This document shows, piece by piece, positions 1-64,000 of a stretch of DNA of 64,000 nucleotides (the first letter of the stretch is position 1; every line of letters begins with the position of its first letter). The position numbers and the translations under genes were made by a program. The DNA is taken from the sequence record PV740454.1; one strand, given 5' to 3'. The notes beneath the pieces are model-generated. The model searched no databases. It worked only from the letters and a program-made list of their open reading frames with translations, and had not been told where the DNA came from.

Positions 1-213
1 ATGATTACTAAAATTGACGTGTTTGATGGTTGGTTAGACGTACTAGACGAGCCACAACAAAACAAAATCGTTGATGGTACTACGTATTACAGATTATTTG
101 GGTTTGATTTGTTCAAACGCAACCGTAAGTTTGAAGTTGCAACACACAACTATAACATACATCTGTCGCCTGAGTGGCATCTATACATGTGGAGAGTAAC
201 ACGTGTCATTTAA
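1..213 (+). CDS. hypothetical protein (may be 5'-truncated)
   Basis: ORF at window edge, overlaps next gene. Confidence 0.55.
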   Translation: MITKIDVFDGWLDVLDEPQQNKIVDGTTYYRLFGFDLFKRNRKFEVATHNYNIHLSPEWHLYMWRVTRVI

Positions 214-601
214 AAACATGAGAAAAATAAGGGAATACATGTCAAATTTCAAAGCAAATCTAGTAGGTCGCGGCACAATCGAAGTCAATGGTAAAAAATA
301 CCAAGGTACGAGCGTGACTGTGAAGAACGGCAAAGTCATCGTTGATGGTCGTCTGCAAGAAGATGTGTCTGATTGCCAAACTGTGACTGTTAACATCGAA
401 GGCAGCGCAACGCTTGTTCAGAACGAAAACGGCAATGTTACTATTGGCGGCGAAGTGAAAGGCGATGTCAAGACAACTAATGGCGATATTCATTGCTTGA
501 ACGTTCATGGTAATGTTAAGACAACCAACGGTGATATCGATTGTTACGATGTTGCTGGTGATGTTGAAACTGTTAATGGAGATATTAGTCGAAAATGGTA
601 A
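203..601 (+). CDS. DUF4097/adhesin-like beta-solenoid repeat protein
   Basis: Three ~17-aa repeats (DVKTTNGDI, NVKTTNGDI, DVETVNGDI); GGAG SD before GTG. Confidence 0.6.
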   Translation: MSFKNMRKIREYMSNFKANLVGRGTIEVNGKKYQGTSVTVKNGKVIVDGRLQEDVSDCQTVTVNIEGSATLVQNENGNVTIGGEVKGDVKTTNGDIHCLNVHGNVKTTNGDIDCYDVAGDVETVNGDISRKW

Positions 602-888
602 AACAAACAGATTTCTTTGGTCGTGATATCAAAGACGGTGATTTCATCTTGCGTGCTAAAAACGCAGGTCGTTCTTATACTATGGAAGTGTTGCTAATCG
701 TTGATGTTTCAGATGGTAAGCGAAAATACATCAGCGTATCTCGAACGTATGCTCATACTGGCGCACGTCTACCGTGTGGTAGTTCAGCGACAATCGTCGA
801 GTCAGAGCTAGTCGAGGCGCAATACCCAGATGGGTTCAAGCAAGCATTGCAACTCGCAAAAGAGCTTAAAACTCCAATGCTGAAATAA
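595..888 (+). CDS. hypothetical protein
   Basis: Tiles with neighbours; starts with phage-type DFFGRDIKDGD motif. Confidence 0.7.
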   Translation: MVKQTDFFGRDIKDGDFILRAKNAGRSYTMEVLLIVDVSDGKRKYISVSRTYAHTGARLPCGSSATIVESELVEAQYPDGFKQALQLAKELKTPMLK

Positions 889-889
889 C

Positions 890-917
890 TTGACACATGT
901 TGTCAGTCGTGTATAAT
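890..917 (+). promoter_or_regulatory. sigma70-type early promoter
   Basis: TTGACA-16-TATAAT upstream of the rII operon. Confidence 0.75.
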
Positions 918-939
918 TCTCATAAAACAGGAGAACACT

Positions 940-1077
940 ATGATTGACAACATGATAAAAGACATGATTGAGTCTGAATTTGCAGTAGAAGACATCATTG
1001 ACTGTCTAGTAAACCAGTACCAAATGCCTCACGATGAAGCGTTCGACGCATATCAAGAGGTGCTTAACGAAATGTGA
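940..1077 (+). CDS. small acidic hypothetical protein (45 aa, not in ORF track)
   Basis: GGAGAACACT-ATG; MIDNMIKDMIESEFAVEDIIDCL... Confidence 0.65.
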   Translation: MIDNMIKDMIESEFAVEDIIDCLVNQYQMPHDEAFDAYQEVLNEM

Positions 1078-1084
1078 GAAATAC

Positions 1085-3169
1085 ATGATTATCCATACCC
1101 CTGATAGTACCGTACAAACGTCTGGTAAGATGCGTACGGCTGGCTTTAATATGAAAGCGAGTGCAAAAGGCTTTCGTATCATTTCAACTACACTCTACAA
1201 AGATCCTATTCTAGCAATTGTACGTGAGCTGACGTGTAATGGCTGGGATGCTCATCAAATGAACAAGAATCTATCTAAAGCGATTGAAGTTCACTTACCG
1301 AATCAGTTTGAACCATGGTTCAGTGTGAAAGACTTCGGTTGTGGTATGAGTGATGATGAGATCTTTGGCGTTTACACGACTGTGTTCGATTCAACCAAAG
1401 ACGATTCAAACGACGTTATTGGTGCAATGGGACTAGGCTCAAAGACGCCATTCAGCTACAACAACGGTCAATCGTTTACTGTTAAGTCAACGAAGAACGG
1501 ATTGAAAGCTGTGTACTCTGCTTATCTTGATAAAGGTGAGCCAGCGATCACTTGTATGTCAGAACCTGCTCCGACTGATGAACCAGACGGCGTAGAAGTC
1601 ATTGTACCTGTTCGTAAAGAAGACTTCAGTCGATTTAAAGAAGCAGCGAACAAAGTAATGCCATACTTCAAGTCACCTGCTGTTGAGACGAATATCACGC
1701 TTACTGAGCGTAAATTCACTCGCATGGATGGTTACTTCACTGAGCCATCTAGCAGTTCATGGCGCTCAGGCGACGTGTATGCAGTCATGGGCAACGTTTG
1801 CTATCCATTGAACGAAAGCTACATCAAAGACATTAACATTGTTCGTAGCTACTTCAAGCAAACAGATTTGTACATTGACTTTGCTATCGGTGATCTAGAT
1901 GTCAGCGCGTCACGTGAAGAGCTTCACTATGATGACTACACGATTGAGAACATCAATAAGCGCATCAACGTAATCAATGATCGCTTCATCAACGAAGCAC
2001 AAACATGGGTTAACGATCAGAAGTTCAAATACATTGGTGATGCTTACCGAGCATGTGATATGCGATTTGCTGACTCAGTGATGCAAAAACTGAAGTTTGG
2101 TGACGTTGCGATCAACACGTATGCAAGGGAATTGCTTGCTGATTACAATGCTTCTGGTAAAGTTGTGTACTTCAGACCAGAACACAGCAATAAAGAAGGT
2201 GTTCAGCGTCGCACTAACTTCGGTCGAGCGTATGATCTAGTCAACCCTCGCACTGATTACGCTAAGAACCCGATTAAAATCATCGTAGATGACATGAAAT
2301 CTGGTGGTGTTCGTATCGCGAAAGAATACGTTCGTGTGACTAACAAAGGCGCTTATTACCATCACGACGATAAGTTATCAACGATTGGTGCACTTAAATT
2401 CTTCAAAGAGCGTTTGCGCGATTGTGAATACACAGTGCTGAAGACATCTGATCTGAAAGCAAACTACACGCCAGCGCCTAAGCAAGTCGCTAAGAAGAAT
2501 TACGCCCCGACGGTTACGCTGTATGAAATGCGTTTCGACGAGAATGGTGAACGTCGTGTTGAGCAATCGACTGTTAAGCGTGATTTCTTGCGTAAAGAAG
2601 AATTTTATTTCGTGAGCATGTTCCGTGATTACATCGAGCGCACGCCTGAATTTATGAACAACAGCATGGAATATCGCAGTGCGCTTCCACTTCTTGAAGC
2701 TGTGATGCGCCTTAAAGGTATTGATGTGCTATATATTGCGCGTCGCCCTGAGTATGCTTGCATTAAAGAAAACGAAAACGCGAAAAATTTATTCGATGTT
2801 AAGTTTAACAAGCGTGAAGCTCGTAGTAAAATCAACTGGAAGTTGTACGCAATCGACAACAACATGTATAGCTTCAGATCGAAGCTTCGCGACACGTGGT
2901 ATCAGCGTGACGTTCGTAAACTGTTTAAGGTAATTGGAACAGGTAAGCAATATGAAGTAACTGACCGCTCGACTATTGATAAAGTGTGTCGATACTTCCC
3001 TATCTTTGGTGCGATTCGTGCTGAAGAAGAATCAACGCAATTGAAGAAGCTCATTGAAGCTCAAGAAATGCCGAAATATCAATTGCTATTCGATTTGGTT
3101 GACAATCGCACGTCACCAGAAGCAACGAAAAAACTAATTAAACTCTTGAGAGGAAAACGAAATGGTTAA
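1085..3169 (+). CDS. rIIA: RIIA protector from prophage-induced early lysis
   Basis: GHKL-type N-terminus (RELTCNGWDAH, KDFGCGM, GAMGLGSK), DVSASREEL; followed by rIIB. Start moved from 1034 to ATG 1085 because of the upstream small ORF. Confidence 0.92.
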   Translation: MIIHTPDSTVQTSGKMRTAGFNMKASAKGFRIISTTLYKDPILAIVRELTCNGWDAHQMNKNLSKAIEVHLPNQFEPWFSVKDFGCGMSDDEIFGVYTTVFDSTKDDSNDVIGAMGLGSKTPFSYNNGQSFTVKSTKNGLKAVYSAYLDKGEPAITCMSEPAPTDEPDGVEVIVPVRKEDFSRFKEAANKVMPYFKSPAVETNITLTERKFTRMDGYFTEPSSSSWRSGDVYAVMGNVCYPLNESYIKDINIVRSYFKQTDLYIDFAIGDLDVSASREELHYDDYTIENINKRINVINDRFINEAQTWVNDQKFKYIGDAYRACDMRFADSVMQKLKFGDVAINTYARELLADYNASGKVVYFRPEHSNKEGVQRRTNFGRAYDLVNPRTDYAKNPIKIIVDDMKSGGVRIAKEYVRVTNKGAYYHHDDKLSTIGALKFFKERLRDCEYTVLKTSDLKANYTPAPKQVAKKNYAPTVTLYEMRFDENGERRVEQSTVKRDFLRKEEFYFVSMFRDYIERTPEFMNNSMEYRSALPLLEAVMRLKGIDVLYIARRPEYACIKENENAKNLFDVKFNKREARSKINWKLYAIDNNMYSFRSKLRDTWYQRDVRKLFKVIGTGKQYEVTDRSTIDKVCRYFPIFGAIRAEEESTQLKKLIEAQEMPKYQLLFDLVDNRTSPEATKKLIKLLRGKRNG

Positions 3170-4193
3170 TTTACCAATCGAAACAAAACAGTCTATCGTC
3201 AAAGCATCTGCAAACGGTATGACACAGAAAGACAACGCGGCGAAGCATGGTACTTCGCCAACCACTCTGCGCCGTGTTCTTGCTGAGCATCGTGAAGGTA
3301 AATTTAGTCTGAATACAGCAAAGCAAGTAGTTAAACGCCCTGCTAAAACTAAGTCGCTTGCAACTGACTTCAAATCAAACTTAGACGAGTTGCTAGACGC
3401 TACTGGTACAAAGCAGAAGATGAAAGCACCAGAGCCTGCTAAGACTCTTGAGCAGAAGCTAGACGAAGCGATTGAAGACTTTGCGTACGTCATTACGCCA
3501 GTTAACGTGTCGTTCACGCATAAAGGTCAGGCTTATTCTGCTGACATCACTGCACCGAACTACAGCAAAATCGTTGCTGCATTGCTTGAATCTGACGGCG
3601 AACTTGCAGTATCGCTTCTTGATGTTGCTAAAGGCATTGAAGAGTTCATGCTTGGTAACGTAGTAGTTAAAGGTGGCGTTGTTAAGTATCGCGATCTTGA
3701 CATCGACGGTGGTATGACTGACCGCATTCTTGAAGCAATGGAAGACGGTGACAAGTCTCAAGTGACTAAGCTGGTGAAGTTCTTCGAGAATCTAATCACC
3801 AACCCGTCTCGCCGCGCTGTAGAAGAGCTGTACGGCTTCTTAGAAGCTGCTGACATCGAACTAACAGACGATGGTCACTTCCTTGCGTACAAGAAGATTC
3901 GCGACAACTACAACGACATTCACAGCAACAGTATGTGCAATAAGCCAGGGTCTCGCGTGTGGATGCTACGTCACCAAGTGAACGACGACAAAGAACAAAC
4001 ATGTTCTGCTGGTCTGCACGTGTGTTCTAAAGGTTACTTGCCACACTTTGGCGGTGCTTCTGGTAATCGTGTTGTACTGTGTAAAGTCAACCCACGTGAT
4101 GTTGTGTCAGTACCATCAGATTACAACAACACAAAATTAAGATGTAGCGAGTATCTAGTTCTGAAAGAGCTAGACAAAAATACTTTGAAATAA
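3162..4193 (+). CDS. rIIB: RIIB protector from prophage-induced early lysis
   Basis: N-terminal HTH; C-terminal CSAGLHVCS and KVNPRDVVSVPSDYNNTKLRCSEY rIIB motifs. Confidence 0.93.
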   Translation: MVNLPIETKQSIVKASANGMTQKDNAAKHGTSPTTLRRVLAEHREGKFSLNTAKQVVKRPAKTKSLATDFKSNLDELLDATGTKQKMKAPEPAKTLEQKLDEAIEDFAYVITPVNVSFTHKGQAYSADITAPNYSKIVAALLESDGELAVSLLDVAKGIEEFMLGNVVVKGGVVKYRDLDIDGGMTDRILEAMEDGDKSQVTKLVKFFENLITNPSRRAVEELYGFLEAADIELTDDGHFLAYKKIRDNYNDIHSNSMCNKPGSRVWMLRHQVNDDKEQTCSAGLHVCSKGYLPHFGGASGNRVVLCKVNPRDVVSVPSDYNNTKLRCSEYLVLKELDKNTLK

Positions 4194-4199
4194 TTTAAG

Positions 4200-4276
4200 A
4201 AAAGGGTTGACAGATGTCAGCCCTTTTTTGTATTATAGCTACATCGAAACGAAATACACAAAGAGAGAACATTATG
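4200..4276 (+). promoter_or_regulatory. terminator-fused early promoter/leader cassette (PeSL-like)
   Basis: AAAAGGGTTGAC-AGAT-GTCAGCCCTTTTTT hairpin+U tract containing TTGACA; TATTAT; ATCGAAACGA leader; AGAGAGAACATT-ATG. Confidence 0.85.
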
Positions 4277-4624
4277 ACAGATTTACGCACAGCACAAACT
4301 TTAGTAGAACAGAACGACGCAGCTATCGTTATTCAACAAGAATATCGCAATGCTCTTTCATTTGCATATGGCTGCATGACTGGTGTTCAGCGTCAGGTGT
4401 ATCGCGACTTTCATATGAAAGTGTTAGTAGAGCGATTTGATACAGAGTACTGCCACTCAAACGAAGTGATTCTTCCGTACGGTGAATTGAAATCAGCAAT
4501 CAAGTACATCAAAGATAGCTTGAACGAGATTGACTACGCAGAACTCAAAGAACACTTTCAATTTAACATTCACGTAGCGAAGGATCAACATGAAACGATT
4601 GAAGAAACACATACGCAAGTATGA
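4274..4624 (+). CDS. hypothetical protein
   Basis: Start set at cassette ATG 4274. Confidence 0.75.
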   Translation: MTDLRTAQTLVEQNDAAIVIQQEYRNALSFAYGCMTGVQRQVYRDFHMKVLVERFDTEYCHSNEVILPYGELKSAIKYIKDSLNEIDYAELKEHFQFNIHVAKDQHETIEETHTQV

Positions 4625-5276
4625 TGAACATGGCGTAGTACAGTATAATATGCTATTGATATTCGCTTTGATTATATCAATATCTACGTCAATAGCATTT
4701 ATCGCTGCAAACTTTCTATTTTACTTCGAAATGCAAGATCCACTTGCAAATATTCGAACATACGGTGATGCGTTTTGGACTGTATGGATGGCAATGAGTA
4801 CTATCGGGTTTGGTGATCATTATCCTGTCACTGAAGGTGGTAGATACATCATCGGGTGTATGTTTGTTGTTGGCGCATCACTGATTGGTTTGAACATTGG
4901 TATTGTCAACGGTTGGATTTCATCGAAGTTCGATAAAAGCATTCAAAATCGAGTGTTGAAGAGTCAAAATGACGCTCTATTGCAGAAACTTGACCGACTT
5001 GAGACGTTCTTGGGTGTTAATCAAGAAGTTTTGTTCGATAAAGATGCACACGGGGTTGATACGTTCATCGATCAGTATTATGATAGTAACGAATCGGCAG
5101 ATAGAATTGTAACTCTTGGTCAAGACGACAGCGGTCGATATGTAGTTGCAGTCAATCAGCAAGTACGCGACACGCAGAAGACATCATTGAAGTGGCATAC
5201 GTTCATTTCAAAAAATGATGCGCTTAAATTCTACAAAGACACAAGTGAGCTATTTCACACGGAGATATTTTCATGA
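4590..5276 (+). CDS. KcsA-type two-TM potassium channel
   Basis: TM1, pore helix (YGDAFWTVWMAMS), selectivity filter TIGFGD, YPVTEGGR, TM2, C-terminal helical bundle. Confidence 0.9.
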   Translation: MKRLKKHIRKYDEHGVVQYNMLLIFALIISISTSIAFIAANFLFYFEMQDPLANIRTYGDAFWTVWMAMSTIGFGDHYPVTEGGRYIIGCMFVVGASLIGLNIGIVNGWISSKFDKSIQNRVLKSQNDALLQKLDRLETFLGVNQEVLFDKDAHGVDTFIDQYYDSNESADRIVTLGQDDSGRYVVAVNQQVRDTQKTSLKWHTFISKNDALKFYKDTSELFHTEIFS

Positions 5277-5845
5277 AACGACTAATTTTCGCAGCACTTG
5301 CAGCACTTGCGTTGTCTGCATGTGATAACAAATCAGCAACGCTAGACACAAATGCATATTATGCAGAGCAAGAACAGCCGACTGTTGCAGCGCCTACAGT
5401 TGAAGACTTTCAACCAATTGAAGTCGAAGCACCACAAGTAGTGCAACAGCAACCGCCAGTGATCATTCAACAAGATGATGGTGGGTTTGATTTAGGTTCT
5501 GCTGCGATTGGCTTCGTTGCGGCTGAAGTGCTAGATGAAGTTGGTGATGCGTTCGAGACGAAGCATAAGAAGACGTACGTCGCACCTGTTAACAATTATC
5601 CAGTCGTTAAGCGCGTTGATCCTCAGAAATCGATGATTAAGATTGATAAGAGCGTTACTAAGCCAACAATTGTGAAGAAAGTTGAGCCTAAGCCTGTTAT
5701 CAAGAAGATAACACCAATCAAGCCGAAGAAAGTCGAGAAGGTTGGGGTTGCTCCGAAGAAAGAGCGAAAGATTGAGAAGCGAACTACTAAGCCGCCCAAG
5801 AAGAGTATTTTCAAGAAGTTTAAGTCAAGTAAAAAGCGTCGATAA
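5273..5845 (+). CDS. lipoprotein with Lys/Pro-rich basic C-terminal tail
   Basis: Lipobox LSAC; low-complexity K-rich C-terminal third; ATGA overlap with channel gene. Confidence 0.75.
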   Translation: MKRLIFAALAALALSACDNKSATLDTNAYYAEQEQPTVAAPTVEDFQPIEVEAPQVVQQQPPVIIQQDDGGFDLGSAAIGFVAAEVLDEVGDAFETKHKKTYVAPVNNYPVVKRVDPQKSMIKIDKSVTKPTIVKKVEPKPVIKKITPIKPKKVEKVGVAPKKERKIEKRTTKPPKKSIFKKFKSSKKRR

Positions 5846-5863
5846 AGAGGCATTGCCTCTTTA
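5843..5863. terminator. bidirectional hairpin terminator between convergent genes
   Basis: TAAAGAGGC-ATT-GCCTCTTTA. Confidence 0.6.
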
Positions 5864-6379
5864 TGATTCAAGAGCATTGAGCACAGCTTGAAGCTCAGTA
5901 GCTAACTTAGTCATTTCGGTGCGGTATTTTTGACTCTGACGAATATCTGTTCTTAATGCACCACGTGATGTTTTAATGTCTGCATCATAATCGGTTGCAA
6001 AGAGTAATGATTCAGTCAAATGAATCGCTCGATTTAAGTCGATAGTCAGTTCGCGTAGTTCGGTATTGCTTATCTTCTCTGCTGGGATTCGCATGTACTT
6101 GTCGATTCGTTTCATGACTTGCTTTAGTTCTTTGAAGTGTTGACGTGCTTTACCTCCAGCGAACAGAGAACCATGAACTAGACCACCAAGACCACCTGCG
6201 ATACCACCCCAGATTGCCATTGGCAACACTAATGCAGGGCCAATGAACGTAACAATTGACGCAAATGTGCCAGCAGCAACAGCACCAGCAAGTGCAGAAC
6301 GCTTAGCCCATTGAGTGATTGTTGCTTCATTCAACGACTTTGATGCTTTATATTCATCAAATGTTTTAATCTTCATCAT
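5861..6379 (-). CDS. late-expressed putative internal head protein
   Basis: N-terminus MKIKTFDEY...LNE|A resembles T4 capsid-targeting/gp21 cleavage leader; CTAAATA late-type promoter upstream; Gly/Ala hydrophobic hairpin. Confidence 0.6.
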   Translation of the reverse strand: MMKIKTFDEYKASKSLNEATITQWAKRSALAGAVAAGTFASIVTFIGPALVLPMAIWGGIAGGLGGLVHGSLFAGGKARQHFKELKQVMKRIDKYMRIPAEKISNTELRELTIDLNRAIHLTESLLFATDYDADIKTSRGALRTDIRQSQKYRTEMTKLATELQAVLNALES

Positions 6380-6406
6380 TATGCCTTATAATTGATTTAA
6401 AAGAAT

Positions 6407-6475
6407 ATGAGGGGTGCGACTATAGTAGGACCAATACTCGCAGTGACCAATGCGTAACATAGTCACATCCCTCAT
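6407..6475 (-). ncRNA. putative structured RNA (three-way junction) in late 5' leader
   Basis: 17-bp closing stem 6407-6423/6459-6475 enclosing two 4-bp hairpins whose loops share a motif (UUGGUC on minus strand). Confidence 0.5.
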
Positions 6476-6479
6476 CTAT

Positions 6480-6486
6480 TATTTAG
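6480..6486 (-). promoter_or_regulatory. T4-type late promoter variant
   Basis: CTAAATA on minus strand. Confidence 0.5.
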
Positions 6487-6617
6487 TGATACAACACTCA
6501 ATGTTTTACACTTTTCTGACAATAAAATTAAAGTAATTGTTGTGTAAAGTGTAATTTTTAATAACTACATGCGTAAAATTAATTGAACGCTTAAAAAGTA
6601 TACAAAAGGACTATCAA

Positions 6618-7034
6618 ATGACTATGAAATCAATCATGCGTGCTGTAAACACACGAGCATCTGAGCTAAAAATCTTCCGACGTGAGCACAGCACTGTTGT
6701 TGCGGGAACAGTTGCTAGTGGTAAGAACGCTATGCTAATGGGAATGATTGTTCAGCGCGGTGCAAAAGACTGTACGATGATCGTTACTGAATCAAATGCA
6801 TTCGAAATGGCAAGTAAGCTCGGTGATGGTTCATACGTAGTTCGCGGCGGGTTGAGTCTTGAATCTCTAGTTAAATCAGTATCATATGCATGTGCTCAAG
6901 ATCGCGAACACATCTTTATTGAGCAAGTGAACTTGTTTCAAGGGCATGATATCATTGAGATTCTTGAATCAATCACACAGTCATTCAACAAACAACTTTA
7001 TATTGCTGTGCAAGCACCACGAGGTGGTCTATGA
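6618..7034 (+). CDS. degenerate P-loop NTPase-like protein
   Basis: VVAGTVASGKN Walker-A-like and HIFIEQ Walker-B-like segments. Confidence 0.4.
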   Translation: MTMKSIMRAVNTRASELKIFRREHSTVVAGTVASGKNAMLMGMIVQRGAKDCTMIVTESNAFEMASKLGDGSYVVRGGLSLESLVKSVSYACAQDREHIFIEQVNLFQGHDIIEILESITQSFNKQLYIAVQAPRGGL

Positions 7035-7258
7035 CAAACGAAGAATTATATGACACATTTCTTGTTGATTGGGTGTCAAATGCAATGTCCAGCAAACTAA
7101 GCGACGCACGCGAGAAAGGTCGTCATGGGTGGTATGACAAGAATGTGTGCTCTATTGACTATCTCTATGAGTTACGTGATACAGCACTTAAAGATAATGA
7201 TCATGTCAGTGTAATGAACTACACTGCAATGATAGCAATAAGAGAGTGTAACAAATGA
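7031..7258 (+). CDS. hypothetical protein
   Basis: Overlap-coupled; KL..AREKGR.GW motif. Confidence 0.7.
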   Translation: MTNEELYDTFLVDWVSNAMSSKLSDAREKGRHGWYDKNVCSIDYLYELRDTALKDNDHVSVMNYTAMIAIRECNK

Positions 7259-8268
7259 ATGTGATGTTCACGAGTCTATTTGGCTCAAAGTTATATGGCA
7301 CAGACACACCAGAGTCAGACACTGACTATAAAGCTGTGTTTATGCCTGAAATGCGTAAGCTATTGCGCGGCGTTGCAATCAAAAACTCAGTCCATTCAAC
7401 TGGCAAGTCATTCTCGAAGAATGGCGCAGATGACGAAGACTTTGAATACATACCAGTTCAAGTGTTCATGCGCGACTTTCTTGGTGGGCAGTCGTATGCA
7501 ATCGAGCTTGCATTCAATGCATTACAGAACAAAGATGATTGCTCACCTCAGTTCTACAACATGTGTGAGCAGCTAACAACACGCTTCTTGACATCAAACG
7601 TCAAAGCAATGACTGGCTATGCGCTTAACCAAGCACAAAAGTACGGCATCAAAGGCACACGCCTTAACAGTCTTATGGAATTTGCACGTGCTGTAGAGAC
7701 GCACAACGTCGATTCTAAAGCTAAGTTAGGCTCAAGCCCTGAGTTGTGCAAACAACTTTGGGAACTGTGCTCAGAAGACGCTCACGTGCGTTTTCAGTGG
7801 TATCATGGGCCAAAGACTACAGACGCAAGTGAATTGAAAGATCCTGCATTCAGCGTGCTTGAGAAAGTATTCGGTCTTGAAATCACGTTCGAAGAAGCGG
7901 CTGGTCGTCTTGAGAAGATGATGAGCAAGTACGGTGCTCGTGCATATCAAGCGCGTGCTGCTAGTGGTTCAGACTGGAAAGCTATATCTCATGCAATGCG
8001 TGTTATCGATCAAGCGATAGACATTCTTGAAAAAGGTAAGCTTGAGTTCCCATTACCACTTGCGTCGTTCTATCGCGACGTGAAGCAGGGCAAATACAAA
8101 TGGGAATACGTGTCTGAAGTTCTACAAGAACGACTTGAATTGCTCGAAAAGGTAAAAGAGACAACGAAGCTCCCGAATCATACACCAGATCTAGTAGAAG
8201 AATTCTACGAATGGTATGATGATTGGCTTGAAGAGTTTTACTTCCCGTGTATAATGACTTGCGAATAA
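7255..8268 (+). CDS. DNA pol-beta superfamily nucleotidyltransferase (T4 NrdC.11/RlaP-like)
   Basis: FGSKLYGTDTPESDTDYK signature; C-terminal DWKAISHAMRV. Confidence 0.8.
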   Translation: MNVMFTSLFGSKLYGTDTPESDTDYKAVFMPEMRKLLRGVAIKNSVHSTGKSFSKNGADDEDFEYIPVQVFMRDFLGGQSYAIELAFNALQNKDDCSPQFYNMCEQLTTRFLTSNVKAMTGYALNQAQKYGIKGTRLNSLMEFARAVETHNVDSKAKLGSSPELCKQLWELCSEDAHVRFQWYHGPKTTDASELKDPAFSVLEKVFGLEITFEEAAGRLEKMMSKYGARAYQARAASGSDWKAISHAMRVIDQAIDILEKGKLEFPLPLASFYRDVKQGKYKWEYVSEVLQERLELLEKVKETTKLPNHTPDLVEEFYEWYDDWLEEFYFPCIMTCE

Positions 8269-8294
8269 TGAAGTAATGCGTGGTGCTTACTAGT

Positions 8295-8302
8295 TATAAA
8301 TA
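8295..8302 (+). promoter_or_regulatory. T4 late promoter
   Basis: Perfect TATAAATA 24 nt before ORF 8327. Confidence 0.8.
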
Positions 8303-8326
8303 CGATAAACAAACTAGGAATTTAAC

Positions 8327-8680
8327 ATGAAAACATTCAATCAATTCGTTAGCGAATCATCATACACGTTCACCCCACAGTCTCAAGTTGATGAAGCTCT
8401 TCTTAAAGCAGGTCAAGAAGTATTTGGACGCATGATTCAGCCGATGTTGAGCAAGGTATATGGTGATGTTCAATTCACATTCCCAGTACCAAGCAACAAG
8501 AAAGCACCACGCGGTTGGTTCACAAAGCTAGTTGCTAGTTTGACAAAGCATTTAGGCGTACAACCTAAATACGTTGATGAAAAGCGCAAAGAAGCTGAGT
8601 TTGTAGTCGGTGAAAAAAGTATCTCAATTACTAAAACGATGACTGGTTCACCTGGCGGGTACATTCGCGATAAGTTTTAA
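8327..8680 (+). CDS. putative internal head protein with capsid-targeting sequence
   Basis: MKTFNQFVSE|S parallels T4 IP leader MKTYQEFIAE; late promoter. Confidence 0.7.
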   Translation: MKTFNQFVSESSYTFTPQSQVDEALLKAGQEVFGRMIQPMLSKVYGDVQFTFPVPSNKKAPRGWFTKLVASLTKHLGVQPKYVDEKRKEAEFVVGEKSISITKTMTGSPGGYIRDKF

Positions 8681-8694
8681 GATAAGGAAAAGCA

Positions 8695-8946
8695 ATGCAA
8701 GGTTTTAACGATTATTTCAAGAAAGGTGAAGTCAAGCTTCAAGAAACTGAACAAGAGTTTCATGAGCGCGTTGTCAAGCATCGTAAAGTAGATGATCAAC
8801 GTTACCCTGACCTATCAAGTTCTGGTCTTGAGGGACCATACACTGACTTGAATGGTAAAGTGTACTACTACGATCCACGTGAAGGGATGTACTACGACCC
8901 TGACACTGACATCTACATCACTGGTAAAGAATTACGTCTACCGTAA
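8695..8946 (+). CDS. late small protein with YYYDP/YYDP aromatic repeats, possible virion protein
   Basis: MQGFNDY...LQE leader; co-transcribed with 8327; terminator follows. Confidence 0.55.
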   Translation: MQGFNDYFKKGEVKLQETEQEFHERVVKHRKVDDQRYPDLSSSGLEGPYTDLNGKVYYYDPREGMYYDPDTDIYITGKELRLP

Positions 8947-8950
8947 CACA

Positions 8951-8973
8951 AAAGCGCCTACGGGCGCTTTTTT
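8951..8973 (+). terminator. intrinsic terminator
   Basis: AAAGCGCC-TACG-GGCGCTTTTTT. Confidence 0.85.
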
Positions 8974-8987
8974 ATTGAGAAAAATAT

Positions 8988-9428
8988 ATGATTACGTTAA
9001 TACAAGACCAAAACTCTCTTCAATTCATGTTAAATGATGAACTGTTGCTATCTGCAACATGGGAATCATACATCGATCAAAACTATAACTGCGAAGTATT
9101 CAAGACTGCTATCGTCGAAATACCTTCTCTATCATGCACTATCGTGCGTGAAGAACATTATGCAGAATCACTTATTCGAACGCTTCTAATGCAACGTGAG
9201 CTTTATCACGACGACTTCCACACGATTATTGACTTATTCCCTCACGTTAAGCTTGAACAAGAGCACAATGATTGGTATTGTGACTGTTGTGGGGGTGTAC
9301 ATGATGTCTGCACAACAATCACAAACAATCAAAGTAACAAACAGTTAGATTTTTTCCACGATGACCACTTTGGTCGCGGCAATTCGATCATGCCGCATCA
9401 ATTACTTGAGTTCTGTCTAGATGTTTAA
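8988..9428 (+). CDS. hypothetical protein, possible metal-binding (CDCCG, HDDH)
   Basis: ORF tiling. Confidence 0.65.
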   Translation: MITLIQDQNSLQFMLNDELLLSATWESYIDQNYNCEVFKTAIVEIPSLSCTIVREEHYAESLIRTLLMQRELYHDDFHTIIDLFPHVKLEQEHNDWYCDCCGGVHDVCTTITNNQSNKQLDFFHDDHFGRGNSIMPHQLLEFCLDV

Positions 9429-9795
9429 CCCACGTGTGCTCGTATGTGGCGGTCGTAAATTTTCAGACAGAAAACTTGTTTATGCTGCGTTAGATAAGCT
9501 ATACAATAGCAATTATATAGGTCGCATGACTATTATCGAGGGTGGCGCGTTAGGCGCTGACCGACTTGCGCAAGATTGGGCGAATCAAGCGCATATCGAT
9601 GTTGATTTAATCACGTGCGAAGCTGAATGGGATAAGTATGGCGATTCTGCGGGCTATCGACGTAACACTGACATGGCTAATCTCAAGCCAGACATCTGTT
9701 TGGCATTTAAAGGGGGTCGTGGCACTCAGAACATGATAGACATTTGTCGCGAACGTTCAATAAAAGTGCATACAATCAATTGGAAATATAGATGA
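9421..9795 (+). CDS. SLOG-superfamily protein (DUF2493/YspA-like)
   Basis: VLVCGGRKF, IIEGGALGAD, AGYRRN, AFKGGRGT motifs. Confidence 0.8.
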   Translation: MFNPRVLVCGGRKFSDRKLVYAALDKLYNSNYIGRMTIIEGGALGADRLAQDWANQAHIDVDLITCEAEWDKYGDSAGYRRNTDMANLKPDICLAFKGGRGTQNMIDICRERSIKVHTINWKYR

Positions 9796-9806
9796 GGAAA
9801 ACATAA

Positions 9807-11072
9807 GTGGGATTGACAAATTGCCAACAAGGTGCAATGGATGCATTTCTTAACGACGACGGGAATATGACTATTTCTGGACCCGCTGGTTCTGGTAAGA
9901 CATTCTTAATGAAGTCTATTCTTGAAGCATTGAACTCTCAAGGCAAGAACGTCGTCATGGTGACACCAACTCACCAAGCAAAGAACGTACTACACAAAGC
10001 GACTGGTCAAGATGTATCGACTATTCACAGTCTGTTGAAGATACACCCAGACACATACGAAGACCAGAAGCACTTCAAGCAAGCTTGTGAAGTTGAAGGG
10101 CTAGACGAAATCGATGTGCTTGTTGTCGAAGAAGCAAGTATGGTAGACAACGAACTGTATGACATCACTGGTAGAACTATGCCACGTAAGTGTCGCATAC
10201 TTGCAGTTGGCGATAAGTATCAGCTACAACCAGTTAAGCATGAGCCTGGTGTTATCTCACCATTCTTCACTAAGTTCAAGACATTTGAAATGAATGAAGT
10301 TGTGCGACAAGCGAAAGACAACCCATTGATTCAAGTTGCAACTGGTGTTCGTAACGGTGAGTGGTTGCGTACAAACTGGTCTAAAGAACGTCGTCAAGGC
10401 GTGTTGCATGTGCCAAACGTGAGCAAAATGCTAGACACATACTTGAGCAAAGTGAATTCACCGGAAGATTTGCTCGACTATCGCATTCTGTCGTACACAA
10501 ACGATTGTGTTGATACATTCAATGGGATTATCAGAGAACACGTCTACAACACGACTGAGCCGTTTATTCCAAATGAATATCTCGTGACTCAGATGCCAGT
10601 CATGGTATCAACTGGCAAGTATCCTGTTTGTGTCATCGAGAATGGTGAAGTTGTTAAGATACTCGACGTTCGACAAAAGACAATCGACGGTATGTTGCCG
10701 AAAGTAGACAACGAATCGTTTGATGTTGCTGTGCTGACAGTAGAGAAAGAAAACGGGACTGTGTATGAATTCACAGTGTTGTGGGATGATCTACAGAAAG
10801 AACGCTTCGCTCGTTACTTGTCTGTTGCTGCTGGCACTTACAAGTCTATGCGTGGCAATACTAAGCGTTACTGGCGTGCGTTCTGGGGCTTGAAAGAGCA
10901 GATGATTGAAACTAAGTCTCTTGGTGCATCAACGATTCACAAGTCTCAAGGTACAACAGTCAAAGGCGTGTGCTTGTACACTCAAGACATGGGATTTGCA
11001 GAGCCAGAGATATTACAACAGCTAGTGTATGTTGGTCTGACTCGCCCGACTGATTGGGCATTGTACAATTAA
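9807..11072 (+). CDS. dda: Dda SF1B DNA helicase
   Basis: GPAGSGKT, TPTHQA, STIHS, VEEASM, GDKYQLQPV, TIHKSQG, YVGLTR motifs; T4 Dda size. Confidence 0.92.
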   Translation: MGLTNCQQGAMDAFLNDDGNMTISGPAGSGKTFLMKSILEALNSQGKNVVMVTPTHQAKNVLHKATGQDVSTIHSLLKIHPDTYEDQKHFKQACEVEGLDEIDVLVVEEASMVDNELYDITGRTMPRKCRILAVGDKYQLQPVKHEPGVISPFFTKFKTFEMNEVVRQAKDNPLIQVATGVRNGEWLRTNWSKERRQGVLHVPNVSKMLDTYLSKVNSPEDLLDYRILSYTNDCVDTFNGIIREHVYNTTEPFIPNEYLVTQMPVMVSTGKYPVCVIENGEVVKILDVRQKTIDGMLPKVDNESFDVAVLTVEKENGTVYEFTVLWDDLQKERFARYLSVAAGTYKSMRGNTKRYWRAFWGLKEQMIETKSLGASTIHKSQGTTVKGVCLYTQDMGFAEPEILQQLVYVGLTRPTDWALYN

Positions 11073-11085
11073 TTGCAAAAAGTCG

Positions 11086-11126
11086 TTGACAACTGCGTTG
11101 AGAGATCGTATTATTCTCTCAACGCA
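11086..11126 (+). promoter_or_regulatory. early promoter with -10 in loop of a 12-bp inverted repeat
   Basis: TTGACA-17-TATTAT; TGCGTTGAGAGA/TCTCTCAACGCA flank the -10. Confidence 0.75.
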
Positions 11127-11146
11127 AACAAAAAGAGAAAATTAAC

Positions 11147-11455
11147 ATGAAACTTAAAAATTTGTTCGACAATGCAGTCATTCTCGCTCAAGAAGCAAAG
11201 TCAAAGCCTAAGATCACTGCATCTGTGCTGTTAGCTGTTCTTGCATTAGGTTATGGTGCGTACACTCGTGTTCCTGCTATCGCATCGTGTACTTGGACTG
11301 CTGTTATCGATCAGTCAGTGCCATGGGACTTGTGGCGACACAACATGTGGAACAACAACTGTCAGTATTACAATGGTACACGTTGGATTGACTTGAAGAA
11401 AGTCATGGATGTTGGTGCTGGTAACGCTGAAGAACTAGAAGATCTAGCACAATGA
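11147..11455 (+). CDS. membrane-anchored hypothetical protein
   Basis: One hydrophobic segment, Cys/Trp-rich C-terminus. Confidence 0.7.
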   Translation: MKLKNLFDNAVILAQEAKSKPKITASVLLAVLALGYGAYTRVPAIASCTWTAVIDQSVPWDLWRHNMWNNNCQYYNGTRWIDLKKVMDVGAGNAEELEDLAQ

Positions 11456-11625
11456 TCGTAGCAACTGCTGAAGAAGTTCAAGAATACTTAGACAAAGCGA
11501 GTGCATGGTTATGCACTCCGTCTGGTCGCATGTTCAGCGATTGCAAGTCTGTTGCTAAGACTGCATACGCTGAAGCACTTGCAAACGTCGATGGCAAGAC
11601 AATCTACAATTTGAGACAAAACTGA
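11452..11625 (+). CDS. small hypothetical protein (57 aa, not in ORF track)
   Basis: ATGA overlap with previous stop. Confidence 0.55.
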   Translation: MIVATAEEVQEYLDKASAWLCTPSGRMFSDCKSVAKTAYAEALANVDGKTIYNLRQN

Positions 11626-11691
11626 TTTTTTAACAGTATCGTAACGTAATAAACGTATACATGAGATAAATACATAAGAGAGTGAAATATT

Positions 11692-12453
11692 ATGAGTATT
11701 GCAACAACATCTGGTCACCGCTTTGGTATGTTGGTAAGATCTATCACATCTGGCTTACATGGTACCGTTATTGGTATCACACAGTGCATCGCAGGGTGCG
11801 AACTGCTTGAAGTTAAGACAAAAGACAGTAAAAATGTCACGAAAACACACGTTTTCAGCTCAAAGCTGGTAGAAATTGTCAATTCTGATAAAGTTGATGA
11901 GTACGAAGCAATCTTTGCTAAGACAAACACAACTATGCCTATTCGTCTTGGCGATGAAGTTGAAGACACTGTTTCTGAAGCGAAAGGCATCGTGACTGAA
12001 ATTCAATACTCAGTAAATGAAGCACCAAACGTTCTAATGGTTAAACCATACTCAGAGCATGAAACGAATATTTATGCATCTGCACGTGTGATTAGCTGTA
12101 AGAAAACTGGTCACTCTATTCACGATAAGATTCTGAACAATCGCAACAAACGTGAGCGTGATGAACTTAAAGTTGAACTGCTTCAAAAAGCTCGATGCAT
12201 GGCAACTGGCGCAGAAGGTTTAGTTACTGCTGTGTTCAATCAAGCAAACGGGACAGTATCAGTTGGCATTCAGCCAGTGAGTAAAGAAGGTCGTCTTCTT
12301 GATACACACTACACTGATATTGAATTAGTAGAAATCATCACTGAAGAGCCTAAGAAGATCGTACAACCAGAGAAAGCTAAGCTTAAAAAGTCTGGCTGTA
12401 TGCGTTCGCATGAACTATCTTCTATGCAACGACGTGGTATGCATACAGTGTAA
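11692..12453 (+). CDS. protein with three tandem SH3/Tudor-like beta repeats
   Basis: Repeats FGMLVRSITSGLHGTV, LGDEVEDTVSEAKGIV, LLQKARCMATGAEGLV. Confidence 0.55.
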   Translation: MSIATTSGHRFGMLVRSITSGLHGTVIGITQCIAGCELLEVKTKDSKNVTKTHVFSSKLVEIVNSDKVDEYEAIFAKTNTTMPIRLGDEVEDTVSEAKGIVTEIQYSVNEAPNVLMVKPYSEHETNIYASARVISCKKTGHSIHDKILNNRNKRERDELKVELLQKARCMATGAEGLVTAVFNQANGTVSVGIQPVSKEGRLLDTHYTDIELVEIITEEPKKIVQPEKAKLKKSGCMRSHELSSMQRRGMHTV

Positions 12454-12506
12454 AAATAAAGAGCGTTACATATGTTGCACGTGTGCAATGCACAAGGAAG
12501 CACATT

Positions 12507-12977
12507 ATGAAGTTCGCATCAATATTAATTACGTTAGCTACAACAATACCGCTAATAGCGAATGCTCATATACACCAAGACTGGATGACTGTTCACAGAG
12601 TAGACGTCCGCACGCATGAAATTATACATACAGCAAGCACGAACTCATTTAATCGACTTGCTGTACTCACTATTGACTGTGGGAAAAGCATAACGCTGTT
12701 CGAAACACGCAAATATGCTAACTCACCAATCACTGGTGAAGTGTGGTACTCATTGGACGAGAAACCGCTTGTATACGTGAGTAAAGATCTCATTCATCGT
12801 GATGCTAACGTTACAACGTACGTTGGTAATGTCGATGACGCAATCAATAACCTGAAGAATGCAAGCACACTCAAGTATGTGTTGAGCACAGGTGAGGGAG
12901 TGTCTTACTCGTATAACTTCAGCTTGGAAGGGATATATGAAGCATATTCAGCATTAGGTGAACTATGTGAGTGGTAA
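12507..12977 (+). CDS. exported protein
   Basis: Signal peptide ending ANA; C-terminal FSLEG..EA motif. Confidence 0.65.
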   Translation: MKFASILITLATTIPLIANAHIHQDWMTVHRVDVRTHEIIHTASTNSFNRLAVLTIDCGKSITLFETRKYANSPITGEVWYSLDEKPLVYVSKDLIHRDANVTTYVGNVDDAINNLKNASTLKYVLSTGEGVSYSYNFSLEGIYEAYSALGELCEW

Positions 12978-12980
12978 GCA

Positions 12981-13499
12981 ATGAAAATTATATTCTTGGA
13001 CATAGACGGTGTTCTGAATAACAGTTTGGAAGCTGATAAGCACACGGAAGTGCTCTTAAACGATGAGTATTATGGATTTTACTCACCGCGCTGCGTTGAA
13101 CTGCTTAATAAGCTAGTCAAAGAGACTGGTGCTAAGATTGTCCTGAGTAGCACATGGCGTCATGGCGTAACAATTGAAGAAATCAATCAGTTGTTCACTA
13201 ACATGGGCGTTGAAGCTGAGTGCATCGGGAAGACTGATGACTTAGACAGACAATACAAATGGGCATTTCGTGGTAATGAAATACTAAAATGGATTCACGA
13301 TAACGAAGAGCGTGTTGGCAAACGATATGCGTTTACAAGTTATGTCATCTTAGATGATGATACCGACATGCTGTTCTGGCAACGCAACAACTATGTTAAC
13401 TGTGATCCTGATATTGGTATGACTGATCGCGTAGTCTACAAAGCAAAAGCAATACTAATGAAATCGCAATGCGAAGACGTTGGTCAAGAATTTAGTTGA
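12981..13499 (+). CDS. HAD-family phosphatase (Swiss-army-knife RNA-repair type)
   Basis: IFLDIDGVLN, IVLSSTWR, YVILDDD motifs. Confidence 0.8.
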   Translation: MKIIFLDIDGVLNNSLEADKHTEVLLNDEYYGFYSPRCVELLNKLVKETGAKIVLSSTWRHGVTIEEINQLFTNMGVEAECIGKTDDLDRQYKWAFRGNEILKWIHDNEERVGKRYAFTSYVILDDDTDMLFWQRNNYVNCDPDIGMTDRVVYKAKAILMKSQCEDVGQEFS

Positions 13500-13557
13500 C
13501 AGAACTAATCAAAACTGTAATAATCATTCAAAATCATGACAAAATGGGGAGTCCAAC

Positions 13558-14589
13558 ATGTCACATGCAATCTTTATCGGTCGCTTTCGACCATTCCACA
13601 ACGGTCATCTATCTGCAATCACTCAAGCATTCGAAGCACTTGAGTTAGAAACGATGACTATCTTAGTCGGTAGCTCTAATCGACATCGTTCAGTGAAGAA
13701 TCCATTTACTTTCGAAGAAGTATCTGAAATGATTCGCGACTCACTGCCAGATGAACTAAACTCAAAAGTAATTCTTGCACCTCTTGGCGATCATGCTAAA
13801 GACGATGTATGGCAATCAGAAGTTCGTATGCTTTCTGGTGATATCATCCCAGCTACTCACATCGTTGGTTATGACAAAGATGAAAGCAGCTATTACTTAA
13901 AGCTGTTCCCTGAACTGAAACTATATCAACCAGAGCCTGTTATGCTGTACAACAAAACTATCTCAGCAACAGACTTTCGTGATCTGTACTTCAGCGAAAT
14001 CTTAATGAATCATCCAACTGTAGCATTACTGCCGCGTGGCACAATTGATTTTCTTGAACGCTGGTCTAAGACTGAGTTATTCACTGACATGAAAGCTGAG
14101 TACGACAAATCTGTCGAAGAGATTGGTAAGTTCTTAGACTATCCATACGATGGTCATTTGAATATCGCATGTGCTGATAACGTCGTCACTTGTGCTGGTC
14201 ACGTGCTACTTGGAACTCGTAAGCATAACCCAGGCAAGAACTGCTTAGCTCTACCTGGCGGTCACAAATCAGACAGCGAAACGTTCTTAGCTGCTGCACT
14301 GCGTGAGCTGAAAGAAGAAACATGCATCAAAGTACCAGAGAAAGTGCTGCGTGGTTCGCTAAAAGGTGAGAAGATGTTCGACGACCCGAAACGCTCTTAC
14401 CCACACGCTCGTATTTCAATGGCGTATCACTACGATATTGAACTGAATCATGACGGCTCATTCCCTAAAGTGAAACCTGCTGATGATTTAGTCAAAGTCG
14501 AGTGGGTTGCACTAAGCGATGTTCGTAAACTACAGCATCTATTGTACGATGATCATTACCAAATGATTCAGTACTTCACTGGTATCTAA
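13558..14589 (+). CDS. natV: bifunctional NMN adenylyltransferase / Nudix hydrolase (NadM-Nudix)
   Basis: IGRFRPFHNGH, KNPF, ISAT; Nudix box LPGG...AALRELKEET; DH.Q.I end. Confidence 0.9.
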   Translation: MSHAIFIGRFRPFHNGHLSAITQAFEALELETMTILVGSSNRHRSVKNPFTFEEVSEMIRDSLPDELNSKVILAPLGDHAKDDVWQSEVRMLSGDIIPATHIVGYDKDESSYYLKLFPELKLYQPEPVMLYNKTISATDFRDLYFSEILMNHPTVALLPRGTIDFLERWSKTELFTDMKAEYDKSVEEIGKFLDYPYDGHLNIACADNVVTCAGHVLLGTRKHNPGKNCLALPGGHKSDSETFLAAALRELKEETCIKVPEKVLRGSLKGEKMFDDPKRSYPHARISMAYHYDIELNHDGSFPKVKPADDLVKVEWVALSDVRKLQHLLYDDHYQMIQYFTGI

Positions 14590-14627
14590 CTAATCAAATG
14601 GGGCATCACTGCCCCAGTGAGGACTAT

Positions 14628-14900
14628 ATGAATATCAATCTACTCATTCGCAATGAAGTAAAGAACAACAAAAGCCGTTACGCTACAGTCTATGACATCA
14701 TGGAAGATATGCTTGAGAAGTATCCACAAGCACGCATGTCAGCTAAAGCAAACGACGGTACAATGAAAAACAGCACACTACGTCGTGAAATCTCTCGTGC
14801 TCTTGATAACTCAAGCACATGGGAACGCATAGGTCAAACTGATGGTGGCCATAAACTTTATCGTCGCATCGACGGCAATACTCTGGAGCAATTTGTATGA
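14628..14900 (+). CDS. hypothetical protein, possible winged helix
   Basis: GAGGA SD; helical core with C-terminal wing-like GGHKLYRR. Confidence 0.55.
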   Translation: MNINLLIRNEVKNNKSRYATVYDIMEDMLEKYPQARMSAKANDGTMKNSTLRREISRALDNSSTWERIGQTDGGHKLYRRIDGNTLEQFV

Positions 14901-15244
14901 AAGCATTTCGCATCAACACAAAAGTCGTTGGCTTAGCTATCTTAGAAGGCGATATCTTTGTTCAAAGCCCATTCGATGAATCAGTGTTCGTCATTGCTCG
15001 TGTACCATCACGACCTGGCACTAACATTGCGCTGATCAACGAGTTTAGACACCTGTATGATGAAATCACAGTGACTAAAGAAGAAGTACCAGAACTGGTT
15101 GAGTACTGGAAGAAGCAAGTCGATGCTAACATTCAATCGCTCGGGTTGTTTCGTCAGTCACTACTCGACCAACGTCGCTCAATCGATGACCAAATCCAAC
15201 AAACTGAATTGACCATCGAAAAACTCAAACAATTTGGCGAATAA
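14897..15244 (+). CDS. hypothetical protein, C-terminal coiled coil
   Basis: ORF tiling. Confidence 0.7.
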   Translation: MKAFRINTKVVGLAILEGDIFVQSPFDESVFVIARVPSRPGTNIALINEFRHLYDEITVTKEEVPELVEYWKKQVDANIQSLGLFRQSLLDQRRSIDDQIQQTELTIEKLKQFGE

Positions 15245-15299
15245 CGCTTGAGTTTGTCAATGTCATGTGCTACTGTACATGCATTGACGAGGAAAATAT

Positions 15300-16007
15300 A
15301 TGAAACTAACAGCAAACTTAATCTTTGATGCACTGAAAGACATTCGTGGTGAGTTCACGACACGCGATCTCGTAGAAAAATGCATTGACATGAACGATGA
15401 AATGTATAAAGCTAAGCTTGAACAAAGCGATAACGATGTCGTAGTTGCAATGAAACGCATCTATCAACACATTGCATCTGACCTATCAGAATCAGTTCGA
15501 GAAGGTAATCGACTTCAACCGAAACTCGCTGAAGAAAATCTAATGCTTGTGTCTGGTGAGAGTCGTGGCACTTACATCATCATTGCAATGCATCAAGAAG
15601 ATTCAAACGATGAAGTTGAGTTCAATCGTTCTGTCGTGATTCGTGAGTCAGAAAGTTCAATGACGAAAATTGAACTGAATCGAATCAAACAACAAAAGCT
15701 TATCATGAATGACATCAACGACATCATGAAGTGGAAAAACTCTGACTTCTCTATCGAATGGGATCATGCTCAAGCTCTTGCTGATAACGGTAAACATCAT
15801 CCCGATAATGGTCAGTTGATTACACGTCAACGCAATCGCACAAAAAATGCGAAATCAATGAAACGCATGACATACAAAGAACAATGCGTCTATCTAATGA
15901 ATGTAGTTGATTTCTACTTGAATGATAGATTCATCGACGATGAAGACGCTTTTATTATGAAAATGAATGTCGCTGCTCGTCTGAAAATACTTGAGGAATA
16001 CTACTAA
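15300..16007 (+). CDS. hypothetical protein, possible N-terminal winged helix
   Basis: GAGG SD; FTTRDLV helix pattern. Confidence 0.6.
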   Translation: MKLTANLIFDALKDIRGEFTTRDLVEKCIDMNDEMYKAKLEQSDNDVVVAMKRIYQHIASDLSESVREGNRLQPKLAEENLMLVSGESRGTYIIIAMHQEDSNDEVEFNRSVVIRESESSMTKIELNRIKQQKLIMNDINDIMKWKNSDFSIEWDHAQALADNGKHHPDNGQLITRQRNRTKNAKSMKRMTYKEQCVYLMNVVDFYLNDRFIDDEDAFIMKMNVAARLKILEEYY

Positions 16008-16630
16008 TGAATCCATACGACTTAGTGAGAAAAATGCAAAAAGTTGTTCACTCATGCACTACAGTTGAACAACTACTCAATGCAAGAAAGTATCTGTTAC
16101 GCTGTCACACTTACGCGCAAGAGCAATCAGATCAAGCATTCCTCGTGATTGTAACTGAAATTGATGAGCTAGACGAGCGCATCACCAATAAGATTGTTGA
16201 ATTGTCTGACACTCGCGGGATGATGGCAATTGAAACGGGCGTTATCAAAGTTGGTATCGATATTCATGGTGTAATCGATCAAGCACCAGAGTTCTTCGCG
16301 CTACTGAGTAAGCTACCAGTCGAAGTTCATATCATCACTGGTATCAAGAAAGAGCTTGACACTGATGTGCCAGACGACTTAGAGTATGATCATTGGTTTA
16401 GCATTCATCAAGAGTGTGAAGACCGTGGTATCGAAATCAAATATGATGAGAAACAACGCCCATGGGTTGCTGATGAGATTTGGAACAACATGAAAGCAGA
16501 ATACTGCAAGAAGAATCACATCAATATCATGATAGATGACTCACCAACGTATGCTAAAACATTCGAAGGTCTTGATACTTTCTATCTGCAACTCACCAAC
16601 GTTGTTCGTGATGAATGGAGACGAAAATGA
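16007..16630 (+). CDS. HAD-family (5'-nucleotidase-like) phosphatase with N-terminal extension
   Basis: VGIDIHGVID motif I variant, IITG motif II, MIDDSP motif IV. Confidence 0.65.
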   Translation: MNPYDLVRKMQKVVHSCTTVEQLLNARKYLLRCHTYAQEQSDQAFLVIVTEIDELDERITNKIVELSDTRGMMAIETGVIKVGIDIHGVIDQAPEFFALLSKLPVEVHIITGIKKELDTDVPDDLEYDHWFSIHQECEDRGIEIKYDEKQRPWVADEIWNNMKAEYCKKNHINIMIDDSPTYAKTFEGLDTFYLQLTNVVRDEWRRK

Positions 16631-16851
16631 AACCAGTCACTGAAGTACTACACGAGATTATTGTAATGGCTGAAGATATACATCAATGCGTTGTGGCAGT
16701 CGTTCACGAACGATATGAAGGGTGTTGGTACTCGATTAAAGAATGCGTGTACGATAGAGAGAAACGTCATTACGAATTGGTTGTGTACGTCGATGGTAAG
16801 AACGTCGATTGTATTGTGACTCTACACGAACTAGAAGGAAGACGCAAATGA
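16627..16851 (+). CDS. small acidic paralog family, member 1
   Basis: SIKECVYDREKRHYELV motif. Confidence 0.6.
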   Translation: MKPVTEVLHEIIVMAEDIHQCVVAVVHERYEGCWYSIKECVYDREKRHYELVVYVDGKNVDCIVTLHELEGRRK

Positions 16852-17063
16852 ATAGCGCAGCGATAATGCAAGATTACATGCAACTCAAAGAAGCATTGAT
16901 TTATATGCTCGATGATATGTTTGACGGCATGGGTCACATCGACCACATAGAGTACTTCGAAGACGAACAGATGTGGGATATTCAATACTATGATGGTAAT
17001 GAACTGCATGAAGTATCGGTAACTACTATCGCTCTTGATCATTGGATGGACAAAAACAAATGA
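16848..17063 (+). CDS. small acidic paralog family, member 2
   Basis: HIDHIEYFEDEQMWDIQ motif. Confidence 0.65.
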   Translation: MNSAAIMQDYMQLKEALIYMLDDMFDGMGHIDHIEYFEDEQMWDIQYYDGNELHEVSVTTIALDHWMDKNK

Positions 17064-17251
17064 CAAACTACTGTATCTACCACGAAGAACTAAAGTCAAT
17101 CTTGGAACTGCATATCAATAACGTCATCAAAGTAACTGCTGTGTTCGGCAGTGTCGGTGATGCGTATCGTGTACTATATGATGGTGAGTTTGATAAGAAA
17201 GGGTTCGTTGTTCGCGAAATGGCACAACTACGCTTGAAGGAATCCAAATGA
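17060..17251 (+). CDS. hypothetical protein
   Basis: ATGA overlap tiling. Confidence 0.6.
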   Translation: MTNYCIYHEELKSILELHINNVIKVTAVFGSVGDAYRVLYDGEFDKKGFVVREMAQLRLKESK

Positions 17252-17481
17252 ACATCGAACAAACAATGAAGAACTACTCACGGATTATAACTGCAATCCA
17301 TAAACTGTTAGTTCTTAAACCTTACCAAGACATCTATGACATCGAATACGATGAAGACAGACTTCTATTCGAAGTCACCATCGTAACTGAAACACATAAC
17401 GGAACAGAATACGACGACGCTAAGATAACTGTTCAACTACTTGAAGACTACATGATGAGGAATCCACATGAAACTGCCTGA
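17248..17481 (+). CDS. small acidic paralog family, member 3
   Basis: DIYDIEYDEDRLLFEVT motif. Confidence 0.65.
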   Translation: MNIEQTMKNYSRIITAIHKLLVLKPYQDIYDIEYDEDRLLFEVTIVTETHNGTEYDDAKITVQLLEDYMMRNPHETA

Positions 17482-17638
17482 ATACCTAAGTCACATTTCA
17501 GTTAAAGAAAACGTAATCACTATCGACTCAGCACGCGATAAAGTATTAGTTGTTGAGTTTCTTACTGCATCAAAAGCTAAGTTCCATATCGTTCAAAAGA
17601 CCGTTAGTCGTTGCGAAATTCATGTGAAGAGAATCTAA
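17468..17638 (+). CDS. small hypothetical protein (56 aa, not in ORF track)
   Basis: GAGGA SD; fills gap. Confidence 0.55.
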   Translation: MKLPEYLSHISVKENVITIDSARDKVLVVEFLTASKAKFHIVQKTVSRCEIHVKRI

Positions 17639-17639
17639 T

Positions 17640-18170
17640 ATGACAGAACCAACACTTACTAACTGGAACGAGCTTAAAGACAATAGCTTAGTGTATCGTA
17701 TCAATAACGAAATACTACACCCAATGGGATATGCTGCTGTACTCAATACCGAAACTGGTACGAGTGATCGCGTGCTCAAAACAGATAAGTTTGAATTCCC
17801 AGTCGATGTACACGACAAACATAAAAACAATGTCACTATGTCTGGGCTACTCGCGACTCATAAAGCTGTTGAAGCTCAAATCGCTGCTAAGTTCGGACTA
17901 GATGAATTATGGCACAATGTAATCGATAAAACAGATTGGTATTTCACGTGCGACGAAGAAGTAATAGAAGAGTCATACGAGTTTGTATTCGCCAAAACAC
18001 TCGATGAACTCGAAGCAGAAGACTACTACTCTATTGAAGTATACGGAACATCTATCTGGCGCTCAACTGATAAAGAATACTTCTTAGTAGTTGGTAACGA
18101 CGGTTGTGGCAATCAAGATATGTATCTGTTCTCGGCAAGCAATCTCGTAAAAGAAATAGAAATTTATTAA
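17640..18170 (+). CDS. hypothetical acidic protein
   Basis: ORF tiling. Confidence 0.7.
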   Translation: MTEPTLTNWNELKDNSLVYRINNEILHPMGYAAVLNTETGTSDRVLKTDKFEFPVDVHDKHKNNVTMSGLLATHKAVEAQIAAKFGLDELWHNVIDKTDWYFTCDEEVIEESYEFVFAKTLDELEAEDYYSIEVYGTSIWRSTDKEYFLVVGNDGCGNQDMYLFSASNLVKEIEIY

Positions 18171-18172
18171 AC

Positions 18173-18249
18173 AAAAGGGTTGACACATGTCAGCCCTTTT
18201 TTGTATTATAGCTACATCAAAACGAAACACGAAAAAGGAAAACATTATG
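18173..18249 (+). promoter_or_regulatory. terminator-fused early promoter/leader cassette
   Basis: GGGTTGAC-ACAT-GTCAGCCCTTTTTT; TTGACA-18-TATTAT; AAGGAAAACATT-ATG. Confidence 0.85.
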
Positions 18250-18471
18250 AACATCAACGACACTATCAAACAAGTTATCGCATACCGTGCTACTGAAGAA
18301 GGTAAACATGCTCATATCGCTGTATACCCTCGTAACTTCTTTCTTCAATCACCTTCAGTTCTTGTATGGCACCCAGAACAAGATAACAAAGATGTCGCTA
18401 TCTCTGAACAAGAACTTAAAGAATGGCGCGCTGCCGCTCGTGTTCATAAATTCATCGACATCGTTAAGTAA
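18247..18471 (+). CDS. hypothetical protein
   Basis: Cassette ATG. Confidence 0.7.
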   Translation: MNINDTIKQVIAYRATEEGKHAHIAVYPRNFFLQSPSVLVWHPEQDNKDVAISEQELKEWRAAARVHKFIDIVK

Positions 18472-18480
18472 GGATTCATT

Positions 18481-18657
18481 ATGATTTCAACAATCGCTGC
18501 TATACTAATAGCGTTCATGCTACTCGTGCTGGTAGTCAATGAGTTCAAAAACTTTCTAGATGATGACACCCGCGCTTACATAATCATTACAGCAACTGCT
18601 CTTGCAATCACTAATGCATATGCTGTTTTCAAACTAGAACACTATCTCATACCATAA
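18481..18657 (+). CDS. small 2-TM membrane protein A (58 aa, not in ORF track)
   Basis: AAGGA SD; MISTIAAILIAFMLLVLVVNEFKNFLDDDTRAYIIITATALAITNAYAVF. Confidence 0.65.
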   Translation: MISTIAAILIAFMLLVLVVNEFKNFLDDDTRAYIIITATALAITNAYAVFKLEHYLIP

Positions 18658-18666
18658 GGATAGACC

Positions 18667-18861
18667 ATGACTGTTATCATACTATTCCAAATGAGTATAT
18701 TCGCACTACTGCTGATGATACTCGTTAATGACAACAACAAATTCCTAGCAGATGGTGTCAAAGAAATACTACTCGTATCTGCTATCACTATATGTCTGAT
18801 TAATACTTTCTTTATCAGTCAATACGCAAGCATGTACAACATGCTAATGGAGAAACTATGA
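18667..18861 (+). CDS. small 2-TM membrane protein B, paralog of A
   Basis: AAGGA SD; LVNDNNKFLADGVKE aligns with VVNEFKNFLDDDTRA. Confidence 0.65.
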   Translation: MTVIILFQMSIFALLLMILVNDNNKFLADGVKEILLVSAITICLINTFFISQYASMYNMLMEKL

Positions 18862-19019
18862 CACTACTAACTATGATAATACTATTCGTCGTGCTGTCTA
18901 TAATCACAGTAACAATAGCTATTAGCTTTATCAACAACCCTGGCTTCATTAAACTAATGATTTTCGCTATCACAGGCTTTATCGCTTATGTGCTACTGAA
19001 TGTGATAGTCGCATCATGA
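18858..19019 (+). CDS. small 2-TM membrane protein C (53 aa, not in ORF track)
   Basis: ATGA overlap, GGAG SD; two hydrophobic helices around NNPG. Confidence 0.6.
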   Translation: MTLLTMIILFVVLSIITVTIAISFINNPGFIKLMIFAITGFIAYVLLNVIVAS

Positions 19020-19105
19020 GTGATATACCAATCAATTATATCATGCTTCTGCTATGCGTTCTAGCAGGGGTAGCTGGATGGTGCTTGAGCGATATCGGCA
19101 AATGA
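19016..19105 (+). CDS. small membrane peptide D (29 aa, not in ORF track)
   Basis: ATGA overlap; ends GWCLSDIGK. Confidence 0.45.
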   Translation: MSDIPINYIMLLLCVLAGVAGWCLSDIGK

Positions 19106-19121
19106 CTATATAAGGCAAACT

Positions 19122-19301
19122 ATGTTTATTATCTCAATCGCTATTTTTCTATCTGCAATCTACCTAATATGGACTGATAATAGCACAGATAACCTAGAAA
19201 GAATCTTAGCGCAAGTGATACTGCTAATGGCAGCAGCAATCAACTGCGTAGCTCAATGGGCTCTAAGCGACATTCTATCAGTAACGATGACTATATCATG
19301 A
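19122..19301 (+). CDS. small 2-TM membrane protein E (59 aa, not in ORF track)
   Basis: TAAGG SD; contains QWALSDI like D. Confidence 0.55.
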   Translation: MFIISIAIFLSAIYLIWTDNSTDNLERILAQVILLMAAAINCVAQWALSDILSVTMTIS

Positions 19302-19403
19302 TGTACTGCAAAAACGCTTAGAATACCACACAGACAGGCTCAGAGCATAGTACAACACTCATTGTTTTTTAATATATCGCACCCCGGTTCGTTTTCTACA
19401 ACA

Positions 19404-19512
19404 TGTGGGTAAATCTGTGGATAATATGTGTGTGAGACTGTGCATAAGTGTCTGAGATATGTGGATAAAAACAGAAATCAACTGTGGATAAGTCTGTGGA
19501 TTACGTGGATAA
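19404..19512 (-). repeat. array of seven co-oriented DnaA boxes (candidate origin or DnaA sink)
   Basis: TGTGGATAA at 19416, 19460, 19483; TGTGCATAA 19439; one-mismatch boxes at 19404, 19495, 19504; in gene-free gap 19302-19670. Confidence 0.8.
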
Positions 19513-19670
19513 GTTTTTTGGCTAAAAATAGCAAAAGGCTCATCGGGAGTGGTGGGAATTAGAGAACATCGAAGAACATCGAAGGTGGTAAAGAACTTAC
19601 ACCATTTCTGAAAAATAATTTGACACCACTTGCGCTTATGTGAGAAGATAGCGCGGTGAGAGGAGAGAAT

Positions 19671-20195
19671 ATGAAACAATTGATATTAAAAGATCGCATG
19701 AGTTTGCGCGTGGTAGATCAAGTGCATAGAGTGCATTACCATACGTTGCGACATGAGAATCGAACTGGTATGCCGTTTAATGTTGAGTGTAAAGGTGATG
19801 ATTGTGTTGTGTGTTCGCATGTTGACGGGTTGATTGCAGCACAGAAAGGTTCAGAGGCGTGTAATTTACGAGCTAAAGTGCAATACCAAGTGCGAGTAAT
19901 CGACTTGAATGATGTATCGAGTGGTGTACAAGTGTTGTGTTTCAGTCGCACGTTGCTTGATGCCGTGACTGATGCGCTTGAAGGTTCAAACGAGCGTGAG
20001 TATCGACCACTTGAGATACGTTCATCTGAATTTGCTCGTGGGTTTCGTAGTTATAGAGATTCATTTGCTGGTAATGTTATTCGTACAGCAATTAAGATGA
20101 AATTCAAGTCAACTGAAGAGTACAAGCTACCGTTTTACATTACGCCGTATGATGCTGATGCGATTCTGCGACATTTATTGAAGGGGTTAACATGA
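19671..20195 (+). CDS. gp32-like Zn-binding OB-fold ssDNA-binding protein lacking acidic tail
   Basis: H...C...CxxC ligands; RAKVQYQVRVID, GVQVLCFSRTLLDAV, GFRSYRDSF parallel T4 gp32 KRKTSYWANILV, GKVFKYRFGKKIWDKI, GFSNYDESKF. Confidence 0.65.
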   Translation: MKQLILKDRMSLRVVDQVHRVHYHTLRHENRTGMPFNVECKGDDCVVCSHVDGLIAAQKGSEACNLRAKVQYQVRVIDLNDVSSGVQVLCFSRTLLDAVTDALEGSNEREYRPLEIRSSEFARGFRSYRDSFAGNVIRTAIKMKFKSTEEYKLPFYITPYDADAILRHLLKGLT

Positions 20196-20338
20196 TTACA
20201 TTAGCTTTGTTCTATATGAGTCGAGATATGAGTTACAGCGAACGACCAAGTGACTTGTATATGGGTACAGTGATATTAGATTTTGCCTTAATCGCGACTG
20301 TGTTTTGTGGTATTATGATGTTTACGGGAAATTGGTAA
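20192..20338 (+). CDS. small membrane protein (48 aa, not in ORF track)
   Basis: ATGA-type overlap, GGGG SD. Confidence 0.5.
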   Translation: MITLALFYMSRDMSYSERPSDLYMGTVILDFALIATVFCGIMMFTGNW

Positions 20339-20952
20339 TGAAAAAGATTGAATTGAAGAAGAAAGTAATAGAGAAGAAAGGTGTCTTGCCAGATCAAGTT
20401 ATGGTGCGAGTTGAGACGTATTACCGTTCATTGAGTGGTTATTTGAATCATCTAAGTGCTGAGCATAAGTTACGTGGTATTACTTATTCTACGCATATGC
20501 TTGTTACAGAAGATGGTGCATTCTTCAGTATTGACGAAGACCGTTTGAATGGTGATAAGCAGACACGTGAAAAGCACGATGGTCAGTTAGTTGCAGTACA
20601 TGCGCGTTTACAATTGCCATCGAAAGATTGGGATTGGTATCCATGCAAGTGGAAAAGCGGTCGTCTTGTGTATACGTACAAAGAGCAAGATTTCGTAGAA
20701 GAAGAACACGAGCTAGTGGTTGGTGAGATTATCGACATTTATGCTGCTGATGATGAGCAAGCACGTTCGCCTCATGATGCAACTATCATTGTGAGTCGTC
20801 CGAAGCAAATCGTTGTTGAAGCGTATAGTAGACTTGCGATATTCCATGTTAGTAATGCAGAGAACAATGGTGATTTGATTTCTGATTGTGGTGAGTATCG
20901 TTTAAGTGGCAAGTACGCTGCTAGTGAATACGACGAAGAGCTTCATTCGTAA
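20338..20952 (+). CDS. hypothetical protein
   Basis: TAATG coupling. Confidence 0.7.
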   Translation: MKKIELKKKVIEKKGVLPDQVMVRVETYYRSLSGYLNHLSAEHKLRGITYSTHMLVTEDGAFFSIDEDRLNGDKQTREKHDGQLVAVHARLQLPSKDWDWYPCKWKSGRLVYTYKEQDFVEEEHELVVGEIIDIYAADDEQARSPHDATIIVSRPKQIVVEAYSRLAIFHVSNAENNGDLISDCGEYRLSGKYAASEYDEELHS

Positions 20953-20961
20953 AAGTTAAAG

Positions 20962-21042
20962 AAAAGGGTTGACACATGTCAGCCCTTTTTTGTATTATCT
21001 CTATATCGAAACGACATCGACTAACAAAGAGAGAATATTATG
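20962..21042 (+). promoter_or_regulatory. terminator-fused early promoter/leader cassette
   Basis: Same hairpin and leader as 4200. Confidence 0.85.
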
Positions 21043-21396
21043 TTTAACGCTACTACAGTACTAAACCAACTTACACAATCAAACAACGGTCAATCTCGCT
21101 TAGTTGCTATGACTGGTGCTAAGAACTTGCTTCAGTCTGAAGAGAAACAGTTTGTTTCATTCAAGCTGCCGAAAGTAGTACGTGGTATTAACTACGTGAA
21201 AATCACTCTGAACAGCAAAGACCTATATGATGTTGAGTTTGGTAAAGTCTCTAACAAAGCTTGTCCAGAAATGAAAAAGCTTGGTATTAAAGTGATGATG
21301 CCGAATTACGACGTGAAAACAGTAGTAAACGACGTATACAATGACTCGTTAAAAGCTTGTTTTGAACGTGAAACGACTCTTTTACTATCTCTATAA
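21040..21396 (+). CDS. conserved phage hypothetical protein (MTGAK motif)
   Basis: Cassette ATG; L.QL...MTGAKN...INYVKITL..DLY. Confidence 0.7.
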   Translation: MFNATTVLNQLTQSNNGQSRLVAMTGAKNLLQSEEKQFVSFKLPKVVRGINYVKITLNSKDLYDVEFGKVSNKACPEMKKLGIKVMMPNYDVKTVVNDVYNDSLKACFERETTLLLSL

Positions 21397-21406
21397 GGAA
21401 AATATT

Positions 21407-21769
21407 ATGTCTATTCCATCAATTGTTGGTAATATCGCTGCTGATTTGCTTGAAAACACCGAGCTTTTAAGCGATTACACGTCTTATACTTGCTTTATGC
21501 TAGAAGACAAAGCATACAATCACGTAGAACACAAGATTGATTTGCTTGAGTACATTCACGTTTCAGGCATTGAATTCATCTTGGCAATTCGTGATGGTAA
21601 AGTGAAACTGCCATTTGTACTAGGCGAAGATGCTGAGCGAGACCTCAATACAATGATCGCTGACCAATATGCAGGCGCTTTTGTACACGTTTTAGCAAGC
21701 GGTGATATGGAAAAATTCACTGTCATACGCTCAGAATGGTTGAAATTCCTTGCAAAAGAGGCAAAATAA
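21407..21769 (+). CDS. R.xWL paralog family, member 1
   Basis: YTC...GAFVH...RSEWLKFL. Confidence 0.75.
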   Translation: MSIPSIVGNIAADLLENTELLSDYTSYTCFMLEDKAYNHVEHKIDLLEYIHVSGIEFILAIRDGKVKLPFVLGEDAERDLNTMIADQYAGAFVHVLASGDMEKFTVIRSEWLKFLAKEAK

Positions 21770-22185
21770 TGAAGAAAATCATACTTTTAGGTGCATTTTC
21801 AGCTATTTTGACTGGTTGTGGTGGTGATTGGGAGACATTAGAGCGCGTATATCTGATGCAGAGAACGCCAGCACAGCAAGCTATTGTTGACGAATGGGCT
21901 GTTCAATGTAAAGAGAAAGAGCTTGACCAAGGGTTGGTTGCTGGTTGTACAACGCTTGCTGAAGCGACATATGCGAATTACGGTGATAGAGTTGCATACG
22001 CTACTTACATTAGAAACGGTCGTGTGTATAAGCGTACGCCTTGTAATGTCGATGGACTTACTGAACGAGAAGGTTTAGTTTGCAGTGGTAAAGTTGAAAA
22101 AATCGTAATTAAATCTGAAAAACTGCTTGACGTAAGCTCCCAAAACCGCGATAATAGCTCTATCGAAACGAGATACGTTAACTAG
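21769..22185 (+). CDS. lipoprotein
   Basis: Lipobox LTGC; four further Cys. Confidence 0.7.
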   Translation: MKKIILLGAFSAILTGCGGDWETLERVYLMQRTPAQQAIVDEWAVQCKEKELDQGLVAGCTTLAEATYANYGDRVAYATYIRNGRVYKRTPCNVDGLTEREGLVCSGKVEKIVIKSEKLLDVSSQNRDNSSIETRYVN

Positions 22186-22198
22186 AGAGAACATTATG
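22127..22198 (+). promoter_or_regulatory. early promoter/leader cassette without terminator
   Basis: TTGACG-17-GATAAT; ATCGAAACGAGATAC; AGAGAGAACATT-ATG. Confidence 0.75.
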
Positions 22199-22420
22199 AC
22201 TGATTACGAATTCGACGCACTATCAAACGCAGCACAAGTTGCACACATGAACGTTGAAGTTGTTGAAACTGTAAAGACAGTAAACGACGTGAACTACGTA
22301 AAGCGCGAATTCTTGCTTGATGGTGAAGAGTACAAAGCACCACACTTCGAGTGCAACTGCACTATCAAGCACACAGAAGAAGAAATTCTTGCGTGGATTG
22401 ACGAAGTATTTTTTGCTTAA
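22196..22420 (+). CDS. hypothetical protein
   Basis: Cassette ATG. Confidence 0.7.
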   Translation: MTDYEFDALSNAAQVAHMNVEVVETVKTVNDVNYVKREFLLDGEEYKAPHFECNCTIKHTEEEILAWIDEVFFA

Positions 22421-22432
22421 ATGGAGAACATC

Positions 22433-22765
22433 ATGACCAATTCAGATATTCAAGACATCAAAGACGCTGCTATTACGGTACTAGAACGTCGTAAGTTCGA
22501 CGATTGGACTTGCTGTCAAATTGCAATGCTACTGCCTGATGACGATTCAATCAGAATCGCTGCTCTTAACTACATCGAATCGTTCAGTGGTGCGTTTATC
22601 GATACTCTAGGTCTACCAGAGCATATCGCATCAGAAGCGGTAAACTACACGTCATTTTTAGACTGTATTGAAATCGACACTAAAGGCACTCAATGCGAGT
22701 TGTCAATGGAATACCTTCGCGAAGCATGGTTGAAATTTCTAATTGACAACGTGGAGAAAAACTAA
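22433..22765 (+). CDS. R.xWL paralog family, member 2
   Basis: WTCC...GAFID...REAWLKFL. Confidence 0.7.
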   Translation: MTNSDIQDIKDAAITVLERRKFDDWTCCQIAMLLPDDDSIRIAALNYIESFSGAFIDTLGLPEHIASEAVNYTSFLDCIEIDTKGTQCELSMEYLREAWLKFLIDNVEKN

Positions 22766-23139
22766 TGACTGATTTAGAGATTCAAGGACAAGTACGTTCT
22801 CAAGCAGCGCGTATTCTTAAAGAAAACGACTTTCATCATATCTGCATGTACACGTGCAATGATATCGAGTATTCGATTGTCGAAGACAACAAGGTTACTG
22901 CTGAAGAACAACCGCATGTGCGTTACGTAGTTCGTGATTACATCGAAACTCAAGCTACGGGGTTTCTTCGTGCATTACGCGATGACAGCTCAATTCTAGG
23001 GTTTAGTATTGGTCGTATTTTACCATTCGGCGCGTTTATTCATTCAATCGCACGTGTTGGTATAGAGAATGTTGATCAATCTCGATTTACAGCAGCACGA
23101 GCAGCTTGGTTGAAATACCTTTCTACTGGAGAAATGTAA
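22765..23139 (+). CDS. R.xWL paralog family, member 3
   Basis: YTC...GAFIH...RAAWLKYL. Confidence 0.75.
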   Translation: MTDLEIQGQVRSQAARILKENDFHHICMYTCNDIEYSIVEDNKVTAEEQPHVRYVVRDYIETQATGFLRALRDDSSILGFSIGRILPFGAFIHSIARVGIENVDQSRFTAARAAWLKYLSTGEM

Positions 23140-23498
23140 TGGAAAAAGTACTACGCGAAGTAGCAAAAGAGCTACTTGAAGAAACCGATCTTCTTAAAGA
23201 CCGAGGCTTTTTTAGCTGTCATGAGCTACGTGACCGCGCAAAACGTCGAGGTGTCAATGCATTCAAAGTTGAAATGCTAATCGACAATATTGGCGAAAAA
23301 TTCGTTACGCGCATCAGAGCACGTAAAATCGGTGTTGCTAATATCACTGACTTTGCGTACCGCCGTAATGAAAATCGTAGTTACGTTGGTGCTTTTGTCC
23401 ATGCATATTCGTACGTAGCAGAAGACGAGATCGACGTAAACACGTTATTCGAGATTCGCACAGCATGGCTTCAATTTGTAGCAGAAGGCGATTACTAA
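23139..23498 (+). CDS. R.xWL paralog family, member 4
   Basis: FSC...GAFVH...RTAWLQFV. Confidence 0.75.
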   Translation: MEKVLREVAKELLEETDLLKDRGFFSCHELRDRAKRRGVNAFKVEMLIDNIGEKFVTRIRARKIGVANITDFAYRRNENRSYVGAFVHAYSYVAEDEIDVNTLFEIRTAWLQFVAEGDY

Positions 23499-23872
23499 TG
23501 ATTGATGAACTAGTAAAAACAACCGCAGCGAGTATGCTTGAAGATACAAGTTTGCTTTGCGACGAGAAAGAATATTCATGTTGCGTCATCGTCGATAAAA
23601 TGGTAGAGCATCATGGCTACGTACCTCATACTGTATATCAGCATTTAGACGTAAAAGGCGTTGAGTTCTTACAGCTTGTTTTAGACAAGCCAGAAACACT
23701 ATGCTTTGAATTATCACCTGATACACTCGCTATGGTAAAAGAAGACATCGATGATCAAGACCCATCTGCGTTTGTTCATTATATCGCTCGTAATAGCAAT
23801 GACAGTTTAGACCCAGTGAAATTCGAGAACGTGCGCACAGCATGGTTAACTTTCTTAGCAGAAGGCAATTAA
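23498..23872 (+). CDS. R.xWL paralog family, member 5
   Basis: YSC...SAFVH...RTAWLTFL. Confidence 0.75.
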   Translation: MIDELVKTTAASMLEDTSLLCDEKEYSCCVIVDKMVEHHGYVPHTVYQHLDVKGVEFLQLVLDKPETLCFELSPDTLAMVKEDIDDQDPSAFVHYIARNSNDSLDPVKFENVRTAWLTFLAEGN

Positions 23873-23873
23873 G

Positions 23874-24395
23874 ATGACATTAGAAGAACGCCTTGCATTG
23901 CTCGAACAAGAGCTAAGCACCACACCACCAGCGCAAATACTAGCTGAATTGAAGTCATACGAGCCTAAAGGTTCGCTGGTGGATGATTTCATTCTTGACA
24001 CACTCATCCCGACTCTAGCTAAAGCCAAAGCACATGAGCTACTAGCTGATGAGCGTATGGTCACAGACATGGAAGTTTACACGTGCAACGAGATCAACAA
24101 CTTTGTAATTGATGCGCTTGAAATCGACGATTACGACGAAGCACAAGCGGTTCGTTTTTATCTTCAAGATCAATCTAAGGCGTTTGTTGAAAGCGTTGTA
24201 TCTGATGCAGAATCTGTAGTAGGGTTTACACCATCTGACTATGCATTATCTGAATTACAGGTAAGTCTTGATAATTGTCGTTACCAAGGTGCGTTTATTC
24301 ATGTAATGGTAATGAACGACTACGGCTATAAAGACGAGACGAAGTTCCCATCTGCTCGTACAGCTTGGTTGAAATTTATCTTAGAAAATGCTTGA
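23874..24395 (+). CDS. R.xWL paralog family, member 6 (N-terminal extension)
   Basis: YTC...GAFIH...RTAWLKFI. Confidence 0.75.
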   Translation: MTLEERLALLEQELSTTPPAQILAELKSYEPKGSLVDDFILDTLIPTLAKAKAHELLADERMVTDMEVYTCNEINNFVIDALEIDDYDEAQAVRFYLQDQSKAFVESVVSDAESVVGFTPSDYALSELQVSLDNCRYQGAFIHVMVMNDYGYKDETKFPSARTAWLKFILENA

Positions 24396-24443
24396 CAGAC
24401 ATTTCATACATCTGTATTCTACGTGTATTGAAAAGGAGATAAC

Positions 24444-24839
24444 ATGAAACTACGTACACTAATCATCGAAGGCGCAGCAGAGCTAGTTCAAGACAAAGAG
24501 CTTTTATCAGACAAATCCCAATTCAGTTGCGGTCTAGTTGCAATGCACTGTTGTAAACACGTTAAATCATCTAGACAATTTCGAGTTTACGACGAAGCGC
24601 AGAAAATCATTCGTCTTGAAGCGAAGGTGTTTTTGAAAAAGATACTAGCTGATGACGAATCGATTATCGGGTTTAGCTTATCTGATGAACTACGCGAAAA
24701 AACAGAAGGTATGCTTGGTTACGAGTGTAATGCCTTTGTTCATACGCTATCAACAATAGCTGAAGACGTTCGCGACGCGAATCGATTCACTGCTGTACGT
24801 AAAGCATGGTTAACTCACTTAGCAAATGGAGAAGTATAA
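24444..24839 (+). CDS. R.xWL paralog family, member 7
   Basis: FSC...NAFVH...RKAWLTHL. Confidence 0.75.
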   Translation: MKLRTLIIEGAAELVQDKELLSDKSQFSCGLVAMHCCKHVKSSRQFRVYDEAQKIIRLEAKVFLKKILADDESIIGFSLSDELREKTEGMLGYECNAFVHTLSTIAEDVRDANRFTAVRKAWLTHLANGEV

Positions 24840-25207
24840 TGTACGATTTAATGGCAGCAAAAGCACGTAAGATTCTAAGCGATTCTGATTTCATGACAAA
24901 CGAGCACGAGTTTAGTTGCCTTGCTATTGCTGGTTATGTTGAGCGTAACAGCGACATGCGTTACCGTGATGCAAGTGCAGCAGTGAAAGAGCTTGGTGCA
25001 TCGTTTGTTTACCAAGTGCTAAAAGACGACGTATTCATGCTTGGTTTTGAGCTATCAGATTATGCTCGTGCGAAGATCGCAGATGAAGTCGACCAGTTTG
25101 TTCATGATATCGCGTCATCATCTGAAGACAATATCGACCCAGAGCTGTTTCGACGTGCTCGTAAATCATGGTTAGAGTTTGTCATTGAAAATGGGGAAGT
25201 GCAATGA
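24839..25207 (+). CDS. R.xWL paralog family, member 8
   Basis: FSC...DQFVH...RKSWLEFV. Confidence 0.75.
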   Translation: MYDLMAAKARKILSDSDFMTNEHEFSCLAIAGYVERNSDMRYRDASAAVKELGASFVYQVLKDDVFMLGFELSDYARAKIADEVDQFVHDIASSSEDNIDPELFRRARKSWLEFVIENGEVQ

Positions 25208-25560
25208 TTTCATTGGTTGTTCAAGTAGAAGCATTCAAGTTGCTTGAAGACAAAGACCTTCTACGTGATACATGTCAGTACACATGTAATATTCTAGAAG
25301 ACAACGCGCATCGAGTCAGTGCATACGGTCGTATTGCTATTGGTGAATACATTGAAGCGAAAGGGCTAGAGTTCTTACAGTGCGTTCTAGACGAAGAAAT
25401 CAATTTCAGTTTTGATTTTGACCGTGAATCGATTGCTGATTCTGTACGTGATAAATTCCCGGGTGCATTTGTGAATCATATTTCAGGTGAAGACATAGAG
25501 TGTTTTGCTGAAGTTCGCAGAGCATGGTTAGAGTTTTTGACAGTGGAGCGTGACGTATGA
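25204..25560 (+). CDS. R.xWL paralog family, member 9
   Basis: YTC...GAFVNH...RRAWLEFL. Confidence 0.75.
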   Translation: MISLVVQVEAFKLLEDKDLLRDTCQYTCNILEDNAHRVSAYGRIAIGEYIEAKGLEFLQCVLDEEINFSFDFDRESIADSVRDKFPGAFVNHISGEDIECFAEVRRAWLEFLTVERDV

Positions 25561-25904
25561 AATTAGAAGAACTAGCAGTAGATCATCCGTATTACTGTTC
25601 AGACAGTAATTACTACAGTAATGACGCGGGGTGTTCGTTTGAGACAGCGACTGACTTTCTAGAAGAGTTCAACGACGCTGACATTGACATGAACTTGGTT
25701 TTTCGTTGGGATGTCAAGCCGCATTTAGACGAAACAGAAGAAGTCACAGACAAGTTCTACGCTGATGTGTTTATGATACACCAACGCAAAGGTATTTTCG
25801 CGCCGTATCACATCGAGTCTATTACAGAGGACGAAGCATCTAGTTTCGCTGAGTATCTACGTAGACATAAAGAAGCATTAACTAAGTTATGGGAGCCGTT
25901 ATGA
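25557..25904 (+). CDS. hypothetical acidic protein
   Basis: HPYYC...NLVFRWD. Confidence 0.7.
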   Translation: MKLEELAVDHPYYCSDSNYYSNDAGCSFETATDFLEEFNDADIDMNLVFRWDVKPHLDETEEVTDKFYADVFMIHQRKGIFAPYHIESITEDEASSFAEYLRRHKEALTKLWEPL

Positions 25905-26137
25905 TTTTCTTCAATATCTTATTGCTATACGTGTTCATTGCTGTTATGCTGTATCTGTACAGCGCGGGTTGTGAATACGCTATGTACAAGTTAAAAGGTC
26001 ACCTAGATAGCAAGTTTCCAATCACATTCTTTGACACTCACAAGATGATTGCTGCTGGTTGTTTCTTGTGGTTACCTATTCTTATGTTCATTGTTCACAA
26101 TGAAATCGTGAATTTGAAATCGAAGTTCAAGAGGTAG
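25901..26137 (+). CDS. 2-TM membrane protein
   Basis: Hydrophobic helices. Confidence 0.65.
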   Translation: MIFFNILLLYVFIAVMLYLYSAGCEYAMYKLKGHLDSKFPITFFDTHKMIAAGCFLWLPILMFIVHNEIVNLKSKFKR

Positions 26138-26139
26138 AC

Positions 26140-26445
26140 ATGAAAGACTACAATCGAACGTTAGTAGGGATCAACTACAAGAGCGGTATTAAGGTAGCGT
26201 TTTGGGTTTACAACATGAAAGTTCGTTCTCGCGGTTCATCGTATGAGAGAATCAATTGGTCTTCAGCTACTCCGCCAGTTGATCCTCATATGCAAGAGCG
26301 ACTAAAGCACATATCAAAGCATGTGTTAATCGGTGAGCCGCCTATTTCGTTAGCGGGTGATATTAATGACATTGAAAGCGTATGGAATCTTTATTCATAC
26401 GAAGGTGAAGATGGTAGAAAGCCAGAGGAAGAAGATGAAATTTGA
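26140..26445 (+). CDS. hypothetical protein
   Basis: GAGG SD. Confidence 0.65.
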   Translation: MKDYNRTLVGINYKSGIKVAFWVYNMKVRSRGSSYERINWSSATPPVDPHMQERLKHISKHVLIGEPPISLAGDINDIESVWNLYSYEGEDGRKPEEEDEI

Positions 26446-26626
26446 TTTTGTAGTAGACGTATTCTTGACAGTAGTTATGCTGTTCGTCGGTGTCCTTCAG
26501 CTAGTTGTTGGTGCATTGCTGTTAATCTTAGGTGTTATCATTGGTGTAATTGCGATTGTTGGTGGTGTTATTATTACTGCTATTGTATGGCCATTGATTC
26601 AGCTTTACGAATGGATCGCGAAATGA
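26435..26626 (+). CDS. very hydrophobic small membrane protein
   Basis: Gly/Val/Ile-rich; GAGG SD. Confidence 0.6.
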   Translation: MKFDFVVDVFLTVVMLFVGVLQLVVGALLLILGVIIGVIAIVGGVIITAIVWPLIQLYEWIAK

Positions 26627-26943
26627 TAGACTTAAAATCGCTTATCAAGAACGTGAAACAAGCTCGTGATCATCCAGAACTCGACTTATGTCGATGTAGC
26701 GTATGTCATACTGATTTTAAAGTCAGTGAATGTATTCACGACTACGGTCACCATGACGGTTGGGAAATGCCGGCTTATACAGAGATTCAATGTCCTGATT
26801 GTGACGAAGGTTGTATTGAAGATTTCTGGTCAAGTGATAAAGCAGTTCTTGAGTACGGTGAATATCTACAAGAGAACGACCCAGAGCGTTTTGACGAGTA
26901 CAAGACGTATTATCCAGATGTGTATGGAGAGAAAAATGTATAA
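26623..26943 (+). CDS. Zn-ribbon protein
   Basis: CSVC...CPDC. Confidence 0.65.
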   Translation: MIDLKSLIKNVKQARDHPELDLCRCSVCHTDFKVSECIHDYGHHDGWEMPAYTEIQCPDCDEGCIEDFWSSDKAVLEYGEYLQENDPERFDEYKTYYPDVYGEKNV

Positions 26944-27091
26944 TGGTGATATGAACACGCCTGCGGGATTAGATTTCGACAAGCGTTCAGAGACGTATGA
27001 AGATTATTTGCTAAAGAGCAAAGACAACTCTGATTACTCGCGCCGAGTGAAGCGAGCTATTAAAGCGAAGCAAGCTAGACGTGGTTATTAG
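26936..27091 (+). CDS. small hypothetical protein
   Basis: GGAG SD at internal ATG of track ORF 26666. Confidence 0.55.
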   Translation: MYNGDMNTPAGLDFDKRSETYEDYLLKSKDNSDYSRRVKRAIKAKQARRGY

Positions 27092-27092
27092 T

Positions 27093-27302
27093 ATGAAAAT
27101 TCGCAAAGGCAGTGTTTTAGAAGAGACGTTGTTAGGTGATGTGTTCAACTACAAGATCGTTTCTCCAGTGACGAGCGTTGACAAAAAGCAGTCTTTTACA
27201 ATGCAAGTTGTTTCTGTTGCGGGTAAGCAAGTCGTGAATGGTTATAGTGCCAACGTCACCATTTACAAAACATCTAGCAGATTTAAAGTACGAGAGTATT
27301 AG
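27093..27302 (+). CDS. hypothetical protein
   Basis: ORF tiling. Confidence 0.6.
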   Translation: MKIRKGSVLEETLLGDVFNYKIVSPVTSVDKKQSFTMQVVSVAGKQVVNGYSANVTIYKTSSRFKVREY

Positions 27303-27311
27303 AGAGGAAAT

Positions 27312-27746
27312 ATGATTTATCGATTTTGGGAAACACCAACTAGCGATTGTCTAATTGAAATCATACATGATGGTAAAGAAGACGGTGAGCGTGCTTACAT
27401 CACCGACATGATTGATTTCTATCATACAGAAAATGGTCGTCAAGCGTTGTTGGGTCATACTGATGGTTGGGGAACTGTTAACTTTACCAAGTATGATATT
27501 CGCGAATTAAAGTGTCTTGGTCGTATTGAGACTAAACCTCTTACATTATCAGCGAATGACAAGTCTGTTTTGAGTCGTTGCATTGATAAAGAAGGGTTTA
27601 ATTACGCTATGTTTGATTACAGCGATTATCAATCAGTCGAACGTAACGTTGTTCAGTCGCGTGAGTTTCATGAGCTACGCAACGGCTTGATTGATGCGAA
27701 GAGCAAACTACAAACTTGGTTAAAGATGCAGGGGATTGACGCATGA
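27312..27746 (+). CDS. hypothetical protein
   Basis: GAGG SD. Confidence 0.7.
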   Translation: MIYRFWETPTSDCLIEIIHDGKEDGERAYITDMIDFYHTENGRQALLGHTDGWGTVNFTKYDIRELKCLGRIETKPLTLSANDKSVLSRCIDKEGFNYAMFDYSDYQSVERNVVQSREFHELRNGLIDAKSKLQTWLKMQGIDA

Positions 27747-27897
27747 TCAAATACAAAGTTCGACCAGCGTTGTTTGGTCTATTATGGAAAGTTGTGCTTC
27801 ATGCTAACAGTTATGATCGTGCGACTATGAGTTTTCACACTACGTTTGCAGGTGCTATTGATTGTGCGCGTGCGTTGCAAGAAGAGGAGCTGTGATA

Positions 27898-28221
27898 ATG
27901 AGTCAGATGGAATACAACAAAGGCGTATTGACGCTTATTGATCAATCGCCTGAGAGTCTAGCTGAAGAGCTTATTACAGAGTTACCGTTATATTACGATT
28001 CTAAGCTTGAATGCTTACGTGACAACTCAGAAGCACATGGTCTAGTTTTTATTCTAGACAAGTGTTACCGTGTCACGTTTGAGCGAGAAGCAGAAGACTT
28101 GTATATGATTGCGAATGCAGACGTACAAGACAATGGTGATATTCATTTCGAAACGTATCATTACAATGGTGGTGCGCATTGGACTGAAGTCGTAGAAGGG
28201 GCGTTACGTGAAAATCGATGA
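27898..28221 (+). CDS. hypothetical protein
   Basis: GGAG SD. Confidence 0.7.
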   Translation: MSQMEYNKGVLTLIDQSPESLAEELITELPLYYDSKLECLRDNSEAHGLVFILDKCYRVTFEREAEDLYMIANADVQDNGDIHFETYHYNGGAHWTEVVEGALRENR

Positions 28222-28498
28222 ATTCATAGCAACGCCGTATGTACGTTCTAGACTATCGATGGTCGACAAATACGGAGATGTTGTGGTCACTTGTTCTAGT
28301 GAGTGGCATATGGATCATGTTGAGCGTGTGTTACTTGAGAACGCTAAGCTCAAAGAAGCACTTGGGAATACGCTTACGCATATCGATCAGGTAGAAAACA
28401 GTATGATGCGAATGGGCGTTGATGAAGTTGTACACGAAGATCTACCACGCGATTTACCGGAGTGGGATTTTCAAGAGTACGTGCAGTTGAGCAAATGA
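28208..28498 (+). CDS. hypothetical protein
   Basis: Overlap tiling. Confidence 0.65.
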   Translation: MKIDEFIATPYVRSRLSMVDKYGDVVVTCSSEWHMDHVERVLLENAKLKEALGNTLTHIDQVENSMMRMGVDEVVHEDLPRDLPEWDFQEYVQLSK

Positions 28499-28544
28499 TA
28501 TTACTTAATCTATTAGCAACTGTGATTGCTGTATACGGTGTATT

Positions 28545-28847
28545 ATGACCAGAATTGAAGAACTAGAAACGCAGATTCGAATGTTGAAAGACGAGTTGAA
28601 TGAAGAGCGTAATCGCTGTCATCATACTCGCATTACATACGAATACAAATCAAACACGGGTAATTACGATCCAACGTGTGATTCGTATTGGGTCAATGTG
28701 AAGTGCATTGATTGTAATCATCGTATGACGTTTGATTCTGATGAAGACAATACCAATTACAGAATGGTTGGTGAAATCGGTTCGGGTGGTCGAGTTGAGA
28801 CTCACGACTATGACACATATTTGAAAGTTAAGGGGATACTAGAATGA
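28545..28847 (+). CDS. coiled coil plus Zn-binding hypothetical protein
   Basis: CHH, CD, CIDC. Confidence 0.65.
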   Translation: MTRIEELETQIRMLKDELNEERNRCHHTRITYEYKSNTGNYDPTCDSYWVNVKCIDCNHRMTFDSDEDNTNYRMVGEIGSGGRVETHDYDTYLKVKGILE

Positions 28848-29179
28848 AATACGCACGTTACACTGAGTTCAACGATCATGAAGGTGAAACCTGGCATCGA
28901 TTTATTCCAATGACGGATCCATGTCTAGACAAGTTTCTAGATGTGATGAAGACCGTTGAAGATTCAGACGATACCTTTTCAATCGAGATTGACGGCGAAG
29001 GTAAGGTTGTTCAGTACGATGAATCATACGTTAAAGTGCTAGTTGACGAATCAGCTATGTACATGAACGGTTACATGGATGCATATGCCGTGTGCAACAT
29101 CAACGAAGACGCTTTAATATACACGAGCGACTACGAAGAAGCGTACGAAATGCTATACAAGATGGGGTGGGCGAAATGA
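28844..29179 (+). CDS. hypothetical acidic protein
   Basis: E.ND.EGETW motif. Confidence 0.7.
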   Translation: MKYARYTEFNDHEGETWHRFIPMTDPCLDKFLDVMKTVEDSDDTFSIEIDGEGKVVQYDESYVKVLVDESAMYMNGYMDAYAVCNINEDALIYTSDYEEAYEMLYKMGWAK

Positions 29180-29499
29180 GTCAAGCATTAACAGACTTAG
29201 CGATCAAGTTCAACGAAGCGCATAATTACAGCACAGAGCCAAATGAGTTGTACGAGACGTTCATTGAATGTCTAAGCAAACGCATCGTACAAGAAGAAAC
29301 CGAATCTGAGCATCGTTGGTATGACATTCGTTCTGTCGTACACGCTGTTGATATCGACGGGACAGAGCGTTACTTCGAGACGTTTGACTATCACATTACT
29401 GGTGATAACTCGGCGCGTGATATGGATTTGGACATGCCGACGCTTGAAGACGTGGTAGAAGTTCATCCGCATCAAGTTACAATGACAGTTTACAAGTAA
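29176..29499 (+). CDS. hypothetical protein
   Basis: ATGA overlap; ends at terminator. Confidence 0.7.
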   Translation: MSQALTDLAIKFNEAHNYSTEPNELYETFIECLSKRIVQEETESEHRWYDIRSVVHAVDIDGTERYFETFDYHITGDNSARDMDLDMPTLEDVVEVHPHQVTMTVYK

Positions 29500-29500
29500 T

Positions 29501-29643
29501 AAAAGCCCCTTAATTGGGGCTTTTTTAGGTTTGAAGAAAATAATTCCCATTTATTGGCAAAAAAGGCTTGCGTTGGTGGTGGTGATTTCGTATTATAGCT
29601 ACATCGAAACGAGATACACAACTAACAAAGAGAGAACATTATG
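29501..29643 (+). promoter_or_regulatory. terminator plus early promoter/leader cassette
   Basis: AAAGCCCC-TTAATT-GGGGCTTTTTT; TTGCGT-17-TATTAT; ATCGAAACGAGATACACA; AGAGAGAACATT-ATG. Confidence 0.85.
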
Positions 29644-30198
29644 TCTAGCAACTTAAACAACATCACAATCAAAGACATTCGCGAATTTGGTATCAGCACT
29701 GTTGAGTACAAAGACTTCACTATCTTTGCTACTGAATCTGACGGTGAAATTGAACTACGTGCTGCTGTACTGTACGATGCAGATTCAGATGCTCACGTGT
29801 CAGTAACTCAAGTTTACGCAGACACGTTACGTGAAGCGAAAGAGTCTCTTCAAACTGAATTGAACGATATCAAGCACAGTGCTGGTCAAATCGCGGGTAT
29901 GGCGCTTGTACTAGACTTTGTGGGTTCATATGAAGCTTTACTAGCTGAAGTTGAAAAATCGCGTACAGCCCCACAGAGCGCGTCTGAGACGGTATCTAAG
30001 AAACCAGCTCGTGGTGAATCAGCAAGAGCAGAGATTGCAGCGATTGCAACTGAGCATTTAGGTCTTGAAGATATCACATTTGAGAAGCGTGGTAAGAATG
30101 GTTTAGACTGGTACATTGTCGCGACTAAAGATGGTGCTGAGTTTGTTAAGCGTCTAGACGTATTCAAGAAAACATTGAAATCAATGGGTGTGTTATGA
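29641..30198 (+). CDS. hypothetical protein (early)
   Basis: Cassette ATG. Confidence 0.75.
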   Translation: MSSNLNNITIKDIREFGISTVEYKDFTIFATESDGEIELRAAVLYDADSDAHVSVTQVYADTLREAKESLQTELNDIKHSAGQIAGMALVLDFVGSYEALLAEVEKSRTAPQSASETVSKKPARGESARAEIAAIATEHLGLEDITFEKRGKNGLDWYIVATKDGAEFVKRLDVFKKTLKSMGVL

Positions 30199-30470
30199 TT
30201 AGATTCAGAAGAGAACGTGTTGTCTATGAGACGATTGAGATCACGACGGCACAAGAGTTGCTTGATAACGTAACTGCCGTTCGTTGTTACGATGACGAGC
30301 TTGACATTTACGTACCAGATGGTAGACCTGGGTTGTTGAATCGAATCGCAACTGTGAAAGTATCTGATGTGGGTTATGAAGGTAGTTCATTTGAAGATGC
30401 ATTCGATCACTTTAAAGAGAATTACGAAAAATACTTTGAACTTATTGAAAAAACGCTTGACGCGAACTGA
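30195..30470 (+). CDS. hypothetical protein
   Basis: ATGA overlap. Confidence 0.65.
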   Translation: MIRFRRERVVYETIEITTAQELLDNVTAVRCYDDELDIYVPDGRPGLLNRIATVKVSDVGYEGSSFEDAFDHFKENYEKYFELIEKTLDAN

Positions 30471-30485
30471 GTCAAGCTGTAAAAT
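30457..30485 (+). promoter_or_regulatory. early promoter with inverted repeat over -35
   Basis: TTGACG-17-TAAAAT; GCTTGAC...GTCAAGC. Confidence 0.7.
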
Positions 30486-30518
30486 CACTTTCGAACTAAC
30501 ACAAAAGAGAAAAATATT

Positions 30519-31100
30519 ATGAATCGTCGAGTTAAAATGAATTCATCACATCACACAATGCCAGTATCTAAAGGCGAAGATGGTATTCTGTTGCACACTG
30601 ACAACACGAAATACACAGTCTACTGGCCATCGATTGCGCGAGTGACGAAACACTTGAAGGATAAAGACATCATTGTATTGACGTTTGAGAACGCTTCTAA
30701 TGAAGAGACTGAAACTGCAATTCATGCGTACGCCGACTACAAAAACGGGCTAAAGAAACGCAAGAAGTCAGAAACAACTTCAGCTTCATCAGAAGTTGAT
30801 TACTCAACGCATTGGGGTTACCAAATAGGGTTGTCTCGTGATGATTTATCAGTAAAAGAAGTTGCAAAGCTTTTCATCGGTCGTCAAAAAGCAGACATGA
30901 TCTTGATTGAAAAGGTAAATGCATTGACTGGTGAAAAACACGACAACATTCGTGATGCTGCACATGCAATTGCACACGCTGAGATATCAGTGCGCTTTAA
31001 AGATGCAGAATCAGAGATCGAAGAAGTTTTAAAACGCAACGGGATTCCTGCTGCACAACTAAAAATTATGACACAAAACATTATGAACAAAGGTGAATAA
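30519..31100 (+). CDS. hypothetical protein
   Basis: Leader AAAGAGAAAAATATT-ATG. Confidence 0.7.
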   Translation: MNRRVKMNSSHHTMPVSKGEDGILLHTDNTKYTVYWPSIARVTKHLKDKDIIVLTFENASNEETETAIHAYADYKNGLKKRKKSETTSASSEVDYSTHWGYQIGLSRDDLSVKEVAKLFIGRQKADMILIEKVNALTGEKHDNIRDAAHAIAHAEISVRFKDAESEIEEVLKRNGIPAAQLKIMTQNIMNKGE

Positions 31101-31653
31101 CATGAATCGTTCCGTAGCATTAGTACTTTCTTACGCAGGCGTTTTCGAACCAACAACATACGAACTTGCTCAGCATTTTTATGATGCAAGCAGTTCAACG
31201 AAATACATTGATTCTGTTCGCCGAGCAGTTCATGACGAGCTACGCGCTGGTGTTGAATCTGGTGTATTGACGCGATACAGCGCAAAGAAACATGTTGGTA
31301 GCACGAAGCACGCTCACCGTTACATGTGTCGTAAAAAAGCAGATGCGCTTGGCATTAAGTCAGTACCATATATTGATGGTCGCAACACAATCCCACGCAC
31401 TGGTATTATCGCGTTGCTTGAGAAGTGCTTAGCGGAAATGATCGTTGATAAAACTTACCGTCACAAGAAGTTCACATCAAACGAAGATGGTCTAGCTACG
31501 CTTCTTCAATACATTCGCGAAGGCAAGACAGCAGCAGCACGCAAAGTGTTAAGCTCACATGCAAACACATATGAGCGCAATGCAAAGTACGTTATTCGCA
31601 ATCATCGTGGTGTTCTTGATGATGCTGGCGTTAAACTATCTGCATTGAAATAG
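31093..31653 (+). CDS. basic hypothetical protein, possible DNA binding
   Basis: Arg/Lys-rich, winged-helix-like N-terminus. Confidence 0.65.
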   Translation: MNNMNRSVALVLSYAGVFEPTTYELAQHFYDASSSTKYIDSVRRAVHDELRAGVESGVLTRYSAKKHVGSTKHAHRYMCRKKADALGIKSVPYIDGRNTIPRTGIIALLEKCLAEMIVDKTYRHKKFTSNEDGLATLLQYIREGKTAAARKVLSSHANTYERNAKYVIRNHRGVLDDAGVKLSALK

Positions 31654-31663
31654 GGATAGAATC

Positions 31664-31906
31664 ATGACACTAGACCAGATTGGATTTATCATCTATGGTG
31701 TAGTTGCAGTTCTGGTTGTTATCGGCTTCGTGATTCACGAAGTCGTTACAAACAAAGATAACGATACACCATCAGAGTTCGGCATTCAAACAATTTGCAT
31801 TGCACTCATATGGCCAGTAATTTCAATATTGATAATCGTTGTTGGCGGTGCACTTGCAATCGAGACAATCACAACTAAGCTCATGAACAAATTAAAGGGT
31901 AGATAA
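31664..31906 (+). CDS. 2-TM membrane protein
   Basis: Hydrophobic helices, IALIWP. Confidence 0.7.
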   Translation: MTLDQIGFIIYGVVAVLVVIGFVIHEVVTNKDNDTPSEFGIQTICIALIWPVISILIIVVGGALAIETITTKLMNKLKGR

Positions 31907-32289
31907 TGCAACCAATAGACGTTAGAGACAGACTACCGACACAAGACGGGACTTATCTTTGCATTCGATACGGTATGTCGTATATGCCAGAAGCGATTGA
32001 GTTCTTTATTGACTGCGACGACATCGGAACTTGGGCAGATGAGATTCTTTGCAGAGAAGGTGGCGGTGGTGTTAAGCCTTACAATCAGCTAACAAACGCT
32101 GAGAAATACTGGCGAACTAACTATGGTAAAGTTATCTACTGGTTCGAAATGCCAGAGAATCACATGAGCGCAAGCGACTTCAAAGATTATATGCTTGCTG
32201 AACTATGCAGTCGCGGTATTGATCCAGATGCGATTGACGGTAAATGGGATAGAGTAGAAGCACACGGAGAAACAACATGCACAAAATGA
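31906..32289 (+). CDS. hypothetical protein (DUF551-like DRLP start)
   Basis: IDVRDRLP...YWFEMP. Confidence 0.6.
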   Translation: MQPIDVRDRLPTQDGTYLCIRYGMSYMPEAIEFFIDCDDIGTWADEILCREGGGGVKPYNQLTNAEKYWRTNYGKVIYWFEMPENHMSASDFKDYMLAELCSRGIDPDAIDGKWDRVEAHGETTCTK

Positions 32290-32870
32290 CAGTACACGTA
32301 TGTGACTATTGCGACTTTCAAAGCATTCTAGAGCGTGAAGTCGCAGCACACGAGAAAGTTTGCGCTGCTGTTAAAACGTTCAACGACGTTAAAGCGATTC
32401 AGCAAGCACAAGCACACGCTTATCTCGACACGATTCGTTTACGTGCTTGCTCATTCAAACACTTGTTCGATATCATTCTTGATGAAGAAGACATGATCAT
32501 CGAAGCTGTTCACGTGTTGCATTACTACGGGGAAGAACGCAAAACACCGCGTATGATGAACTTCAGATGGGAATTCTGTCATTTCTGTCACGAGTATCAG
32601 CAATTTCGAGACGAGCGCAAGACACACAGCGCACCAGTTGGTGAGAAAACTTGCCCGATGTGGTCTGAAAACAGAGAAGACATCAAATTTGGGTTGGCTT
32701 CTTCAATTCGTTGTCATTGGGAACATCAAGGCAATCGTAAAAAGTTCGATTTATATCGCAAGTACATCGGTCGCATCCCGGGCATCAACTGTGGTACTGG
32801 CGGTGGTGTTGAGAAATGCGACTCTTATCTAACACTATGGAAAGATGACTTTCCATTAATTCGAGGTTAA
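32277..32870 (+). CDS. hypothetical protein with N-terminal Zn finger
   Basis: CDYC...HEKVC. Confidence 0.7.
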   Translation: MHKMTVHVCDYCDFQSILEREVAAHEKVCAAVKTFNDVKAIQQAQAHAYLDTIRLRACSFKHLFDIILDEEDMIIEAVHVLHYYGEERKTPRMMNFRWEFCHFCHEYQQFRDERKTHSAPVGEKTCPMWSENREDIKFGLASSIRCHWEHQGNRKKFDLYRKYIGRIPGINCGTGGGVEKCDSYLTLWKDDFPLIRG

Positions 32871-32871
32871 C

Positions 32872-33546
32872 ATGAAATACGTATTGAAAGTAGCAGAACG
32901 AAACTCAAGTCGAGTTTCAGACGGTTCGATTGGGTTGCTTGTTAATGAGCACTCACCAACGTTGATATTCTGGTTGAGCTTAGGTGAGATTATTGAATAC
33001 ACGACGTTGAATGTATCTGGAATTGAAGTTCAAACGAATGATTGTGTTGATCGAAAGCTAATTGCCAAAGCAAACGAAATGGCAAATGCATGGTTGAATG
33101 ACACTCCATTCACAATCACGGAAGATAGCGCAATGACTCCTGAAATGTTCACTGAGCGTGCAAAGATTATAATCAAGAACGCTGATAAATTTGCATCAAA
33201 CATTACAGATCATTTGTCAGCGTTTGAGGGATATGATGCATCGGAGTTCAAGCATGTTGATTCTGGTCTAGATGAACTAGGTAATGCATACATAGCATTC
33301 GAAGACTTTTTTGGTGAAGATGAAGGTCGAATTTTCTACTTGCATGACGTGAAAGACTTCTGGACAGAAGAATCAACGAAAGAAACTGAACGTCGATTCA
33401 TCGAAGAAGCAACCCGACGAGCTGAAGAGCGCGAGTTGAAAGAAGCAGCTAAGATTGCATACGATGAAGCAGTTTCTGAAAACAAAGAACGAGAAGAGCT
33501 AAATCGATTGATGAAGAAATACATCTTCAATGCCATACCAAATTAA
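32872..33546 (+). CDS. hypothetical protein, C-terminal coiled coil
   Basis: GAGG SD. Confidence 0.7.
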   Translation: MKYVLKVAERNSSRVSDGSIGLLVNEHSPTLIFWLSLGEIIEYTTLNVSGIEVQTNDCVDRKLIAKANEMANAWLNDTPFTITEDSAMTPEMFTERAKIIIKNADKFASNITDHLSAFEGYDASEFKHVDSGLDELGNAYIAFEDFFGEDEGRIFYLHDVKDFWTEESTKETERRFIEEATRRAEERELKEAAKIAYDEAVSENKEREELNRLMKKYIFNAIPN

Positions 33547-33563
33547 TTTCAATTTTACCAAAG

Positions 33564-33635
33564 AAAAGGGTTGCGCTATGCAGCCCTTTTTTGTATTATA
33601 GCTTTATCGAAACGAGATACAGAGAGAACACTATG
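33564..33635 (+). promoter_or_regulatory. terminator-fused early promoter/leader cassette (TTGCGC variant)
   Basis: GGGTTGC-GCTAT-GCAGCCCTTTTTT; TTGCGC-17-TATTAT. Confidence 0.85.
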
Positions 33636-33875
33636 ACTTCAGTAATCAATGCAAAATTTCAAGCTATCATCGACGCAGCCCAAGAAAAAGTTGTTGCTGA
33701 TAATGCAGAATTCGAAATCGAGCTAACTAACGCTGATATCGCAACGTTCATCTGGCACAACGAAATGACTCCTTTTGAGCGTCTAGAGTTCGTTCAAGAA
33801 TTCACGCAAGAGAATCTAGTTATCGAGCGTCGTTACAAACTTGCACTGTGGTTAATTGAAAATTCTTTAAAATAA
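33633..33875 (+). CDS. hypothetical protein
   Basis: Cassette ATG. Confidence 0.7.
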   Translation: MTSVINAKFQAIIDAAQEKVVADNAEFEIELTNADIATFIWHNEMTPFERLEFVQEFTQENLVIERRYKLALWLIENSLK

Positions 33876-33878
33876 TCA

Positions 33879-33939
33879 TTGACAGCAATCACCAAAAAGC
33901 CGATAATAGCTACATCAAAACGAAAGAGAGAACATTATG
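33879..33939 (+). promoter_or_regulatory. early promoter/leader cassette
   Basis: TTGACA-17-GATAAT; AGAGAGAACATT-ATG. Confidence 0.75.
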
Positions 33940-34227
33940 AACTACACTACTGAAACAATCACTGCTTGCATGAATCTAGTTGCTACATTGAAATCAGACA
34001 AGATTACAAAAGGTAACGTTGCTAAGCTACGTGCTGCATACAGAGCGCAAGATGATCAAGAAGTGTCTATTGCAATGTCTTCTATCTGTTCAGTTGCTGA
34101 GCGTCACTTAGACCGCAAAGCAGCGAATCGTCCTAGCATCACGAAGTGTGCAGAGTCTTACTTGAACTTTGATTGGACAACTATTCCTGGTTGTATTGGT
34201 TTCACTCGCGAAGTAGCAGAGGTTTAA
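33937..34227 (+). CDS. hypothetical protein
   Basis: Cassette ATG. Confidence 0.7.
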   Translation: MNYTTETITACMNLVATLKSDKITKGNVAKLRAAYRAQDDQEVSIAMSSICSVAERHLDRKAANRPSITKCAESYLNFDWTTIPGCIGFTREVAEV

Positions 34228-34316
34228 ATGAGCAAAATCGACGAGGTAGTATGGTGCATTTTATTTTATGGGCTTTGGGCACTGCATGTTGTAACTAAAA
34301 CGACATATAAATTACG

Positions 34317-34625
34317 TTGGATTTTACTCGGAGCATTTATCATATGGTTAGTCTTTTAAAAGCAGTAAACAGTGAGTTTACAGACAAGACAGGTTATATT
34401 CTGCCTGCTGAAATCGCAGAGAAAGTCGCACGCGAGTGTGAGCAAGAATATTGGGCATCGTTTTACACGCATGATTGCACGTCGTTAGACACTGCTGATC
34501 GTGACATTGCATTCGATTGCATTGCAGTAGAGCTTGGCTTTGAAGCTGGTTGGCCATTGTACATGTCAACTAAAGAATACACAGACCTGTTCTGGGCAGC
34601 TATTGAAAAATTGGAGAAAGCATGA
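34317..34625 (+). CDS. hypothetical protein (start uncertain)
   Basis: ORF tiling. Confidence 0.55.
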   Translation: MDFTRSIYHMVSLLKAVNSEFTDKTGYILPAEIAEKVARECEQEYWASFYTHDCTSLDTADRDIAFDCIAVELGFEAGWPLYMSTKEYTDLFWAAIEKLEKA

Positions 34626-34906
34626 AAATCATCAAACAGATTAAAGAGTACTTCTTCCCAACAATCATCCCGCCACAAATCGGTGATAAATTTCGTCAGA
34701 CCGAACATAATTGGATTGACCCTGACGAATCAGCGACTATAATCGAAATCGTGAACGTATCTAAAGATGGTAAGCACATCAAATATGTTTTTGTGACGAA
34801 TAATGGTAACCCAGTCGTGCAAACATTTGCAGGCAATGTATCTAATAGAACGTCACACGATTTCCCAACTGCACAACTTTATAGACTATTCGAGAAAGTA
34901 GAATGA
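34622..34906 (+). CDS. SH3-like paralog 1 (IGD/DPDE/SKDG motif)
   Basis: PQIGDKF...DPDESATIIEIVNVSKDG. Confidence 0.65.
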   Translation: MKIIKQIKEYFFPTIIPPQIGDKFRQTEHNWIDPDESATIIEIVNVSKDGKHIKYVFVTNNGNPVVQTFAGNVSNRTSHDFPTAQLYRLFEKVE

Positions 34907-35325
34907 CACGAATCAATTGCATGCCTGTTGAAACACTCTCTGACAAACATTTGCTTGCAGAGTATAAAGAGATAACTCGCCCTTTTAGCAAAGTCGAAGC
35001 ACGCATTGCAAACGACACAATGACAAATCTGAAAATCCCAGAGCACTACGTTCTGGGTACAGGGCACGAGACATTCTTTTTCGATAAGTTGCATTATCTT
35101 TATCTTCGATATCAAGATCTATGCGAAGAGCTGATTCATCGTGGCGTGAACATCGATATGACTAAGTTCAATGACATTTGTAATTGGGTTGTTACGACGT
35201 TCGAAGATACTGCATATTGGAACTATTGGGTTCCGCGTCCAGAAGACATGTACTTGAATATGGCACGACTTGTTAAACGCAGCAACTTTGAAGTTGCAAA
35301 ATCAGAAGCATTATCGGAGAATTAA
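34903..35325 (+). CDS. denV: pyrimidine-dimer DNA glycosylase/AP lyase (endonuclease V)
   Basis: MTRIN...LSDKHLLAEYKEITR, Y.LG.GH..FF.DKL.YL..RY. Confidence 0.92.
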   Translation: MTRINCMPVETLSDKHLLAEYKEITRPFSKVEARIANDTMTNLKIPEHYVLGTGHETFFFDKLHYLYLRYQDLCEELIHRGVNIDMTKFNDICNWVVTTFEDTAYWNYWVPRPEDMYLNMARLVKRSNFEVAKSEALSEN

Positions 35326-35327
35326 TT

Positions 35328-35777
35328 ATGGCAATCAGACCCAAATTCGACAATGAGCGTCGCGACCCACCAAAATGCGCACGATTCGATGACAGCGAGT
35401 ACGCAATGCCTAAAAAGCCTAAGGCTCGTGTTATCAAAGAAGACGATGTTGATTCAGATAAGAACGAAGTGAAAATATTACTTCTGCTTCTTGCTCTTAT
35501 TGCTGTCGTTGTGCTTGCTTTGAAGTTTGCAGGTGTATTCAGACCAGTTGATGTCGGTGATCGATATGCATATATCGAAGACAAGGGATGGACTTCTGCC
35601 TCACCAATGTATGAGATTGTAATCACTGATGTGAATTACAGTGAGCAATTGGTTCGTTATCAATACATCGGTCTTAATGATGTGACTAGAGAAATGTCGT
35701 TTCATGTATTAGACACTTTATATGTACCGTCAGATGACGTTGATGTGCCTGTACAACGAGCGGAGAAATCAAAATGA
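35328..35777 (+). CDS. membrane-anchored SH3-like paralog 2
   Basis: TM helix then VGDRY...EIVITDV..VRYQY. Confidence 0.6.
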   Translation: MAIRPKFDNERRDPPKCARFDDSEYAMPKKPKARVIKEDDVDSDKNEVKILLLLLALIAVVVLALKFAGVFRPVDVGDRYAYIEDKGWTSASPMYEIVITDVNYSEQLVRYQYIGLNDVTREMSFHVLDTLYVPSDDVDVPVQRAEKSK

Positions 35778-36139
35778 AATTCAAGTTGACACCATTTCGT
35801 TTTTTATGCGTGGTTGTTCTAGCATGGGTAACGATTGTATTTTTTCTATTCAATGTAACAAACGGGTTTACTAGCTTCAAAGCTGAACCTAAAGTTGGTG
35901 AATTATACAAACGTGTTAAAGTTTCTAATTTCGAGAGTGACCCCGATGAAGTAACAATAATCGAAATCACTGAAATCAGTAAAGATGGCGATGACGTTCG
36001 GTACATCTATCACATGATAGACAATAAAGAATATCATGACGATGACCCGTATCATTGGAGTGAAAAGGTGCATTCAATTCACAGAAATTACGAGAAGGTT
36101 GAAAATGAAAGCAACACAAAAGCAGATCGAACTATGTAA
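35774..36139 (+). CDS. membrane-anchored SH3-like paralog 3
   Basis: TM helix then PKVGELY...DPDEVTIIEITEISKDG. Confidence 0.65.
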   Translation: MKFKLTPFRFLCVVVLAWVTIVFFLFNVTNGFTSFKAEPKVGELYKRVKVSNFESDPDEVTIIEITEISKDGDDVRYIYHMIDNKEYHDDDPYHWSEKVHSIHRNYEKVENESNTKADRTM

Positions 36140-36329
36140 CTTGCTCATCGACAATGGTGCGCCATTTGAATTGAAGCACCCACACGAAGATAGTATTGAA
36201 GCTGCCGATCAATTCATCAAAGCAAATCGTCATTATCTACAGCGTGGTATTGTCAAACATGAGAACTATTACCACAAAGCAGTTGAGAACGGATTGATGC
36301 CAGAAGATCTAGGCGTGTGGAATATGTAA
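36105..36329 (+). CDS. hypothetical protein
   Basis: AT.KQ start; AAGG SD. Confidence 0.6.
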   Translation: MKATQKQIELCNLLIDNGAPFELKHPHEDSIEAADQFIKANRHYLQRGIVKHENYYHKAVENGLMPEDLGVWNM

Positions 36330-36336
36330 AAAGTAC

Positions 36337-36398
36337 TTGCAATGCTTATTCAGAAGTGTATAATGAATTCATCAACTAGAGAGAAGGAACACATTATG
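36337..36398 (+). promoter_or_regulatory. early promoter, CATCAACTAGAGAG leader variant
   Basis: TTGCAA-16-TATAAT; AAGGAACACATT-ATG. Confidence 0.7.
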
Positions 36399-36533
36399 AC
36401 TACTGACAGACTAGATTGGAACATCGTTAAGAAATCAAGCTTCATTGCAACGTACAAAGACGGTACAGTAATTGTAGCTCGTACTCGCAGTGAGTTAAAC
36501 AGCAAAATCAACGAATTCGAGAAAACGCTATGA
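36396..36533 (+). CDS. small hypothetical protein
   Basis: Cassette ATG. Confidence 0.55.
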   Translation: MTTDRLDWNIVKKSSFIATYKDGTVIVARTRSELNSKINEFEKTL

Positions 36534-36772
36534 TTGATTGGGACTTGATTCAAAAGAAGATACTAATCAATTCTAGTAACGGTAAAGCATTAGTTGCACA
36601 CGTTGATTTCAATAAAGTATCAGACATCGGGTGCTTGAAATTAGTAAGAGTTCATTACATTGAGGTTGATGAATTCACAGACATCAACTTCACTGAAGAA
36701 GATTCACCGAATTTAGATAGCTTCGTATACGTTGGCGAATGGTCGCTTGATTACATTAACTCACTCCTGTAG
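36530..36772 (+). CDS. hypothetical protein
   Basis: ATGA overlap. Confidence 0.6.
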   Translation: MIDWDLIQKKILINSSNGKALVAHVDFNKVSDIGCLKLVRVHYIEVDEFTDINFTEEDSPNLDSFVYVGEWSLDYINSLL

Positions 36773-36781
36773 GAACACATT

Positions 36782-37189
36782 ATGAGCAATGCAAATCTTG
36801 ATAAAGACTTGAAATGGATTTTTAACTTACTTCTTATCTCGTGTCTTATTGGCGCATCGTTTATCGGTCTTATAATTTACAGCGCAGCGACTAAATCTGA
36901 TGTGATGAATGATGTTCGCATCACTGAATACGGCACAGTGAAGTCTGTTAGCTCATGTAACAAGTCAAAGCATTCGTTGAAGTGTCGAGTTGTGACTGAC
37001 AAATATACATTCAGTAACACTGACATTACAGATTACCCAGGTGATTTTGTTCAAGTTGGTGACAGAATATACTTGGAACGTCGATTTTACGATGATCGTG
37101 TTGAGACGTGGATAGGCAAAAATCAAACTGTTCGTTCTCGTGGCGTATGTCACTCATGGATGCCGTGTTTTAACAAAGCAGATAACTAA
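36782..37189 (+). CDS. single-TM membrane protein
   Basis: TM helix then OB-like beta domain with Cys pairs. Confidence 0.65.
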   Translation: MSNANLDKDLKWIFNLLLISCLIGASFIGLIIYSAATKSDVMNDVRITEYGTVKSVSSCNKSKHSLKCRVVTDKYTFSNTDITDYPGDFVQVGDRIYLERRFYDDRVETWIGKNQTVRSRGVCHSWMPCFNKADN

Positions 37190-37198
37190 GGAAAACAA

Positions 37199-37420
37199 AT
37201 GAAAGTAGTATACGAAAACGCAACCAAGCACGAAAAGGGACTTGTCGTTAATTTGAAATTCAACGATGAAACAGAGTTTCGTGTAGGCAATGGTGCTGTT
37301 CAACGTGGTAAATCGTTTCAGGGTAAAGTAAAGAAAGGCGAAAAAGTCTACGCAGATGAATTCGTTGTCGCTCACGCAAGTCAGACAGTTGACGAAGCTA
37401 ATAAGCGAGTATGCAAATGA
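37199..37420 (+). CDS. hypothetical protein
   Basis: AAGGA SD. Confidence 0.65.
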   Translation: MKVVYENATKHEKGLVVNLKFNDETEFRVGNGAVQRGKSFQGKVKKGEKVYADEFVVAHASQTVDEANKRVCK

Positions 37421-37579
37421 ACGACAATGAACGAAAAGGTCTACCAGCAGATATCGACTTGTTAGAGACTGCGATACGACTCCTTAAAGTGAACCCGAAC
37501 GATCAGCGTCGTCTACAACATTTAGCAAACGTAATTGCTCGTGTTAAAGAGCAAGTAAATCAGAAATTGGAGAAGTAAT

Positions 37580-38554
37580 ATGCACGCAGGTGTAATCGGT
37601 AAATTCAACAACTATCATCAAGGCCACTTCAAACTAATCAAGTTCGCATTGTCGATTGCTGACAAAGTAACAGTTTTGCTTTGCACTGAAGACACTGATC
37701 CGATTTCAGTTGAAACTCGTATGAAGTGGATGCATCAAGATTTCGGCAATCGTATTCGCATCAGCGTATTGCAACCAAGCGCACACGGGTTATCAAACAA
37801 GTCAGAATCTGATCGCGAAGTATCGAAGCAATGGGCCGCGTTCATCGATGACAATTATCCAGAGATTGATGCGTTTGTTGGCTCAGAGCAATACATCAAT
37901 TACTGTGCTGAGTACGGTAACTTTGATGGTATCATTTACGACGAAGCACGCGAGATCACACCTTGCTCAAGCACGTCTGTTCGTGAGAATGATTCGCATG
38001 AATTCTACAGTCCGAGCGCACAACAAGATCGAGTTAAGCGAATTGCATTCATCGGTCCCGAGTCTTGTGGTAAGTCATGGAACGCAGCGACTATCGCATC
38101 AGCAAACGGTTACGAGCTTGTGCTAGAAGCAGCCCGCGACATCATGAGCGACAATCATTACACTGAGCACGACGTTCTAGAGTTCGCGATTGCACAAACT
38201 GCTCGTATTGAAGCAACTGGTAAAGAAAGTGACACTGTAATCGTTGACTCATCTGCTGTTACGTCTGCTGTGTATAGTCAATTTCAGTTCAATGAAACAC
38301 CGACATTGCTGCAAGCACTGGCTGCATACGAAAGCATTGACGCATACGTGCTGTTTCGCCCGAACTGTGAGTTTGTTCAAGACGGTACTCGAACGCAATC
38401 ACAACGTGAACGAGAACTGTGGTTTGAAATCGCACATGAACTAGTTTTGAACACTGGCAAGCCACATATAATTGTTCAGAAGGGTCAGAATTGGGAAGAG
38501 CGTCTGCATGAGACAGCGCATCACGTCGCATTGTTAAAGGATTTAATCAAATGA
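37580..38554 (+). CDS. nadR: NadR-like NMN adenylyltransferase / ribosylnicotinamide kinase (no HTH)
   Basis: GKFNNYHQGH NTase motif, SSTSVR, P-loop GPESCGKS, VDSS, DGTR; near pnuC. Confidence 0.85.
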   Translation: MHAGVIGKFNNYHQGHFKLIKFALSIADKVTVLLCTEDTDPISVETRMKWMHQDFGNRIRISVLQPSAHGLSNKSESDREVSKQWAAFIDDNYPEIDAFVGSEQYINYCAEYGNFDGIIYDEAREITPCSSTSVRENDSHEFYSPSAQQDRVKRIAFIGPESCGKSWNAATIASANGYELVLEAARDIMSDNHYTEHDVLEFAIAQTARIEATGKESDTVIVDSSAVTSAVYSQFQFNETPTLLQALAAYESIDAYVLFRPNCEFVQDGTRTQSQRERELWFEIAHELVLNTGKPHIIVQKGQNWEERLHETAHHVALLKDLIK

Positions 38555-38910
38555 GTGTAATTACGTTTCTTTATGTAGCGAACCTAGCAATATTCTTTCT
38601 GATTACATTTGCAGTGTTTGTTCTTAAATTTGCGTTTCTTCGTGATATCACGTTCAAGCAAGTTCTTAACAGAGTGCAATATTTTAAATACGGCATGATA
38701 CTACCGCAGACGCTACACGATGAGCTTCACTATAAAGGTGACGAAAAAGAAGATAACTCGCCATATTGGCTGTTCATGTTCATTGCGTTTGACGTTGCGA
38801 TTTTAGTGGTGTTCATGTTGATAGTAAACATTTTCCCAATCGTTGGTATTGTAGCAGCAGTGCTGATCGCAATTCGCATGATTATGATGAGGGTTAAACA
38901 TGGTAACTAA
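38551..38910 (+). CDS. membrane paralog 1 (nadR-pnuC insert)
   Basis: FAFLRDITF...FKY...FD. Confidence 0.6.
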   Translation: MSVITFLYVANLAIFFLITFAVFVLKFAFLRDITFKQVLNRVQYFKYGMILPQTLHDELHYKGDEKEDNSPYWLFMFIAFDVAILVVFMLIVNIFPIVGIVAAVLIAIRMIMMRVKHGN

Positions 38911-39244
38911 ATTTCTAATCGTAGTACTGCTAACTGCATGGGTTATTAACGCATTGATAACACCATTCTTGGCAATCGGTGGTATGATTTTCAATTTCAC
39001 GTTCAGAACTAATATCAAGTTTGGAAATCTCGTAAGAACTTGGCAAGAATTCAAATATGATTGGTTCTGGTCATTCGGGTATGATGATGTAGACTACTTC
39101 GCGACGTGGATTTTCTTAGATGTGATCATATTAGGTCTTGCTACTGGGATATCAGCCGCAGCGATTCAAGATATATCACCTCTGTTAGCTATTGTAGTAG
39201 TTCCATTTATCATTCGCTTTATTATAGGATTTTTCAAAAAATGA
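38900..39244 (+). CDS. membrane paralog 2
   Basis: FNFTFRTNI...FLD...PFIIRFIIG. Confidence 0.7.
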   Translation: MVTKFLIVVLLTAWVINALITPFLAIGGMIFNFTFRTNIKFGNLVRTWQEFKYDWFWSFGYDDVDYFATWIFLDVIILGLATGISAAAIQDISPLLAIVVVPFIIRFIIGFFKK

Positions 39245-39585
39245 TTGACACAATTTTCGTTATCGTGCTAGTATTAATCTCAGCAAACGCACTAAGTGTT
39301 CCACTTGTAGCATCTGTGATGTCATTGTTCAATTTCATGTTCAGAACTGAGATCGAATGGCAAACAAAACTCCAATCATTTCAGATGAAGAAGTATAGAA
39401 ATATGGTGCCACACGGTTCAAAATTTGATGTTGCTGACTTTTCAATGACATCATTTCTTGATATATGCATCGGCGCGATTGCTGCAATCGTAATAACTTG
39501 TATTTTACACATTGCTCCAGTTGTGTTTCTACTGATACCAATTCCTTTTATAGTCCGATTCATCGTCGGTAAGGTTAAGAAATGA
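39241..39585 (+). CDS. membrane paralog 3
   Basis: FNFMFRTEI...FLD...PFIVRFIVG. Confidence 0.7.
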   Translation: MIDTIFVIVLVLISANALSVPLVASVMSLFNFMFRTEIEWQTKLQSFQMKKYRNMVPHGSKFDVADFSMTSFLDICIGAIAAIVITCILHIAPVVFLLIPIPFIVRFIVGKVKK

Positions 39586-39848
39586 GTTTAGAAAACTACA
39601 CTGAAAATCAGCTTCGCGACGAAATAGCACGTCGCGAACGTGAACGCAAAACGCTTGAAAGCATTCAAGTCGTCATTGACAAAACACCAGCGCAAGAAGT
39701 CGAGAATCGACTTGTCAATCTAGGCAAGATGTATCTTCGTGATGAACTTGATGATCGAGAAATCGACACACAATGGGCATACGAAGAGTTAATGGAACTT
39801 GTATATGGCAAAGGCGTGTTTGACAAACTGAGTCAGTTACGTCGCTAA
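39582..39848 (+). CDS. hypothetical protein
   Basis: L..YT..QLRDEI.RRE motif. Confidence 0.65.
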   Translation: MSLENYTENQLRDEIARRERERKTLESIQVVIDKTPAQEVENRLVNLGKMYLRDELDDREIDTQWAYEELMELVYGKGVFDKLSQLRR

Positions 39849-39872
39849 CAATCAATTTGAGAGAAAAATATT

Positions 39873-40556
39873 ATGTTTGATTTACTGTTTAACATCAACC
39901 ACACTGTGTTTTCAATAGGCGATTATGCAGTATCTGGTCTAGAACTTTGGGCTACAATCACTGGCTTGGTATGTGTCATCATGGCGCGTATGAACATGAA
40001 GCACAACTTCACAGTCGGCATTGTGAACTGTATCGGATTTGCGATTCTGTTCTTTCAGATTCAGCTATACAGCGACGTGCTCTTACAGGGATTCTTCATT
40101 GCAGCAAGTGCATACGGGTTCTATCAGTGGAATAAGAAAGACGACGATGAAGTCCTCATTCAATATATGACGCCGCTAAGCACGTTCCTTGCTATCAGCT
40201 TAACCGCTATCGCAACATACGCACTTACCCACAGCATTGACACGATAATGTGGATAAGTGGCAACATTCTTGTGGATAACTATGAACATATCCCAGCAGC
40301 ACTATCTGGATTAGATGCATTCACAACGTGTGCGAGTATCATGGCGTTCATGCTGATGATTCAGCGTAAAGTCGAAGCGTGGTTGTTCTGGGTAGCAGTG
40401 AACGTCGTGTGTATCTACAACTACAGCGCACAAGGTGTTATCGTAGTCGCAGTCGAGTACTGTATCTTCCTAATGAACGCTATGTTAGCGGTATTAACGT
40501 GGCATCGTGAAGCATCACAAAACAAGTTGATGCTTGACTTGAAAGAGCAATGGTGA
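39873..40556 (+). CDS. pnuC: nicotinamide riboside transporter PnuC
   Basis: LELWATITGLVCV, YSD..LQ.FF...YG.YQW, DAFTT, RK.E.W..W..VN. Confidence 0.9.
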   Translation: MFDLLFNINHTVFSIGDYAVSGLELWATITGLVCVIMARMNMKHNFTVGIVNCIGFAILFFQIQLYSDVLLQGFFIAASAYGFYQWNKKDDDEVLIQYMTPLSTFLAISLTAIATYALTHSIDTIMWISGNILVDNYEHIPAALSGLDAFTTCASIMAFMLMIQRKVEAWLFWVAVNVVCIYNYSAQGVIVVAVEYCIFLMNAMLAVLTWHREASQNKLMLDLKEQW

Positions 40557-40560
40557 GCAA

Positions 40561-40983
40561 ATGAAAATCGTAAGGCAAGTTAAATTCGACAGCACGAATG
40601 GGTTAGACATCGACCGTATGCACCCGATGCTAGACTTCATCAAAGGTGAAGGTGAGATTAAACTCGGCAACAACTACTACAAAGTAGGTACGACGTTTGC
40701 AATCAATTCAAATAATGAGTGTTTCGTCGTTGAGTCAAACACGTGGGATGAAGTCAAAGACGCGGTAAACGGGATCTTCAAAACGACTGGTGAGTTTACA
40801 AAACGTTTCCCAGACACAGACGTTGTATCAGTTGTGTTTGACAATGCTCTGCCGCAAGCACTTGATAAAGCACTACAGCTTGCATTCATCCATGATCTCG
40901 ACCGTTATAGCGTTGATTGTCAAGTAATGCTTAACGGCTACGAGCAATTACGCACAAAAGGTTGGATTGGTGATGGCGTATAA
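40561..40983 (+). CDS. hypothetical protein
   Basis: ORF tiling. Confidence 0.65.
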   Translation: MKIVRQVKFDSTNGLDIDRMHPMLDFIKGEGEIKLGNNYYKVGTTFAINSNNECFVVESNTWDEVKDAVNGIFKTTGEFTKRFPDTDVVSVVFDNALPQALDKALQLAFIHDLDRYSVDCQVMLNGYEQLRTKGWIGDGV

Positions 40984-41470
40984 AAAGTTCAATATCCGCG
41001 AGAACTTCGAGCACAGCACTCATGATGAAATGCAATGTCTTCACTACGTATTTGATAAAGTCGAGCCGTATTGGCGTGATTGTAAGATGCTGACCGAAGA
41101 ACAACGATTCATAATGGCTCAATGTCATACCATGGCAGTGTCTCGTACGTTGAAAAACGCTATCATCGACGCCAAACGTCATGAAATAATGACTCGGCTA
41201 CGTCAAGAAGAAGCAGATCGCATTTACAATGGTGACACATCGAAGCTCTACTTGTATTACCCGCACCATCTTGTCGATGAAGAGTACCCGTTACATTGTG
41301 AATGGTGGGTTAGCTACTGTGAAAAAGACATCGAGATCATAGAAATTGCGGTTCAGAAAAGTCGGTACGCTGACGGTCGTTATCTTAGACGTGATCGCTA
41401 TCACCTTGAAACGATGATGAATGTTTTCGACGAAGTTCGTGAAAAACTTGAACGACGGTTTTTAATGTAA
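40973..41470 (+). CDS. hypothetical protein
   Basis: ORF tiling. Confidence 0.65.
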   Translation: MAYKKFNIRENFEHSTHDEMQCLHYVFDKVEPYWRDCKMLTEEQRFIMAQCHTMAVSRTLKNAIIDAKRHEIMTRLRQEEADRIYNGDTSKLYLYYPHHLVDEEYPLHCEWWVSYCEKDIEIIEIAVQKSRYADGRYLRRDRYHLETMMNVFDEVREKLERRFLM

Positions 41471-41679
41471 TGCAAATAGACGAATCTAAGCTTGATGACA
41501 TACGAAGCAAGTTAAGGGACTTGAATAATCGCGAAAAAACATTACTCATGGAAGAGATAATGCGCGATCTTAGCTTCTTTCACGGCAACCCGGATAAAAA
41601 GCGTGCTGCTCATTCTTATATGAAGATAGCACACGGCGGTAACTTCTACTTTAAGGACTTGAAAAATGAGCGCACCTAG
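41470..41679 (+). CDS. hypothetical protein
   Basis: TAATG coupling. Confidence 0.6.
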   Translation: MQIDESKLDDIRSKLRDLNNREKTLLMEEIMRDLSFFHGNPDKKRAAHSYMKIAHGGNFYFKDLKNERT

Positions 41680-41941
41680 TACTGCACATTTCTTTGCCGT
41701 TCATGAAAACGGTGGACGCGAACACTTAGGTTATATCTTCTGTAACTGCGGTTGGTTCTTTCATGAAGAACACTTCCTTGCAGATATTGCAGACGACATC
41801 GAACGCAGTGAGATTCTAAATGGCACAATGAAGAAAGGTGTCGAGTGGGATTATGTAATCGCATACGACATGGCATGGTCGAAAGATACTGTCATGAGTC
41901 ATTTACCAGAACTAGCACCGAGACGAGGTGATAATGTTTGA
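41666..41941 (+). CDS. hypothetical protein
   Basis: AAGGA SD. Confidence 0.6.
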   Translation: MSAPSTAHFFAVHENGGREHLGYIFCNCGWFFHEEHFLADIADDIERSEILNGTMKKGVEWDYVIAYDMAWSKDTVMSHLPELAPRRGDNV

Positions 41942-42161
41942 CGCAATTCATTTCATGATCATTAAATCACCAATCTGGTTCACTGTAATAGAAGCGTTTT
42001 TACTTATATTCACAGCAGCATCATTAGAAATGTTATCTGACAGTCATGTACTCGACTCAGAAGCAGAACGCAAGATAACTGTATGCGTATTCTACGTCTG
42101 TCTATTCATGTTGATATTCATACCATACATGTGGATATTCTACGAACCATCATACTTTTAA
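41928..42161 (+). CDS. 2-TM membrane protein
   Basis: Hydrophobic helices. Confidence 0.6.
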   Translation: MIMFDAIHFMIIKSPIWFTVIEAFLLIFTAASLEMLSDSHVLDSEAERKITVCVFYVCLFMLIFIPYMWIFYEPSYF

Positions 42162-42272
42162 GACGCTGCGGCGTCTTTTTTTCCGGTTTATTGAAAAAAG
42201 TGCTTGCAATGAAAATCGAATAGCAGTATTATAGCTACATCGAAACGAGATACACAAAAGGAAAACATTATG
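42160..42272 (+). promoter_or_regulatory. terminator plus early promoter/leader cassette
   Basis: AAGACGC-TGCG-GCGTCTTTTTTT; TTGCAA...TATTAT; ATCGAAACGAGATACACA; AAGGAAAACATT-ATG. Confidence 0.8.
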
Positions 42273-42626
42273 AAAACATTCATCAGAGACAACGCAGTAA
42301 CAAGCACGAATCACATTGAGCTTGAAATCACAACTGAAGTCCTAGGATGGTTCAATAATCAATTCAATCAAGCTGACGGCTGGGTTATCGTTGCACTTGA
42401 TAAATTCGAAGAATCGTTTCTTGAAGATGCATCAATCGATCACACAAACGTGTATCGTGTAATGAACGATGATCGCACTAGCTTATGTCGCATCAACGTT
42501 GAGAAAGAAACATATGCGTTTCTTGATAACGCTGAGCTAATGGAAACTGGTATGTACAGATTCGAGCGCCCAGCTAAGTATCGCTCACTGTACGCTGACT
42601 CTAAAAATGAACTATTCGAGGTGTAA
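42270..42626 (+). CDS. hypothetical protein
   Basis: Cassette ATG. Confidence 0.7.
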   Translation: MKTFIRDNAVTSTNHIELEITTEVLGWFNNQFNQADGWVIVALDKFEESFLEDASIDHTNVYRVMNDDRTSLCRINVEKETYAFLDNAELMETGMYRFERPAKYRSLYADSKNELFEV

Positions 42627-42627
42627 T

Positions 42628-42804
42628 ATGGATACTATCTTTTATCTGATGAATAACAATCCACCAATGACGATTCTTGCTATCTTCTTAATGACTGTTA
42701 TTTGTTTCTACTCGATTGCTAATCGAAATCATTTACTGTTGTTTTTGTGTGGCATGTTCTTTGGATTTATAATGCCGTTCGTCTTTTTATACACACCATC
42801 ATAA
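42628..42804 (+). CDS. small 2-TM membrane protein
   Basis: GAGGTG SD. Confidence 0.6.
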   Translation: MDTIFYLMNNNPPMTILAIFLMTVICFYSIANRNHLLLFLCGMFFGFIMPFVFLYTPS

Positions 42805-42813
42805 GGGAATATC

Positions 42814-43044
42814 ATGCTTAAATTGACAATTTTTGACGAAGAGAAAATCGTGCAAGTGGGACAAGCAGTACGTATTGAACACGTGCGTACAAAAGCTGTA
42901 GAAACTGCGTACGTTGGGTTGATCAGAGGCGCTTTTGTCGCGCTGTTTAGCGACGACGCAATCTATGTCTTCCACGACGGTAGCTTTCGCGACACAACAG
43001 GTACTTATCGCCTAGCACACAACGCAAAACTGACACATCACTAA
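42814..43044 (+). CDS. hypothetical protein
   Basis: AAGGG SD. Confidence 0.6.
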   Translation: MLKLTIFDEEKIVQVGQAVRIEHVRTKAVETAYVGLIRGAFVALFSDDAIYVFHDGSFRDTTGTYRLAHNAKLTHH

Positions 43045-43056
43045 GAGGAAAAGAAC

Positions 43057-43296
43057 ATGTTTGGATTTATTGAAGACGCATTCGACAGCGTAGTTAACAC
43101 AGTAGACGATTTTATCGATGATCCAGTTGGTCAGACTGTGTATCACGCAACGTCACCAATCCGTGATGCTGCTGAAATCATTGAAGGGCTTACCGAAGGT
43201 GAGATCAGAGCAATGGCAGTAGCTCGACTAGGCGCAGATGTCGCAGCAGGCATGGCGATTTCTGAAATCATTGAAGTACTTGAATTAGGCGAATAA
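43057..43296 (+). CDS. acidic helical hypothetical protein
   Basis: GAGG SD. Confidence 0.65.
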   Translation: MFGFIEDAFDSVVNTVDDFIDDPVGQTVYHATSPIRDAAEIIEGLTEGEIRAMAVARLGADVAAGMAISEIIEVLELGE

Positions 43297-43298
43297 CA

Positions 43299-43565
43299 AT
43301 GACTGAAGCAAAACAAACTATCTGGTTGCCGCACGTAGTATTCACGTATGTTCATGCAGCTCTTGTGCTTTTAAACTTGTGGACTGCTTCATCAATGTAT
43401 GAGTCGTATGTTCCAATGTTAATCGGGTTAATGCCTGGCATTAGTATCGGTATGAGTGTCACGCTCGTGTGGTTCATGTGGGACAAGAACAAAGAAACGT
43501 TCATCGATGATATTAAACAACCATTTAAACTGCGTATCAACAAGCGAGGTAATAACAATGCGTAG
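43299..43565 (+). CDS. membrane protein
   Basis: Two hydrophobic helices. Confidence 0.6.
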   Translation: MTEAKQTIWLPHVVFTYVHAALVLLNLWTASSMYESYVPMLIGLMPGISIGMSVTLVWFMWDKNKETFIDDIKQPFKLRINKRGNNNA

Positions 43566-43740
43566 CTTACCATTCACGCTGTTTCGCGTATGTTCGATAT
43601 TCTTTGCTGGTATGGCAATGGAGCGACTCATGCACACAGATAGCGTACCAACACTTGCAATATTAGCACCAATTGTAGTTCTAGTATGTTTCGGACTTGG
43701 CATAACCATCGAATTGGCAGATAAAAATGAAAAAGACTAA
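43558..43740 (+). CDS. small membrane protein
   Basis: GAGG SD. Confidence 0.55.
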   Translation: MRSLPFTLFRVCSIFFAGMAMERLMHTDSVPTLAILAPIVVLVCFGLGITIELADKNEKD

Positions 43741-44461
43741 AATCACAGCACGAGTTGGTATGATGTCTCTTGTGGGCGTATCAGGCTCATTCCCGTACGC
43801 ACGCGGAAATTACTGTAGTAACACACAAGGCTATTACTTTGTCAATCTATGGGCAGAGAATCTTGAACATCTAATCAACAACGGGTACTTGCCCGACGGG
43901 CAAATCGAAGTGCTGTTGTTTAGAGACAATAAGCAACAAGGCTACGCTTATGCCTACGTTATTGACGAGCGTGTGCCAAAAGAAGCACTACACGCGCCAT
44001 ACTTCTGCGGTATTGCGACTTCTGTTGAGATCATGCGCTACCACTATCAAACACCAGACGATAAATGTCTATGCGATACTGACGACTACAGCGTTCTTAG
44101 CGCACGTTCGTGGGACAATAAAGGTCGTTCAGTGCGTCATTGCCCACAGTGCGACACTCGCTTCACTATTCAGACGAAAAGGCGCAACGATGTGTATCGT
44201 GTTCAGATGTTTTCCGAATTCTCACGGGGTGAATGGAATCTGCTGTATTACAAGGATGGTGTGTTCTACACGATTCCCGGCAACGAGCCAGTAGCAGAAG
44301 AAGACATTATCAAAGTCGACCGAACGGCAGTGTGTGCATTCGGTAGTGGTGATGACCAACGAGGTGCGATTTCACTTGCGGATTTCAATTTCAGCGGCTT
44401 GATTGAGAAAGCAGTTTCTGATACAGTTGACGGTGTAACCACTTATACTGTACAAAAATAG
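43727..44461 (+). CDS. hypothetical protein with Zn ribbon
   Basis: CLC...CPQC. Confidence 0.7.
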   Translation: MKKTKITARVGMMSLVGVSGSFPYARGNYCSNTQGYYFVNLWAENLEHLINNGYLPDGQIEVLLFRDNKQQGYAYAYVIDERVPKEALHAPYFCGIATSVEIMRYHYQTPDDKCLCDTDDYSVLSARSWDNKGRSVRHCPQCDTRFTIQTKRRNDVYRVQMFSEFSRGEWNLLYYKDGVFYTIPGNEPVAEEDIIKVDRTAVCAFGSGDDQRGAISLADFNFSGLIEKAVSDTVDGVTTYTVQK

Positions 44462-44669
44462 TACAAAAATCGGCGTTCCTGCGGAGCTGGTGTCTTGCGA
44501 CACCGTGCGCTCCGCGTCTTGTAGGTAAAATATATGTTCACTCGACTTATTTCAAAATTTATTGTATGCAAGCATCTTGATAGAATAGAACATTCAGTTC
44601 ACGGTATTGTGTTTTGGCAATGCCCTCATTGTGGCGAAGATAACTATCGAGATCGTTAAAGGTAAAATT

Positions 44670-44963
44670 ATGTTCACAACAAAGCAATTTGTTCAAATCG
44701 AGCACAACTATTCTCATATTGATACTGTCAATCTTGAAGATCGCAAGGGCGTACCTCAGGCGAAATTCGTGATTGAAATCAACGCAGGAACATATTACAA
44801 TCACAAAACAGACTCGATGAAAGAGATAGATCCAGACTTAGTAGGCTATTGGATTCTATCAGACGCAATCGACCCATATTGGTACTCAGTTGACGAATGT
44901 TTAAAAGAGTACGAATGGGAACGAGCACGAGAAATAACAATCACATCATGGGAAGCAATTTAA
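44670..44963 (+). CDS. hypothetical protein
   Basis: AAGGT SD. Confidence 0.65.
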   Translation: MFTTKQFVQIEHNYSHIDTVNLEDRKGVPQAKFVIEINAGTYYNHKTDSMKEIDPDLVGYWILSDAIDPYWYSVDECLKEYEWERAREITITSWEAI

Positions 44964-45337
44964 TGAGCACAAATTCAAATATTAGCATTGTAAACGCAGA
45001 CGGCACAACACGTTCAATCTACTGTCACTGGGATGGTGGATTATGGGATGGTGGCGTAGCACAAACTCTAATCGAGTTCTATCGCACTGAAAGCGAAGTT
45101 AACGCACTGATTGATCAGGGTAGCTGTAGCTCACTTGGCGGTTCAATCGAAGACAGTTTATTCTATCATCGTGATCGCGGCGAAGATCTTGATATTCGAA
45201 TCAACGAAACACCAAATGAAGAATATCATTACACGTTCGATAAAGGTCAGTGGTATGTATGCTGCCCAGAAACTGAATGGGCTGATGTAGTTCTGACTGA
45301 AGAATTGCGCGTTGAACTAGAAAATTACGACGGTTGA
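44963..45337 (+). CDS. conserved phage protein with YCHWDG motif
   Basis: MST.S.I....SIYCHWDG...EEYHYTF. Confidence 0.7.
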   Translation: MSTNSNISIVNADGTTRSIYCHWDGGLWDGGVAQTLIEFYRTESEVNALIDQGSCSSLGGSIEDSLFYHRDRGEDLDIRINETPNEEYHYTFDKGQWYVCCPETEWADVVLTEELRVELENYDG

Positions 45338-45341
45338 TAAA

Positions 45342-45692
45342 ATGTCAGATATAATCAAAGACCCTTATGGGCGAGAATATCAAGTGGGTGCATATTACAG
45401 AGTTCGCTCGACTGATGAGGGTCCATTTGGTTACGGTGAGACTAAGATTATTCCCATGACTGCAAACTTCAGATTCGAGCACTGTCATGTTGAAGAAGTA
45501 CATGGCGTGTTTGGGACAATTCGCAAGTTGCCACCTAAACTAATCGAAGGGCGCATATACACGTTTTTTATTAACGATTCTTACGAACGCAGCGTTGGTA
45601 TATGGGGTGGAACGACTCGCGGATTTATATGCGGTCTAATTGATGTTAAAATGTCTCAGATTGACGCACAGACGATTTCAGAGGTACGATGA
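45342..45692 (+). CDS. hypothetical protein
   Basis: ORF tiling. Confidence 0.6.
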   Translation: MSDIIKDPYGREYQVGAYYRVRSTDEGPFGYGETKIIPMTANFRFEHCHVEEVHGVFGTIRKLPPKLIEGRIYTFFINDSYERSVGIWGGTTRGFICGLIDVKMSQIDAQTISEVR

Positions 45693-45967
45693 AAACTACA
45701 TTCTTTAATGCATCGGGAAATGAAATGGAATTCAATTGGTTTCACGTCCCGTATGCTTACACAAACATTAACCTAGGCAATAAGCAGCTTGTCATTGCTG
45801 AGATTTCACGAAATGTGAATCGTATCGCGTATGCACTACGTAACAATGACACTGGTAGAATTGGTATTGTTCGCTTCAAGAAGATTCACAATGATCGCAA
45901 TCGCGGCAAGTACTTCGATTACAAAGGCAAGAAAGTATTCTTGAAAGACGTGGGAGTTGTACTATGA
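45689..45967 (+). CDS. hypothetical basic protein
   Basis: GAGG SD. Confidence 0.6.
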   Translation: MKTTFFNASGNEMEFNWFHVPYAYTNINLGNKQLVIAEISRNVNRIAYALRNNDTGRIGIVRFKKIHNDRNRGKYFDYKGKKVFLKDVGVVL

Positions 45968-46112
45968 TTGTTAAATTAATTGCTGCTGTATTACTTGTAT
46001 ATGCAATGTACCAAAGCACAAAGCCAATAAAATGCGAAGCATGTGGCGCTGACGATGCATCAAGTGATGGTGTCGGTATGATGCTATGTGATGAATGTAT
46101 GAAAAAATAATC

Positions 46113-46182
46113 AAAAAGGGTTGACAGATGTCAGCCCTTTTTCGTATCATAGCAATACGCAAACAAAAGAGAGAAAATTATG
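46113..46182 (+). promoter_or_regulatory. terminator-fused early promoter cassette
   Basis: GGGTTGAC-AGAT-GTCAGCCCTTTTT; TTGACA-18-TATCAT. Confidence 0.8.
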
Positions 46183-46644
46183 ATTAATCCATTACCTACT
46201 GTACTTTGGTCTTATACTGATGTCGAACGCGAAACTGGTCTGCGTTTCTGGGAATTGATGATCCCTAATGTAGAAGGCACTGGTATTCGTTTGTACTCTG
46301 CAAAGCACAATAACTTTGTATTCGAAGCGGTTCATCCTCATTTGCCACTAGAGCATTATTTCAATATCATTGAAGAAGTTGAAGCTGGGGTTTACTTTCA
46401 CGAACAGAGTTACACGCTTGTAAGCATCACTGATGATACGTTTCATGTTCATGTATCACAACGTGTATCGCCACGCACTCTTGAAGATATCGAGCGAATC
46501 ATCAACGAGAACGTCATTCGTTGGAGTGAAGACAGGCTAGCAACACACAAACAGCAATATCGCATTGAGTGGTCTAGCGCATGTGGAGATTATGTCATCC
46601 ACACAGTCGAGTTCGACCGAAAATGGGGTAGCTCTTATGTCTGA
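46180..46644 (+). CDS. hypothetical protein
   Basis: Cassette ATG. Confidence 0.7.
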   Translation: MINPLPTVLWSYTDVERETGLRFWELMIPNVEGTGIRLYSAKHNNFVFEAVHPHLPLEHYFNIIEEVEAGVYFHEQSYTLVSITDDTFHVHVSQRVSPRTLEDIERIINENVIRWSEDRLATHKQQYRIEWSSACGDYVIHTVEFDRKWGSSYV

Positions 46645-46912
46645 GAAAGATATTTGCGTCATTATCGTAATTGCATTGTTAGTGCTCGGATTATTGATGT
46701 TGTGGTACTTACATCCCAACTGCCCTCATCGATGGGAAGTAGTCGTTGACAAGACGCACAAATCGAGAGGTCAAGAGTACGGTGAGTTGACAGGCAGAGT
46801 GCCGTCACCAACAACTCAATACGGAATGACAGAGCTAACAAAGCGCAAACATCTAGTCATTATGAAATGCAATCGTTGTGGTAAAATACACAAAACATCT
46901 GAATGGGTTTAA
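46637..46912 (+). CDS. single-TM protein with Zn-ribbon-like tail
   Basis: CPHRW...CNRCGK. Confidence 0.65.
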   Translation: MSEKDICVIIVIALLVLGLLMLWYLHPNCPHRWEVVVDKTHKSRGQEYGELTGRVPSPTTQYGMTELTKRKHLVIMKCNRCGKIHKTSEWV

Positions 46913-46914
46913 CA

Positions 46915-47727
46915 ATGGAAATTGAAATCGAACGCAAATGGTTAGTATCGCCTGAACAATACCGTGAATTTGTTAACTGGCTTGATTACGTATCAACGGC
47001 ATCATCATGTGTGATTATGCAACGTTACTTGCGAAAAAATGAAGTTGAATTTATCGACGGTGAATTTGTAATCTCAGATTTCGAAAACAAACGTCAATAC
47101 ATCATTGAAGCGCCAAATGACATTCCCGATTTGACAGGTGCGAATCTTCGCAAGTTCGGTGCGCGTGTTCGTCAAACAATGACGAGTCAATCATCGTCTC
47201 TTGAATTCACAGTCAAGCTGCCACTTCAAGACGGTTCGAAACGAGAAGTCAATATCCCGCTAGAAGATGGGTATCGCGATTTCATTTCAAATTCTCACGC
47301 GAAAGATATCAATTCAAATGAGAATGGCAATAATGTCGCGACTGGCTTTATCATCAAGCGTCGATGGTCTGGTGAGCTAGACGAAGTGCATTACGATGCT
47401 GATAAGTTCATGAATCGACCGTATTACGTCATTGAAGCAGAATTCAAGAGCGTAGAAGAAGCTGAATCATACATCCCTGTGTTTGAGTACATTCGCGAAG
47501 TAACAGACGACAATCGATTCAGCAACAAGCGCATGTCATGGAATATCGACAATATTGACACGACTGCATATAACATCAACTTGTATGCGGATAATCTAAT
47601 CAAAGAAGCTAACGCATTGCGCGGCGACACTCTTGTTTCTATGCGCGAAAGCGTAACAAACGAAATAATGGCAGAACGTTACGAGAAAATTGCTCGTGAT
47701 TTGAAACAACTGGTAGGTGAACAATGA
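46915..47727 (+). CDS. CYTH (triphosphate tunnel metalloenzyme) domain protein
   Basis: EIERKWLV ExExK motif, RVR, EFTVK, D.F, IEAEF, SN. Confidence 0.75.
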   Translation: MEIEIERKWLVSPEQYREFVNWLDYVSTASSCVIMQRYLRKNEVEFIDGEFVISDFENKRQYIIEAPNDIPDLTGANLRKFGARVRQTMTSQSSSLEFTVKLPLQDGSKREVNIPLEDGYRDFISNSHAKDINSNENGNNVATGFIIKRRWSGELDEVHYDADKFMNRPYYVIEAEFKSVEEAESYIPVFEYIREVTDDNRFSNKRMSWNIDNIDTTAYNINLYADNLIKEANALRGDTLVSMRESVTNEIMAERYEKIARDLKQLVGEQ

Positions 47728-48206
47728 AAGTATATGCAATTCACATCAACAACTTATCCACAGGCATGTTCTGCGGTGAGCCTATCGCGCAAGGTTGTTT
47801 CAATCTAATCGTAGATCGTCTACCGAGTGAAGCAATCTATGAGAGACACGGTCGTTTCTTAATCAGCAACACAGACGGGGTTTGGCGTCACTTTACAATC
47901 GGTGAGCAAGGCGGATTTGCTGGTCGTACGTTCAAATTGCGCATGAAAGGTGGCGTTGTATTCAAGAACAAAGGTTATCATTATGAAGAATTTCACGGCA
48001 ATCTTTGGGATACAGCAGCAGCCGTTCAAAAGTGTGAAGAACTCGCTGGTAGTCCATTAATGAGTGTTTCACTGCGACCGGACAGCAGTAACGGTTGTTT
48101 CATCGGTGGGTATTACTTCAGTCAAGATGAGGTGATCTTGAAGTTCAGTCATCTAATTCGATTCGCACACCCAACCCAGAACAGAGCAATAACATTTGGT
48201 GAATGA
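47724..48206 (+). CDS. hypothetical protein
   Basis: ATGA overlap. Confidence 0.65.
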   Translation: MKVYAIHINNLSTGMFCGEPIAQGCFNLIVDRLPSEAIYERHGRFLISNTDGVWRHFTIGEQGGFAGRTFKLRMKGGVVFKNKGYHYEEFHGNLWDTAAAVQKCEELAGSPLMSVSLRPDSSNGCFIGGYYFSQDEVILKFSHLIRFAHPTQNRAITFGE

Positions 48207-48207
48207 C

Positions 48208-48723
48208 ATGAGTCTGACAGAGAAAATAATCAACTTAGAGCTACGTATTGAAGCACTTGAGCGACAATTGAACAAACAGTCACAGCGTAACTCATACGAA
48301 TATGACGTTGAAGACGAACATATATCGTTGCATCCAGTTGATGACACGTTTGATATGTTCAGACTCAAGCGAGAGTTGCTTATTGCTCTTACTCAATCGT
48401 CTAAGCGTTATCTCGATATCACGTTCGAGAACTACCCTGAAGCACCTCGTTACAAAGTATATCAGAATCATCTAATGCAAGATGTTGGTATGTCTGACAA
48501 AGACAGAAAGCAACTTGCAAAGATTCGATATCTTATTGCAGAAGAAATGTCTGTTGGTGATGAGTTTGAATGTCCTGGTTGTGGCGAGCCAGTTATCAAG
48601 AAATCATATCAGCAACGATACTGTGGTGTTAAAAAGCGCGGTTCGAGTAATTGCAAAGATTTCATTAACAATTGGTTCAGTGTGAAACGTGCTGAACGCA
48701 CAAAGCAATGGATTGAGAAATAA
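48208..48723 (+). CDS. hypothetical protein with C-terminal Zn finger
   Basis: CPGC...YCG...C. Confidence 0.65.
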   Translation: MSLTEKIINLELRIEALERQLNKQSQRNSYEYDVEDEHISLHPVDDTFDMFRLKRELLIALTQSSKRYLDITFENYPEAPRYKVYQNHLMQDVGMSDKDRKQLAKIRYLIAEEMSVGDEFECPGCGEPVIKKSYQQRYCGVKKRGSSNCKDFINNWFSVKRAERTKQWIEK

Positions 48724-49016
48724 TGCCTAGTACAACTCTAGTCTGCTTCGATTGCAGAACGACAAAACGAGAGATATCGATTGCTTGTACGACATGGGAG
48801 AGAGATCGCCCAAGTTGTACTTGTCAACACTGCGGTCAAGATATGCACCGAGTCACATCGAGCATACCTGTACCGAAGAAGAGTGATGAACGCGGTTGGA
48901 AAGAATTGCTGAATCATGTCAGTAAATGGAACATTATTCAAGAAGAGAAAGATCGGTGGCATAATACTTTTAGATGCATGAGGTTGCGGGATGAAGCAAA
49001 GAATAGTAGAATGTAA
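48723..49016 (+). CDS. Zn-ribbon protein
   Basis: CFDC...CQHCG. Confidence 0.65.
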   Translation: MPSTTLVCFDCRTTKREISIACTTWERDRPSCTCQHCGQDMHRVTSSIPVPKKSDERGWKELLNHVSKWNIIQEEKDRWHNTFRCMRLRDEAKNSRM

Positions 49017-49227
49017 AGACTGGAACGGTAGAATTTATTACCGTATGCAGTTTAAAACATGGTACTTTCCATTCTGGCGATACGTGAAGCGCGACAACGG
49101 TTACGGCGGTGAATACATCGTCGAGCAAGACACACCAGAAGAACTAGTGCAATTTCTAAAACTCAAACACATAAAAGAGCGTGATAAAAAACGTGTTGTC
49201 ACAGGGGTGTATGATGATAACCTTTAA
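48991..49227 (+). CDS. hypothetical protein
   Basis: ORF tiling. Confidence 0.6.
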   Translation: MKQRIVECKDWNGRIYYRMQFKTWYFPFWRYVKRDNGYGGEYIVEQDTPEELVQFLKLKHIKERDKKRVVTGVYDDNL

Positions 49228-49561
49228 AGGTCTTTTCTCAAAGAAGAAGTGGAATGTTGTCGGTCGTTCAGAAATCACAAATCTATGGACTGTTACGAAA
49301 GACAATCCACAAGTTAAATGTCGATTACTTCTGAAAGAAGACCAATTCGGTAATCGAGATTATGAGCTTGATATGCTAGACGTTGATTCATGGTTTTTTA
49401 ATAGCTCGACGAAGTACTATATGATCGACCAAATCTTACCGCGTGAGTACGTTCACAAGTTCATGAAAGGTTGGTCTGTTGATAAAGTGAATCGCATCTA
49501 TGGTGAGAATGTTTTCACTATTGAAAAGACGCCGTACGAGTCGTTCAAAGATTGGCGATAA
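49214..49561 (+). CDS. hypothetical protein
   Basis: GGGGTG SD. Confidence 0.6.
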   Translation: MITFKGLFSKKKWNVVGRSEITNLWTVTKDNPQVKCRLLLKEDQFGNRDYELDMLDVDSWFFNSSTKYYMIDQILPREYVHKFMKGWSVDKVNRIYGENVFTIEKTPYESFKDWR

Positions 49562-49562
49562 C

Positions 49563-49685
49563 GAAAGCCCCTTAATTGGGGCTTTTTTAGGTTTGATGAA
49601 AAATAATTGAAAAAGTTATTGACTCATGTTTAGAAAACACTTATTATGTGTCTATCGAAACGAAACACGGAAAGAGAAAATTATG
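49563..49685 (+). promoter_or_regulatory. terminator plus early promoter/leader cassette
   Basis: AAAGCCCC-TTAATT-GGGGCTTTTTT (same as 29501, including downstream AGGTTTGA..AAAATAATT); TTGACT...TATTAT; ATCGAAACGAAACAC. Confidence 0.85.
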
Positions 49686-50012
49686 ACAACAATTACTGTA
49701 ATGAGCGACATGCACTTCGGTCACACTAACAAAGTAAAAGAAAACAATCTTGTTGCTGGTGTTATGAAGAAACTGATAAACGATAACAACGTATCTTACT
49801 GTAAGTTATACCGCGAGAAACGCACGTCAAAGCATCGTAGCAACATCAACGGTAAGAGCGTACGTTTCTTCGGGTTTTATGGTAAAGACGTTGAGAAGAA
49901 GCTACAGACGGTTCTACGCGAGTTCAACGAACTGTTTACTGATTCGTACGTAGCTGAACTACACTCATCATACTTTGGTCGCCGCAAAACGATTCAAATT
50001 TTTAGGAAGTAG
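49683..50012 (+). CDS. hypothetical basic protein
   Basis: Cassette ATG. Confidence 0.7.
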   Translation: MTTITVMSDMHFGHTNKVKENNLVAGVMKKLINDNNVSYCKLYREKRTSKHRSNINGKSVRFFGFYGKDVEKKLQTVLREFNELFTDSYVAELHSSYFGRRKTIQIFRK

Positions 50013-50014
50013 TT

Positions 50015-50395
50015 ATGAAAAGAGATATCAGTCGTCTATCAGTCACTGACATTGTATACAGTGCTGATTGGACAGAATCAATGATTCTTCAAGGTGAAGA
50101 GCATTGGGCAACAACAAAGACGACACATGGCAATTATCGATTAACTGGTATCCAGAAAGACGGTGAAGAGCTACCAGAGTTTTTGAACAATGATCTTGAG
50201 CACATAATCGAAGTAGTCAATCAATCGATTAAAGATCGTACAAGTGGGATGTACGCTAGACGTTTACATCGTCACGTCGTATTAGAATCGTCTGAAACAG
50301 TGTTTCACGTTCGTCTTGGCTATGGTGATGCAGAGTCGCGTTCACCTGCAAAATATCTGCATGAAATTAAAATTGAGGTTGTTGAAAATGAGTAG
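50015..50395 (+). CDS. hypothetical protein
   Basis: AGGA SD. Confidence 0.65.
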   Translation: MKRDISRLSVTDIVYSADWTESMILQGEEHWATTKTTHGNYRLTGIQKDGEELPEFLNNDLEHIIEVVNQSIKDRTSGMYARRLHRHVVLESSETVFHVRLGYGDAESRSPAKYLHEIKIEVVENE

Positions 50396-50837
50396 TTGGT
50401 CTGATTACGAACTTGAAGGTCGTTCAAACCCAGAACGTCACAAAATGCAAAATGTCGTTGATGAAATGTGTCGTATTATGACAGAAACACCGTTTCGCTT
50501 TGAAGATACACGACACACAGTTAATTTCGATAACGGAATTGAATTGTGGAAACGTGATATGACTAAAGTTTGGGAAGGCACTGACACGGTTACTGTCTTC
50601 ACATACGAACAAGCACAGCAGTTAAGAGCTGCGTATGATAAAACAATGGTTACAAAGAAATCACGCACACAAGAGCGCCTAGAGCGTAGTTTCATGTATA
50701 AGCACACTCAGACAACAAAAGCAGAAGGTGAAACATCGTCTAGTGAGCGTAGAAAGAATCGTGATCGCGGGATTGGAGTAGAGTACGTCCGCAAGAGCGT
50801 ACCAACAAACAAGAAATGGTGGGAGTTTTGGAAATGA
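50388..50837 (+). CDS. hypothetical protein with WWEFWK C-terminus
   Basis: GAGG SD; KKWWEFWK end. Confidence 0.65.
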   Translation: MSSWSDYELEGRSNPERHKMQNVVDEMCRIMTETPFRFEDTRHTVNFDNGIELWKRDMTKVWEGTDTVTVFTYEQAQQLRAAYDKTMVTKKSRTQERLERSFMYKHTQTTKAEGETSSSERRKNRDRGIGVEYVRKSVPTNKKWWEFWK

Positions 50838-51283
50838 TGACATCTGACGAAATGGCAAAAGAAATGATTCGCGTACGTTCAGCAGTGAACTTGTTTGATA
50901 CATGTTACACGTTGCAAGAAGCATACGAAAGAGACAGACGTTTGATGTCTGCATTGCCAGAGAATGTTCGCTTTATGTGGCAGAAACGTGATGAAATGAA
51001 CGAAGCTGTATTTGCTGAAATCAGCCGAATTGAAAAGCGCATCGACAAAACGCTTTGTGAAATCAACGATCCGCTACACGCAATCGGTAAGCGAGTTGTC
51101 AAGAAATCACGAAAACCGTTTAAAGGCGGTGAAGATATTGTTCGTGTCACTGGTATTACGAAGCACCCGAACGTTGACGGGTATGCATTCACGTACAACT
51201 ATTCAAAAGATGACGGGTCGCTAGGTCAGTCTTACATTTATACAAAAATGGTAACAATCGATTACTCAGATATGGAGCTGTAA
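50834..51283 (+). CDS. hypothetical protein
   Basis: GGAG SD. Confidence 0.65.
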   Translation: MMTSDEMAKEMIRVRSAVNLFDTCYTLQEAYERDRRLMSALPENVRFMWQKRDEMNEAVFAEISRIEKRIDKTLCEINDPLHAIGKRVVKKSRKPFKGGEDIVRVTGITKHPNVDGYAFTYNYSKDDGSLGQSYIYTKMVTIDYSDMEL

Positions 51284-51284
51284 C

Positions 51285-51689
51285 ATGTTAGAAAAATTAA
51301 ACGAATTCGTAAAAGATAAACCACTTGCTTCACTCGTGATCGCGGTTGCACTTGGTGTTGTTGGTACAAAAGTCATTCAAGCTGATCCACTTGCGGAAAA
51401 ACCGTTAACAAAATATCGCGTTGTTTACGAGCACACATTGGATTACGGTCGTAATTGTGGCACTGAAAAAGGCTACTTCTGGTTTACTCAAGAGCTTGAC
51501 GAAGGCTTGTTGTTCGATGACTGGAAGCCAATGGGTTGGTGTGCAGACAACGAAACTGAAGCTCGTACATTAGCAGAGCGCGTAATCAAAAAACGCATCG
51601 AAACTGAAAACTCTAAAAACCGAATCTACCAAGCATGGGCGACGAAAGAAGACTCAGTTCGATTTGAACCATTGAAGGTAATTGAATGA
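51285..51689 (+). CDS. single-TM membrane protein
   Basis: N-terminal hydrophobic helix. Confidence 0.65.
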   Translation: MLEKLNEFVKDKPLASLVIAVALGVVGTKVIQADPLAEKPLTKYRVVYEHTLDYGRNCGTEKGYFWFTQELDEGLLFDDWKPMGWCADNETEARTLAERVIKKRIETENSKNRIYQAWATKEDSVRFEPLKVIE

Positions 51690-52015
51690 TCAGTTTAACT
51701 ACTTTGATTGCACTGTTCGCAGTGCATTTCATTGCAGATTTCTTCGTACAGACAGAACATCAAGCAATGAACAAGAGCAAAAACATATTACCACTAGCAA
51801 GACATTGCTTCACGTATGCACTGTGCTTCTTGCCATTCGGCATCGTGTTTGCTATTCTATCGGGAATCTTGCACATGGTCGTTGATTACTGCACTTCAAA
51901 GATGACAAGCTCACTTTGGGCGAAAGGTGAAACTCGTAAGTTCTTCCAAGTAATCGGTCTCGATCAGTTTCTACATGCAATTAGTTTAGTGTCTGTGTAC
52001 GTTGCACTGAATTAA
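51686..52015 (+). CDS. DUF3307 family membrane protein
   Basis: HFIADFFVQT, RHC..Y, H...D, DQFLH motifs. Confidence 0.8.
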   Translation: MISLTTLIALFAVHFIADFFVQTEHQAMNKSKNILPLARHCFTYALCFLPFGIVFAILSGILHMVVDYCTSKMTSSLWAKGETRKFFQVIGLDQFLHAISLVSVYVALN

Positions 52016-52029
52016 TTTAAAAATATCTA

Positions 52030-52111
52030 AAAAAGTGCTTGCACTACGTAAGCACTTTCTGTATTATATCTACATCAACTGAGAGATAAACAGAAAAGAG
52101 AGAACATTATG
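52030..52111 (+). promoter_or_regulatory. early promoter with inverted repeat over -35
   Basis: AAAGTGCTT-GCACTACGT-AAGCACTTT; TTGCAC...TATTAT; AGAGAGAACATT-ATG. Confidence 0.75.
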
Positions 52112-52357
52112 AAAATCAATCTACGCAAACTTCTAATGTGGTGGGACGAGAACGAGCAAGCAGCAGACGAGTTTACAAACTTCGTTCTTGAATACGCAAT
52201 GAAAGCTGGTAATGACAACTTCATTTCTGACTACGCAACTTACTTGCGTGATTCAGGCAAATACACAGTGCCAAATCTATCTGACTTGGAATCTCTTCTT
52301 CGTCATGCTGGATTGAAAGCTCAATTTGATGGTCGTCATACTCGCATTGTTCTATAA
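52109..52357 (+). CDS. hypothetical protein
   Basis: Cassette ATG. Confidence 0.7.
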   Translation: MKINLRKLLMWWDENEQAADEFTNFVLEYAMKAGNDNFISDYATYLRDSGKYTVPNLSDLESLLRHAGLKAQFDGRHTRIVL

Positions 52358-52366
52358 GAGGTCAAT

Positions 52367-52792
52367 ATGTTAAAGAAACTGTGGTACAAGATTTTCGGCG
52401 ATCCTGAATGGAAAGTTGCAGGGTACACCAAGCGGCATTCATTTTCAGTAACTGATAGTAAATGGCATAGTGATGGTGACATCAAGTGTCGTGCAGTTGT
52501 TCTGGTTAACAAACATGATCGTCGCAATATCAAAATTGTATACGACGAGTACAATTATTCTGGAACTTGCAGTGACATGTCTTTGATCAACAAGATATTG
52601 TCACTGAAGAAACAAAACTTGATTTACAGTAGCATTTCAACGAAGAAGCTTAACACGTACGATGGTTTTGATTTGTGTGAACACCATGAAGCATTCTACG
52701 ATTGGGAAGCATTCAACAACGATTTCGTCTACGGTGTAACAGACTTGAGTGGTCGTTTAATTGAGAAAAGCGAAGCGACTGAAACTGAGTAG
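52367..52792 (+). CDS. hypothetical protein
   Basis: GAGG SD. Confidence 0.65.
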   Translation: MLKKLWYKIFGDPEWKVAGYTKRHSFSVTDSKWHSDGDIKCRAVVLVNKHDRRNIKIVYDEYNYSGTCSDMSLINKILSLKKQNLIYSSISTKKLNTYDGFDLCEHHEAFYDWEAFNNDFVYGVTDLSGRLIEKSEATETE

Positions 52793-52854
52793 GCGGAAAA
52801 ATTCCGCATCATCTTAGTAGTATTAGGGGTTTTAGTAATATTAGGGATATTAGA

Positions 52855-53583
52855 ATGATTCGTACATATCAAGCAATCAACGATTTGAAAATCAAAATGC
52901 ATCCGTTTGATCGAGTAGCCAATGCTAACAATGACGAAAGTTCAGTGCGCGAGTGGCACGATACTGAAAGAAACGAAACCGCAGACTGGAATATTCGCGA
53001 GTTTCACTGGCGTGACATTCTATTCTGGGAACCACCAACAGGTGATTTGTCAGTTGAGTATACATCATCGACGGGTGAGATTGGCAAGTGTCAAGCGCAT
53101 TATCTTGGTGAGCTAGATGATTGTCGCTTCTGGCGTCCATGTTTAACATCACTGAATGCTCAGTATATTGATAAAACTGATGTGCAGAAAGCACTTGATG
53201 ATCTGACTGCGGTTGATATCTTCTCAAAAGAAGAAGGCGTTGAATCTGGGTTGAAGAACCCAATTAACACTCACGTTCACGGGATTTCAGACGAAGAACT
53301 TGATAAAGCAATTGCTGAATCAGAAGTCGAAATCAATGCGAAATCAGACCATGAAACGTCGCATTACTTTCAAGGTCTTCCGTATCATGTCGTCGGCAAT
53401 GATCCATTCGATGACAACTACGTTTATGTTGTTCGCGAAGGCAGTGCTATACAGAAAGCGCATGTTAATGAAGTGTATAGTCAGCATGAAAAAGATGAAG
53501 CTGATAAAGTTCGTTCTGAATTTTCGATGACAGCCCGAGACGTAGACATTGTTAAGATGATTAAGTTCATCAAAGCAATGTAG
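52855..53583 (+). CDS. hypothetical acidic protein
   Basis: 242-aa ORF. Confidence 0.65.
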   Translation: MIRTYQAINDLKIKMHPFDRVANANNDESSVREWHDTERNETADWNIREFHWRDILFWEPPTGDLSVEYTSSTGEIGKCQAHYLGELDDCRFWRPCLTSLNAQYIDKTDVQKALDDLTAVDIFSKEEGVESGLKNPINTHVHGISDEELDKAIAESEVEINAKSDHETSHYFQGLPYHVVGNDPFDDNYVYVVREGSAIQKAHVNEVYSQHEKDEADKVRSEFSMTARDVDIVKMIKFIKAM

Positions 53584-53622
53584 CTAAATAAGTCATATGT
53601 TATCAACAAAAGGGTTTAAATT

Positions 53623-54555
53623 ATGACATTACCTTCGACTGGCTCAATAAGCATGTTAGATGTAATCGAAGAGCTTGATGGTGTCAGAACTGCTAGACAA
53701 ATCTCATTAAATGATGCGGATGTTCGTCAACTTGCGGGTAAAGCGTCTGGCATTATTACGATGAATGATTTGCGCGGGAAGAGCAACAGCAGTCATATTC
53801 TAACGTCTGCGTCGTATAGTTGGTTTGGCAACACCTTCTACGGGTTCTCAATAACTGATAATTCGCTTAGTTTTGGTCCATTCGGTTCGATAAGTCCGAA
53901 CACGTTAGTACATACAACTGGTACAGCTACGATACAAAAATTATATGCTGCATCTTCTGGTAATGTAATGGCGTTTATAACTGACACAATTCCATCGTTC
54001 AACATTGCAACGCTGAAATTGTCAAACCAGATTATCAACCCGATTAAAAGTTCGCCGAACAATAACATTAAGAATATCACTGTTGATGCGACGCTAGTTA
54101 ATGCGATAAGAGCAACTGGTGATGTTCCAATGACTATCAATTCCATCATCAACAACGGCGAAGATCTTGGGTTCAATGATACAAGCTCTAACAGTGATTA
54201 CGAATACCCTGATTTCGTGATTTACATGAACGGTACATTCGGTGGGTATCCACTTGCAGGGCCGAACAGATGGATGAAAACAGGGTTCACGCCTGTGATT
54301 GGTCGTAAATATCGAGTTATTTTAGGTAGCCCGCTATATGCACCAACATTCAACACTAGCCCAGCAAGTAACAGCAATGTTACAGTAAGTGGCATTACTC
54401 TGAACGAAGGTCTTGGTCGTCAGTTCGACTTTACACCTATAACAAACTCAGGGTCAGTTACATTCTCTATATTCATGGAGCAGACAACTGATTTTGCAAT
54501 CATTGACATGGTAACCGGTGAAATAGCGTTCCACAAAGTAACATATTTCCCGTAA
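53623..54555 (+). CDS. late-type, probably virion-associated fibre/adhesin-like protein
   Basis: CTAAATA at 53584; N-terminal MTLPSTGSIS...ISLND..VR.LAG..SG.I.M.DL.GKS phage module; N/S/T/I-rich beta-type remainder. Confidence 0.55.
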   Translation: MTLPSTGSISMLDVIEELDGVRTARQISLNDADVRQLAGKASGIITMNDLRGKSNSSHILTSASYSWFGNTFYGFSITDNSLSFGPFGSISPNTLVHTTGTATIQKLYAASSGNVMAFITDTIPSFNIATLKLSNQIINPIKSSPNNNIKNITVDATLVNAIRATGDVPMTINSIINNGEDLGFNDTSSNSDYEYPDFVIYMNGTFGGYPLAGPNRWMKTGFTPVIGRKYRVILGSPLYAPTFNTSPASNSNVTVSGITLNEGLGRQFDFTPITNSGSVTFSIFMEQTTDFAIIDMVTGEIAFHKVTYFP

Positions 54556-54627
54556 GAAATAGTTTAACTTAACAAAAACGTGATATAGAATTTAATCACA
54601 CAAACAGCATAAAATGGGAGACATACA

Positions 54628-56121
54628 ATGCTAAACTTCAATCAAAATATCGTAATCGCAACTGACAGCTACAAAGTTTCACACTGGTCTCAATTCCCTC
54701 GTGGTCTAGAGTACAGCCAATATTATGCCGAAAGTCGGGGTGGCAAGTTCGACAAAATTATGGTCGATGGTATGGCATACATGTGTCGTATTCTCGAAAA
54801 AGGTGTTGCAATGAATGATGTCAAGCGTGCGAAACGTCTGTTCAAAAAGCACTTTGGTTCAGAAGTCTTCAATGACAAGGGTTGGGAAATCATCGTTAAC
54901 GAGCTGAAAGGCAAACTGCCTATTAAGATTCGTGCGGTGAAAGAAGGTACTGTAGTACCAGTTAAGCACCCTATCTTGACGATTGAGAACACAGATCCAC
55001 GTTTTGGCTGGCTTCCTGGCTATCTTGAAACGTTTATCTTGCGTGCTATTTGGTATCCGACAACTGTGGCAACGATCTCGTTCGAAGTGAAGAAAATCAT
55101 CCGCGAATTCATGAAGAAAACTGTAGATGACAATCGAATTGCAGAACAAGAGCCGTTCAAACTTCACGACTTTGGTTCTCGTGGTGTATCAAGTGGCGAA
55201 TCGGCAGCTATTGGCGGTCAAGCACACTTGAAAAACTTCTTGGGGACTGACACTGTTGAAGCACTAATCGCAGTTGAAGACATTTACGCTGAAGACGTTG
55301 AAGACTTCATTGCGGGATTCTCAATCCCTGCACGTGAGCACTCAACAACTACTATCTACAAAGAGCAAGGCGAAGATCAAGCGTTCTTAAACTCAATTGA
55401 GCAATGGGGCGCAGGTGCATACGCTTGTGTAATGGACAGCTACGACTACGAGAATGCTATGAATCGTATTTCGACTGGTCGTTTTAAAGAGCTGATCATC
55501 AGCAAAGGCGGCGTGTTTGTTGCACGTCCTGACTCTGGTGTTCCTGTAGATGTCGTAATGAAAGGTCTTGAAATTCTTGGTAAGAACGTTGGCTACACAG
55601 TCAATAGCAAAGGCTACAAAGTTCTACACCCGAGTTTCCGTATCATTCAGGGCGACGGCGTAAACATCGAAGAAATTCGTCGAATCTTGTCTTACATGGA
55701 AAGTAAAGGTTGGTCGGCAGAAAACATTGCGTTCGGCATGGGTGGTGGTTTGCTTCAGCAACTAGACCGCGATACTCAACGCTTTGCAATGAAGATGTCA
55801 GCAGCTATCATCAATGGTGAATACGTTAGCGTATTTAAGATGCCAAAGACTGATCCGACTAAAGCATCAAAAGCGGGATTCTTAGATTTGATTGCATTCG
55901 ATGCAGAAAATCCGAATCCAGCAGCACGTGGCTACCGTACTGTCTCATCTGAAGACTACGAAAATCGCGTACATGCGAAAAGCGTGATGCAGACTATCTT
56001 CGAAAATGGCGAAACAGTTGGCGACTTCTCGCTAGAAGAAGCGCGTAAACTATCAGACGTACAAGCAGATTTCACAAACGAAGGTGAGTGGAAGGTTGCT
56101 AAAAAGATTGTAACTGCTTAA
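54628..56121 (+). CDS. nadV: nicotinamide phosphoribosyltransferase (NAMPT)
   Basis: TDSYKVSH, LHDFGSRG, AREHST, DSYD, RPDSG, IQGDG, GMGGGLLQ. Confidence 0.95.
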   Translation: MLNFNQNIVIATDSYKVSHWSQFPRGLEYSQYYAESRGGKFDKIMVDGMAYMCRILEKGVAMNDVKRAKRLFKKHFGSEVFNDKGWEIIVNELKGKLPIKIRAVKEGTVVPVKHPILTIENTDPRFGWLPGYLETFILRAIWYPTTVATISFEVKKIIREFMKKTVDDNRIAEQEPFKLHDFGSRGVSSGESAAIGGQAHLKNFLGTDTVEALIAVEDIYAEDVEDFIAGFSIPAREHSTTTIYKEQGEDQAFLNSIEQWGAGAYACVMDSYDYENAMNRISTGRFKELIISKGGVFVARPDSGVPVDVVMKGLEILGKNVGYTVNSKGYKVLHPSFRIIQGDGVNIEEIRRILSYMESKGWSAENIAFGMGGGLLQQLDRDTQRFAMKMSAAIINGEYVSVFKMPKTDPTKASKAGFLDLIAFDAENPNPAARGYRTVSSEDYENRVHAKSVMQTIFENGETVGDFSLEEARKLSDVQADFTNEGEWKVAKKIVTA

Positions 56122-56142
56122 TGTGATATATTCACATTTAAT

Positions 56143-56213
56143 AAAAGGGTTGACAGATGTCAGCCCTTTTTTGTATCATACTCATATTGAAAACACCCAA
56201 GGAAAACAATATG
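56143..56213 (+). promoter_or_regulatory. terminator-fused early promoter cassette
   Basis: GGGTTGAC-AGAT-GTCAGCCCTTTTTT; TATCAT; AAGGA SD. Confidence 0.8.
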
Positions 56214-56714
56214 AAAATCAAATCTATCATTCTTTTATCATCAGCTCTACTAGCATCAAACGCATATAGCGCAGAGCAAGAAATGACTCAAGAAGAACCA
56301 ATATATGCTTCAGTTGAAGTTGGTGTATTTACAAAACACCTTACAAGATCTAGAAACTATGGTGACCCGTGGAATGAAGACAATCATCTAATCGGTCTAG
56401 AAATCGGTAAAGGTGACTGGTCTGTTCATTTGTCACACTTCACAAACTCATATGACAACCCATCGACTACATTAGGCGCTAGTTACAAACTCATTAAAAA
56501 CGATGAATTTGTTATTAGCATTGCTGCTGGCATTGTTGAGGGATACACGAGAGAAGAAGCAGGTTTATGCATCAATAACAATATTTGTTTTTTTGCTGCT
56601 CCTAGTGTTCAGTACAATTACAAACTTACCGAAAACATCACAATTTCTCCTGTTGTGCGTCTGATGGGTTTGGCAATTGTTGGTAACGCTCAAGTTCGAT
56701 ACACTTTCGACTAA
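56211..56714 (+). CDS. PagP-like outer-membrane beta-barrel protein
   Basis: Signal peptide (AYS|A), alternating beta strands, KH...WNEDN...FTNSY pattern, C-terminal VRYTF beta-signal. Confidence 0.6.
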   Translation: MKIKSIILLSSALLASNAYSAEQEMTQEEPIYASVEVGVFTKHLTRSRNYGDPWNEDNHLIGLEIGKGDWSVHLSHFTNSYDNPSTTLGASYKLIKNDEFVISIAAGIVEGYTREEAGLCINNNICFFAAPSVQYNYKLTENITISPVVRLMGLAIVGNAQVRYTFD

Positions 56715-56729
56715 TTTGAAATATTTTCA

Positions 56730-56811
56730 AAAAAGGGTTGCGCTATGCAGCCCTTTTTAGTATTATAGCTTTATCGAAACGAAAGACACAAAACAAAGAG
56801 AGAACATTATG
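56730..56811 (+). promoter_or_regulatory. terminator-fused early promoter/leader cassette (TTGCGC variant)
   Basis: Same hairpin as 33564. Confidence 0.85.
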
Positions 56812-57138
56812 CAACTAACTACTAACATGACTAAAGCGCAAAAAACTAAAGTTGTTGAAGGTTTCAACTACGAGCGTGAAACAAGTCAAGGTCAGTACAA
56901 ATACCGTAACGGTACTTACAACATGGAAGGTTCAGATGTTGCTCGTCGTTTCAATCTGATGTCAACTATCGTTACTGGTAAGCCAACAATCCCTGCTGAA
57001 GTTACAGTTGCAGATTTTGATAAAATCATTCTTATGCAAACTGTAACAGATCAGTTCTTCGCAATGGGAGCGAATCAACAGATCTCTAAAGAAGAATCTG
57101 ACGAATTTGGTAAATTAGCACTTGCACACTTCGCTTAA
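56809..57138 (+). CDS. hypothetical protein
   Basis: Cassette ATG. Confidence 0.75.
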   Translation: MQLTTNMTKAQKTKVVEGFNYERETSQGQYKYRNGTYNMEGSDVARRFNLMSTIVTGKPTIPAEVTVADFDKIILMQTVTDQFFAMGANQQISKEESDEFGKLALAHFA

Positions 57139-57182
57139 TTCGATTAGAATACTTACATCAACTAGAGAAAAAGGAAAACATT

Positions 57183-57428
57183 ATGAAAGCAACTATCACT
57201 CAACTTAAAAAGAAAATCAATTCATACGCAGATCACAGTGGTTTTGCTTTTGATAAGAAAGCTCCGTATTATGTAAATGCAGAGCGTATCAAAGCTATTA
57301 AAGAAGGCATTCTGTTTGTCAAAGAAGACGGCGAGCAAAAGCCATCACGTCGCTATGAAATCAGTGAAAAGCAAATGGTATCTTTGAACAATTGGGTTCG
57401 TTCTCTAGAAGAAAAGTATCTACGATAA
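57183..57428 (+). CDS. hypothetical protein
   Basis: AAGGAAAACATT-ATG leader. Confidence 0.7.
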   Translation: MKATITQLKKKINSYADHSGFAFDKKAPYYVNAERIKAIKEGILFVKEDGEQKPSRRYEISEKQMVSLNNWVRSLEEKYLR

Positions 57429-57439
57429 GGTAAATTACA

Positions 57440-58714
57440 ATGGGTTCATTCAACACAACATGCGCGATTTCTCGCACACCTATCAATGAAGGCGATGAAG
57501 CGCGTGTGTTCTTCTTGATTATGCAAGCGAACGACATTCAACGTTCTATTGAAGAAAAGCAGTTCAGTAATATCATGATGGGTTGTGGTTGTTATCCCTG
57601 GGATAACTTCAAGATCATCGGATATCCTCTGAAAGGCAAATACGCTGATTACAATCGTTACGAATTTGAAGATCAGCAAATGTCTGATGAAGTTCTTCGT
57701 CTAATCAATAAGATCTACATGCCAAATCGCGTAGCTGAAGGCAAAGAACTAAGTGATTACAATTCATATCATGACTATATGGAAATCGATGAAATCACGT
57801 CGATGGAAGAGCTTCAAGATATGGAACACTCTGGTGCGTTGCGAGTTAAATCGTACTTCGGTACAACAGCTATCGTTAAAATGGCGATTCATGAAGAGAT
57901 CTACCAAGAGCTTATCATTTCTGGTGAGTTGACTACAGGTTGGGGTGAAGACGCGAAGACAATGACATTTGAACAAGAAGTTCAAGAGCTTTACGAACGT
58001 CATGCATCGCCAGGCGACAAAGATCCTCTATCACCTTCCGACCGAAAGTTGATCGACGAGACACGTGCTGACATGTACGCGAAAGCTGATGCGAATGAAG
58101 TTGACCAAGACGGCAAGCCAATCACACGCGAAACCGTTGATAGAATGATTGAACGATTCGAAAACATGTTAGCCCGTCAAACAGATTATTACGATCCGTT
58201 TGATCGCGCTGAGTGGTCAGAGAAAACATACCCTGTACGTTCGATGCAAGAGACAGACGACAACGAATTCATTCGTAAACTTGCAGAAGGTCAAATTGGG
58301 TTGAAGTGGACTGCATTGTGGTTTCAAGCTAATAACTACGAGTTCGGCCCTGCGATTACATCTGGTCAGTGGGGTGACCGTTTAGCAGAAGCAGAACGTC
58401 TTCGTAAGCTTGCAGACATCGTTGAATCTAAAGTACCTGAGTACTACTATCAAGAGCACATCCCAGTTCACAGAGAGCGTACAGTGCGTCTAGTGATGAA
58501 ACGTTCTGAGTTAGTTGAATCATACACTGACTGGTACGGTGAAGACGCTGATGAAATGGCTGAGCTGCAAGAAGCAATTGATTCAATGAAAGAACAAAGC
58601 TCATTCAAGGTAGGTGACGAAAACTGCAAAATGGCTCAGTTCTTAGCATCAAACGAATGCATCATGGAAGACGAAGCGAAAGACGGCGACGTGATTGAAT
58701 TTATTTTCGATTAA
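57440..58714 (+). CDS. large acidic hypothetical protein
   Basis: 424 aa; MGSFNTTCAISRTPI start. Confidence 0.75.
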   Translation: MGSFNTTCAISRTPINEGDEARVFFLIMQANDIQRSIEEKQFSNIMMGCGCYPWDNFKIIGYPLKGKYADYNRYEFEDQQMSDEVLRLINKIYMPNRVAEGKELSDYNSYHDYMEIDEITSMEELQDMEHSGALRVKSYFGTTAIVKMAIHEEIYQELIISGELTTGWGEDAKTMTFEQEVQELYERHASPGDKDPLSPSDRKLIDETRADMYAKADANEVDQDGKPITRETVDRMIERFENMLARQTDYYDPFDRAEWSEKTYPVRSMQETDDNEFIRKLAEGQIGLKWTALWFQANNYEFGPAITSGQWGDRLAEAERLRKLADIVESKVPEYYYQEHIPVHRERTVRLVMKRSELVESYTDWYGEDADEMAELQEAIDSMKEQSSFKVGDENCKMAQFLASNECIMEDEAKDGDVIEFIFD

Positions 58715-58718
58715 ACTG

Positions 58719-58759
58719 TTGACAATGCGACGGAGTGCTGTAGAATGTTACTCAGTCGC
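58719..58759 (+). promoter_or_regulatory. early promoter with -10 in hairpin loop
   Basis: TTGACA-16-TAGAAT; GCGACgGAGT...ACTCaGTCGC. Confidence 0.65.
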
Positions 58760-58777
58760 TACAAAGAGAACAATATT

Positions 58778-59038
58778 ATGAAAGATGAAGTAACACTACA
58801 CATTCGAAATCATTGGCTACATCGTCGTGCATACGACATTCTGTATCACAAGCCATTTAAATTTCGCAAAAACGCACTAGCGAAGTGGGAAGAAAAACGA
58901 GTTGATTTTTGGTATGTCGTTGAACGACTAAATCCTGAGTTTTTCGCGAAATGTCCTGAGGGAATGAAAGCATACTTATGTTGCGCACCTGCTCCTCGCG
59001 GCGCTGTACAATACTTCTACATCAAATTTGACAAATAA
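58778..59038 (+). CDS. hypothetical basic protein
   Basis: AGAGAACAATATT-ATG. Confidence 0.65.
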   Translation: MKDEVTLHIRNHWLHRRAYDILYHKPFKFRKNALAKWEEKRVDFWYVVERLNPEFFAKCPEGMKAYLCCAPAPRGAVQYFYIKFDK

Positions 59039-59049
59039 GAGAGAACATA

Positions 59050-59757
59050 ATGAAAAAACTAATCGCAATCGCAGCAATCGCAGGTACTGTACTTCTAACT
59101 GGTTGTTCTGAAACCGTCGAAGGTACTTCGAACGAAAAACTAAGTGCAGCAGCACCAGTTATGTCTCAGCTTGAAAAAGACATGCTTGATGTAGTTGGCG
59201 GTCCGAGCTTTTTGAATCGTTACGACGCAGTTTATACAGCCATCGTTAACAAACGAATCAAGTTTGGTGAAGAGCCTGTTGCTCGTTCTGAAACTGAAGT
59301 TCCGTTCTGTGATGTCATTAATACAGTACTTGAATCTGAGAGTCAAACTGGTCTAAATCACAAGTCATACTCGTTGAACAATCAATGGACTGTTAAGTAC
59401 GGCATTACTCTGAAACAACAATGTTCACAAACGTATGCTGAACTGAAACTGGCAACTCAAGAGCAAATCGAAGCAGAGCTTGACCGCGTTGTAATTGAAG
59501 AGCAAGAGTTCAGCAAGAAAGAAATCAAAGCTGAAAAGATCATCGAAGAATCAGTTGTAATCAACGAAGACGTTCTTCTATCGCCTGAGCTAGTTCGCGA
59601 ACTGCGTGGCTCAGTTAAAGACTGCAATCGTGCTAAAGTTCGACTAATGAATGTTGTCGATGCTGGTGAAGCACTAACTACGAAGCATTACGATGAAGTA
59701 AAAGGTTTAGTTCTTCAATGCGAAATGCTCAAACTTGAAGTTGAATTAAACAAATAG
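59050..59757 (+). CDS. lipoprotein
   Basis: Lipobox LTGC. Confidence 0.75.
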   Translation: MKKLIAIAAIAGTVLLTGCSETVEGTSNEKLSAAAPVMSQLEKDMLDVVGGPSFLNRYDAVYTAIVNKRIKFGEEPVARSETEVPFCDVINTVLESESQTGLNHKSYSLNNQWTVKYGITLKQQCSQTYAELKLATQEQIEAELDRVVIEEQEFSKKEIKAEKIIEESVVINEDVLLSPELVRELRGSVKDCNRAKVRLMNVVDAGEALTTKHYDEVKGLVLQCEMLKLEVELNK

Positions 59758-59765
59758 GTACTACT

Positions 59766-60200
59766 ATGAAATACTTTATCGCAATCCTACTACTTTCACT
59801 ATCTAGCTTTTCATTTGCTGGTGATTGGTATAAACATCCGGGAACTAATACTTGGTATACCGACGCGAAGAACAAGAACGGCGTATCCATACAAGTTAAT
59901 CGAACATCTGGTATGTCGATGATTATCAAGACACCAGTGTGTGAGTTCAAAAATCAAGAGCGTGAACTAGGCCATTCAGTTGACGTTATGACTCAAATGG
60001 ATAACGAATCTCGCATCCCGATTCGTTTTGATTTTTACTGTGTTGATGTCGGTAAGCTTGGATACATAGTTCAAATGAAAGACTACAACATGTTAATGGA
60101 TATGTTCAGAGTTTCGAGCGTAATCCGAGTTGGTGAAGTTGAATTCAGCGCAATGGGTTTCAACAAAGCACTAGACGAGATTCGGAAAACGATGAAATAG
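59766..60200 (+). CDS. exported protein
   Basis: Signal peptide ending SFA; C-terminal FSAMGF..A similar to ORF 12507. Confidence 0.7.
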   Translation: MKYFIAILLLSLSSFSFAGDWYKHPGTNTWYTDAKNKNGVSIQVNRTSGMSMIIKTPVCEFKNQERELGHSVDVMTQMDNESRIPIRFDFYCVDVGKLGYIVQMKDYNMLMDMFRVSSVIRVGEVEFSAMGFNKALDEIRKTMK

Positions 60201-60213
60201 TGACACAAATCAC

Positions 60214-60324
60214 AAAAAGCTCCTTAATTGGGGCTTTTTTCGTTTTTGTGCTTGCAATAAATTTCGTTTAAACGTATTATTACTTCATCGAAACGACATC
60301 GACTAACTAAGAGAGAACATTATG
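60214..60324 (+). promoter_or_regulatory. terminator plus early promoter/leader cassette
   Basis: AAAGCTCC-TTAATT-GGGGCTTTTTT; TTGCAA...TATTAT; ATCGAAACGACATCGACTAAC (as at 21005). Confidence 0.8.
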
Positions 60325-60603
60325 ACACAACGAATCGCAACTCAGAATCTTGAATTCTTCGGTCGCTCAGACATTCTAGAAAACGATACCGAAATATTCT
60401 ATCTTGTTGCTGAGTTACCATCTGGTCATCGTTTCGCGTTAGGCGAGTGGAATTTTGAAGGTGATGAAGCGCGTCTAGATGCAATGATTCAACGCATTAA
60501 AAAAGCAGATAGCATCAATCTTGAGCATTGGTATCAAATGGATCCATGCTACGGGTCAGAAGCATATCAAGGTACTGCTAAACTAACAGATTACATCATT
60601 TAA
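60322..60603 (+). CDS. hypothetical protein
   Basis: Cassette ATG. Confidence 0.7.
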   Translation: MTQRIATQNLEFFGRSDILENDTEIFYLVAELPSGHRFALGEWNFEGDEARLDAMIQRIKKADSINLEHWYQMDPCYGSEAYQGTAKLTDYII

Positions 60604-60613
60604 GGAGAACACT

Positions 60614-61120
60614 ATGTTTTACAAAGTCGGATATAAAACAGAATCGGTTACAAAAACTCGCTCAATTCATCTTGAAGACAAAGTTCAAATTGTATTTGAT
60701 AATAGAGTAATAAGCGACATGATTCTTGTCCATCATAACCGAGCAATCAACGCTGCTGTGTTTGTATCTTACGATGACGGGTTTTCAATTTCAATTGTAA
60801 ACGGTAAGGTTTACGGCACGTTTGAAAAGATTTGCTGTTATAAAACTGAATGGAAAGATGAAATTCGCATTGTTGACGCTATCAGTCTTCGTCATGAATA
60901 TACAAAGAATGAGCGTAAGCAAACTGATTTTGCAATTAACGAAGGCGACTTCATTGCGTGTTGGATTCATGATGAACTTGTAGAAATGAAAGTTCTTCAT
61001 TCGTCAGACAAAAAGCTTGTGTTGCTCGATACAGAAGATGAAGATGAAGAGATCATCGAAATCACAGAAGACTATATGCCGCAGCACTTCTCATTCAACG
61101 ATGCAATAACGTTCAAGTAA
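60614..61120 (+). CDS. hypothetical protein
   Basis: AGGAG SD. Confidence 0.7.
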   Translation: MFYKVGYKTESVTKTRSIHLEDKVQIVFDNRVISDMILVHHNRAINAAVFVSYDDGFSISIVNGKVYGTFEKICCYKTEWKDEIRIVDAISLRHEYTKNERKQTDFAINEGDFIACWIHDELVEMKVLHSSDKKLVLLDTEDEDEEIIEITEDYMPQHFSFNDAITFK

Positions 61121-61123
61121 AAG

Positions 61124-61150
61124 AAAAGGGAGCAATTTGCTCCCTTTTTT
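61124..61150. terminator. bidirectional intrinsic terminator
   Basis: AAAAGGGAGCA-ATT-TGCTCCCTTTTTT between convergent genes. Confidence 0.85.
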
Positions 61151-62204
61151 ATTTCACCATTTTAATTTGAATTCGATTATCCATGTACTTCATTTTCTGT
61201 TCGAATTCAACATCGTATTCTGGTCGATGTTCGTATTCAATTGAAAGCATCTGTTTTAGACAACGGAACAACTCATCTTTGTAGTATCCCTCATCCATTG
61301 CTTTCATCTGGTCGTACTGCTTTTTCATTGCAGCTTTGACGATTGTCGGGTCCATGAACTTCACTGACATTTCACGTGGTGCTTTCACTGTGCCAAAATC
61401 AACATACACTTGAGCTTCCATTGCAACTTGAATGAAGTCGTAAATTGTGTCATAGCTCATGCGACTTAGCGTATGATGCATCACGAGATCTTTGCAGTGA
61501 GCTTTTAGAATCGGCGCGTTACGCAACATCAAATCGTGGTCTAGATTTTGACGAATGTATTCGTTTCGTTCTTTACCACCATCACACGAAATCGTCATTG
61601 AAATGCGCTGTTTGTATTTCTTGCAGATTGCTAGTATTTTCTTGGCAAGTGGAGTGTGAAGAACTGTGCCATTTGTCAAAATGAATACGTGAGCTTTGGT
61701 CTCTTCCATCACTTCTGTTAGAACTTCGACTGTTCGTTTGTCCATGAACGGTTCACCCCCGTACAGAACAACAGTTTCAACGCCTTTTGGGATGCTGAAA
61801 TCGAGTTGGTTGTAATCGTAAGTGTCTTCAATGTCATACAGATCCATGTATGTCTTGCTATTCTTCCCGTAACACATTCTACACGCTAGATTGCACTTGT
61901 TTGACATCAGTATTTGAATGGTGCGCGGGTGCTCTTCTAGAGCTTCATACTCGAAGTATTTCTGGTCTGACAATTCACCGTAGCTCATACATTCTTTGCA
62001 GTAATCTGGTAATGTGTCATAATCGAACATTTTTGCACGATGTTCGTTGATGATATCACTGTGCCACCAATCTTCGACGTTCGGGAATGCTTCGCTTAAT
62101 TGCGAACAACAGATATGATAGCCGTCTGGTTTAGCGTCTCGTGTGTTGAAGGGAGAGCCACAAAGTGGCTTCTTCCCGTCTTTAAATCCAAATTTTTCAA
62201 ACAT
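61149..62204 (-). CDS. radical SAM protein with N-terminal Cys-rich (SPASM/twitch-like) region
   Basis: CNLACRMC, GGEPF, TNGT, SCDG; N-terminal C...CC...CKEC. Confidence 0.85.
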   Translation of the reverse strand: MFEKFGFKDGKKPLCGSPFNTRDAKPDGYHICCSQLSEAFPNVEDWWHSDIINEHRAKMFDYDTLPDYCKECMSYGELSDQKYFEYEALEEHPRTIQILMSNKCNLACRMCYGKNSKTYMDLYDIEDTYDYNQLDFSIPKGVETVVLYGGEPFMDKRTVEVLTEVMEETKAHVFILTNGTVLHTPLAKKILAICKKYKQRISMTISCDGGKERNEYIRQNLDHDLMLRNAPILKAHCKDLVMHHTLSRMSYDTIYDFIQVAMEAQVYVDFGTVKAPREMSVKFMDPTIVKAAMKKQYDQMKAMDEGYYKDELFRCLKQMLSIEYEHRPEYDVEFEQKMKYMDNRIQIKMVK

Positions 62205-62473
62205 TAATCTAACTCATCAAGTAGGGATTGAAATTCTTCGTCGCGTTCAGCGTCGATTTCATAGGTCATCATTGCTTTTAGTGTAGCAAGAGACTTGATC
62301 TCAGGTGGTCTAGGTCGTAGATCTTCTAAAATACAAATAATCGACTCTGCTGGTAAGTCATGTTCAATTATTTCTGGTGGTAGCGTGTGTTTGTAAACGC
62401 AGTTATCACCCCAGTCGATGACAACTGCGTGTTCCCATTTGTCAATCTCGACAATTTTAAAATCAGCTTTCAT
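62204..62473 (-). CDS. small acidic protein coupled between glycosyltransferase and radical SAM
   Basis: Overlapping start/stop on both sides. Confidence 0.65.
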   Translation of the reverse strand: MKADFKIVEIDKWEHAVVIDWGDNCVYKHTLPPEIIEHDLPAESIICILEDLRPRPPEIKSLATLKAMMTYEIDAERDEEFQSLLDELD

Positions 62474-63479
62474 GTTTCAATCCCCATAGTGTTTCCCAAT
62501 GTGTTTTCGTATCTTGTCGATACTTCTCAATATCAAATTTTTCGTACTGTTCGCGTGTCGCTTTCTCGATCACGTCAACGATTGTATCATTGTTTATATC
62601 TGCTCGAACAACAGGAAATATGAAATCGCGTGTATATGGTGCATCATATTGAACAATGCATGGTATATGTTGACTTGCTTCAACTACTGCATATGGCATG
62701 ATTTCGATATGAGACATGTGAAGAAGAACTTTGCTCTTCATCATGTGTGCAATCACTTCTTCGCGTGGCTTCTTAATGTGTACTTTGCAGTTAACACCTT
62801 GCGGCACGCTAACGAAATCAGTTGTGAATAGGTGGACACTCAAGTCACTGCCAACGAGAGATTTCAGCATTTCTGGTATTTGCTTTCTCTTATACGCGCC
62901 TGATACGATGATCACATCTGATTCTTTCGCGTTGTTCAACTCAGTATGCGACACTTCTGGTAGCTCAAACGGTTCGTACGCTGTGACATGATTACCACCC
63001 ATTATCTGTTCGCCCCAATAACGAATCCCATCAGATTGCGCTACGTTTGTAACAATAGCTGACTTGCCCATCATTGCTCGCCACTGATTTAAATTGTACA
63101 TTCGATTGATATCCATGTACTTCTTGTAAGAGTCTGGAACTATCAAGTCGCCGAAGTGATGCTGGTTGTAACATGCTCTATTTGCTTCTATACATGCGCG
63201 TAACGCTTCGTAAGAGTGTGTATATATGATTGTGTCGGCGCTTAGTGATTTGATTACAAGAGCGTTTGCTTTGTAGTCGTTAAATGCTCTATTCGTCAAC
63301 ACGAAATCGCAACCAAAATCCCAACTGTTCATATGCGGGCATCTGTCATCACCGAAGATGATAACCTTGACATCACAGTTGTAACTTTTCATAAGTCGAA
63401 TGTGATCTTGCAAGAATGTATAGATACCGCCACCGATGCCAAGCATGAAATCAGTGACCACGTATCGAATTTTTTTCAT
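62463..63479 (-). CDS. GT-B fold (GT4-like) glycosyltransferase
   Basis: N-terminal GGG loop; C-terminal SHIEIMPYAVVEA (ExxxxxxxE) donor-binding motif and PCIV. Confidence 0.75.
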   Translation of the reverse strand: MKKIRYVVTDFMLGIGGGIYTFLQDHIRLMKSYNCDVKVIIFGDDRCPHMNSWDFGCDFVLTNRAFNDYKANALVIKSLSADTIIYTHSYEALRACIEANRACYNQHHFGDLIVPDSYKKYMDINRMYNLNQWRAMMGKSAIVTNVAQSDGIRYWGEQIMGGNHVTAYEPFELPEVSHTELNNAKESDVIIVSGAYKRKQIPEMLKSLVGSDLSVHLFTTDFVSVPQGVNCKVHIKKPREEVIAHMMKSKVLLHMSHIEIMPYAVVEASQHIPCIVQYDAPYTRDFIFPVVRADINNDTIVDVIEKATREQYEKFDIEKYRQDTKTHWETLWGLKHES

Positions 63480-63486
63480 AAAAGTG

Positions 63487-63515
63487 TTGACTCCACGTGT
63501 CTTAATATGTAGACT
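63487..63515 (+). promoter_or_regulatory. sigma70-type promoter divergent from GT operon
   Basis: TTGACT-17-TAGACT. Confidence 0.6.
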
Positions 63516-63548
63516 ATATTTTATCGCAACAAGTACGAGATTTAAACA

Positions 63549-63752
63549 ATGCGCAAAGCATCAGAAGACTTAATTCGAATGAGAGTAGAATCCCTCCCTT
63601 TCGTGAGAATTAATGTTGATAATCAAATCAAGATATGCGAATATCTGTACTCGCTTGACGATGACGTTATCTATGCACTTGAGAAGCATACTGAAACTTC
63701 AGACGGTGCGCGTAAAATATTAAACTTTCTATTGAAGAAAATTGGAGACTAA
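63549..63752 (+). CDS. hypothetical protein
   Basis: ORF after promoter. Confidence 0.6.
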   Translation: MRKASEDLIRMRVESLPFVRINVDNQIKICEYLYSLDDDVIYALEKHTETSDGARKILNFLLKKIGD

Positions 63753-63756
63753 AATT

Positions 63757-64000
63757 ATGGCATATGAATCAGTATTCAACGGTACAAATCGTTATAAAGT
63801 CCTGCGTGAAGGCAGAGAATACATCAACAAAGTTGCTGAGCGTCATGGCGCAGTAGCAAACGGCATTTATGTGACAATGGATCATCACATCGTTGATCGC
63901 ATTATGGATCACTCGTTCCCTGCTCGTGTGTTTGAAATCATCGTAGGTCGATTGATCAAAAATCACCAAGATGAAATTCTAAAACTAGCAAACATGCCAG
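63757..64000 (+). CDS. hypothetical protein, 3'-truncated by window end
   Basis: GGAG SD; open to 64000. Confidence 0.55.
   Translation, partial: MAYESVFNGTNRYKVLREGREYINKVAERHGAVANGIYVTMDHHIVDRIMDHSFPARVFEIIVGRLIKNHQDEILKLANMP

Follow-up and report, generated by a model that had tools for sequence, protein, structure and literature searches.

A local GC-skew dipole at a conserved non-coding gap of Vibrio phage CZ01 as a candidate replication initiation zone

Why should the GC skew of a phage genome invert within a long run of genes that all point in the same direction? The question is raised by a locus in the first 64 kb of the genome of Vibrio phage CZ01 (247 kb), a T4-like phage of the nt-1/KVP40 group; this 64-kb stretch is referred to below as the window. 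A first-pass annotation described the inversion between 16,500 and 22,000, centred it on a gap containing DnaA boxes, and read it as the polarity of a bidirectional origin. The inversion is confirmed, with C exceeding G to the left of the gap and G exceeding C to the right. The five hand counts of G and C on which it was based are all exact on recount, and plus-strand GC skew in 400-nt windows passes from -0.21 at 18,600-18,999 to +0.38 at 19,400-19,799, stays at or above +0.24 until about 21.0 kb, and then falls to about +0.02. Every annotated gene from 6.6 to 61 kb lies on the plus strand, as had been stated, and the argument that transcription cannot explain the flip is supported as far as the direction of annotated genes is concerned. 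Cumulative G-C over 16,500-22,000 has an earlier local maximum at 17,222 and a minimum at 19,402, a local one within the interval predicted (about 19.3-19.5 kb), which coincides with the left edge of an array of seven DnaA boxes. The dipole consists of three parts:

17222..19301, plus strand: left arm, genes CZ01_032 to CZ01_040; synonymous sites have C>G and A>=T
19302..19670, no strand assigned: conserved 369-nt non-coding gap, the dipole centre, unannotated in CZ01
19671..20952, plus strand: right arm, genes CZ01_041, CZ01_042 and CZ01_043; synonymous sites have G>C and T>A

A genome-wide scan, in which 1.5 kb to the left was compared with 1.5 kb to the right every 50 nt, places the largest skew step of the 247-kb genome at 19,400 (+0.40 at all sites, 6 SD; +0.82 at third codon positions, 5 SD); the steps at true switches of gene orientation are just +0.19 to +0.22. 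The same anomaly has its outer edges at 17,250 and 20,900-21,150, where the scan reaches its most negative steps, and its skew fades in no more than about 2 kb to either side of the gap. Such a flip is unique within the two genomes CZ01 and KVP40. At the scale of the genome, however, there is no replichore switch. Skew is positive over nearly the whole window, with no genome-level inversion, and the cumulative curve has its global minimum at position 1 and its maximum at the end of the record, not at the gap. A minimum lying elsewhere had been named beforehand as grounds for rejecting an origin, and this is formally the outcome because genome skew follows gene orientation. The coding strand has one and the same synonymous bias in minus-strand and plus-strand genes, and there is therefore no replichore component. 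The flip at the gap is a local footprint and not an origin signal of the chromosomal style. Taken literally, the proposal of a chromosome-style, bidirectional and DnaA-dependent origin that separates two replichores of opposite skew is very improbable: a conserved seven-box array does lie at the switch point and the polarity is correct, but skew is back at the genome average no more than about 2 kb away on either side, whole-genome skew tracks nothing except gene orientation, minus-strand blocks share the bias of the plus-strand genes, and KVP40 flips with no perfect DnaA box in 245 kb.

The left-right difference in skew (0.38) is distributed over codon positions 3, 2 and 1 in shares of 64%, 30% and 6%, and the flip survives at fourfold, NNY and NNR sites, as the synonymous-site check suggested in the first-pass annotation had anticipated for an origin. 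Its polarity (C>G with A>=T on the left, G>C with T>A on the right) has the signs of divergent strand opening at an origin, again in agreement with that annotation. The arms contain or adjoin the following elements:

18173..18209, plus strand: PeSL cassette 1, inside the negative arm, a terminator stem-loop with an embedded TTGACA followed by TATTAT
18481..19301, plus strand: five tiny hydrophobic ORFs with 1-2 TM, CZ01_036 to CZ01_040
20960..20998, plus strand: PeSL cassette 2, terminator and promoter, bordering the positive arm on its right

The five hydrophobic ORFs (GRAVY +1.1 to +2.05) have position-2 skews of -0.23 to -0.88 in four cases and +0.45 in the 29-aa CZ01_039, and account for part of the non-synonymous component. 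The caveat that small membrane ORFs might contribute thus explains much of what happens at position 2, but that position carries only about 30% of the effect. Membrane-protein composition alone was rejected, since the soluble left genes by themselves give a third-position skew of -0.42. Pooled over the left arm, fourfold GC skew is -0.10 (genome, +0.22) and the NNR G-fraction 0.15 (genome, 0.35); in the right arm, fourfold skew is +0.71, with an NNY C-fraction of 0.25 vs 0.49 and an NNR G-fraction of 0.50 vs 0.35. Among 396 sliding 1.5-kb blocks, the left arm has the lowest and the right arm the highest synonymous G/T-versus-A/C index, the two arms standing at the 2nd and 98th percentiles of that axis. 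Codon optimisation was discarded, the arms lying at the 65th (left) and 27th (right) percentiles of its axis, and an inverted duplication does not account for the flip. Third-position skew reaches about +0.54 to +0.56 in CZ01_041, +0.37 in CZ01_042 and +0.38 in CZ01_043; among 260 genes of at least 100 aa, CZ01_041 ranks 1st and CZ01_043 4th. On the other side, the most negative third-position skews (to -0.68) belong to genes 3′ of the near-consensus promoter of PeSL cassette 1. Both flanking elements fit the PeSL criteria (an A3-4G3-loop-C3T3-4 stem-loop with a sigma-70-like promoter), a motif class described for nt-1 (PMC4122927); the gap at the centre does not belong to this class.

The gap is conserved, with 90% identity in nt-1 and, across positions 9-245, 75-80% in some 12 further vibriophages, and contains three elements:

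19310..19395, no strand assigned: conserved blocks 1 and 2 (CTTAGAAT...TCAGAGCAT...AT-rich run...ATATCGCACC..G..TCGTT), from alignments
19404..19512, minus strand: seven co-oriented DnaA boxes, three perfect TTATCCACA and four with one mismatch
19620..19649, plus strand: predicted sigma-70-like promoter (TTGACA, an 18-nt spacer ending in TGA, GAAGAT), from sequence reading

Blocks 1 and 2 are kept in all seven phages aligned, KVP40 included; they gave no consensus RNA structure and no Rfam match, and the conserved phage block was not found in Vibrio genomes. The skew switches 19-32 nt past these blocks in six of the seven phages, and the bias starts in non-coding DNA upstream of the predicted promoter. 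The latter is followed by a Shine-Dalgarno sequence (GAGGAGAG) and the ATG at 19,671; in five of the seven phages the distance of its TTGACA from block 2 is +249 to +251, as against +239 in nt-1, and none was found in F86. A minus-strand sigma-70-like match in the gap is weak and overlaps block 2. The late-promoter motif TATAAATA does not occur in 15-23 kb. Direct reading of the gap revealed no GATC cluster and no Mot-box/-10 arrangement of the MotA-type middle promoter; the only AT-rich run visible is one of 16 nt in block 2, and no long unwinding element is evident.

The DnaA boxes span 109 nt, with start-to-start spacings of 12, 23, 21, 23, 12 and 9 nt, and form the densest 150-nt window of the CZ01 genome (7 boxes; next best, 3). 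The 64-kb window as a whole holds 28 matches with at most one mismatch, 7 of them in the array, against 17.3 ± 3.9 expected, a total attained by none of 100 shuffles. The array is kept in nt-1, VH7D, phi-ST2 and QD01 and is reduced to five boxes in F86; its box positions are more conserved than its spacers (0.90 vs 0.76), the most variable box position being the N of TTWTNCACA. The array is thus a box cluster beyond chance and under constraint. Boxes do not, however, occur in all relatives that share the flip: KVP40 has none at the homologous gap, where no repeats were found either, and no perfect DnaA box in its 244,834 bp. The association of the flip with DnaA boxes therefore stands insofar as a real, conserved array lies at the switch point, but KVP40 flips without a perfect box, and we infer that the array is not the cause of the skew.

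The comparison with relatives ties the bias to the site itself. The flip recurs with the same polarity at the homologous gap in six relatives of CZ01; in KVP40 this gap (98.7-99.2 kb) is the genome-wide maximum step (+0.33, 5.5 SD; third positions, +0.64). Left-vs-right Fisher tests (fourfold G/C, NNY C/T and NNR G/A in six phages) gave p values of 0.006 to 3e-8 in 17 of 18 cases, the single exception being NNY in F86, although these values overstate independence because the relatives share ancestry. Phages differ in the genes that lie to the right of the gap, and the bias is common to the non-homologous genes found beside it. The right-side bias decays with distance from the gap (rho -0.79, p 3.5e-8, n=33), and in F86 the paralogue nearest the gap scores +0.43, as against +0.08 and +0.17 in the two copies farther away; the synonymous bias is thus tied to distance from the gap and not to the protein family present. 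CZ01 and F86 have chance-level identity at fourfold sites and both show the flip, and these alignments indicate that it is maintained across lineages saturated at such sites. A PeSL lies 3′ of a conserved gene (family 0) in all seven phages, in F86 after the last of its three copies. The positive arm extends beyond the first PeSL in VH7D, KVP40 and QD01.

Known origins were scanned for comparable marks. The T7 primary origin and lambda ori have none, and in T4 no such mark was seen at oriC, oriE (step, -0.08) or oriG. The top third-position step of T4 (+0.54, 3.7 SD) lies 130 bp from oriF (ori uvsY), and uvsY, the oriF primer-RNA gene, has the highest coding-strand third-position GC skew of 171 genes (+0.57, with only 8 fourfold sites). 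Because oriG does not have this G-over-C signature in its primer transcript, the signature is not universal for the oriF/oriG class. The gap resembles oriF in that the site is the top third-position step of its genome, in that the first downstream gene ranks first for third-position skew (uvsY 1/171; CZ01_041 1/260), and in that a promoter transcript enters this gene, by a described mechanism at oriF (PMC3016281) and by prediction here. As judged from sequence, CZ01_041 appears to carry the empirical oriF signature, namely an extreme G-over-C gene read from an origin promoter. On the other hand, oriF has proven origin activity, uses a MotA-dependent middle promoter, is without DnaA boxes and is strongly skewed only on the primer-RNA side over about 0.6 kb, whereas the CZ01 gap is a candidate known from sequence alone, has a predicted sigma-70-like promoter, and is skewed on both sides over about 2 kb. 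Moreover, KVP40 and nt-1 have no recognisable motA (PMC2988021), so that the middle-promoter mechanism of oriF cannot apply literally.

In layout the gap may be closer to T4 oriE, which consists of iterons and an early-mode promoter (PMC3016281): spaced direct repeats lie in a non-coding stretch with small early genes adjoining, an early-mode promoter, on which oriE depends, is predicted at the gap, and repeats are kept in syntenic regions of relatives (PMC3016281). Repeats and a predicted sigma-70-like promoter are found in most CZ01 relatives, KVP40 being without repeats. The oriE repeats are 12-nt iterons with no known ligand and come without a skew step, whereas those of CZ01 are 9-nt host DnaA boxes, absent in KVP40. 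By analogy, the candidate zone is most likely oriF-like in signature and oriE-like in layout. Bacterial oriC shares with the gap a co-oriented DnaA-box cluster beside an AT-rich stretch and a switch from C>G to G>C, but its skew is replichore-wide, in contrast to about 2 kb per side in CZ01, and the gap has no GATC cluster or long unwinding element. At the ColE1/pBR322 origin, DNA synthesis is primed from the persistent hybrid of a G-rich RNA transcribed from a promoter, and helicase loading can be aided by a nearby DnaA box. This origin, which is unidirectional and relies on Pol I and RNase H of the host, is a precedent for combining an R-loop with DnaA boxes, although it has a single box and CZ01 an array of seven. 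GC-skewed R-loop promoters of mammalian CpG islands show positive GC skew for 1-2 kb downstream of the start site, mirrored upstream if they are divergent, and are linked to R-loops and origin specification; in view of their eukaryotic chromatin context, the likeness to CZ01 is an analogy of signature only.

The gap is most likely a fixed site at which the strands are repeatedly exposed with opposite polarity on either side. Our preferred, if tentative, explanation is that 19.3-19.7 kb is a promoter-driven, R-loop-type replication initiation zone to which the DnaA boxes are accessory. An initiation zone is supported by the origin-like anatomy of the gap, where conserved blocks of non-coding sequence occur together with an array of direct repeats and an early-type promoter that is likewise conserved. 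A transcript from the conserved sigma-70-like promoter would run rightward across CZ01_041 to CZ01_043; being G-rich and C-poor, it would favour a stable RNA:DNA hybrid and prime leading-strand synthesis. On the displaced plus strand to the right, C-to-T and A-to-G changes would build up, and/or selection for a stable hybrid would favour G-richness. On the left, the mirror-image bias may come from an oppositely directed fork or opening. The left arm requires a leftward process, the one promoter-like sequence for which is the weak minus-strand match. The effect would be local because most later T4-type replication is recombination-dependent and starts genome-wide. The seven-box array may be an accessory module in most relatives, serving the recruitment, titration or regulation of host DnaA.

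The polarity of an origin would also arise from transcription that plays no part in replication but is divergent or unusually prone to R-loops. The non-template strands of a special transcription unit to the right of the gap and of a leftward transcript, absent from the annotation, to its left would be exposed and mutate, or G-richness would be selected at the RNA level. Such transcription would fit the linkage of synonymous bias to the coding strand genome-wide, the single transcription unit formed by the CZ01 right arm from gap promoter to PeSL terminator, and the promoter-like site overlapping block 2 on the minus strand. We nevertheless consider it unlikely. Ordinary early promoters do not generate such a step, nine other sigma-70-like promoters giving a mean of -0.05 and a maximum of +0.09; two identical PeSL promoters precede third-position skews as different as -0.68 and +0.02; and the top-expressed genes gp23, gp32 and gp18 have no raised fourfold skew. 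In addition, the negative arm spans a PeSL terminator/promoter, the positive arm passes the first PeSL in three relatives, and the late-promoter motif is absent from the region.

Improbable, too, is a compositional mosaic, in which the gap would be a junction between PeSL-bounded cassettes from donors with unlike codon usage, the membrane-protein composition of the left side adding to the contrast. In nt-1/KVP40, PeSLs have indeed mediated the shuffling of a hyperplastic region that takes up the first ~60 kb (PMC4122927), CZ01_041 is an ORFan with no counterpart outside CZ01 and nt-1, the genes present on the right vary, and position 2 and the hydrophobic left ORFs contribute their share. Polarity and magnitude, however, are alike in seven phages despite different inserts, and in conserved families too; a graded decay with distance, the most skewed F86 paralogue being the nearest, the persistence of the bias between saturated lineages and the skew of the soluble left genes all argue against a mosaic, and independent acquisitions are unlikely to have made both genome-wide extremes abut at one point in two genomes. 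Still less probable is synonymous selection for some translational or mRNA property of these early genes, for example timing, decay or a need to avoid structure. The one-sided base composition of both arms would lower mRNA self-complementarity, and gp23 and gp32 are also low on the G/T-versus-A/C axis, but neither arm is extreme on the expression axis, position 2 is shifted as well, distance from the gap governs the effect across unrelated genes, and the effect starts in non-coding DNA, upstream of the promoter.

For the nt-1/KVP40 phage group, the gap is a testable candidate origin. More broadly, it is possible, although we hold this with considerable doubt, that KVP40-like T4-type phages possess a dedicated early-promoter, G-rich R-loop origin, that most of their lineages have gained a DnaA-recruiting seven-box array, and that R-loop origins leave a local synonymous skew dipole. 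If this is true, the skew dipole of R-loop origins, also present at T4 oriF, would make the origins of T4-type phages mappable from sequence alone.

The window matches bases 1-64,000 of Vibrio phage CZ01 (PV740454.1) exactly; this phage belongs to the Straboviridae, infects V. natriegens and has a genome of 247,138 bp. The first-pass annotation had described a switch from C excess to G excess centred on a DnaA-box gap, on the basis of five hand counts, and had proposed a bidirectional origin at this site. The counts were reproduced exactly, and gene orientation is unchanged across the flip as stated, with every annotated gene between 6.6 and 61 kb on the plus strand. In 400-nt windows, GC skew is -0.21 at 18.6-19.0 kb, reaches +0.38 at 19.4-19.8 kb, remains at or above +0.24 up to about 21.0 kb and is about +0.02 beyond. 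Cumulative G-C passes from a local maximum at 17,222 to a local minimum at 19,402, so that the minimum predicted at ~19.3-19.5 kb does exist at the local scale. In a genome-wide scan comparing 1.5 kb to the left with 1.5 kb to the right at every 50th position, the biggest skew step in the CZ01 genome falls at 19,400 (+0.40 for all sites, 6 SD), where third codon positions step by +0.82 (5 SD). Real switches of gene orientation give steps of only +0.19 to +0.22 in the same scan, and the outer borders of the same anomaly, at 17,250 and 20,900-21,150, have the most negative steps. The flip is correct and stronger than its first description could know: it is a local dipole with arms of ~2 kb each, the left (17,222-19,301, CZ01_032 to CZ01_040) and the right (19,671-20,952, CZ01_041 to CZ01_043) flanking a non-coding gap (19,302-19,670). 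Elsewhere in the window, plus-strand skew is more broadly raised at 24,800-30,000 (+0.15 to +0.25, no sharp step), where fourfold skew is mostly raised as well (+0.4 to +0.8).

Across the CZ01 genome, codon positions 1, 2 and 3 have coding-strand skews of +0.31, -0.13 and -0.05, and fourfold sites have +0.22. By third-position skew, CZ01_041 (19,671-20,195; +0.56) ranks first and CZ01_043 (20,338-20,952; +0.39) fourth among the 260 genes that encode 100 aa or more (ORF calls). Because G- and C-ending codons fall into different amino-acid boxes, the synonymous site classes were separated.

Synonymous-site composition of the right arm, the genome and the left arm
Fourfold GC skew: right arm +0.71; genome +0.22; left arm -0.10
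NNY C-fraction: right arm 0.25; genome 0.49; left arm 0.57
NNR G-fraction: right arm 0.50; genome 0.35; left arm 0.15

All three classes separate the arms, so the flip persists at synonymous sites. According to these values, the plus strand to the right of the gap is C/A-poor and T/G-rich, and the left arm is its mirror image, with the opposite synonymous base bias; this polarity would fit an exposed strand on which C and A are deaminated. Codon position 3 accounts for 64% of the left-right skew difference, position 2 for 30% and position 1 for 6%. The caveat that amino-acid composition of small membrane ORFs could contribute holds only as far as position 2 is concerned: tiny hydrophobic membrane proteins are indeed encoded by the five ORFs at 18,481-19,301, but the soluble left genes by themselves have a third-position skew of -0.42, and membrane-protein composition alone was rejected as an explanation.

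The whole CZ01 genome was analysed to run the skew test that the first-pass annotation had proposed. Genome-wide, the cumulative curve shows no minimum around 19 kb, and negative skew in 5-kb bins occurs only at minus-strand genes (~78-110 and 150-164 kb). Read in coding orientation, these genes have a fourfold GC skew of +0.18 to +0.23 and an AT skew of about -0.12, both equal to those of plus-strand genes; because the two sets match, the general asymmetry is linked to the coding strand and lacks a replichore component. Together, the cumulative curve and the minus-strand genes rule out a genome-scale origin and refute the literal proposal of a DnaA-centred bidirectional origin splitting the genome. 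The published "origins" of phi-Grn1 and phi-St2 are global extremes of cumulative skew (PMC5107563), and these extremes merely follow gene orientation. The literature searched yielded no experimentally mapped replication origin in the KVP40/nt-1 group and no earlier account of the 19.3-19.7 kb locus, and DnaA, origins and skew all go unmentioned in the paper on the nt-1 genome.

About 30 vibriophages have a conserved version of the gap, and the flip recurs in the homologous gaps of nt-1 (94% identical to CZ01 across the flip region), VH7D, phi-ST2, QD01, F86 and KVP40, in genes from several non-homologous families. In the KVP40 genome as a whole, the biggest step is at the homologous gap (+0.33, 5.5 SD; third positions +0.64), and the runner-up reaches +0.16 at all sites. 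The three synonymous site classes give Fisher p values of 0.006 to 3e-8 in the relatives, with the exception of NNY in F86, and third-position skew on the right side falls from +0.38 at 0-0.5 kb to -0.15 at 2.5-3.5 kb from the gap (rho -0.79, p 3.5e-8, n=33 genes); the relatives are non-independent samples, and these comparative p-values are to be read accordingly. On the left side, the values with increasing distance are -0.39, -0.44, -0.50, -0.31, -0.22 and -0.20. Within one family of F86 paralogues, the copy nearest the gap has +0.43 and two farther copies +0.08 and +0.17. In six of seven phages (CZ01 and these six relatives), the switch point lies 19-32 nt past the second of two conserved blocks in the gap. 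Fourfold sites are only partially saturated between CZ01 and KVP40; between CZ01 and F86 their identity is at chance, and the bias is therefore maintained, not inherited, at that depth. A search of IMG/VR for further relatives returned KVP40 and VH7D as the only real matches.

The gap and its surroundings contain the following elements:
18,173-18,209 and 20,960-20,998, near-identical pair of PeSL cassettes (terminator stem-loop plus sigma-70-like promoter), AAAAGGG-TTGACA-CATGTCA-GCCCTTTT, then TATTAT
19,404-19,512, seven co-oriented DnaA boxes, three perfect and four with one mismatch
19,620, TTGACA of a predicted sigma-70-like promoter, ~45 nt upstream of CZ01_041

The two conserved blocks (19,310-19,395) are present in all seven phages, and neither an Rfam match nor a consensus fold indicative of structured RNA was found in them. 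Host oriC ancestry of block 2 was rejected: its 90 genome matches are scattered over unrelated taxa with Vibrio absent and are thus at chance level, and a likeness to E. coli oriC beside box R1 was dropped, being a 7-mer only. The DnaA boxes are better conserved than their spacers, and variation within them is concentrated at the degenerate position of TTWTNCACA. The relatives nt-1, VH7D, phi-ST2 and QD01 keep the array, and F86 has a reduced one. KVP40 lacks it; its whole genome contains no perfect DnaA box, and no iterons standing in for the boxes were found there. The offset of the sigma-70-like promoter is conserved in most relatives. Between array and promoter, AGAACATCGA is perfectly duplicated in tandem (19,563-19,582); nt-1 has a shorter, different sequence there, without duplication. 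A minus-strand ORF of 106 aa (19,359-19,679) crosses the array. Its counterparts (3,021-3,326 in the compared sequence L009; 3,010-3,135 and 3,203-3,292 in L010) are annotated as CDS in QD01 (QD01_174) and F86, and not in CZ01, nt-1, VH7D or KVP40; these annotations are probably artefacts of a repeat-rich non-coding gap. A second, small DnaA-box cluster lies inside pnuC (CZ01_096; 40,225-40,279), with one plus-strand box carrying one mismatch and two perfect minus-strand boxes. Perfect boxes in the 247-kb genome are confined to the gap array, this cluster and a single site at 47,754.

The PeSL cassettes correspond to terminator-promoter cassettes as defined previously (PMC4122927). The PeSL-flanked layout is shared by the relatives, F86 having the right-hand cassette only, and all seven phages keep the order of the module: DUF7415 gene, PeSL, small membrane ORFs, gap, variable ORFs with two conserved families, PeSL. 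Directly before the left PeSL lies CZ01_034 (17,640-18,170), whose N-terminal domain is DUF7415 (Pfam E 1.7e-7); the gene is conserved at this place in those relatives that were checked. No function for the neighbouring genes came from Pfam or PHROGs. The CZ01_043 family is confined to CZ01 and these related phages, and CZ01_041 is an ORFan found only in CZ01 and nt-1, with an H...C-x4-C-x2-C motif. A protein-atlas feature search with CZ01_041 scored 0.91 against viral clusters, and the model of the top hit has some structural neighbours in the gp32 ssDNA-binding family, a hint of a possible gp32-like fold; a PDB search with CZ01_041 gave no match, and the AlphaFold model built from its single sequence has a pLDDT of 33, too low to be of use.

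Several processes other than replication could be considered as sources of the dipole. Codon optimisation for expression level was assessed by principal-component analysis of RSCU in 221 CZ01 genes. PC1 is the expression axis, topped by gp23, gp32 and gp18, and neither arm is extreme on it (left 65th, right 27th percentile); PC2 opposes G/T-ending to A/C-ending codons and places the arms at the 2nd (left) and 98th (right) percentiles. When 396 sliding 1.5-kb blocks are ranked by a synonymous G/T-versus-A/C index, the bottom and the top block abut at the gap. The blocks at 25,889-28,221 are also among the highest in the genome for this index.

Transcription from an ordinary early promoter does not account for the flip either, given that steps at nine sigma-70-like controls averaged -0.05 and peaked at +0.09, and that in no other gap of 150 nt or more does the step exceed 0.09 in either direction. 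Downstream of the two identical PeSL promoters, third-position skews are -0.68 and +0.02, i.e., opposite outcomes; moreover, the negative arm spans a PeSL, and the positive arm extends past the first PeSL in three relatives. Late antisense transcription was rejected on the absence of the late-promoter motif TATAAATA from 15-23 kb, and an ancient inverted duplication on finding inverted matches that are only short and scattered, with no large one. A hotspot of double-strand-break resection was likewise set aside, being expected, by reasoning, to have the opposite polarity to that seen here.

For calibration, known origins of other phages were examined. The T7 primary origin and lambda ori, both within co-oriented gene blocks, have no dipole. 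Among the T4 origins, positioned according to the annotation of NC_000866 and the literature (PMC3016281), oriC, oriE and oriG show no skew step and oriA a weak one (+0.26). The dipole is thus not a general origin footprint, since T7, lambda and most T4 origins lack one. The uvsY transcript is the oriF primer in T4 (PMC3016281). The largest third-position step in T4 (+0.54, 3.7 SD) lies 130 bp from oriF, and we estimate a ~3% chance that the top site would lie 500 bp or less from one of five origins. Among 171 T4 ORFs, uvsY has the highest coding-strand third-position GC skew (+0.57), resembling CZ01_041 in both rank and size. Among the T4 origins, only oriF has a persistent R-loop that is well established, and oriF does carry the dipole signature. 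Among T4 sites with equal strand make-up on both sides, the largest all-site step (+0.30, 4 SD) is at ~110,100 between genes 24.3 and hoc, away from mapped origins.

The best-supported reading of these sequence signatures, although we would rate its chances slightly below even, is that the gap may serve as a local, promoter-driven initiation zone of the R-loop type, resembling T4 oriF in signature and T4 oriE in layout. The DnaA array, missing in KVP40, would best be read as accessory. This reading accounts least well for the mirrored left arm. Should the gap not be an origin, a conserved, distance-dependent synonymous strand bias of 5.5-6 SD inside a co-oriented gene block would stand as an unexplained mutational or selective phenomenon. 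If the gap is indeed an R-loop-type initiation zone, it would provide a candidate origin of ~370 nt that is precisely located, conserved and amenable to experiment. T4 itself is regarded as DnaA-independent, and an origin at this gap would suggest that the host initiator DnaA can play a part in a phage of the T4 type. Furthermore, a fine-scale scan of synonymous sites, which recovers T4 oriF, might then find R-loop origins in other phages.

Follow-up and report, generated by a model that had tools for sequence, protein, structure and literature searches.

A non-coding intergenic gap in the genome of Vibrio phage CZ01, a lytic, T4-type, nt-1-like member of the KVP40 group (genome size 247 kb), carries seven predicted DnaA boxes in one shared orientation, and that this is a real and selected array of host-DnaA sites is well supported by the box statistics and by comparison with relatives. 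We consider it likely that the array is bound by host DnaA, and, given that the seven-box cluster is conserved in this phage and its relatives, the nt-1-like T4-type phages that possess it probably engage DnaA of their hosts. As to the purpose of this contact, our tentative best explanation is that the array is an accessory cluster of the datA/DBC type, which may soak up host DnaA as the phage DNA amplifies. The features found in the window (the analyzed stretch of 64,000 nucleotides from sequence record PV740454.1) are collected in Table 1.

Table 1. Features of the CZ01 cassette that contains the DnaA-box array (positions refer to the window)
Feature	Position	Strand	Remarks
PeSL opening the cassette	18173..18209	+	stem-loop and early sigma-70 promoter TTGACA-18-TATTAT
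CZ01_036 to CZ01_040, small membrane-protein ORFs	18481-18657, 18667-18861, 18858-19019, 19016-19105, 19122-19301	+	annotated in CZ01 and nt-1
Non-coding intergenic gap, 369 bp	19302..19670	.	feature-free in the CZ01, nt-1 and VH7D annotations
Left conserved block	19310..19400	.	motifs 19315-19324, 19340-19348 and 19371-19383 retained even in KVP40 (alignments)
Seven-DnaA-box array	19404..19512	-	canonical form of the 9-mer is on the - strand
Triple-box core (boxes 5 to 7, spacings 12 and 9)	19483..19512	-	recurs in bacterial DnaA-box clusters
Right conserved motif	19539..19546	.	present in KVP40 too (alignments)
Putative sigma-70 promoter	19620..19649	+	-35 TTGACA 19620-19625, 18-bp spacer, TG 19641-19642, weak -10 19644-19649
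ORF41 (CZ01_041), 174 aa, orphan, Cys/His-containing	19671..20195	+	sole homolog: nt-1 VPFG_00225
CZ01_042, 48 aa, single-pass membrane protein	20192..20338	+	phrog_16778
CZ01_043, 204 aa, conserved protein	20338..20952	+	phrog_13976, 8e-115
PeSL closing the cassette, also the end of the G-rich island	20960..20998	+	promoter/stem-loop scan and skew profile

Genomic context of the array

The cassette is bounded at either end by an A/G-rich stem-loop overlapping a sigma-70-type early promoter, and both elements fit the description of PeSLs from phage nt-1 (PMC4122927); for the upstream one, the promoter/stem-loop scan reported a promoter match of 11/12 and a stem of 12 pairs. The array is situated in a hyperplastic early region, within a cassette (18173-20998) between two nt-1-type PeSL elements. 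The gene content near the array varies among the relatives, as predicted by the model of such cassettes (PMC4122927), and the set of genes upstream of it is not constant. The array itself does not belong to the PeSL motif and is unmentioned in that work.

The five tiny membrane ORFs upstream of the gap, pointed out in the preliminary description, are indeed all annotated in both CZ01 and nt-1 and contain hydrophobic segments (two segments in 4/5, a single one in the remaining ORF). They exhibit weak mutual similarity, consistent with an origin as tandem paralogs. Comparison of CZ01 with nt-1 revealed purifying selection on CZ01_037 and CZ01_040, and fast evolution of CZ01_036 and CZ01_038, while in VH7D a homolog of the CZ01_039 type is found immediately upstream of the gap. 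These mini-ORFs are variable cassette genes.

In all relatives CZ01_042 or its homolog is the gene constantly associated with the downstream side of the gap; in QD01, VS2, VH7D and KVP40 it comes straight after the promoter. The next gene, CZ01_043, is under purifying selection and obtained no assignment from Pfam, NCBIfam, PADLOC or PDB. The putative promoter within the gap was missed by the promoter scan because its -10 hexamer matches at only 3/6 positions; nonetheless, CZ01, nt-1, QD01, VS2, VH7D, phi-Grn1 and KVP40 all share its -35 hexamer and TGTGAGA stretch without change.

The DnaA-box array and its conservation

With the box consensus taken from Table 1 of PMC4285127, which reports an identical 9-mer for DnaA of E. 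coli and V. cholerae, the gene-free gap was found to contain the seven boxes that had been described preliminarily (starts at 19404, 19416, 19439, 19460, 19483, 19495 and 19504; start-to-start spacings of 12, 23, 21, 23, 12 and 9). Three of them are perfect, matching the host's highest-affinity box, and four have one mismatch; together they follow an 11-bp periodicity in rough register (R = 0.87). The chance expectation for the 109-bp span is 0.036 boxes with up to one mismatch, against seven observed (Poisson P = 1.5e-14; 3e-11 with the genome correction). The array thus forms a DnaA-box cluster in the usual sense (several 9-mers within about 100-200 bp, above chance), and it is unique in the 247-kb genome; the remaining 183 kb contain only 7 scattered matches to the relaxed box. 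A further pair of boxes was noticed inside pnuC, where a DNA-level match to the region was found only in nt-1.

The layout of the array is identical in the five relatives checked (nt-1, QD01, VS2, VH7D and phi-Grn1) and partial in F86, and BLAST coverage suggests that about eight more phages probably carry it. ValKK3 is counted among the array-bearing phages alongside nt-1, CZ01 and VH7D. In the alignment of relatives the columns of the boxes are conserved at 92-96%, those of the spacers at 76-80% and those of the flanks at 66-72%, i.e. the boxes are kept better than the spacers, as would be expected of a cluster of the DBC/datA type. Moreover, of the six variable box columns three correspond to position 5, where the relaxed consensus has a degenerate N (P = 0.015). 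Judged by these alignment columns, the boxes are evidently held by purifying selection, with a tolerance that is exactly that of DnaA. KVP40 retains both flanks and the promoter, with the boxes decayed, and because this lineage let them decay the array appears to be an accessory element. Masking of the boxes by 7-deazaguanine was rejected, since such modifications affect only about 0.17% of guanines in nt-1 (PMC6884629).

The last three boxes form a core that is also found elsewhere. A search with the 29-nt core, allowing five two-fold degenerate positions, returned 17 bacterial genomes and 5 IMG/VR contigs, in which the flanking sequences are unrelated. In a Peptoniphilus genome the core is reproduced letter for letter between the 3' ends of tsaD (gcp) and an ABC-F gene, a site that we liken to B. 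subtilis DBC[gcp-ydiF] because the position is the same. DBC[gcp-ydiF] is a high-affinity DnaA site and one of six DBCs that jointly restrain initiation (PMC3245932, PMC4447404). None of the 17 core-bearing bacterial genomes belongs to Vibrio, so that nothing points to the array having been acquired recently from a Vibrio chromosome.

Alternatively, the repeats may not serve as DnaA sites at all; they would then be bound by another (phage) protein, or be left over, without function, from a DnaA-box cluster captured from a bacterium or plasmid. In favour of this, the core occurs in unrelated viral contigs and in bacteria, which could mean a small mobile DNA module. We find this alternative improbable: three boxes match perfectly the highest-affinity box of the host, no Vibrio genome was found with the core, and the phage annotations include no DnaA-like protein. 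A relic is further disfavoured because the boxes outconserve the spacers and their variation is concentrated at the position tolerated by DnaA.

It is scarcely credible that the gap instead has a product, be it a structured small RNA or the protein of a minus-strand ORF (19359-19679; QD01_174 in the QD01 annotation). A minus-strand frame of 101-106 codons is indeed open in CZ01, QD01 and VS2, but it is broken or absent in VH7D, KVP40 and F86, and the boxes occupy different frames. The gap has no match in Rfam, and the left conserved block shows no conserved RNA structure on the plus strand and only a weak hairpin, without covariation or compensatory changes, on the minus strand.

ORF41 and the gp32 family

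The gene directly downstream of the gap, ORF41, had been proposed to encode a tail-less paralog of the single-stranded DNA-binding protein gp32. We did not obtain support for this relationship. ORF41 has no match in Pfam (even at E <= 10), including the gp32 family PF08804, nor in PHROG, NCBIfam, PADLOC or PDB, and an exhaustive HMMER search against 1.84 billion representatives reported only the nt-1 protein and a protein designated P0002, a low-complexity repeat protein whose match is spurious. The normal gp32 of CZ01 is encoded at 166331-167251 (PF08804 match 1.8e-68). Comparisons of ORF41 with gp32 were uniformly non-significant (BLASTP against CZ01 gp32: E = 0.46; hhalign: P = 0.054, probability 1%, 92 collinear columns; custom gp32 HMM searched with HMMER: -0.7 bits, with 165/3000 shuffles scoring equally or better, empirical p = 0.055). 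The likeness consists of collinearity with the gp32 core over the 92 columns, a C-x2-C pair and a His/Cys3-like spacing; in contrast, the basic N-terminal and acidic C-terminal regions of CZ01 gp32 are both absent from ORF41, so the "tail-less" part of the initial characterization was correct. With similarity at p of about 0.05 and no match to PF08804, the assignment of ORF41 as a gp32 paralog is not supported. AlphaFold gave no usable model of ORF41: pLDDT was about 33 whether the input was the sequence alone or its alignment with the nt-1 homolog.

ORF41 is confined to CZ01 and nt-1, where it is inserted between the conserved promoter and the conserved small membrane-protein gene; between the two homologs, 14 codon changes are synonymous and 18 non-synonymous, and one 6-nt indel keeps the frame. 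In QD01, VS2, VH7D and phi-Grn1, which lack ORF41, the promoter and the 48-aa ORF come immediately after the array. A 179-aa ORF upstream of the VS2 array was considered as a counterpart of ORF41 and found to be unrelated.

Strand composition and hallmarks of replication origins

The inversion of strand skew reported at the gap is real as a change of sign near 19.4 kb: GC skew passes from about -0.2 (18.2-19.4 kb) to between +0.14 and +0.48 (19.4-20.95 kb). It does not represent a switch of polarity, since the skew falls to about 0 at 20.95 kb and is once more negative at 22.2 kb, and GC3 skew likewise returns to 0 and then becomes negative past the G-rich island (19400-20950). The cumulative skew climbs monotonically between 1 and 61 kb, genes flanking the gap on either side are all on the plus strand, and no genome-scale skew switch was found at the gap. 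The change of skew is the edge of a 1.5-kb compositional island. ORF41, the mini-ORFs and the skew island lie beside the array in a shuffling region and are not parts of an origin module; the replication module that had been assembled from them is not supported, as ORF41 occurs only in CZ01 and nt-1, the upstream genes vary and the skew marks an island edge.

This leaves the array itself as a candidate origin, in which host DnaA assembled on the boxes would melt one of the AT-rich tracts beside them, before gp59 and gp41, the helicase loader and helicase that the phage genome encodes, take over. The array is the only DnaA-box cluster of the genome, is intergenic, adjoins a promoter and lies between short AT-rich tracts (19350-19376 and 19510-19535), and there are no mapped origins in this phage group; for phi-Grn1 an origin was guessed at 51 kb from the skew, which the same paper ties to transcription (PMC5107563). 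Nonetheless, we regard a host-DnaA-dependent origin as unlikely. The AT-rich tracts are 16-25 bp long, with a maximum of 0.76 AT over 25 bp, and no AT-rich unwinding element of origin size was detected at the array; GATC is absent from the 369-bp gap (vs 2.7 per kb in the window); and the terminal boxes are not adjoined by a GC-rich stretch, trinucleotide repeats or a DnaA-trio (GC-rich stretch and trio as defined in PMC8235120). The uniform direction of the boxes resembles half an origin or a titration site. Furthermore, the phage encodes a full set of T4-type replisome and recombination proteins, and KVP40-type phages are box-free with the same replication genes. The last argument is softened by the fact that T4-type origins are individually dispensable, because of which the loss of boxes in KVP40 is compatible with an origin.

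Comparison with known origins gives a similar picture. The array shares with bacterial oriC (Vibrio chromosome 1, E. coli) the same 9-mer, the presence of several boxes and the helical register of some of them, but it has neither a long AT-rich unwinding element nor a GATC cluster, its boxes are in one orientation only, and it is not accompanied by a genome-scale skew switch. DnaA boxes on mobile elements are well known: in P1 oriR, pSC101 and RK2 oriV they are paired with iterons and the element's own initiator protein, and DnaA affects the lambda promoter pR. CZ01 resembles these temperate phages and plasmids in being a mobile element with its own predicted boxes for host DnaA; unlike in those elements, no iterons or initiator gene were found, and as a lytic phage of the T4 type CZ01 has a helicase, helicase loader and primase of its own. 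The T4 origins oriF and oriG consist of a MotA-dependent middle promoter and a downstream unwinding element and do not involve a host initiator. The likeness of the array to these R-loop origins is in the location in intergenic, regulatory DNA beside a promoter of a T4-type genome. A reading of the gap by eye against the published Mot-box description (PMC4122927) revealed no -10 element at the proper distance from the GCTTA-containing motif at 19315-19324.

A broader version of the origin proposal, namely that the whole vibriophage clade starts, or helps to start, replication at the array by a hybrid mechanism in which host DnaA passes on to the T4-type helicase loader, is in our opinion rather unlikely. 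If true, it would be the first host-initiator-dependent origin in Straboviridae.

Titration of DnaA or control of transcription

The preliminary description had left the choice between an oriC-like origin and datA-like titration of DnaA. The evidence fits titration better, the hallmarks of oriC (long AT-rich element, GATC, DnaA-trio and genome-scale skew switch) being absent. The gap could be regarded as a cis-acting cluster of host-DnaA sites, a phage counterpart of the non-origin clusters represented by E. coli datA and the B. subtilis DBCs, with which it shares an intergenic group of several predicted high-affinity boxes and the lack of an unwinding element. DnaA would presumably assemble on it cooperatively. 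As phage DNA reaches many copies per cell, the sites of the array multiply with it and may come to far outnumber the high-affinity sites on the host chromosome, so that DnaA would be drawn off the origin of Vibrio chromosome 1 and new initiation in the host would be shut off. The array differs from datA and the DBCs in residing on a lytic genome that multiplies during infection; therefore titration, if any, would act against the host and not serve cell-cycle control. ORF41, the mini-ORFs and the skew island would not be working parts of such an accessory sink. We infer titration from the architecture of the array; what a sink would gain a T4-type phage, which supplies its own replisome, is speculative.

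Since the array is always found 110-130 bp upstream of a conserved promoter, its position would be just as consistent with a role in transcription. As a DnaA-responsive element, it could either tune the promoter at 19620 or insulate the cassettes from each other by stopping transcripts that run on from the early operon upstream; the small membrane-protein operon would then be expressed in step with the DnaA state of the host. The order of array, promoter and 48-aa ORF is constant in all relatives, the scan detected no terminator between CZ01_040 and the array, the single orientation of the boxes suits a polar block, and B. subtilis DBCs regulate neighbouring genes in addition to titrating DnaA (PMC3245932). 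On the other hand, the boxes are located 108-220 bp upstream of the -35 hexamer and do not overlap the promoter, and KVP40 retains the promoter and the genes without the boxes. Known DnaA-regulated promoters use fewer than seven boxes, which also counts against this possibility, and we are inclined to doubt it.

Implications

The literature searched held no paper connecting DnaA boxes to KVP40, to vibriophages or to T4-like phages, nor one with the string of the core; to this extent the array is undescribed for T4-type phages. The case also calls for caution in the interpretation of genomes with shuffled cassettes, where a DnaA-box cluster together with a local change of skew may mimic an origin. 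The array-bearing phages (nt-1, CZ01, VH7D, ValKK3 and others) and the KVP40-type phages with decayed boxes offer a natural contrast. In textbooks, T4-type phages exemplify replication that is independent of the host initiator. Selected, clade-wide, predicted high-affinity DnaA sites imply that some of them do interact with DnaA, be it for silencing of host initiation, for sensing the state of the host or for starting their own replication.

Genomic setting and the DnaA-box array

Vibrio phage CZ01 (PV740454.1), a member of the Straboviridae that infects Vibrio natriegens, has a genome of 247,138 bp. The window corresponds to its bases 1-64000 at 100% identity; between 17 and 22 kb phage nt-1 is 94% identical to CZ01. 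The genes surrounding the array are all encoded on the + strand and annotated as "hypothetical". The locus is framed by two elements consistent with the description of PeSLs (a stem-loop combined with an early sigma-70 promoter), which are known in nt-1 and KVP40 to mark cassettes shuffling within hyperplastic regions (PMC4122927). Outside the window, CZ01 carries 7-deazaguanine pathway genes at 71.5 kb and 236-241 kb; only ~0.17% of guanines are modified in nt-1 (PMC6884629).

Features of the array locus in CZ01
Feature	Coordinates	Strand	Remarks
PeSL-type element, left end	18173-18209		stem-loop and near-consensus early promoter
Mini-ORFs CZ01_036 to CZ01_040	18481-19301	+	
Intergenic gap	19302-19670		
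Left conserved block	19310-19400		
DnaA-box array	19404-19512	-	seven 9-mers in one orientation; 3 perfect, 4 with one mismatch
Triple-box core	19483-19512	-	boxes 5-7
Right conserved motif	19539-19546		
Tandem 10-bp duplication	19564-19583		right part of gap; CZ01-specific, not in nt-1
Conserved promoter	19620-19649		putative sigma-70
ORF41 (CZ01_041)	19671-20195	+	
PeSL-type element, right end	20960-20998		stem-loop and near-consensus early promoter
gp32	166331-167251		genuine gp32 of CZ01

The gene-free gap of ~370 bp with seven DnaA boxes, noted in the preliminary description, was borne out. The same 9-mer is listed for E. coli and V. cholerae (PMC4285127, Table 1). From the 21 matches found elsewhere in the 64-kb window at the same mismatch limit, 0.036 boxes are expected by chance per 109 bp, versus 7 found (P = 1.5e-14). 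If any base is allowed at position 5, exact matches number 9 in the window, of which the array supplies 4, and 7 in the other 183 kb of the genome, all scattered. The start-to-start distances (12, 23, 21, 23, 12 and 9) fall near an 11-bp-period register (R = 0.87). The array very probably functions as a cluster of DnaA-binding sites.

Two perfect boxes in the same orientation, 22 bp apart (40249 and 40271), were also found inside a PnuC-like transporter gene, with an opposite-strand one-mismatch box at 40225; this stretch (40225-40279) has a DNA-level match in nt-1 only. The array and this pair account for 5 of the 6 perfect boxes in the window.

Conservation among related phages

At the syntenic gap of nt-1, QD01, VS2, VH7D and phi-Grn1 the seven boxes stand in the same layout. 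BLAST matches covering gap positions 9-245 point to the array also in Va3, phi-ST2, ValKK3, R10Z, R11Z, XZ1, PVA23 and VS1; the more distant F86 retains about four boxes. In MAFFT alignments of the gap sequences as they stand, column conservation is 92-96% in the boxes, 76-80% in the spacers and 66-72% in the flanks. Among six phages only 6 of the 63 box columns vary, 3 of them at the fifth position (P = 0.015), the one at which DnaA tolerates change; judged from these alignments, the array is under selection.

The KVP40 gap is collinear and retains the left block, the right block, the promoter and the downstream genes, but at each box position it departs from the DnaA box by 2 to 7 bases, so that no site with fewer than two mismatches is left in it. 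Parsimony makes the array ancestral, with loss in the KVP40 lineage, and hence accessory. The flanking non-coding motifs, conserved even in this box-less gap, gave no Rfam match and no covariation-supported structure. That the array, lying upstream of the conserved promoter, serves in promoter control or insulation is less likely than the titration role proposed below.

Composition and neighboring genes

The strand-skew inversion reported at the gap corresponds to a real change at 19.4 kb, from a GC skew of about -0.2 (18.2 to 19.4 kb) to +0.14 to +0.48 (19.4 to 20.95 kb), but the skew is ~0 again exactly at the next PeSL, and the cumulative skew climbs steadily from 1 to 61 kb. GC3 skew ranges from -0.68 to -0.08 in CZ01_035 to CZ01_040, from +0.37 to +0.54 in ORF41 to CZ01_043 and from -0.31 to -0.20 in the genes at 22.2-22.8 kb (mean for the + strand genes of the window -0.07, sd 0.18); within 19400-20950, T exceeds A at third codon positions. 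Codon use is thus unusual over 1.5 kb of a mosaic region, which makes the change a local island and no leading/lagging switch. This composition, with its right edge exactly at the PeSL at 20960, suggests that the cassette from the array and promoter through ORF41 to CZ01_043 has a history different from its neighbors.

ORF41, previously described as a gp32-like ssDNA-binding gene, is probably genuine: relative to its nt-1 homolog it stays in frame across an in-frame indel, and its codon changes are synonymous in 14 cases and non-synonymous in 18. Its likeness to gp32 is visible, with a weak alignment collinear over 92 columns that includes a C-x2-C pair and, upstream of it, a His/Cys spacing resembling the gp32 zinc site. 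Paralogy was not established by BLASTP against CZ01 gp32 (E = 0.46), hhalign against a 30-sequence gp32 profile (P = 0.054, probability 1%) or HMMER (-0.7 bits, empirical p = 0.055), and a Pfam search, whose positive control worked, gave no match. ORF41 is present in CZ01 and nt-1 only, and so is not kept with the boxes across relatives: in QD01, VS2, VH7D, phi-Grn1 and KVP40 a 48-aa membrane ORF (CZ01_042 in CZ01) directly follows the promoter, which marks ORF41 as a lineage-specific insertion rather than an array partner.

The five mini-ORFs do encode membrane proteins, with weak mutual similarity, but their set varies between relatives and nothing found ties them to the array. Compared with nt-1, CZ01_036 and CZ01_038 evolve fast (non-synonymous codon changes equal or exceed synonymous ones), and CZ01_037 and CZ01_040 are under clear purifying selection.

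The triple-box core elsewhere and the role of the array

The 29-nt core (boxes 5-7), searched with phage-observed variants permitted, has exact copies in 17 bacterial genomes from several phyla, no Vibrio among them, and in 5 viral contigs, all with unrelated flanks. In two viral contigs it lies within ORFs in differing frames and strands, so it is a motif at the DNA level. The 3-nt spacer that separates the first two core boxes varies far less than expected by chance, and at least 3 of the 10 viral triple-boxes share it. Many core copies (loci L013-L041) lie within 150-700 nt of a contig end. In the unrelated IMG/VR contig L017 the core is inside an ORF (2117-2839), for which a gene-embedded phage origin would be one explanation.

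In CZ01 itself, a replication origin at the array is likewise less likely than titration. The gap contains no GATC (2.7 per kb in the window), its AT-rich tracts span no more than 16-25 bp, and the terminal boxes adjoin no GC-rich stretch with trinucleotide repeats, the unwinding-region criteria of PMC8235120; moreover, CZ01 encodes a complete T4-type replisome and recombination set.

Among the bacterial copies, one in an Actinomycetota genome is just upstream of gyrA, and that of Peptoniphilus sits where the 3' ends of tsaD (gcp) and an ABC-F gene face each other. The latter site, with its phage-type core, occupies the same gene position as B. subtilis DBC[gcp-ydiF], among the strongest non-oriC DnaA-binding regions and one of six such DnaA-box clusters (DBCs) that jointly restrain initiation (PMC3245932, PMC4447404). 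Every mechanistic step beyond selected DnaA boxes is inferred; the best fit, which we put forward tentatively, is that the array may titrate DnaA in the manner of the DBCs or of their E. coli counterpart datA.

Follow-up and report, generated by a model that had tools for sequence, protein, structure and literature searches.

The DnaA-box array and its genomic setting

The window, which is the whole stretch of 64,000 nucleotides analysed here, is identical to bases 1-64000 of the genome of Vibrio phage CZ01 (PV740454.1; 247,138 bp; Straboviridae). CZ01 infects Vibrio natriegens and is a T4-like relative of phage nt-1, with which it shares 92% identity across the region of interest. Its genome encodes a complete T4-type replisome (gp43, gp45, gp44/62, gp41, gp59, gp61, gp32, UvsX, and UvsY), as well as AsiA and a 7-deazaguanine pathway. 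The early region is tightly packed with genes that all lie on the plus strand, and one of its larger non-coding gaps, spanning 369 bp (19302-19670), separates the two early genes CZ01_040 and CZ01_041. Within this gap lies an array of predicted DnaA boxes (19404-19512) flanked by conserved elements on its left and by a further conserved element and a promoter on its right (Table 1). The GenBank records carry no annotation at the array locus.

Table 1. Features of the gap and its two border genes in CZ01, in window coordinates.
Feature	Coordinates	Strand	Description
CZ01_040	19122..19301	+	59 aa, hydrophobic; left border of the gap; last in a run of tiny hydrophobic ORFs
Left frame, upstream part	19315..19353		CGCTTAGAAT, then a (T/A)CAGA(G/C) motif that recurs at 10-11 bp (ACAGACAGGC/TCAGAGCAT); conservation extends between clades
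AT-rich low-stability tract	19358..19378		5' of the TGTGGATAA-oriented boxes, 26 bp from box 1; kept in box-less KVP40
Left frame core	19372..19393		ATATATCGCACCnnGnnTCGTT; kept in clades whose flanking protein is only ~35% identical
DnaA box 1	19404..19412	-	TTACCCACA, one mismatch; TTATGCACA or TTATACACA in relatives
DnaA box 2	19416..19424	-	Perfect TTATCCACA; the same in all 13 phages; pairs with box 1 as a double box (3-bp gap)
Weak eighth site	19427..19435	-	Plus-strand TGTGTGTGA; TGTGTGTAA or TGTGTATGA in relatives
DnaA box 3	19439..19447	-	TTATGCACA, one mismatch, fits TTWTNCACA; invariant in 13 phages
DnaA box 4	19460..19468	-	Perfect; TTATACACA in the VH7D clade; stands alone between spacers of 12 bp and 14 bp
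DnaA box 5	19483..19491	-	Perfect; TTATGCACA in the VH7D clade; opens the terminal triple module
DnaA box 6	19495..19503	-	TAATCCACA, one mismatch; perfect in the VH7D clade; separated from box 5 by 3 bp (GTC)
DnaA box 7	19504..19512	-	TTATCCACG, one mismatch; perfect in the VH7D clade; abuts box 6 directly
Right frame element	19539..19546		CTCATCGG; invariant in 4 of 6 representative phages (CZ01, QD01, VH7D, KVP40)
Sigma-70-type promoter	19620..19649	+	TTGACA, 18-bp spacer, GAAGAT, TG extension
CZ01_041	19671..20195	+	174 aa; gene 3' of the gap

A 9-mer fitting TTATNCACA / TT(A/T)TNCACA was counted as a DnaA box. The array then consists of three perfect boxes, four boxes with one mismatch, and a weak eighth site, all co-oriented on the minus strand. 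Every site reads TGTGNATAA on the plus strand, where the perfect boxes at 19416, 19460, and 19483 (TTATCCACA on the minus strand) appear as TGTGGATAA. A preliminary description of the locus had listed seven boxes (three perfect, one at 19439 fitting TTWTNCACA, and the others with one mismatch) with start-to-start spacings of 12, 23, 21, 23, 12, and 9 bp, and all of these positions and distances proved right. The eighth site, which it had missed, fills a 23-bp step, leaving gaps of 2 bp after box 2 and 3 bp before box 3, and makes the left part of the array a tract of four sites. The boxes had also been called helically phased. This holds loosely, as the register is ~11-12 bp, the value seen in DnaA oligomer arrays, and not the 10.5 bp of the helical repeat, and the last box is abutted at a distance of only 9 bp. 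The array is better described as two tracts with gaps of 2-3 bp plus one isolated box: a four-site tract (19404/19416/19427/19439; gaps of 3, 2, and 3 bp) is followed by a 12-bp spacer, the single box at 19460, a 14-bp spacer, and a three-site tract (19483/19495/19504; gaps of 3 and 0 bp).

Six perfect boxes occur in the window, against 0.44 expected from shuffled sequences, and the same six are the only perfect boxes in the whole 247,138-bp genome. The claim that such clustering is unlikely by chance is upheld by a Poisson probability of ~7e-11 for at least seven same-strand sites in some 109-bp interval of the genome. The genome-wide box scan that had been suggested as a check identified the array as the sole 120-bp interval with more than three boxes (at most one mismatch) in the 247-kb genome. 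Two further perfect boxes (40249 and 40271, both minus) lie in the coding sequence of a pnuC-like gene, together with an inverted one-mismatch box at 40225. This 55-bp site (40225-40279) was considered as a second DnaA site and rejected, as neither ValKK3 nor 6E35.1a has kept it. The one remaining perfect box, the sixth in the genome, lies at 47754. The possibility that the gap represents a repeated regulatory cassette was ruled out by the uniqueness of its sequence in the genome.

Searches of Pfam, PHROGs, and PDB sequences with the proteins neighbouring the gap returned no match to a replication family, and CZ01_041 itself matched no entry of Pfam, PHROG, or PDB. This protein contains a Cys/His-rich segment (CKGDDCVVCSH), and its single-sequence AlphaFold model was discarded because of a pLDDT of 33. 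CZ01_041 is confined to CZ01 and nt-1; elsewhere the promoter leads directly to a conserved 48-aa ORF. Between the array and the promoter, CZ01 carries a direct 10-bp repeat (GAACATCGAA GAACATCGAA, 19561-19581), at the position of which nt-1 has a 10-bp deletion.

Two other peculiarities of the early region were observed. At 22421-25560, ~8 paralogous small ORFs (~115-175 aa) with a common C-terminal motif (...AFVH...R.AWL.F/Y...) are arranged in tandem as a locally amplified family. In addition, assemblies of relatives from at least five independent sources (R10Z/R11Z, PVA23/PVA8/PC-Liy1, V09, 6E35.1a, and the partial contig TCU_VP02_YC) are cut at most ~1 kb from the locus, near the homologue of window 19550-20950, where the chance of a cut is ~0.8% per assembly. 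The ends of 6E35.1a overlap by 55 bp, as for a circular assembly contig. These cuts may be caused by a coverage or variant hotspot, a preferred packaging start, or software behaviour.

Conservation of the boxes and of the surrounding frame

A BLAST comparison of the gap with related phages, likewise suggested in the preliminary description, matched 30 vibriophage records, and in more distant phages megablast matched the array alone. An alignment was built from 13 phages of three clades, namely CZ01/nt-1, QD01/VS1/VS2, and the VH7D group (VH7D/ValKK3/phi-ST2/phi-Grn1/R10Z/XZ1/PVA23/Va3). The seven boxes occupy identical positions in all 13 phages. Invariant columns make up 57 of the 63 in boxes as opposed to 22 of the 46 in spacers, and most of the box columns that vary correspond to the degenerate position N of TTATNCACA, the fifth base, where G, C, or T occurs. 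A single column of the array contains a gap, whereas the left flank has 24 such columns and the right flank 12. The weak eighth site shows one or two mismatches to TGTGNATAA in every box-bearing relative but F86, a more divergent phage that has kept the terminal triple along with several further boxes, of which one is inverted. Such a pattern is the footprint that would be expected of sites that are read by DnaA and whose spacing matters. The core of the earlier reading, a genuine, non-chance cluster of co-oriented DnaA boxes, is strongly borne out by evolution: across the 13 phages conservation is specific to the boxes, the N position is the one that varies, and the spacing is constrained.

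The array is set in a conserved frame, which is kept with or without boxes in the syntenic gaps of KVP40, VH7D, D483, and F86. In VH7D and KVP40 the flanks comprise CGCTTAGAAT, the repeated TCAGAGC motif, TTTTTAATATATCGCACCATGCCTCGTT, CTCATCGG, and a TTGACA-N18-GAGAAT promoter that scores 10/12 and has a TG extension. KVP40 and its close relatives retain both flanks at 85-100% identity to VH7D, and in KVP40 the ~140 bp between them are only ~50% identical to the box cassette and contain no box. In the D483/6E35.1a clade, which infects V. crassostreae, the frame is also kept, and the boxes survive only as remnants (TGTGGGTAT and GTGTGTCATAAGTGTTTGA); the neighbouring protein of these phages is only ~35% identical to that of CZ01. 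The distribution of the sequences suggests that the boxes are probably ancestral and were lost at least twice. Because the KVP40 and D483/6E35 lineages lost the boxes while keeping the surrounding frame, the array appears to be accessory. The frame, in turn, is better conserved than the neighbouring proteins, and since it persists in box-less lineages it must have a function of its own. Further relatives were sought by the flank motif in IMG/VR and metagenomes, and only KVP40 and VH7D themselves and chance matches were recovered.

Several identities of the frame were considered. An Rfam search of 18500-20500 returned nothing at E ≤ 1, and a conserved RNA structure in the left frame was rejected, as neither strand shows compensatory pairs and the sole stem is broken in CZ01 and D483. 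A minus-strand promoter in the left frame was discarded as well, its hexamers not being conserved between clades. Descent of the left frame from the DUE-R1 junction of oriC ('ATCGCAC') was also rejected, since its alignment to E. coli oriC is no better than that of shuffled sequences; similarity to E. coli oriC is significant only when centred on the boxes. The sole robust promoter of the gap is the sigma-70-type promoter on the right, which is directed away from the array and whose -35 element sits 108 bp past box 7.

The likely ligand and candidate functions

Permissive tblastn searches of CZ01 with E. coli DnaA, both whole and as domain IV, detected no homologue, the best match being one weak 39-residue alignment (E = 0.08). 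With no DnaA homologue in the phage, the DnaA of the host is the likely ligand of the array. Vibrio DnaA recognises E. coli-type boxes. Only ~0.17% of the Gs in nt-1 DNA are modified, to 7-deazaguanines (PMC6884629), so the boxes should stay readable, and a block of DnaA by base modification was rejected for this reason. In vivo occupancy by E. coli DnaA needs co-oriented box pairs 2-3 bp apart (Stringer et al. 2024; PMC11317965). Gaps of this size separate all members of the four-site tract as well as 19483 and 19495 (3 bp). From its sequence and conservation, the array is predicted with considerable confidence to consist of selected DnaA-binding sites.

What these sites would do for the phage is a matter of more tentative interpretation. 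The explanation preferred here, by analogy with the DnaA-box clusters (DBCs) of Bacillus subtilis and with datA of E. coli, is that the array may be a pad that binds host DnaA and, with the multiplication of phage genomes, depletes it at the host origin. Host DnaA would assemble cooperatively on the eight co-oriented, mostly high-affinity sites, which sit in a non-coding region that controls the early genes of T4-like vibriophages of the nt-1 and VH7D types, and the array would act as a constitutively occupied loading pad. Each phage copy would add about eight strong sites, and together the amplified copies would compete for DnaA with the host origin and with DnaA-regulated promoters. The withdrawal of DnaA would then curb new rounds of host chromosome replication in the course of infection.

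This DnaA-holding pad is favoured because the sites are nearly all of high affinity, the bacterial counterparts of the terminal module are not origins, the hallmarks of an origin are weak, and the array is accessory. The loss of boxes with retention of the frame in KVP40 and D483/6E35 fits an accessory function in host manipulation. Other considerations speak against it. One infecting genome brings only eight sites, so titration would be relevant only once the phage DNA has been amplified, and what a lytic phage would gain from it is conjecture. The conserved spacing between the sub-tracts and from the array to the frame would be superfluous for a simple sink and hints at a defined nucleoprotein structure coupled to neighbouring elements. 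The orientation of the boxes relative to the AT tract matches the geometry of the left half of E. coli oriC, and the comparison with the DBCs of Bacillota rests on a 30-bp module that could be convergent.

Because the inter-tract spacing is conserved and the orientation is oriC-like, a DnaA-assisted phage origin stays alive as a serious alternative, albeit a somewhat less likely one. A DnaA oligomer on the boxes would help to open the AT tract at 19358-19378 in the conserved frame, providing an entry bubble for the gp59 loader and the gp41 helicase, or for host DnaB. Such an origin would supplement, or be an alternative to, the R-loop origins of T4-type phages (oriF/oriG), which consist of a middle-mode promoter whose transcript persists over a downstream unwinding element. 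The co-oriented sites and their 11-12-bp register resemble the DnaA-oligomerisation regions of oriC, and the AT tract lies 5' of the boxes when these are read as TGTGGATAA, which is also how R1 and R5M are placed with respect to the E. coli DUE. The AT-rich tract to the left of the boxes, noted in the preliminary description, is real and falls among the least stable 0.2% of 20-30-bp windows. An origin would also agree with the conserved array spacing and distance to the frame, with a frame that is conserved beyond the neighbouring proteins and repeats a 7-mer at 10-11 bp in its upstream part, and with the size of the gap in an otherwise packed early region.

Against an origin stands the fact that T4-type phages initiate replication without DnaA, and the boxes have been lost in KVP40 and D483/6E35. 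The oriC-like nature implied by the preliminary description also proved weak on inspection. The AT tract is only ~20 bp long, the gap is unremarkable in stability at the 40-60-bp scale, the tract is equally conserved in phages without boxes, and 13-mer repeats are absent. A published rule for DnaA-trios (at least three NAN within 0-16 bp 5' of a TGTGGATAA-oriented box; PMC8287927) is matched internally, yet 36% of random positions pass it, and no trio run is conserved at the outer box that forms the edge of the array. The IHF core WATCAANNNNTTR occurs in none of the 13 aligned box-bearing phages, with one non-homologous match in F86, and the locus shows no skew inflection. An origin of the iteron type finds no counterpart either, the only other repeat being a 7-mer in two or three copies, with no adjacent rep-like gene.

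A Dam/SeqA-type GATC cluster is likewise absent. The preliminary description correctly noted that 19302-19670 contains no GATC, and the gap is GATC-free in nearly all relatives; in CZ01 it belongs to a GATC-free stretch of 1926 bp (17766-19692), the longest in the window. For 174 sites in 64 kb, chance predicts a longest gap of ~1900 bp. As the observed stretch equals the chance maximum of 174 gaps, it is uninformative, and the proposal that the site would thereby escape SeqA sequestration carries no statistical weight.

Applied to the region as a whole, the idea that the array and the frame (7-mer, AT tract, and GC-rich core) form a replication start of the KVP40 group that is opened with the help of host DnaA is rather unlikely. 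If it were true, recruitment of the bacterial initiator would be demonstrated for the first time in a T4-like virulent phage, and the box-less lineages would have changed, at this same site, to a mode that does without DnaA.

A role in transcription is distinctly improbable. The DnaA-coated array would serve as a roadblock or insulator against read-through from the upstream small-ORF operon into the region of the next early promoter, or would tune that promoter to the DnaA-ATP (growth) state of the host. DnaA bound in transcribed DNA is reported to block elongating RNA polymerase, according to work cited in PMC11317965. The sites share one orientation relative to transcription, and the array is situated between the end of a plus-strand unit and the conserved TTGACA-N18 promoter. 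No terminator-like hairpin was found in the gap of CZ01 or VH7D, which makes a DnaA roadblock conceivable. The phages without boxes, however, have the same promoter and likewise no plus-strand terminator, and the eight sites exceed the number present in known roadblocks. Tuning of the promoter, for its part, is disfavoured by the position of the last box 108 bp upstream of the -35 element, beyond the classical range of activation or repression.

It is very unlikely that the repeats are iterons for a phage-encoded DNA-binding protein, resembling DnaA boxes by chance or allowing the protein to compete with DnaA. T4 oriE does use iterons together with a phage protein, and most neighbouring and early genes are uncharacterised, which leaves room for an unrecognised binder. 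The sites nevertheless match the DnaA consensus exactly and vary where DnaA tolerates variation, the phage encodes no DnaA-like protein, and the same module occurs in DnaA-box clusters of unrelated bacteria. Their spacing also follows the double-box rule of DnaA (PMC11317965). A non-functional relic, whether a captured bacterial DnaA-box fragment or a chance cluster, is scarcely credible: the terminal 30 bp have exactly the pattern of bacterial clusters and the array is dispensable in two lineages, but the chance probability is ~1e-10, purifying selection acts on the boxes and not on the spacers across clades with diverged spacers, and a relic would not have persisted, given that unmaintained boxes decay to ~50% identity.

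For replication that does not depend on the host initiator, T4-type phages serve as the textbook example. The presence in a T4-like genome of a strongly conserved DnaA array of high affinity would imply an unrecognised interaction with host replication control, in which the phage either disarms DnaA by a DNA decoy, as in the preferred explanation, or exploits it. Either outcome would add a way of taking over the host, or of firing an origin, that resides in DNA sites and not in a protein. CZ01 and nt-1 infect Vibrio natriegens, a non-pathogenic laboratory species that grows fast, and the box-less relatives with the same frame (KVP40 and D483) offer natural comparisons.

Comparison with known DnaA-box systems

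Clusters of DnaA boxes have been described on chromosomes and plasmids as well as in some temperate phages. P1 oriR, RK2 oriV, pSC101, and lambda pR-ori contain tandem DnaA boxes that recruit host DnaA beside an AT-rich region. These plasmid and temperate-phage origins have Rep iterons and an adjacent rep gene, whereas the array locus has neither, and CZ01 is a virulent phage with its own T4-type replisome.

The left half of E. coli-type oriC (DUE-R1-R5M-tau2-I1-I2), like the bacterial basal unwinding system, resembles the array in its co-oriented sites, its 2-3-bp gaps, and the AT-rich tract on the 5' side. Box 5 of the array and its flanks are identical to E. coli R4 and its flanks at 19 of 21 positions. 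Unlike E. coli oriC, the array has no 13-mers, GATC cluster, IHF site, or conserved DnaA-trios. Its sites are nearly all of the high-affinity TTATNCACA class, as in datA and the DBCs, in contrast to the low-affinity, ATP-dependent sites of oriC. The core of DARS consists of three boxes that include oppositely oriented ones, while the array is co-oriented in the 13 aligned phages and F86 alone has one inverted box.

E. coli datA is, like the array, a cluster of high-affinity boxes, and it lowers initiation potential. Its mechanism is now understood as an IHF-dependent hydrolysis of DnaA-ATP that needs an IHF site among the boxes. datA has this IHF site and distributes about five boxes over ~1 kb, whereas the phage array packs eight sites into 109 bp and has no conserved IHF core, which makes DnaA-ATP hydrolysis of the datA type unlikely at this locus. 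According to the account in PMC3245932, datA was first described as a titration site.

Dense DnaA-box arrays were also encountered on other viral sequences. Among 118 IMG/VR viral contigs with a perfect double box at a 3-bp gap, 25 have at least five boxes in 150 bp, and some have 8-11. The array-bearing contigs are unrelated to CZ01 and often GC-rich, none of them belongs to the KVP40 group, and their arrays lie beside GP88-family or uncharacterised genes. On some of these unrelated contigs, arrays of 6-11 boxes include many doubles with 2-3-bp gaps, and several adjoin genes for GP88-family or AT-hook-like proteins. Phage-borne DnaA arrays may thus be a broader phenomenon. The literature searched contains no description of DnaA boxes in KVP40-/nt-1-type or T4-like virulent phages; DnaA-box clusters as such were known before, and what is new within that literature is the presence of one in a T4-like virulent phage.

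B. subtilis has six non-origin DBCs, one of them conserved 3' of gcp, which bind DnaA stably in vivo and whose deletion leads to early initiation (PMC2533591, PMC3245932). Binding to these clusters is decided by the density and affinity of their boxes (PMC2533591), and the array, with its eight sites in 109 bp of intergenic DNA, has the density of a DBC. The Bacillota DBCs (gcp/tsaD-ydiF and yydA-yycS) are, like the array, dense, intergenic, of high affinity, largely co-oriented, and located outside oriC. Unlike them, the array is carried by a virulent phage of a gammaproteobacterial host and not by a chromosome near oriC, and its copy number climbs with phage replication.

The terminal three-site module of the array was searched as TGTGNATAAGTCTGTGGATNANGTGGATAA (TGTGnATAA-GTC-TGTGGATnA-nGTGGATAA) in 185,579 bacterial and archaeal species, each represented by one genome. 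Matches were obtained in 16 bacterial genomes, nearly all of them Bacillota, with one Desulfuromusa and no Vibrio. None of the 16 loci adjoins dnaA. Several are found beside tsaD (gcp), one is located between the gene for the replicative helicase and purA, others adjoin DnaD-like/murC or further genes, and extra boxes are often close to the module. These loci correspond to the non-origin DBCs of B. subtilis, and the position beside tsaD agrees with the conserved Bacillus cluster near gcp. In bacteria the 30-bp module (TGTGnATAA-GTC-TGTGGATAA-TGTGGATAA) is usually followed by CT. The phage version (box-GTC-box-box) recurs letter for letter in the Bacillota loci at tsaD, at helicase/purA, and at the DnaD-like gene, a match for which convergence and transfer are indistinguishable because only 30 bp can be compared. 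Its recurrence in these genomes suggests that the three-site module may be a widespread DnaA-assembly unit used outside origins, and the exact identity between phages and Bacillota suggests that this unit, as yet uncharacterised, would be a preferred one.
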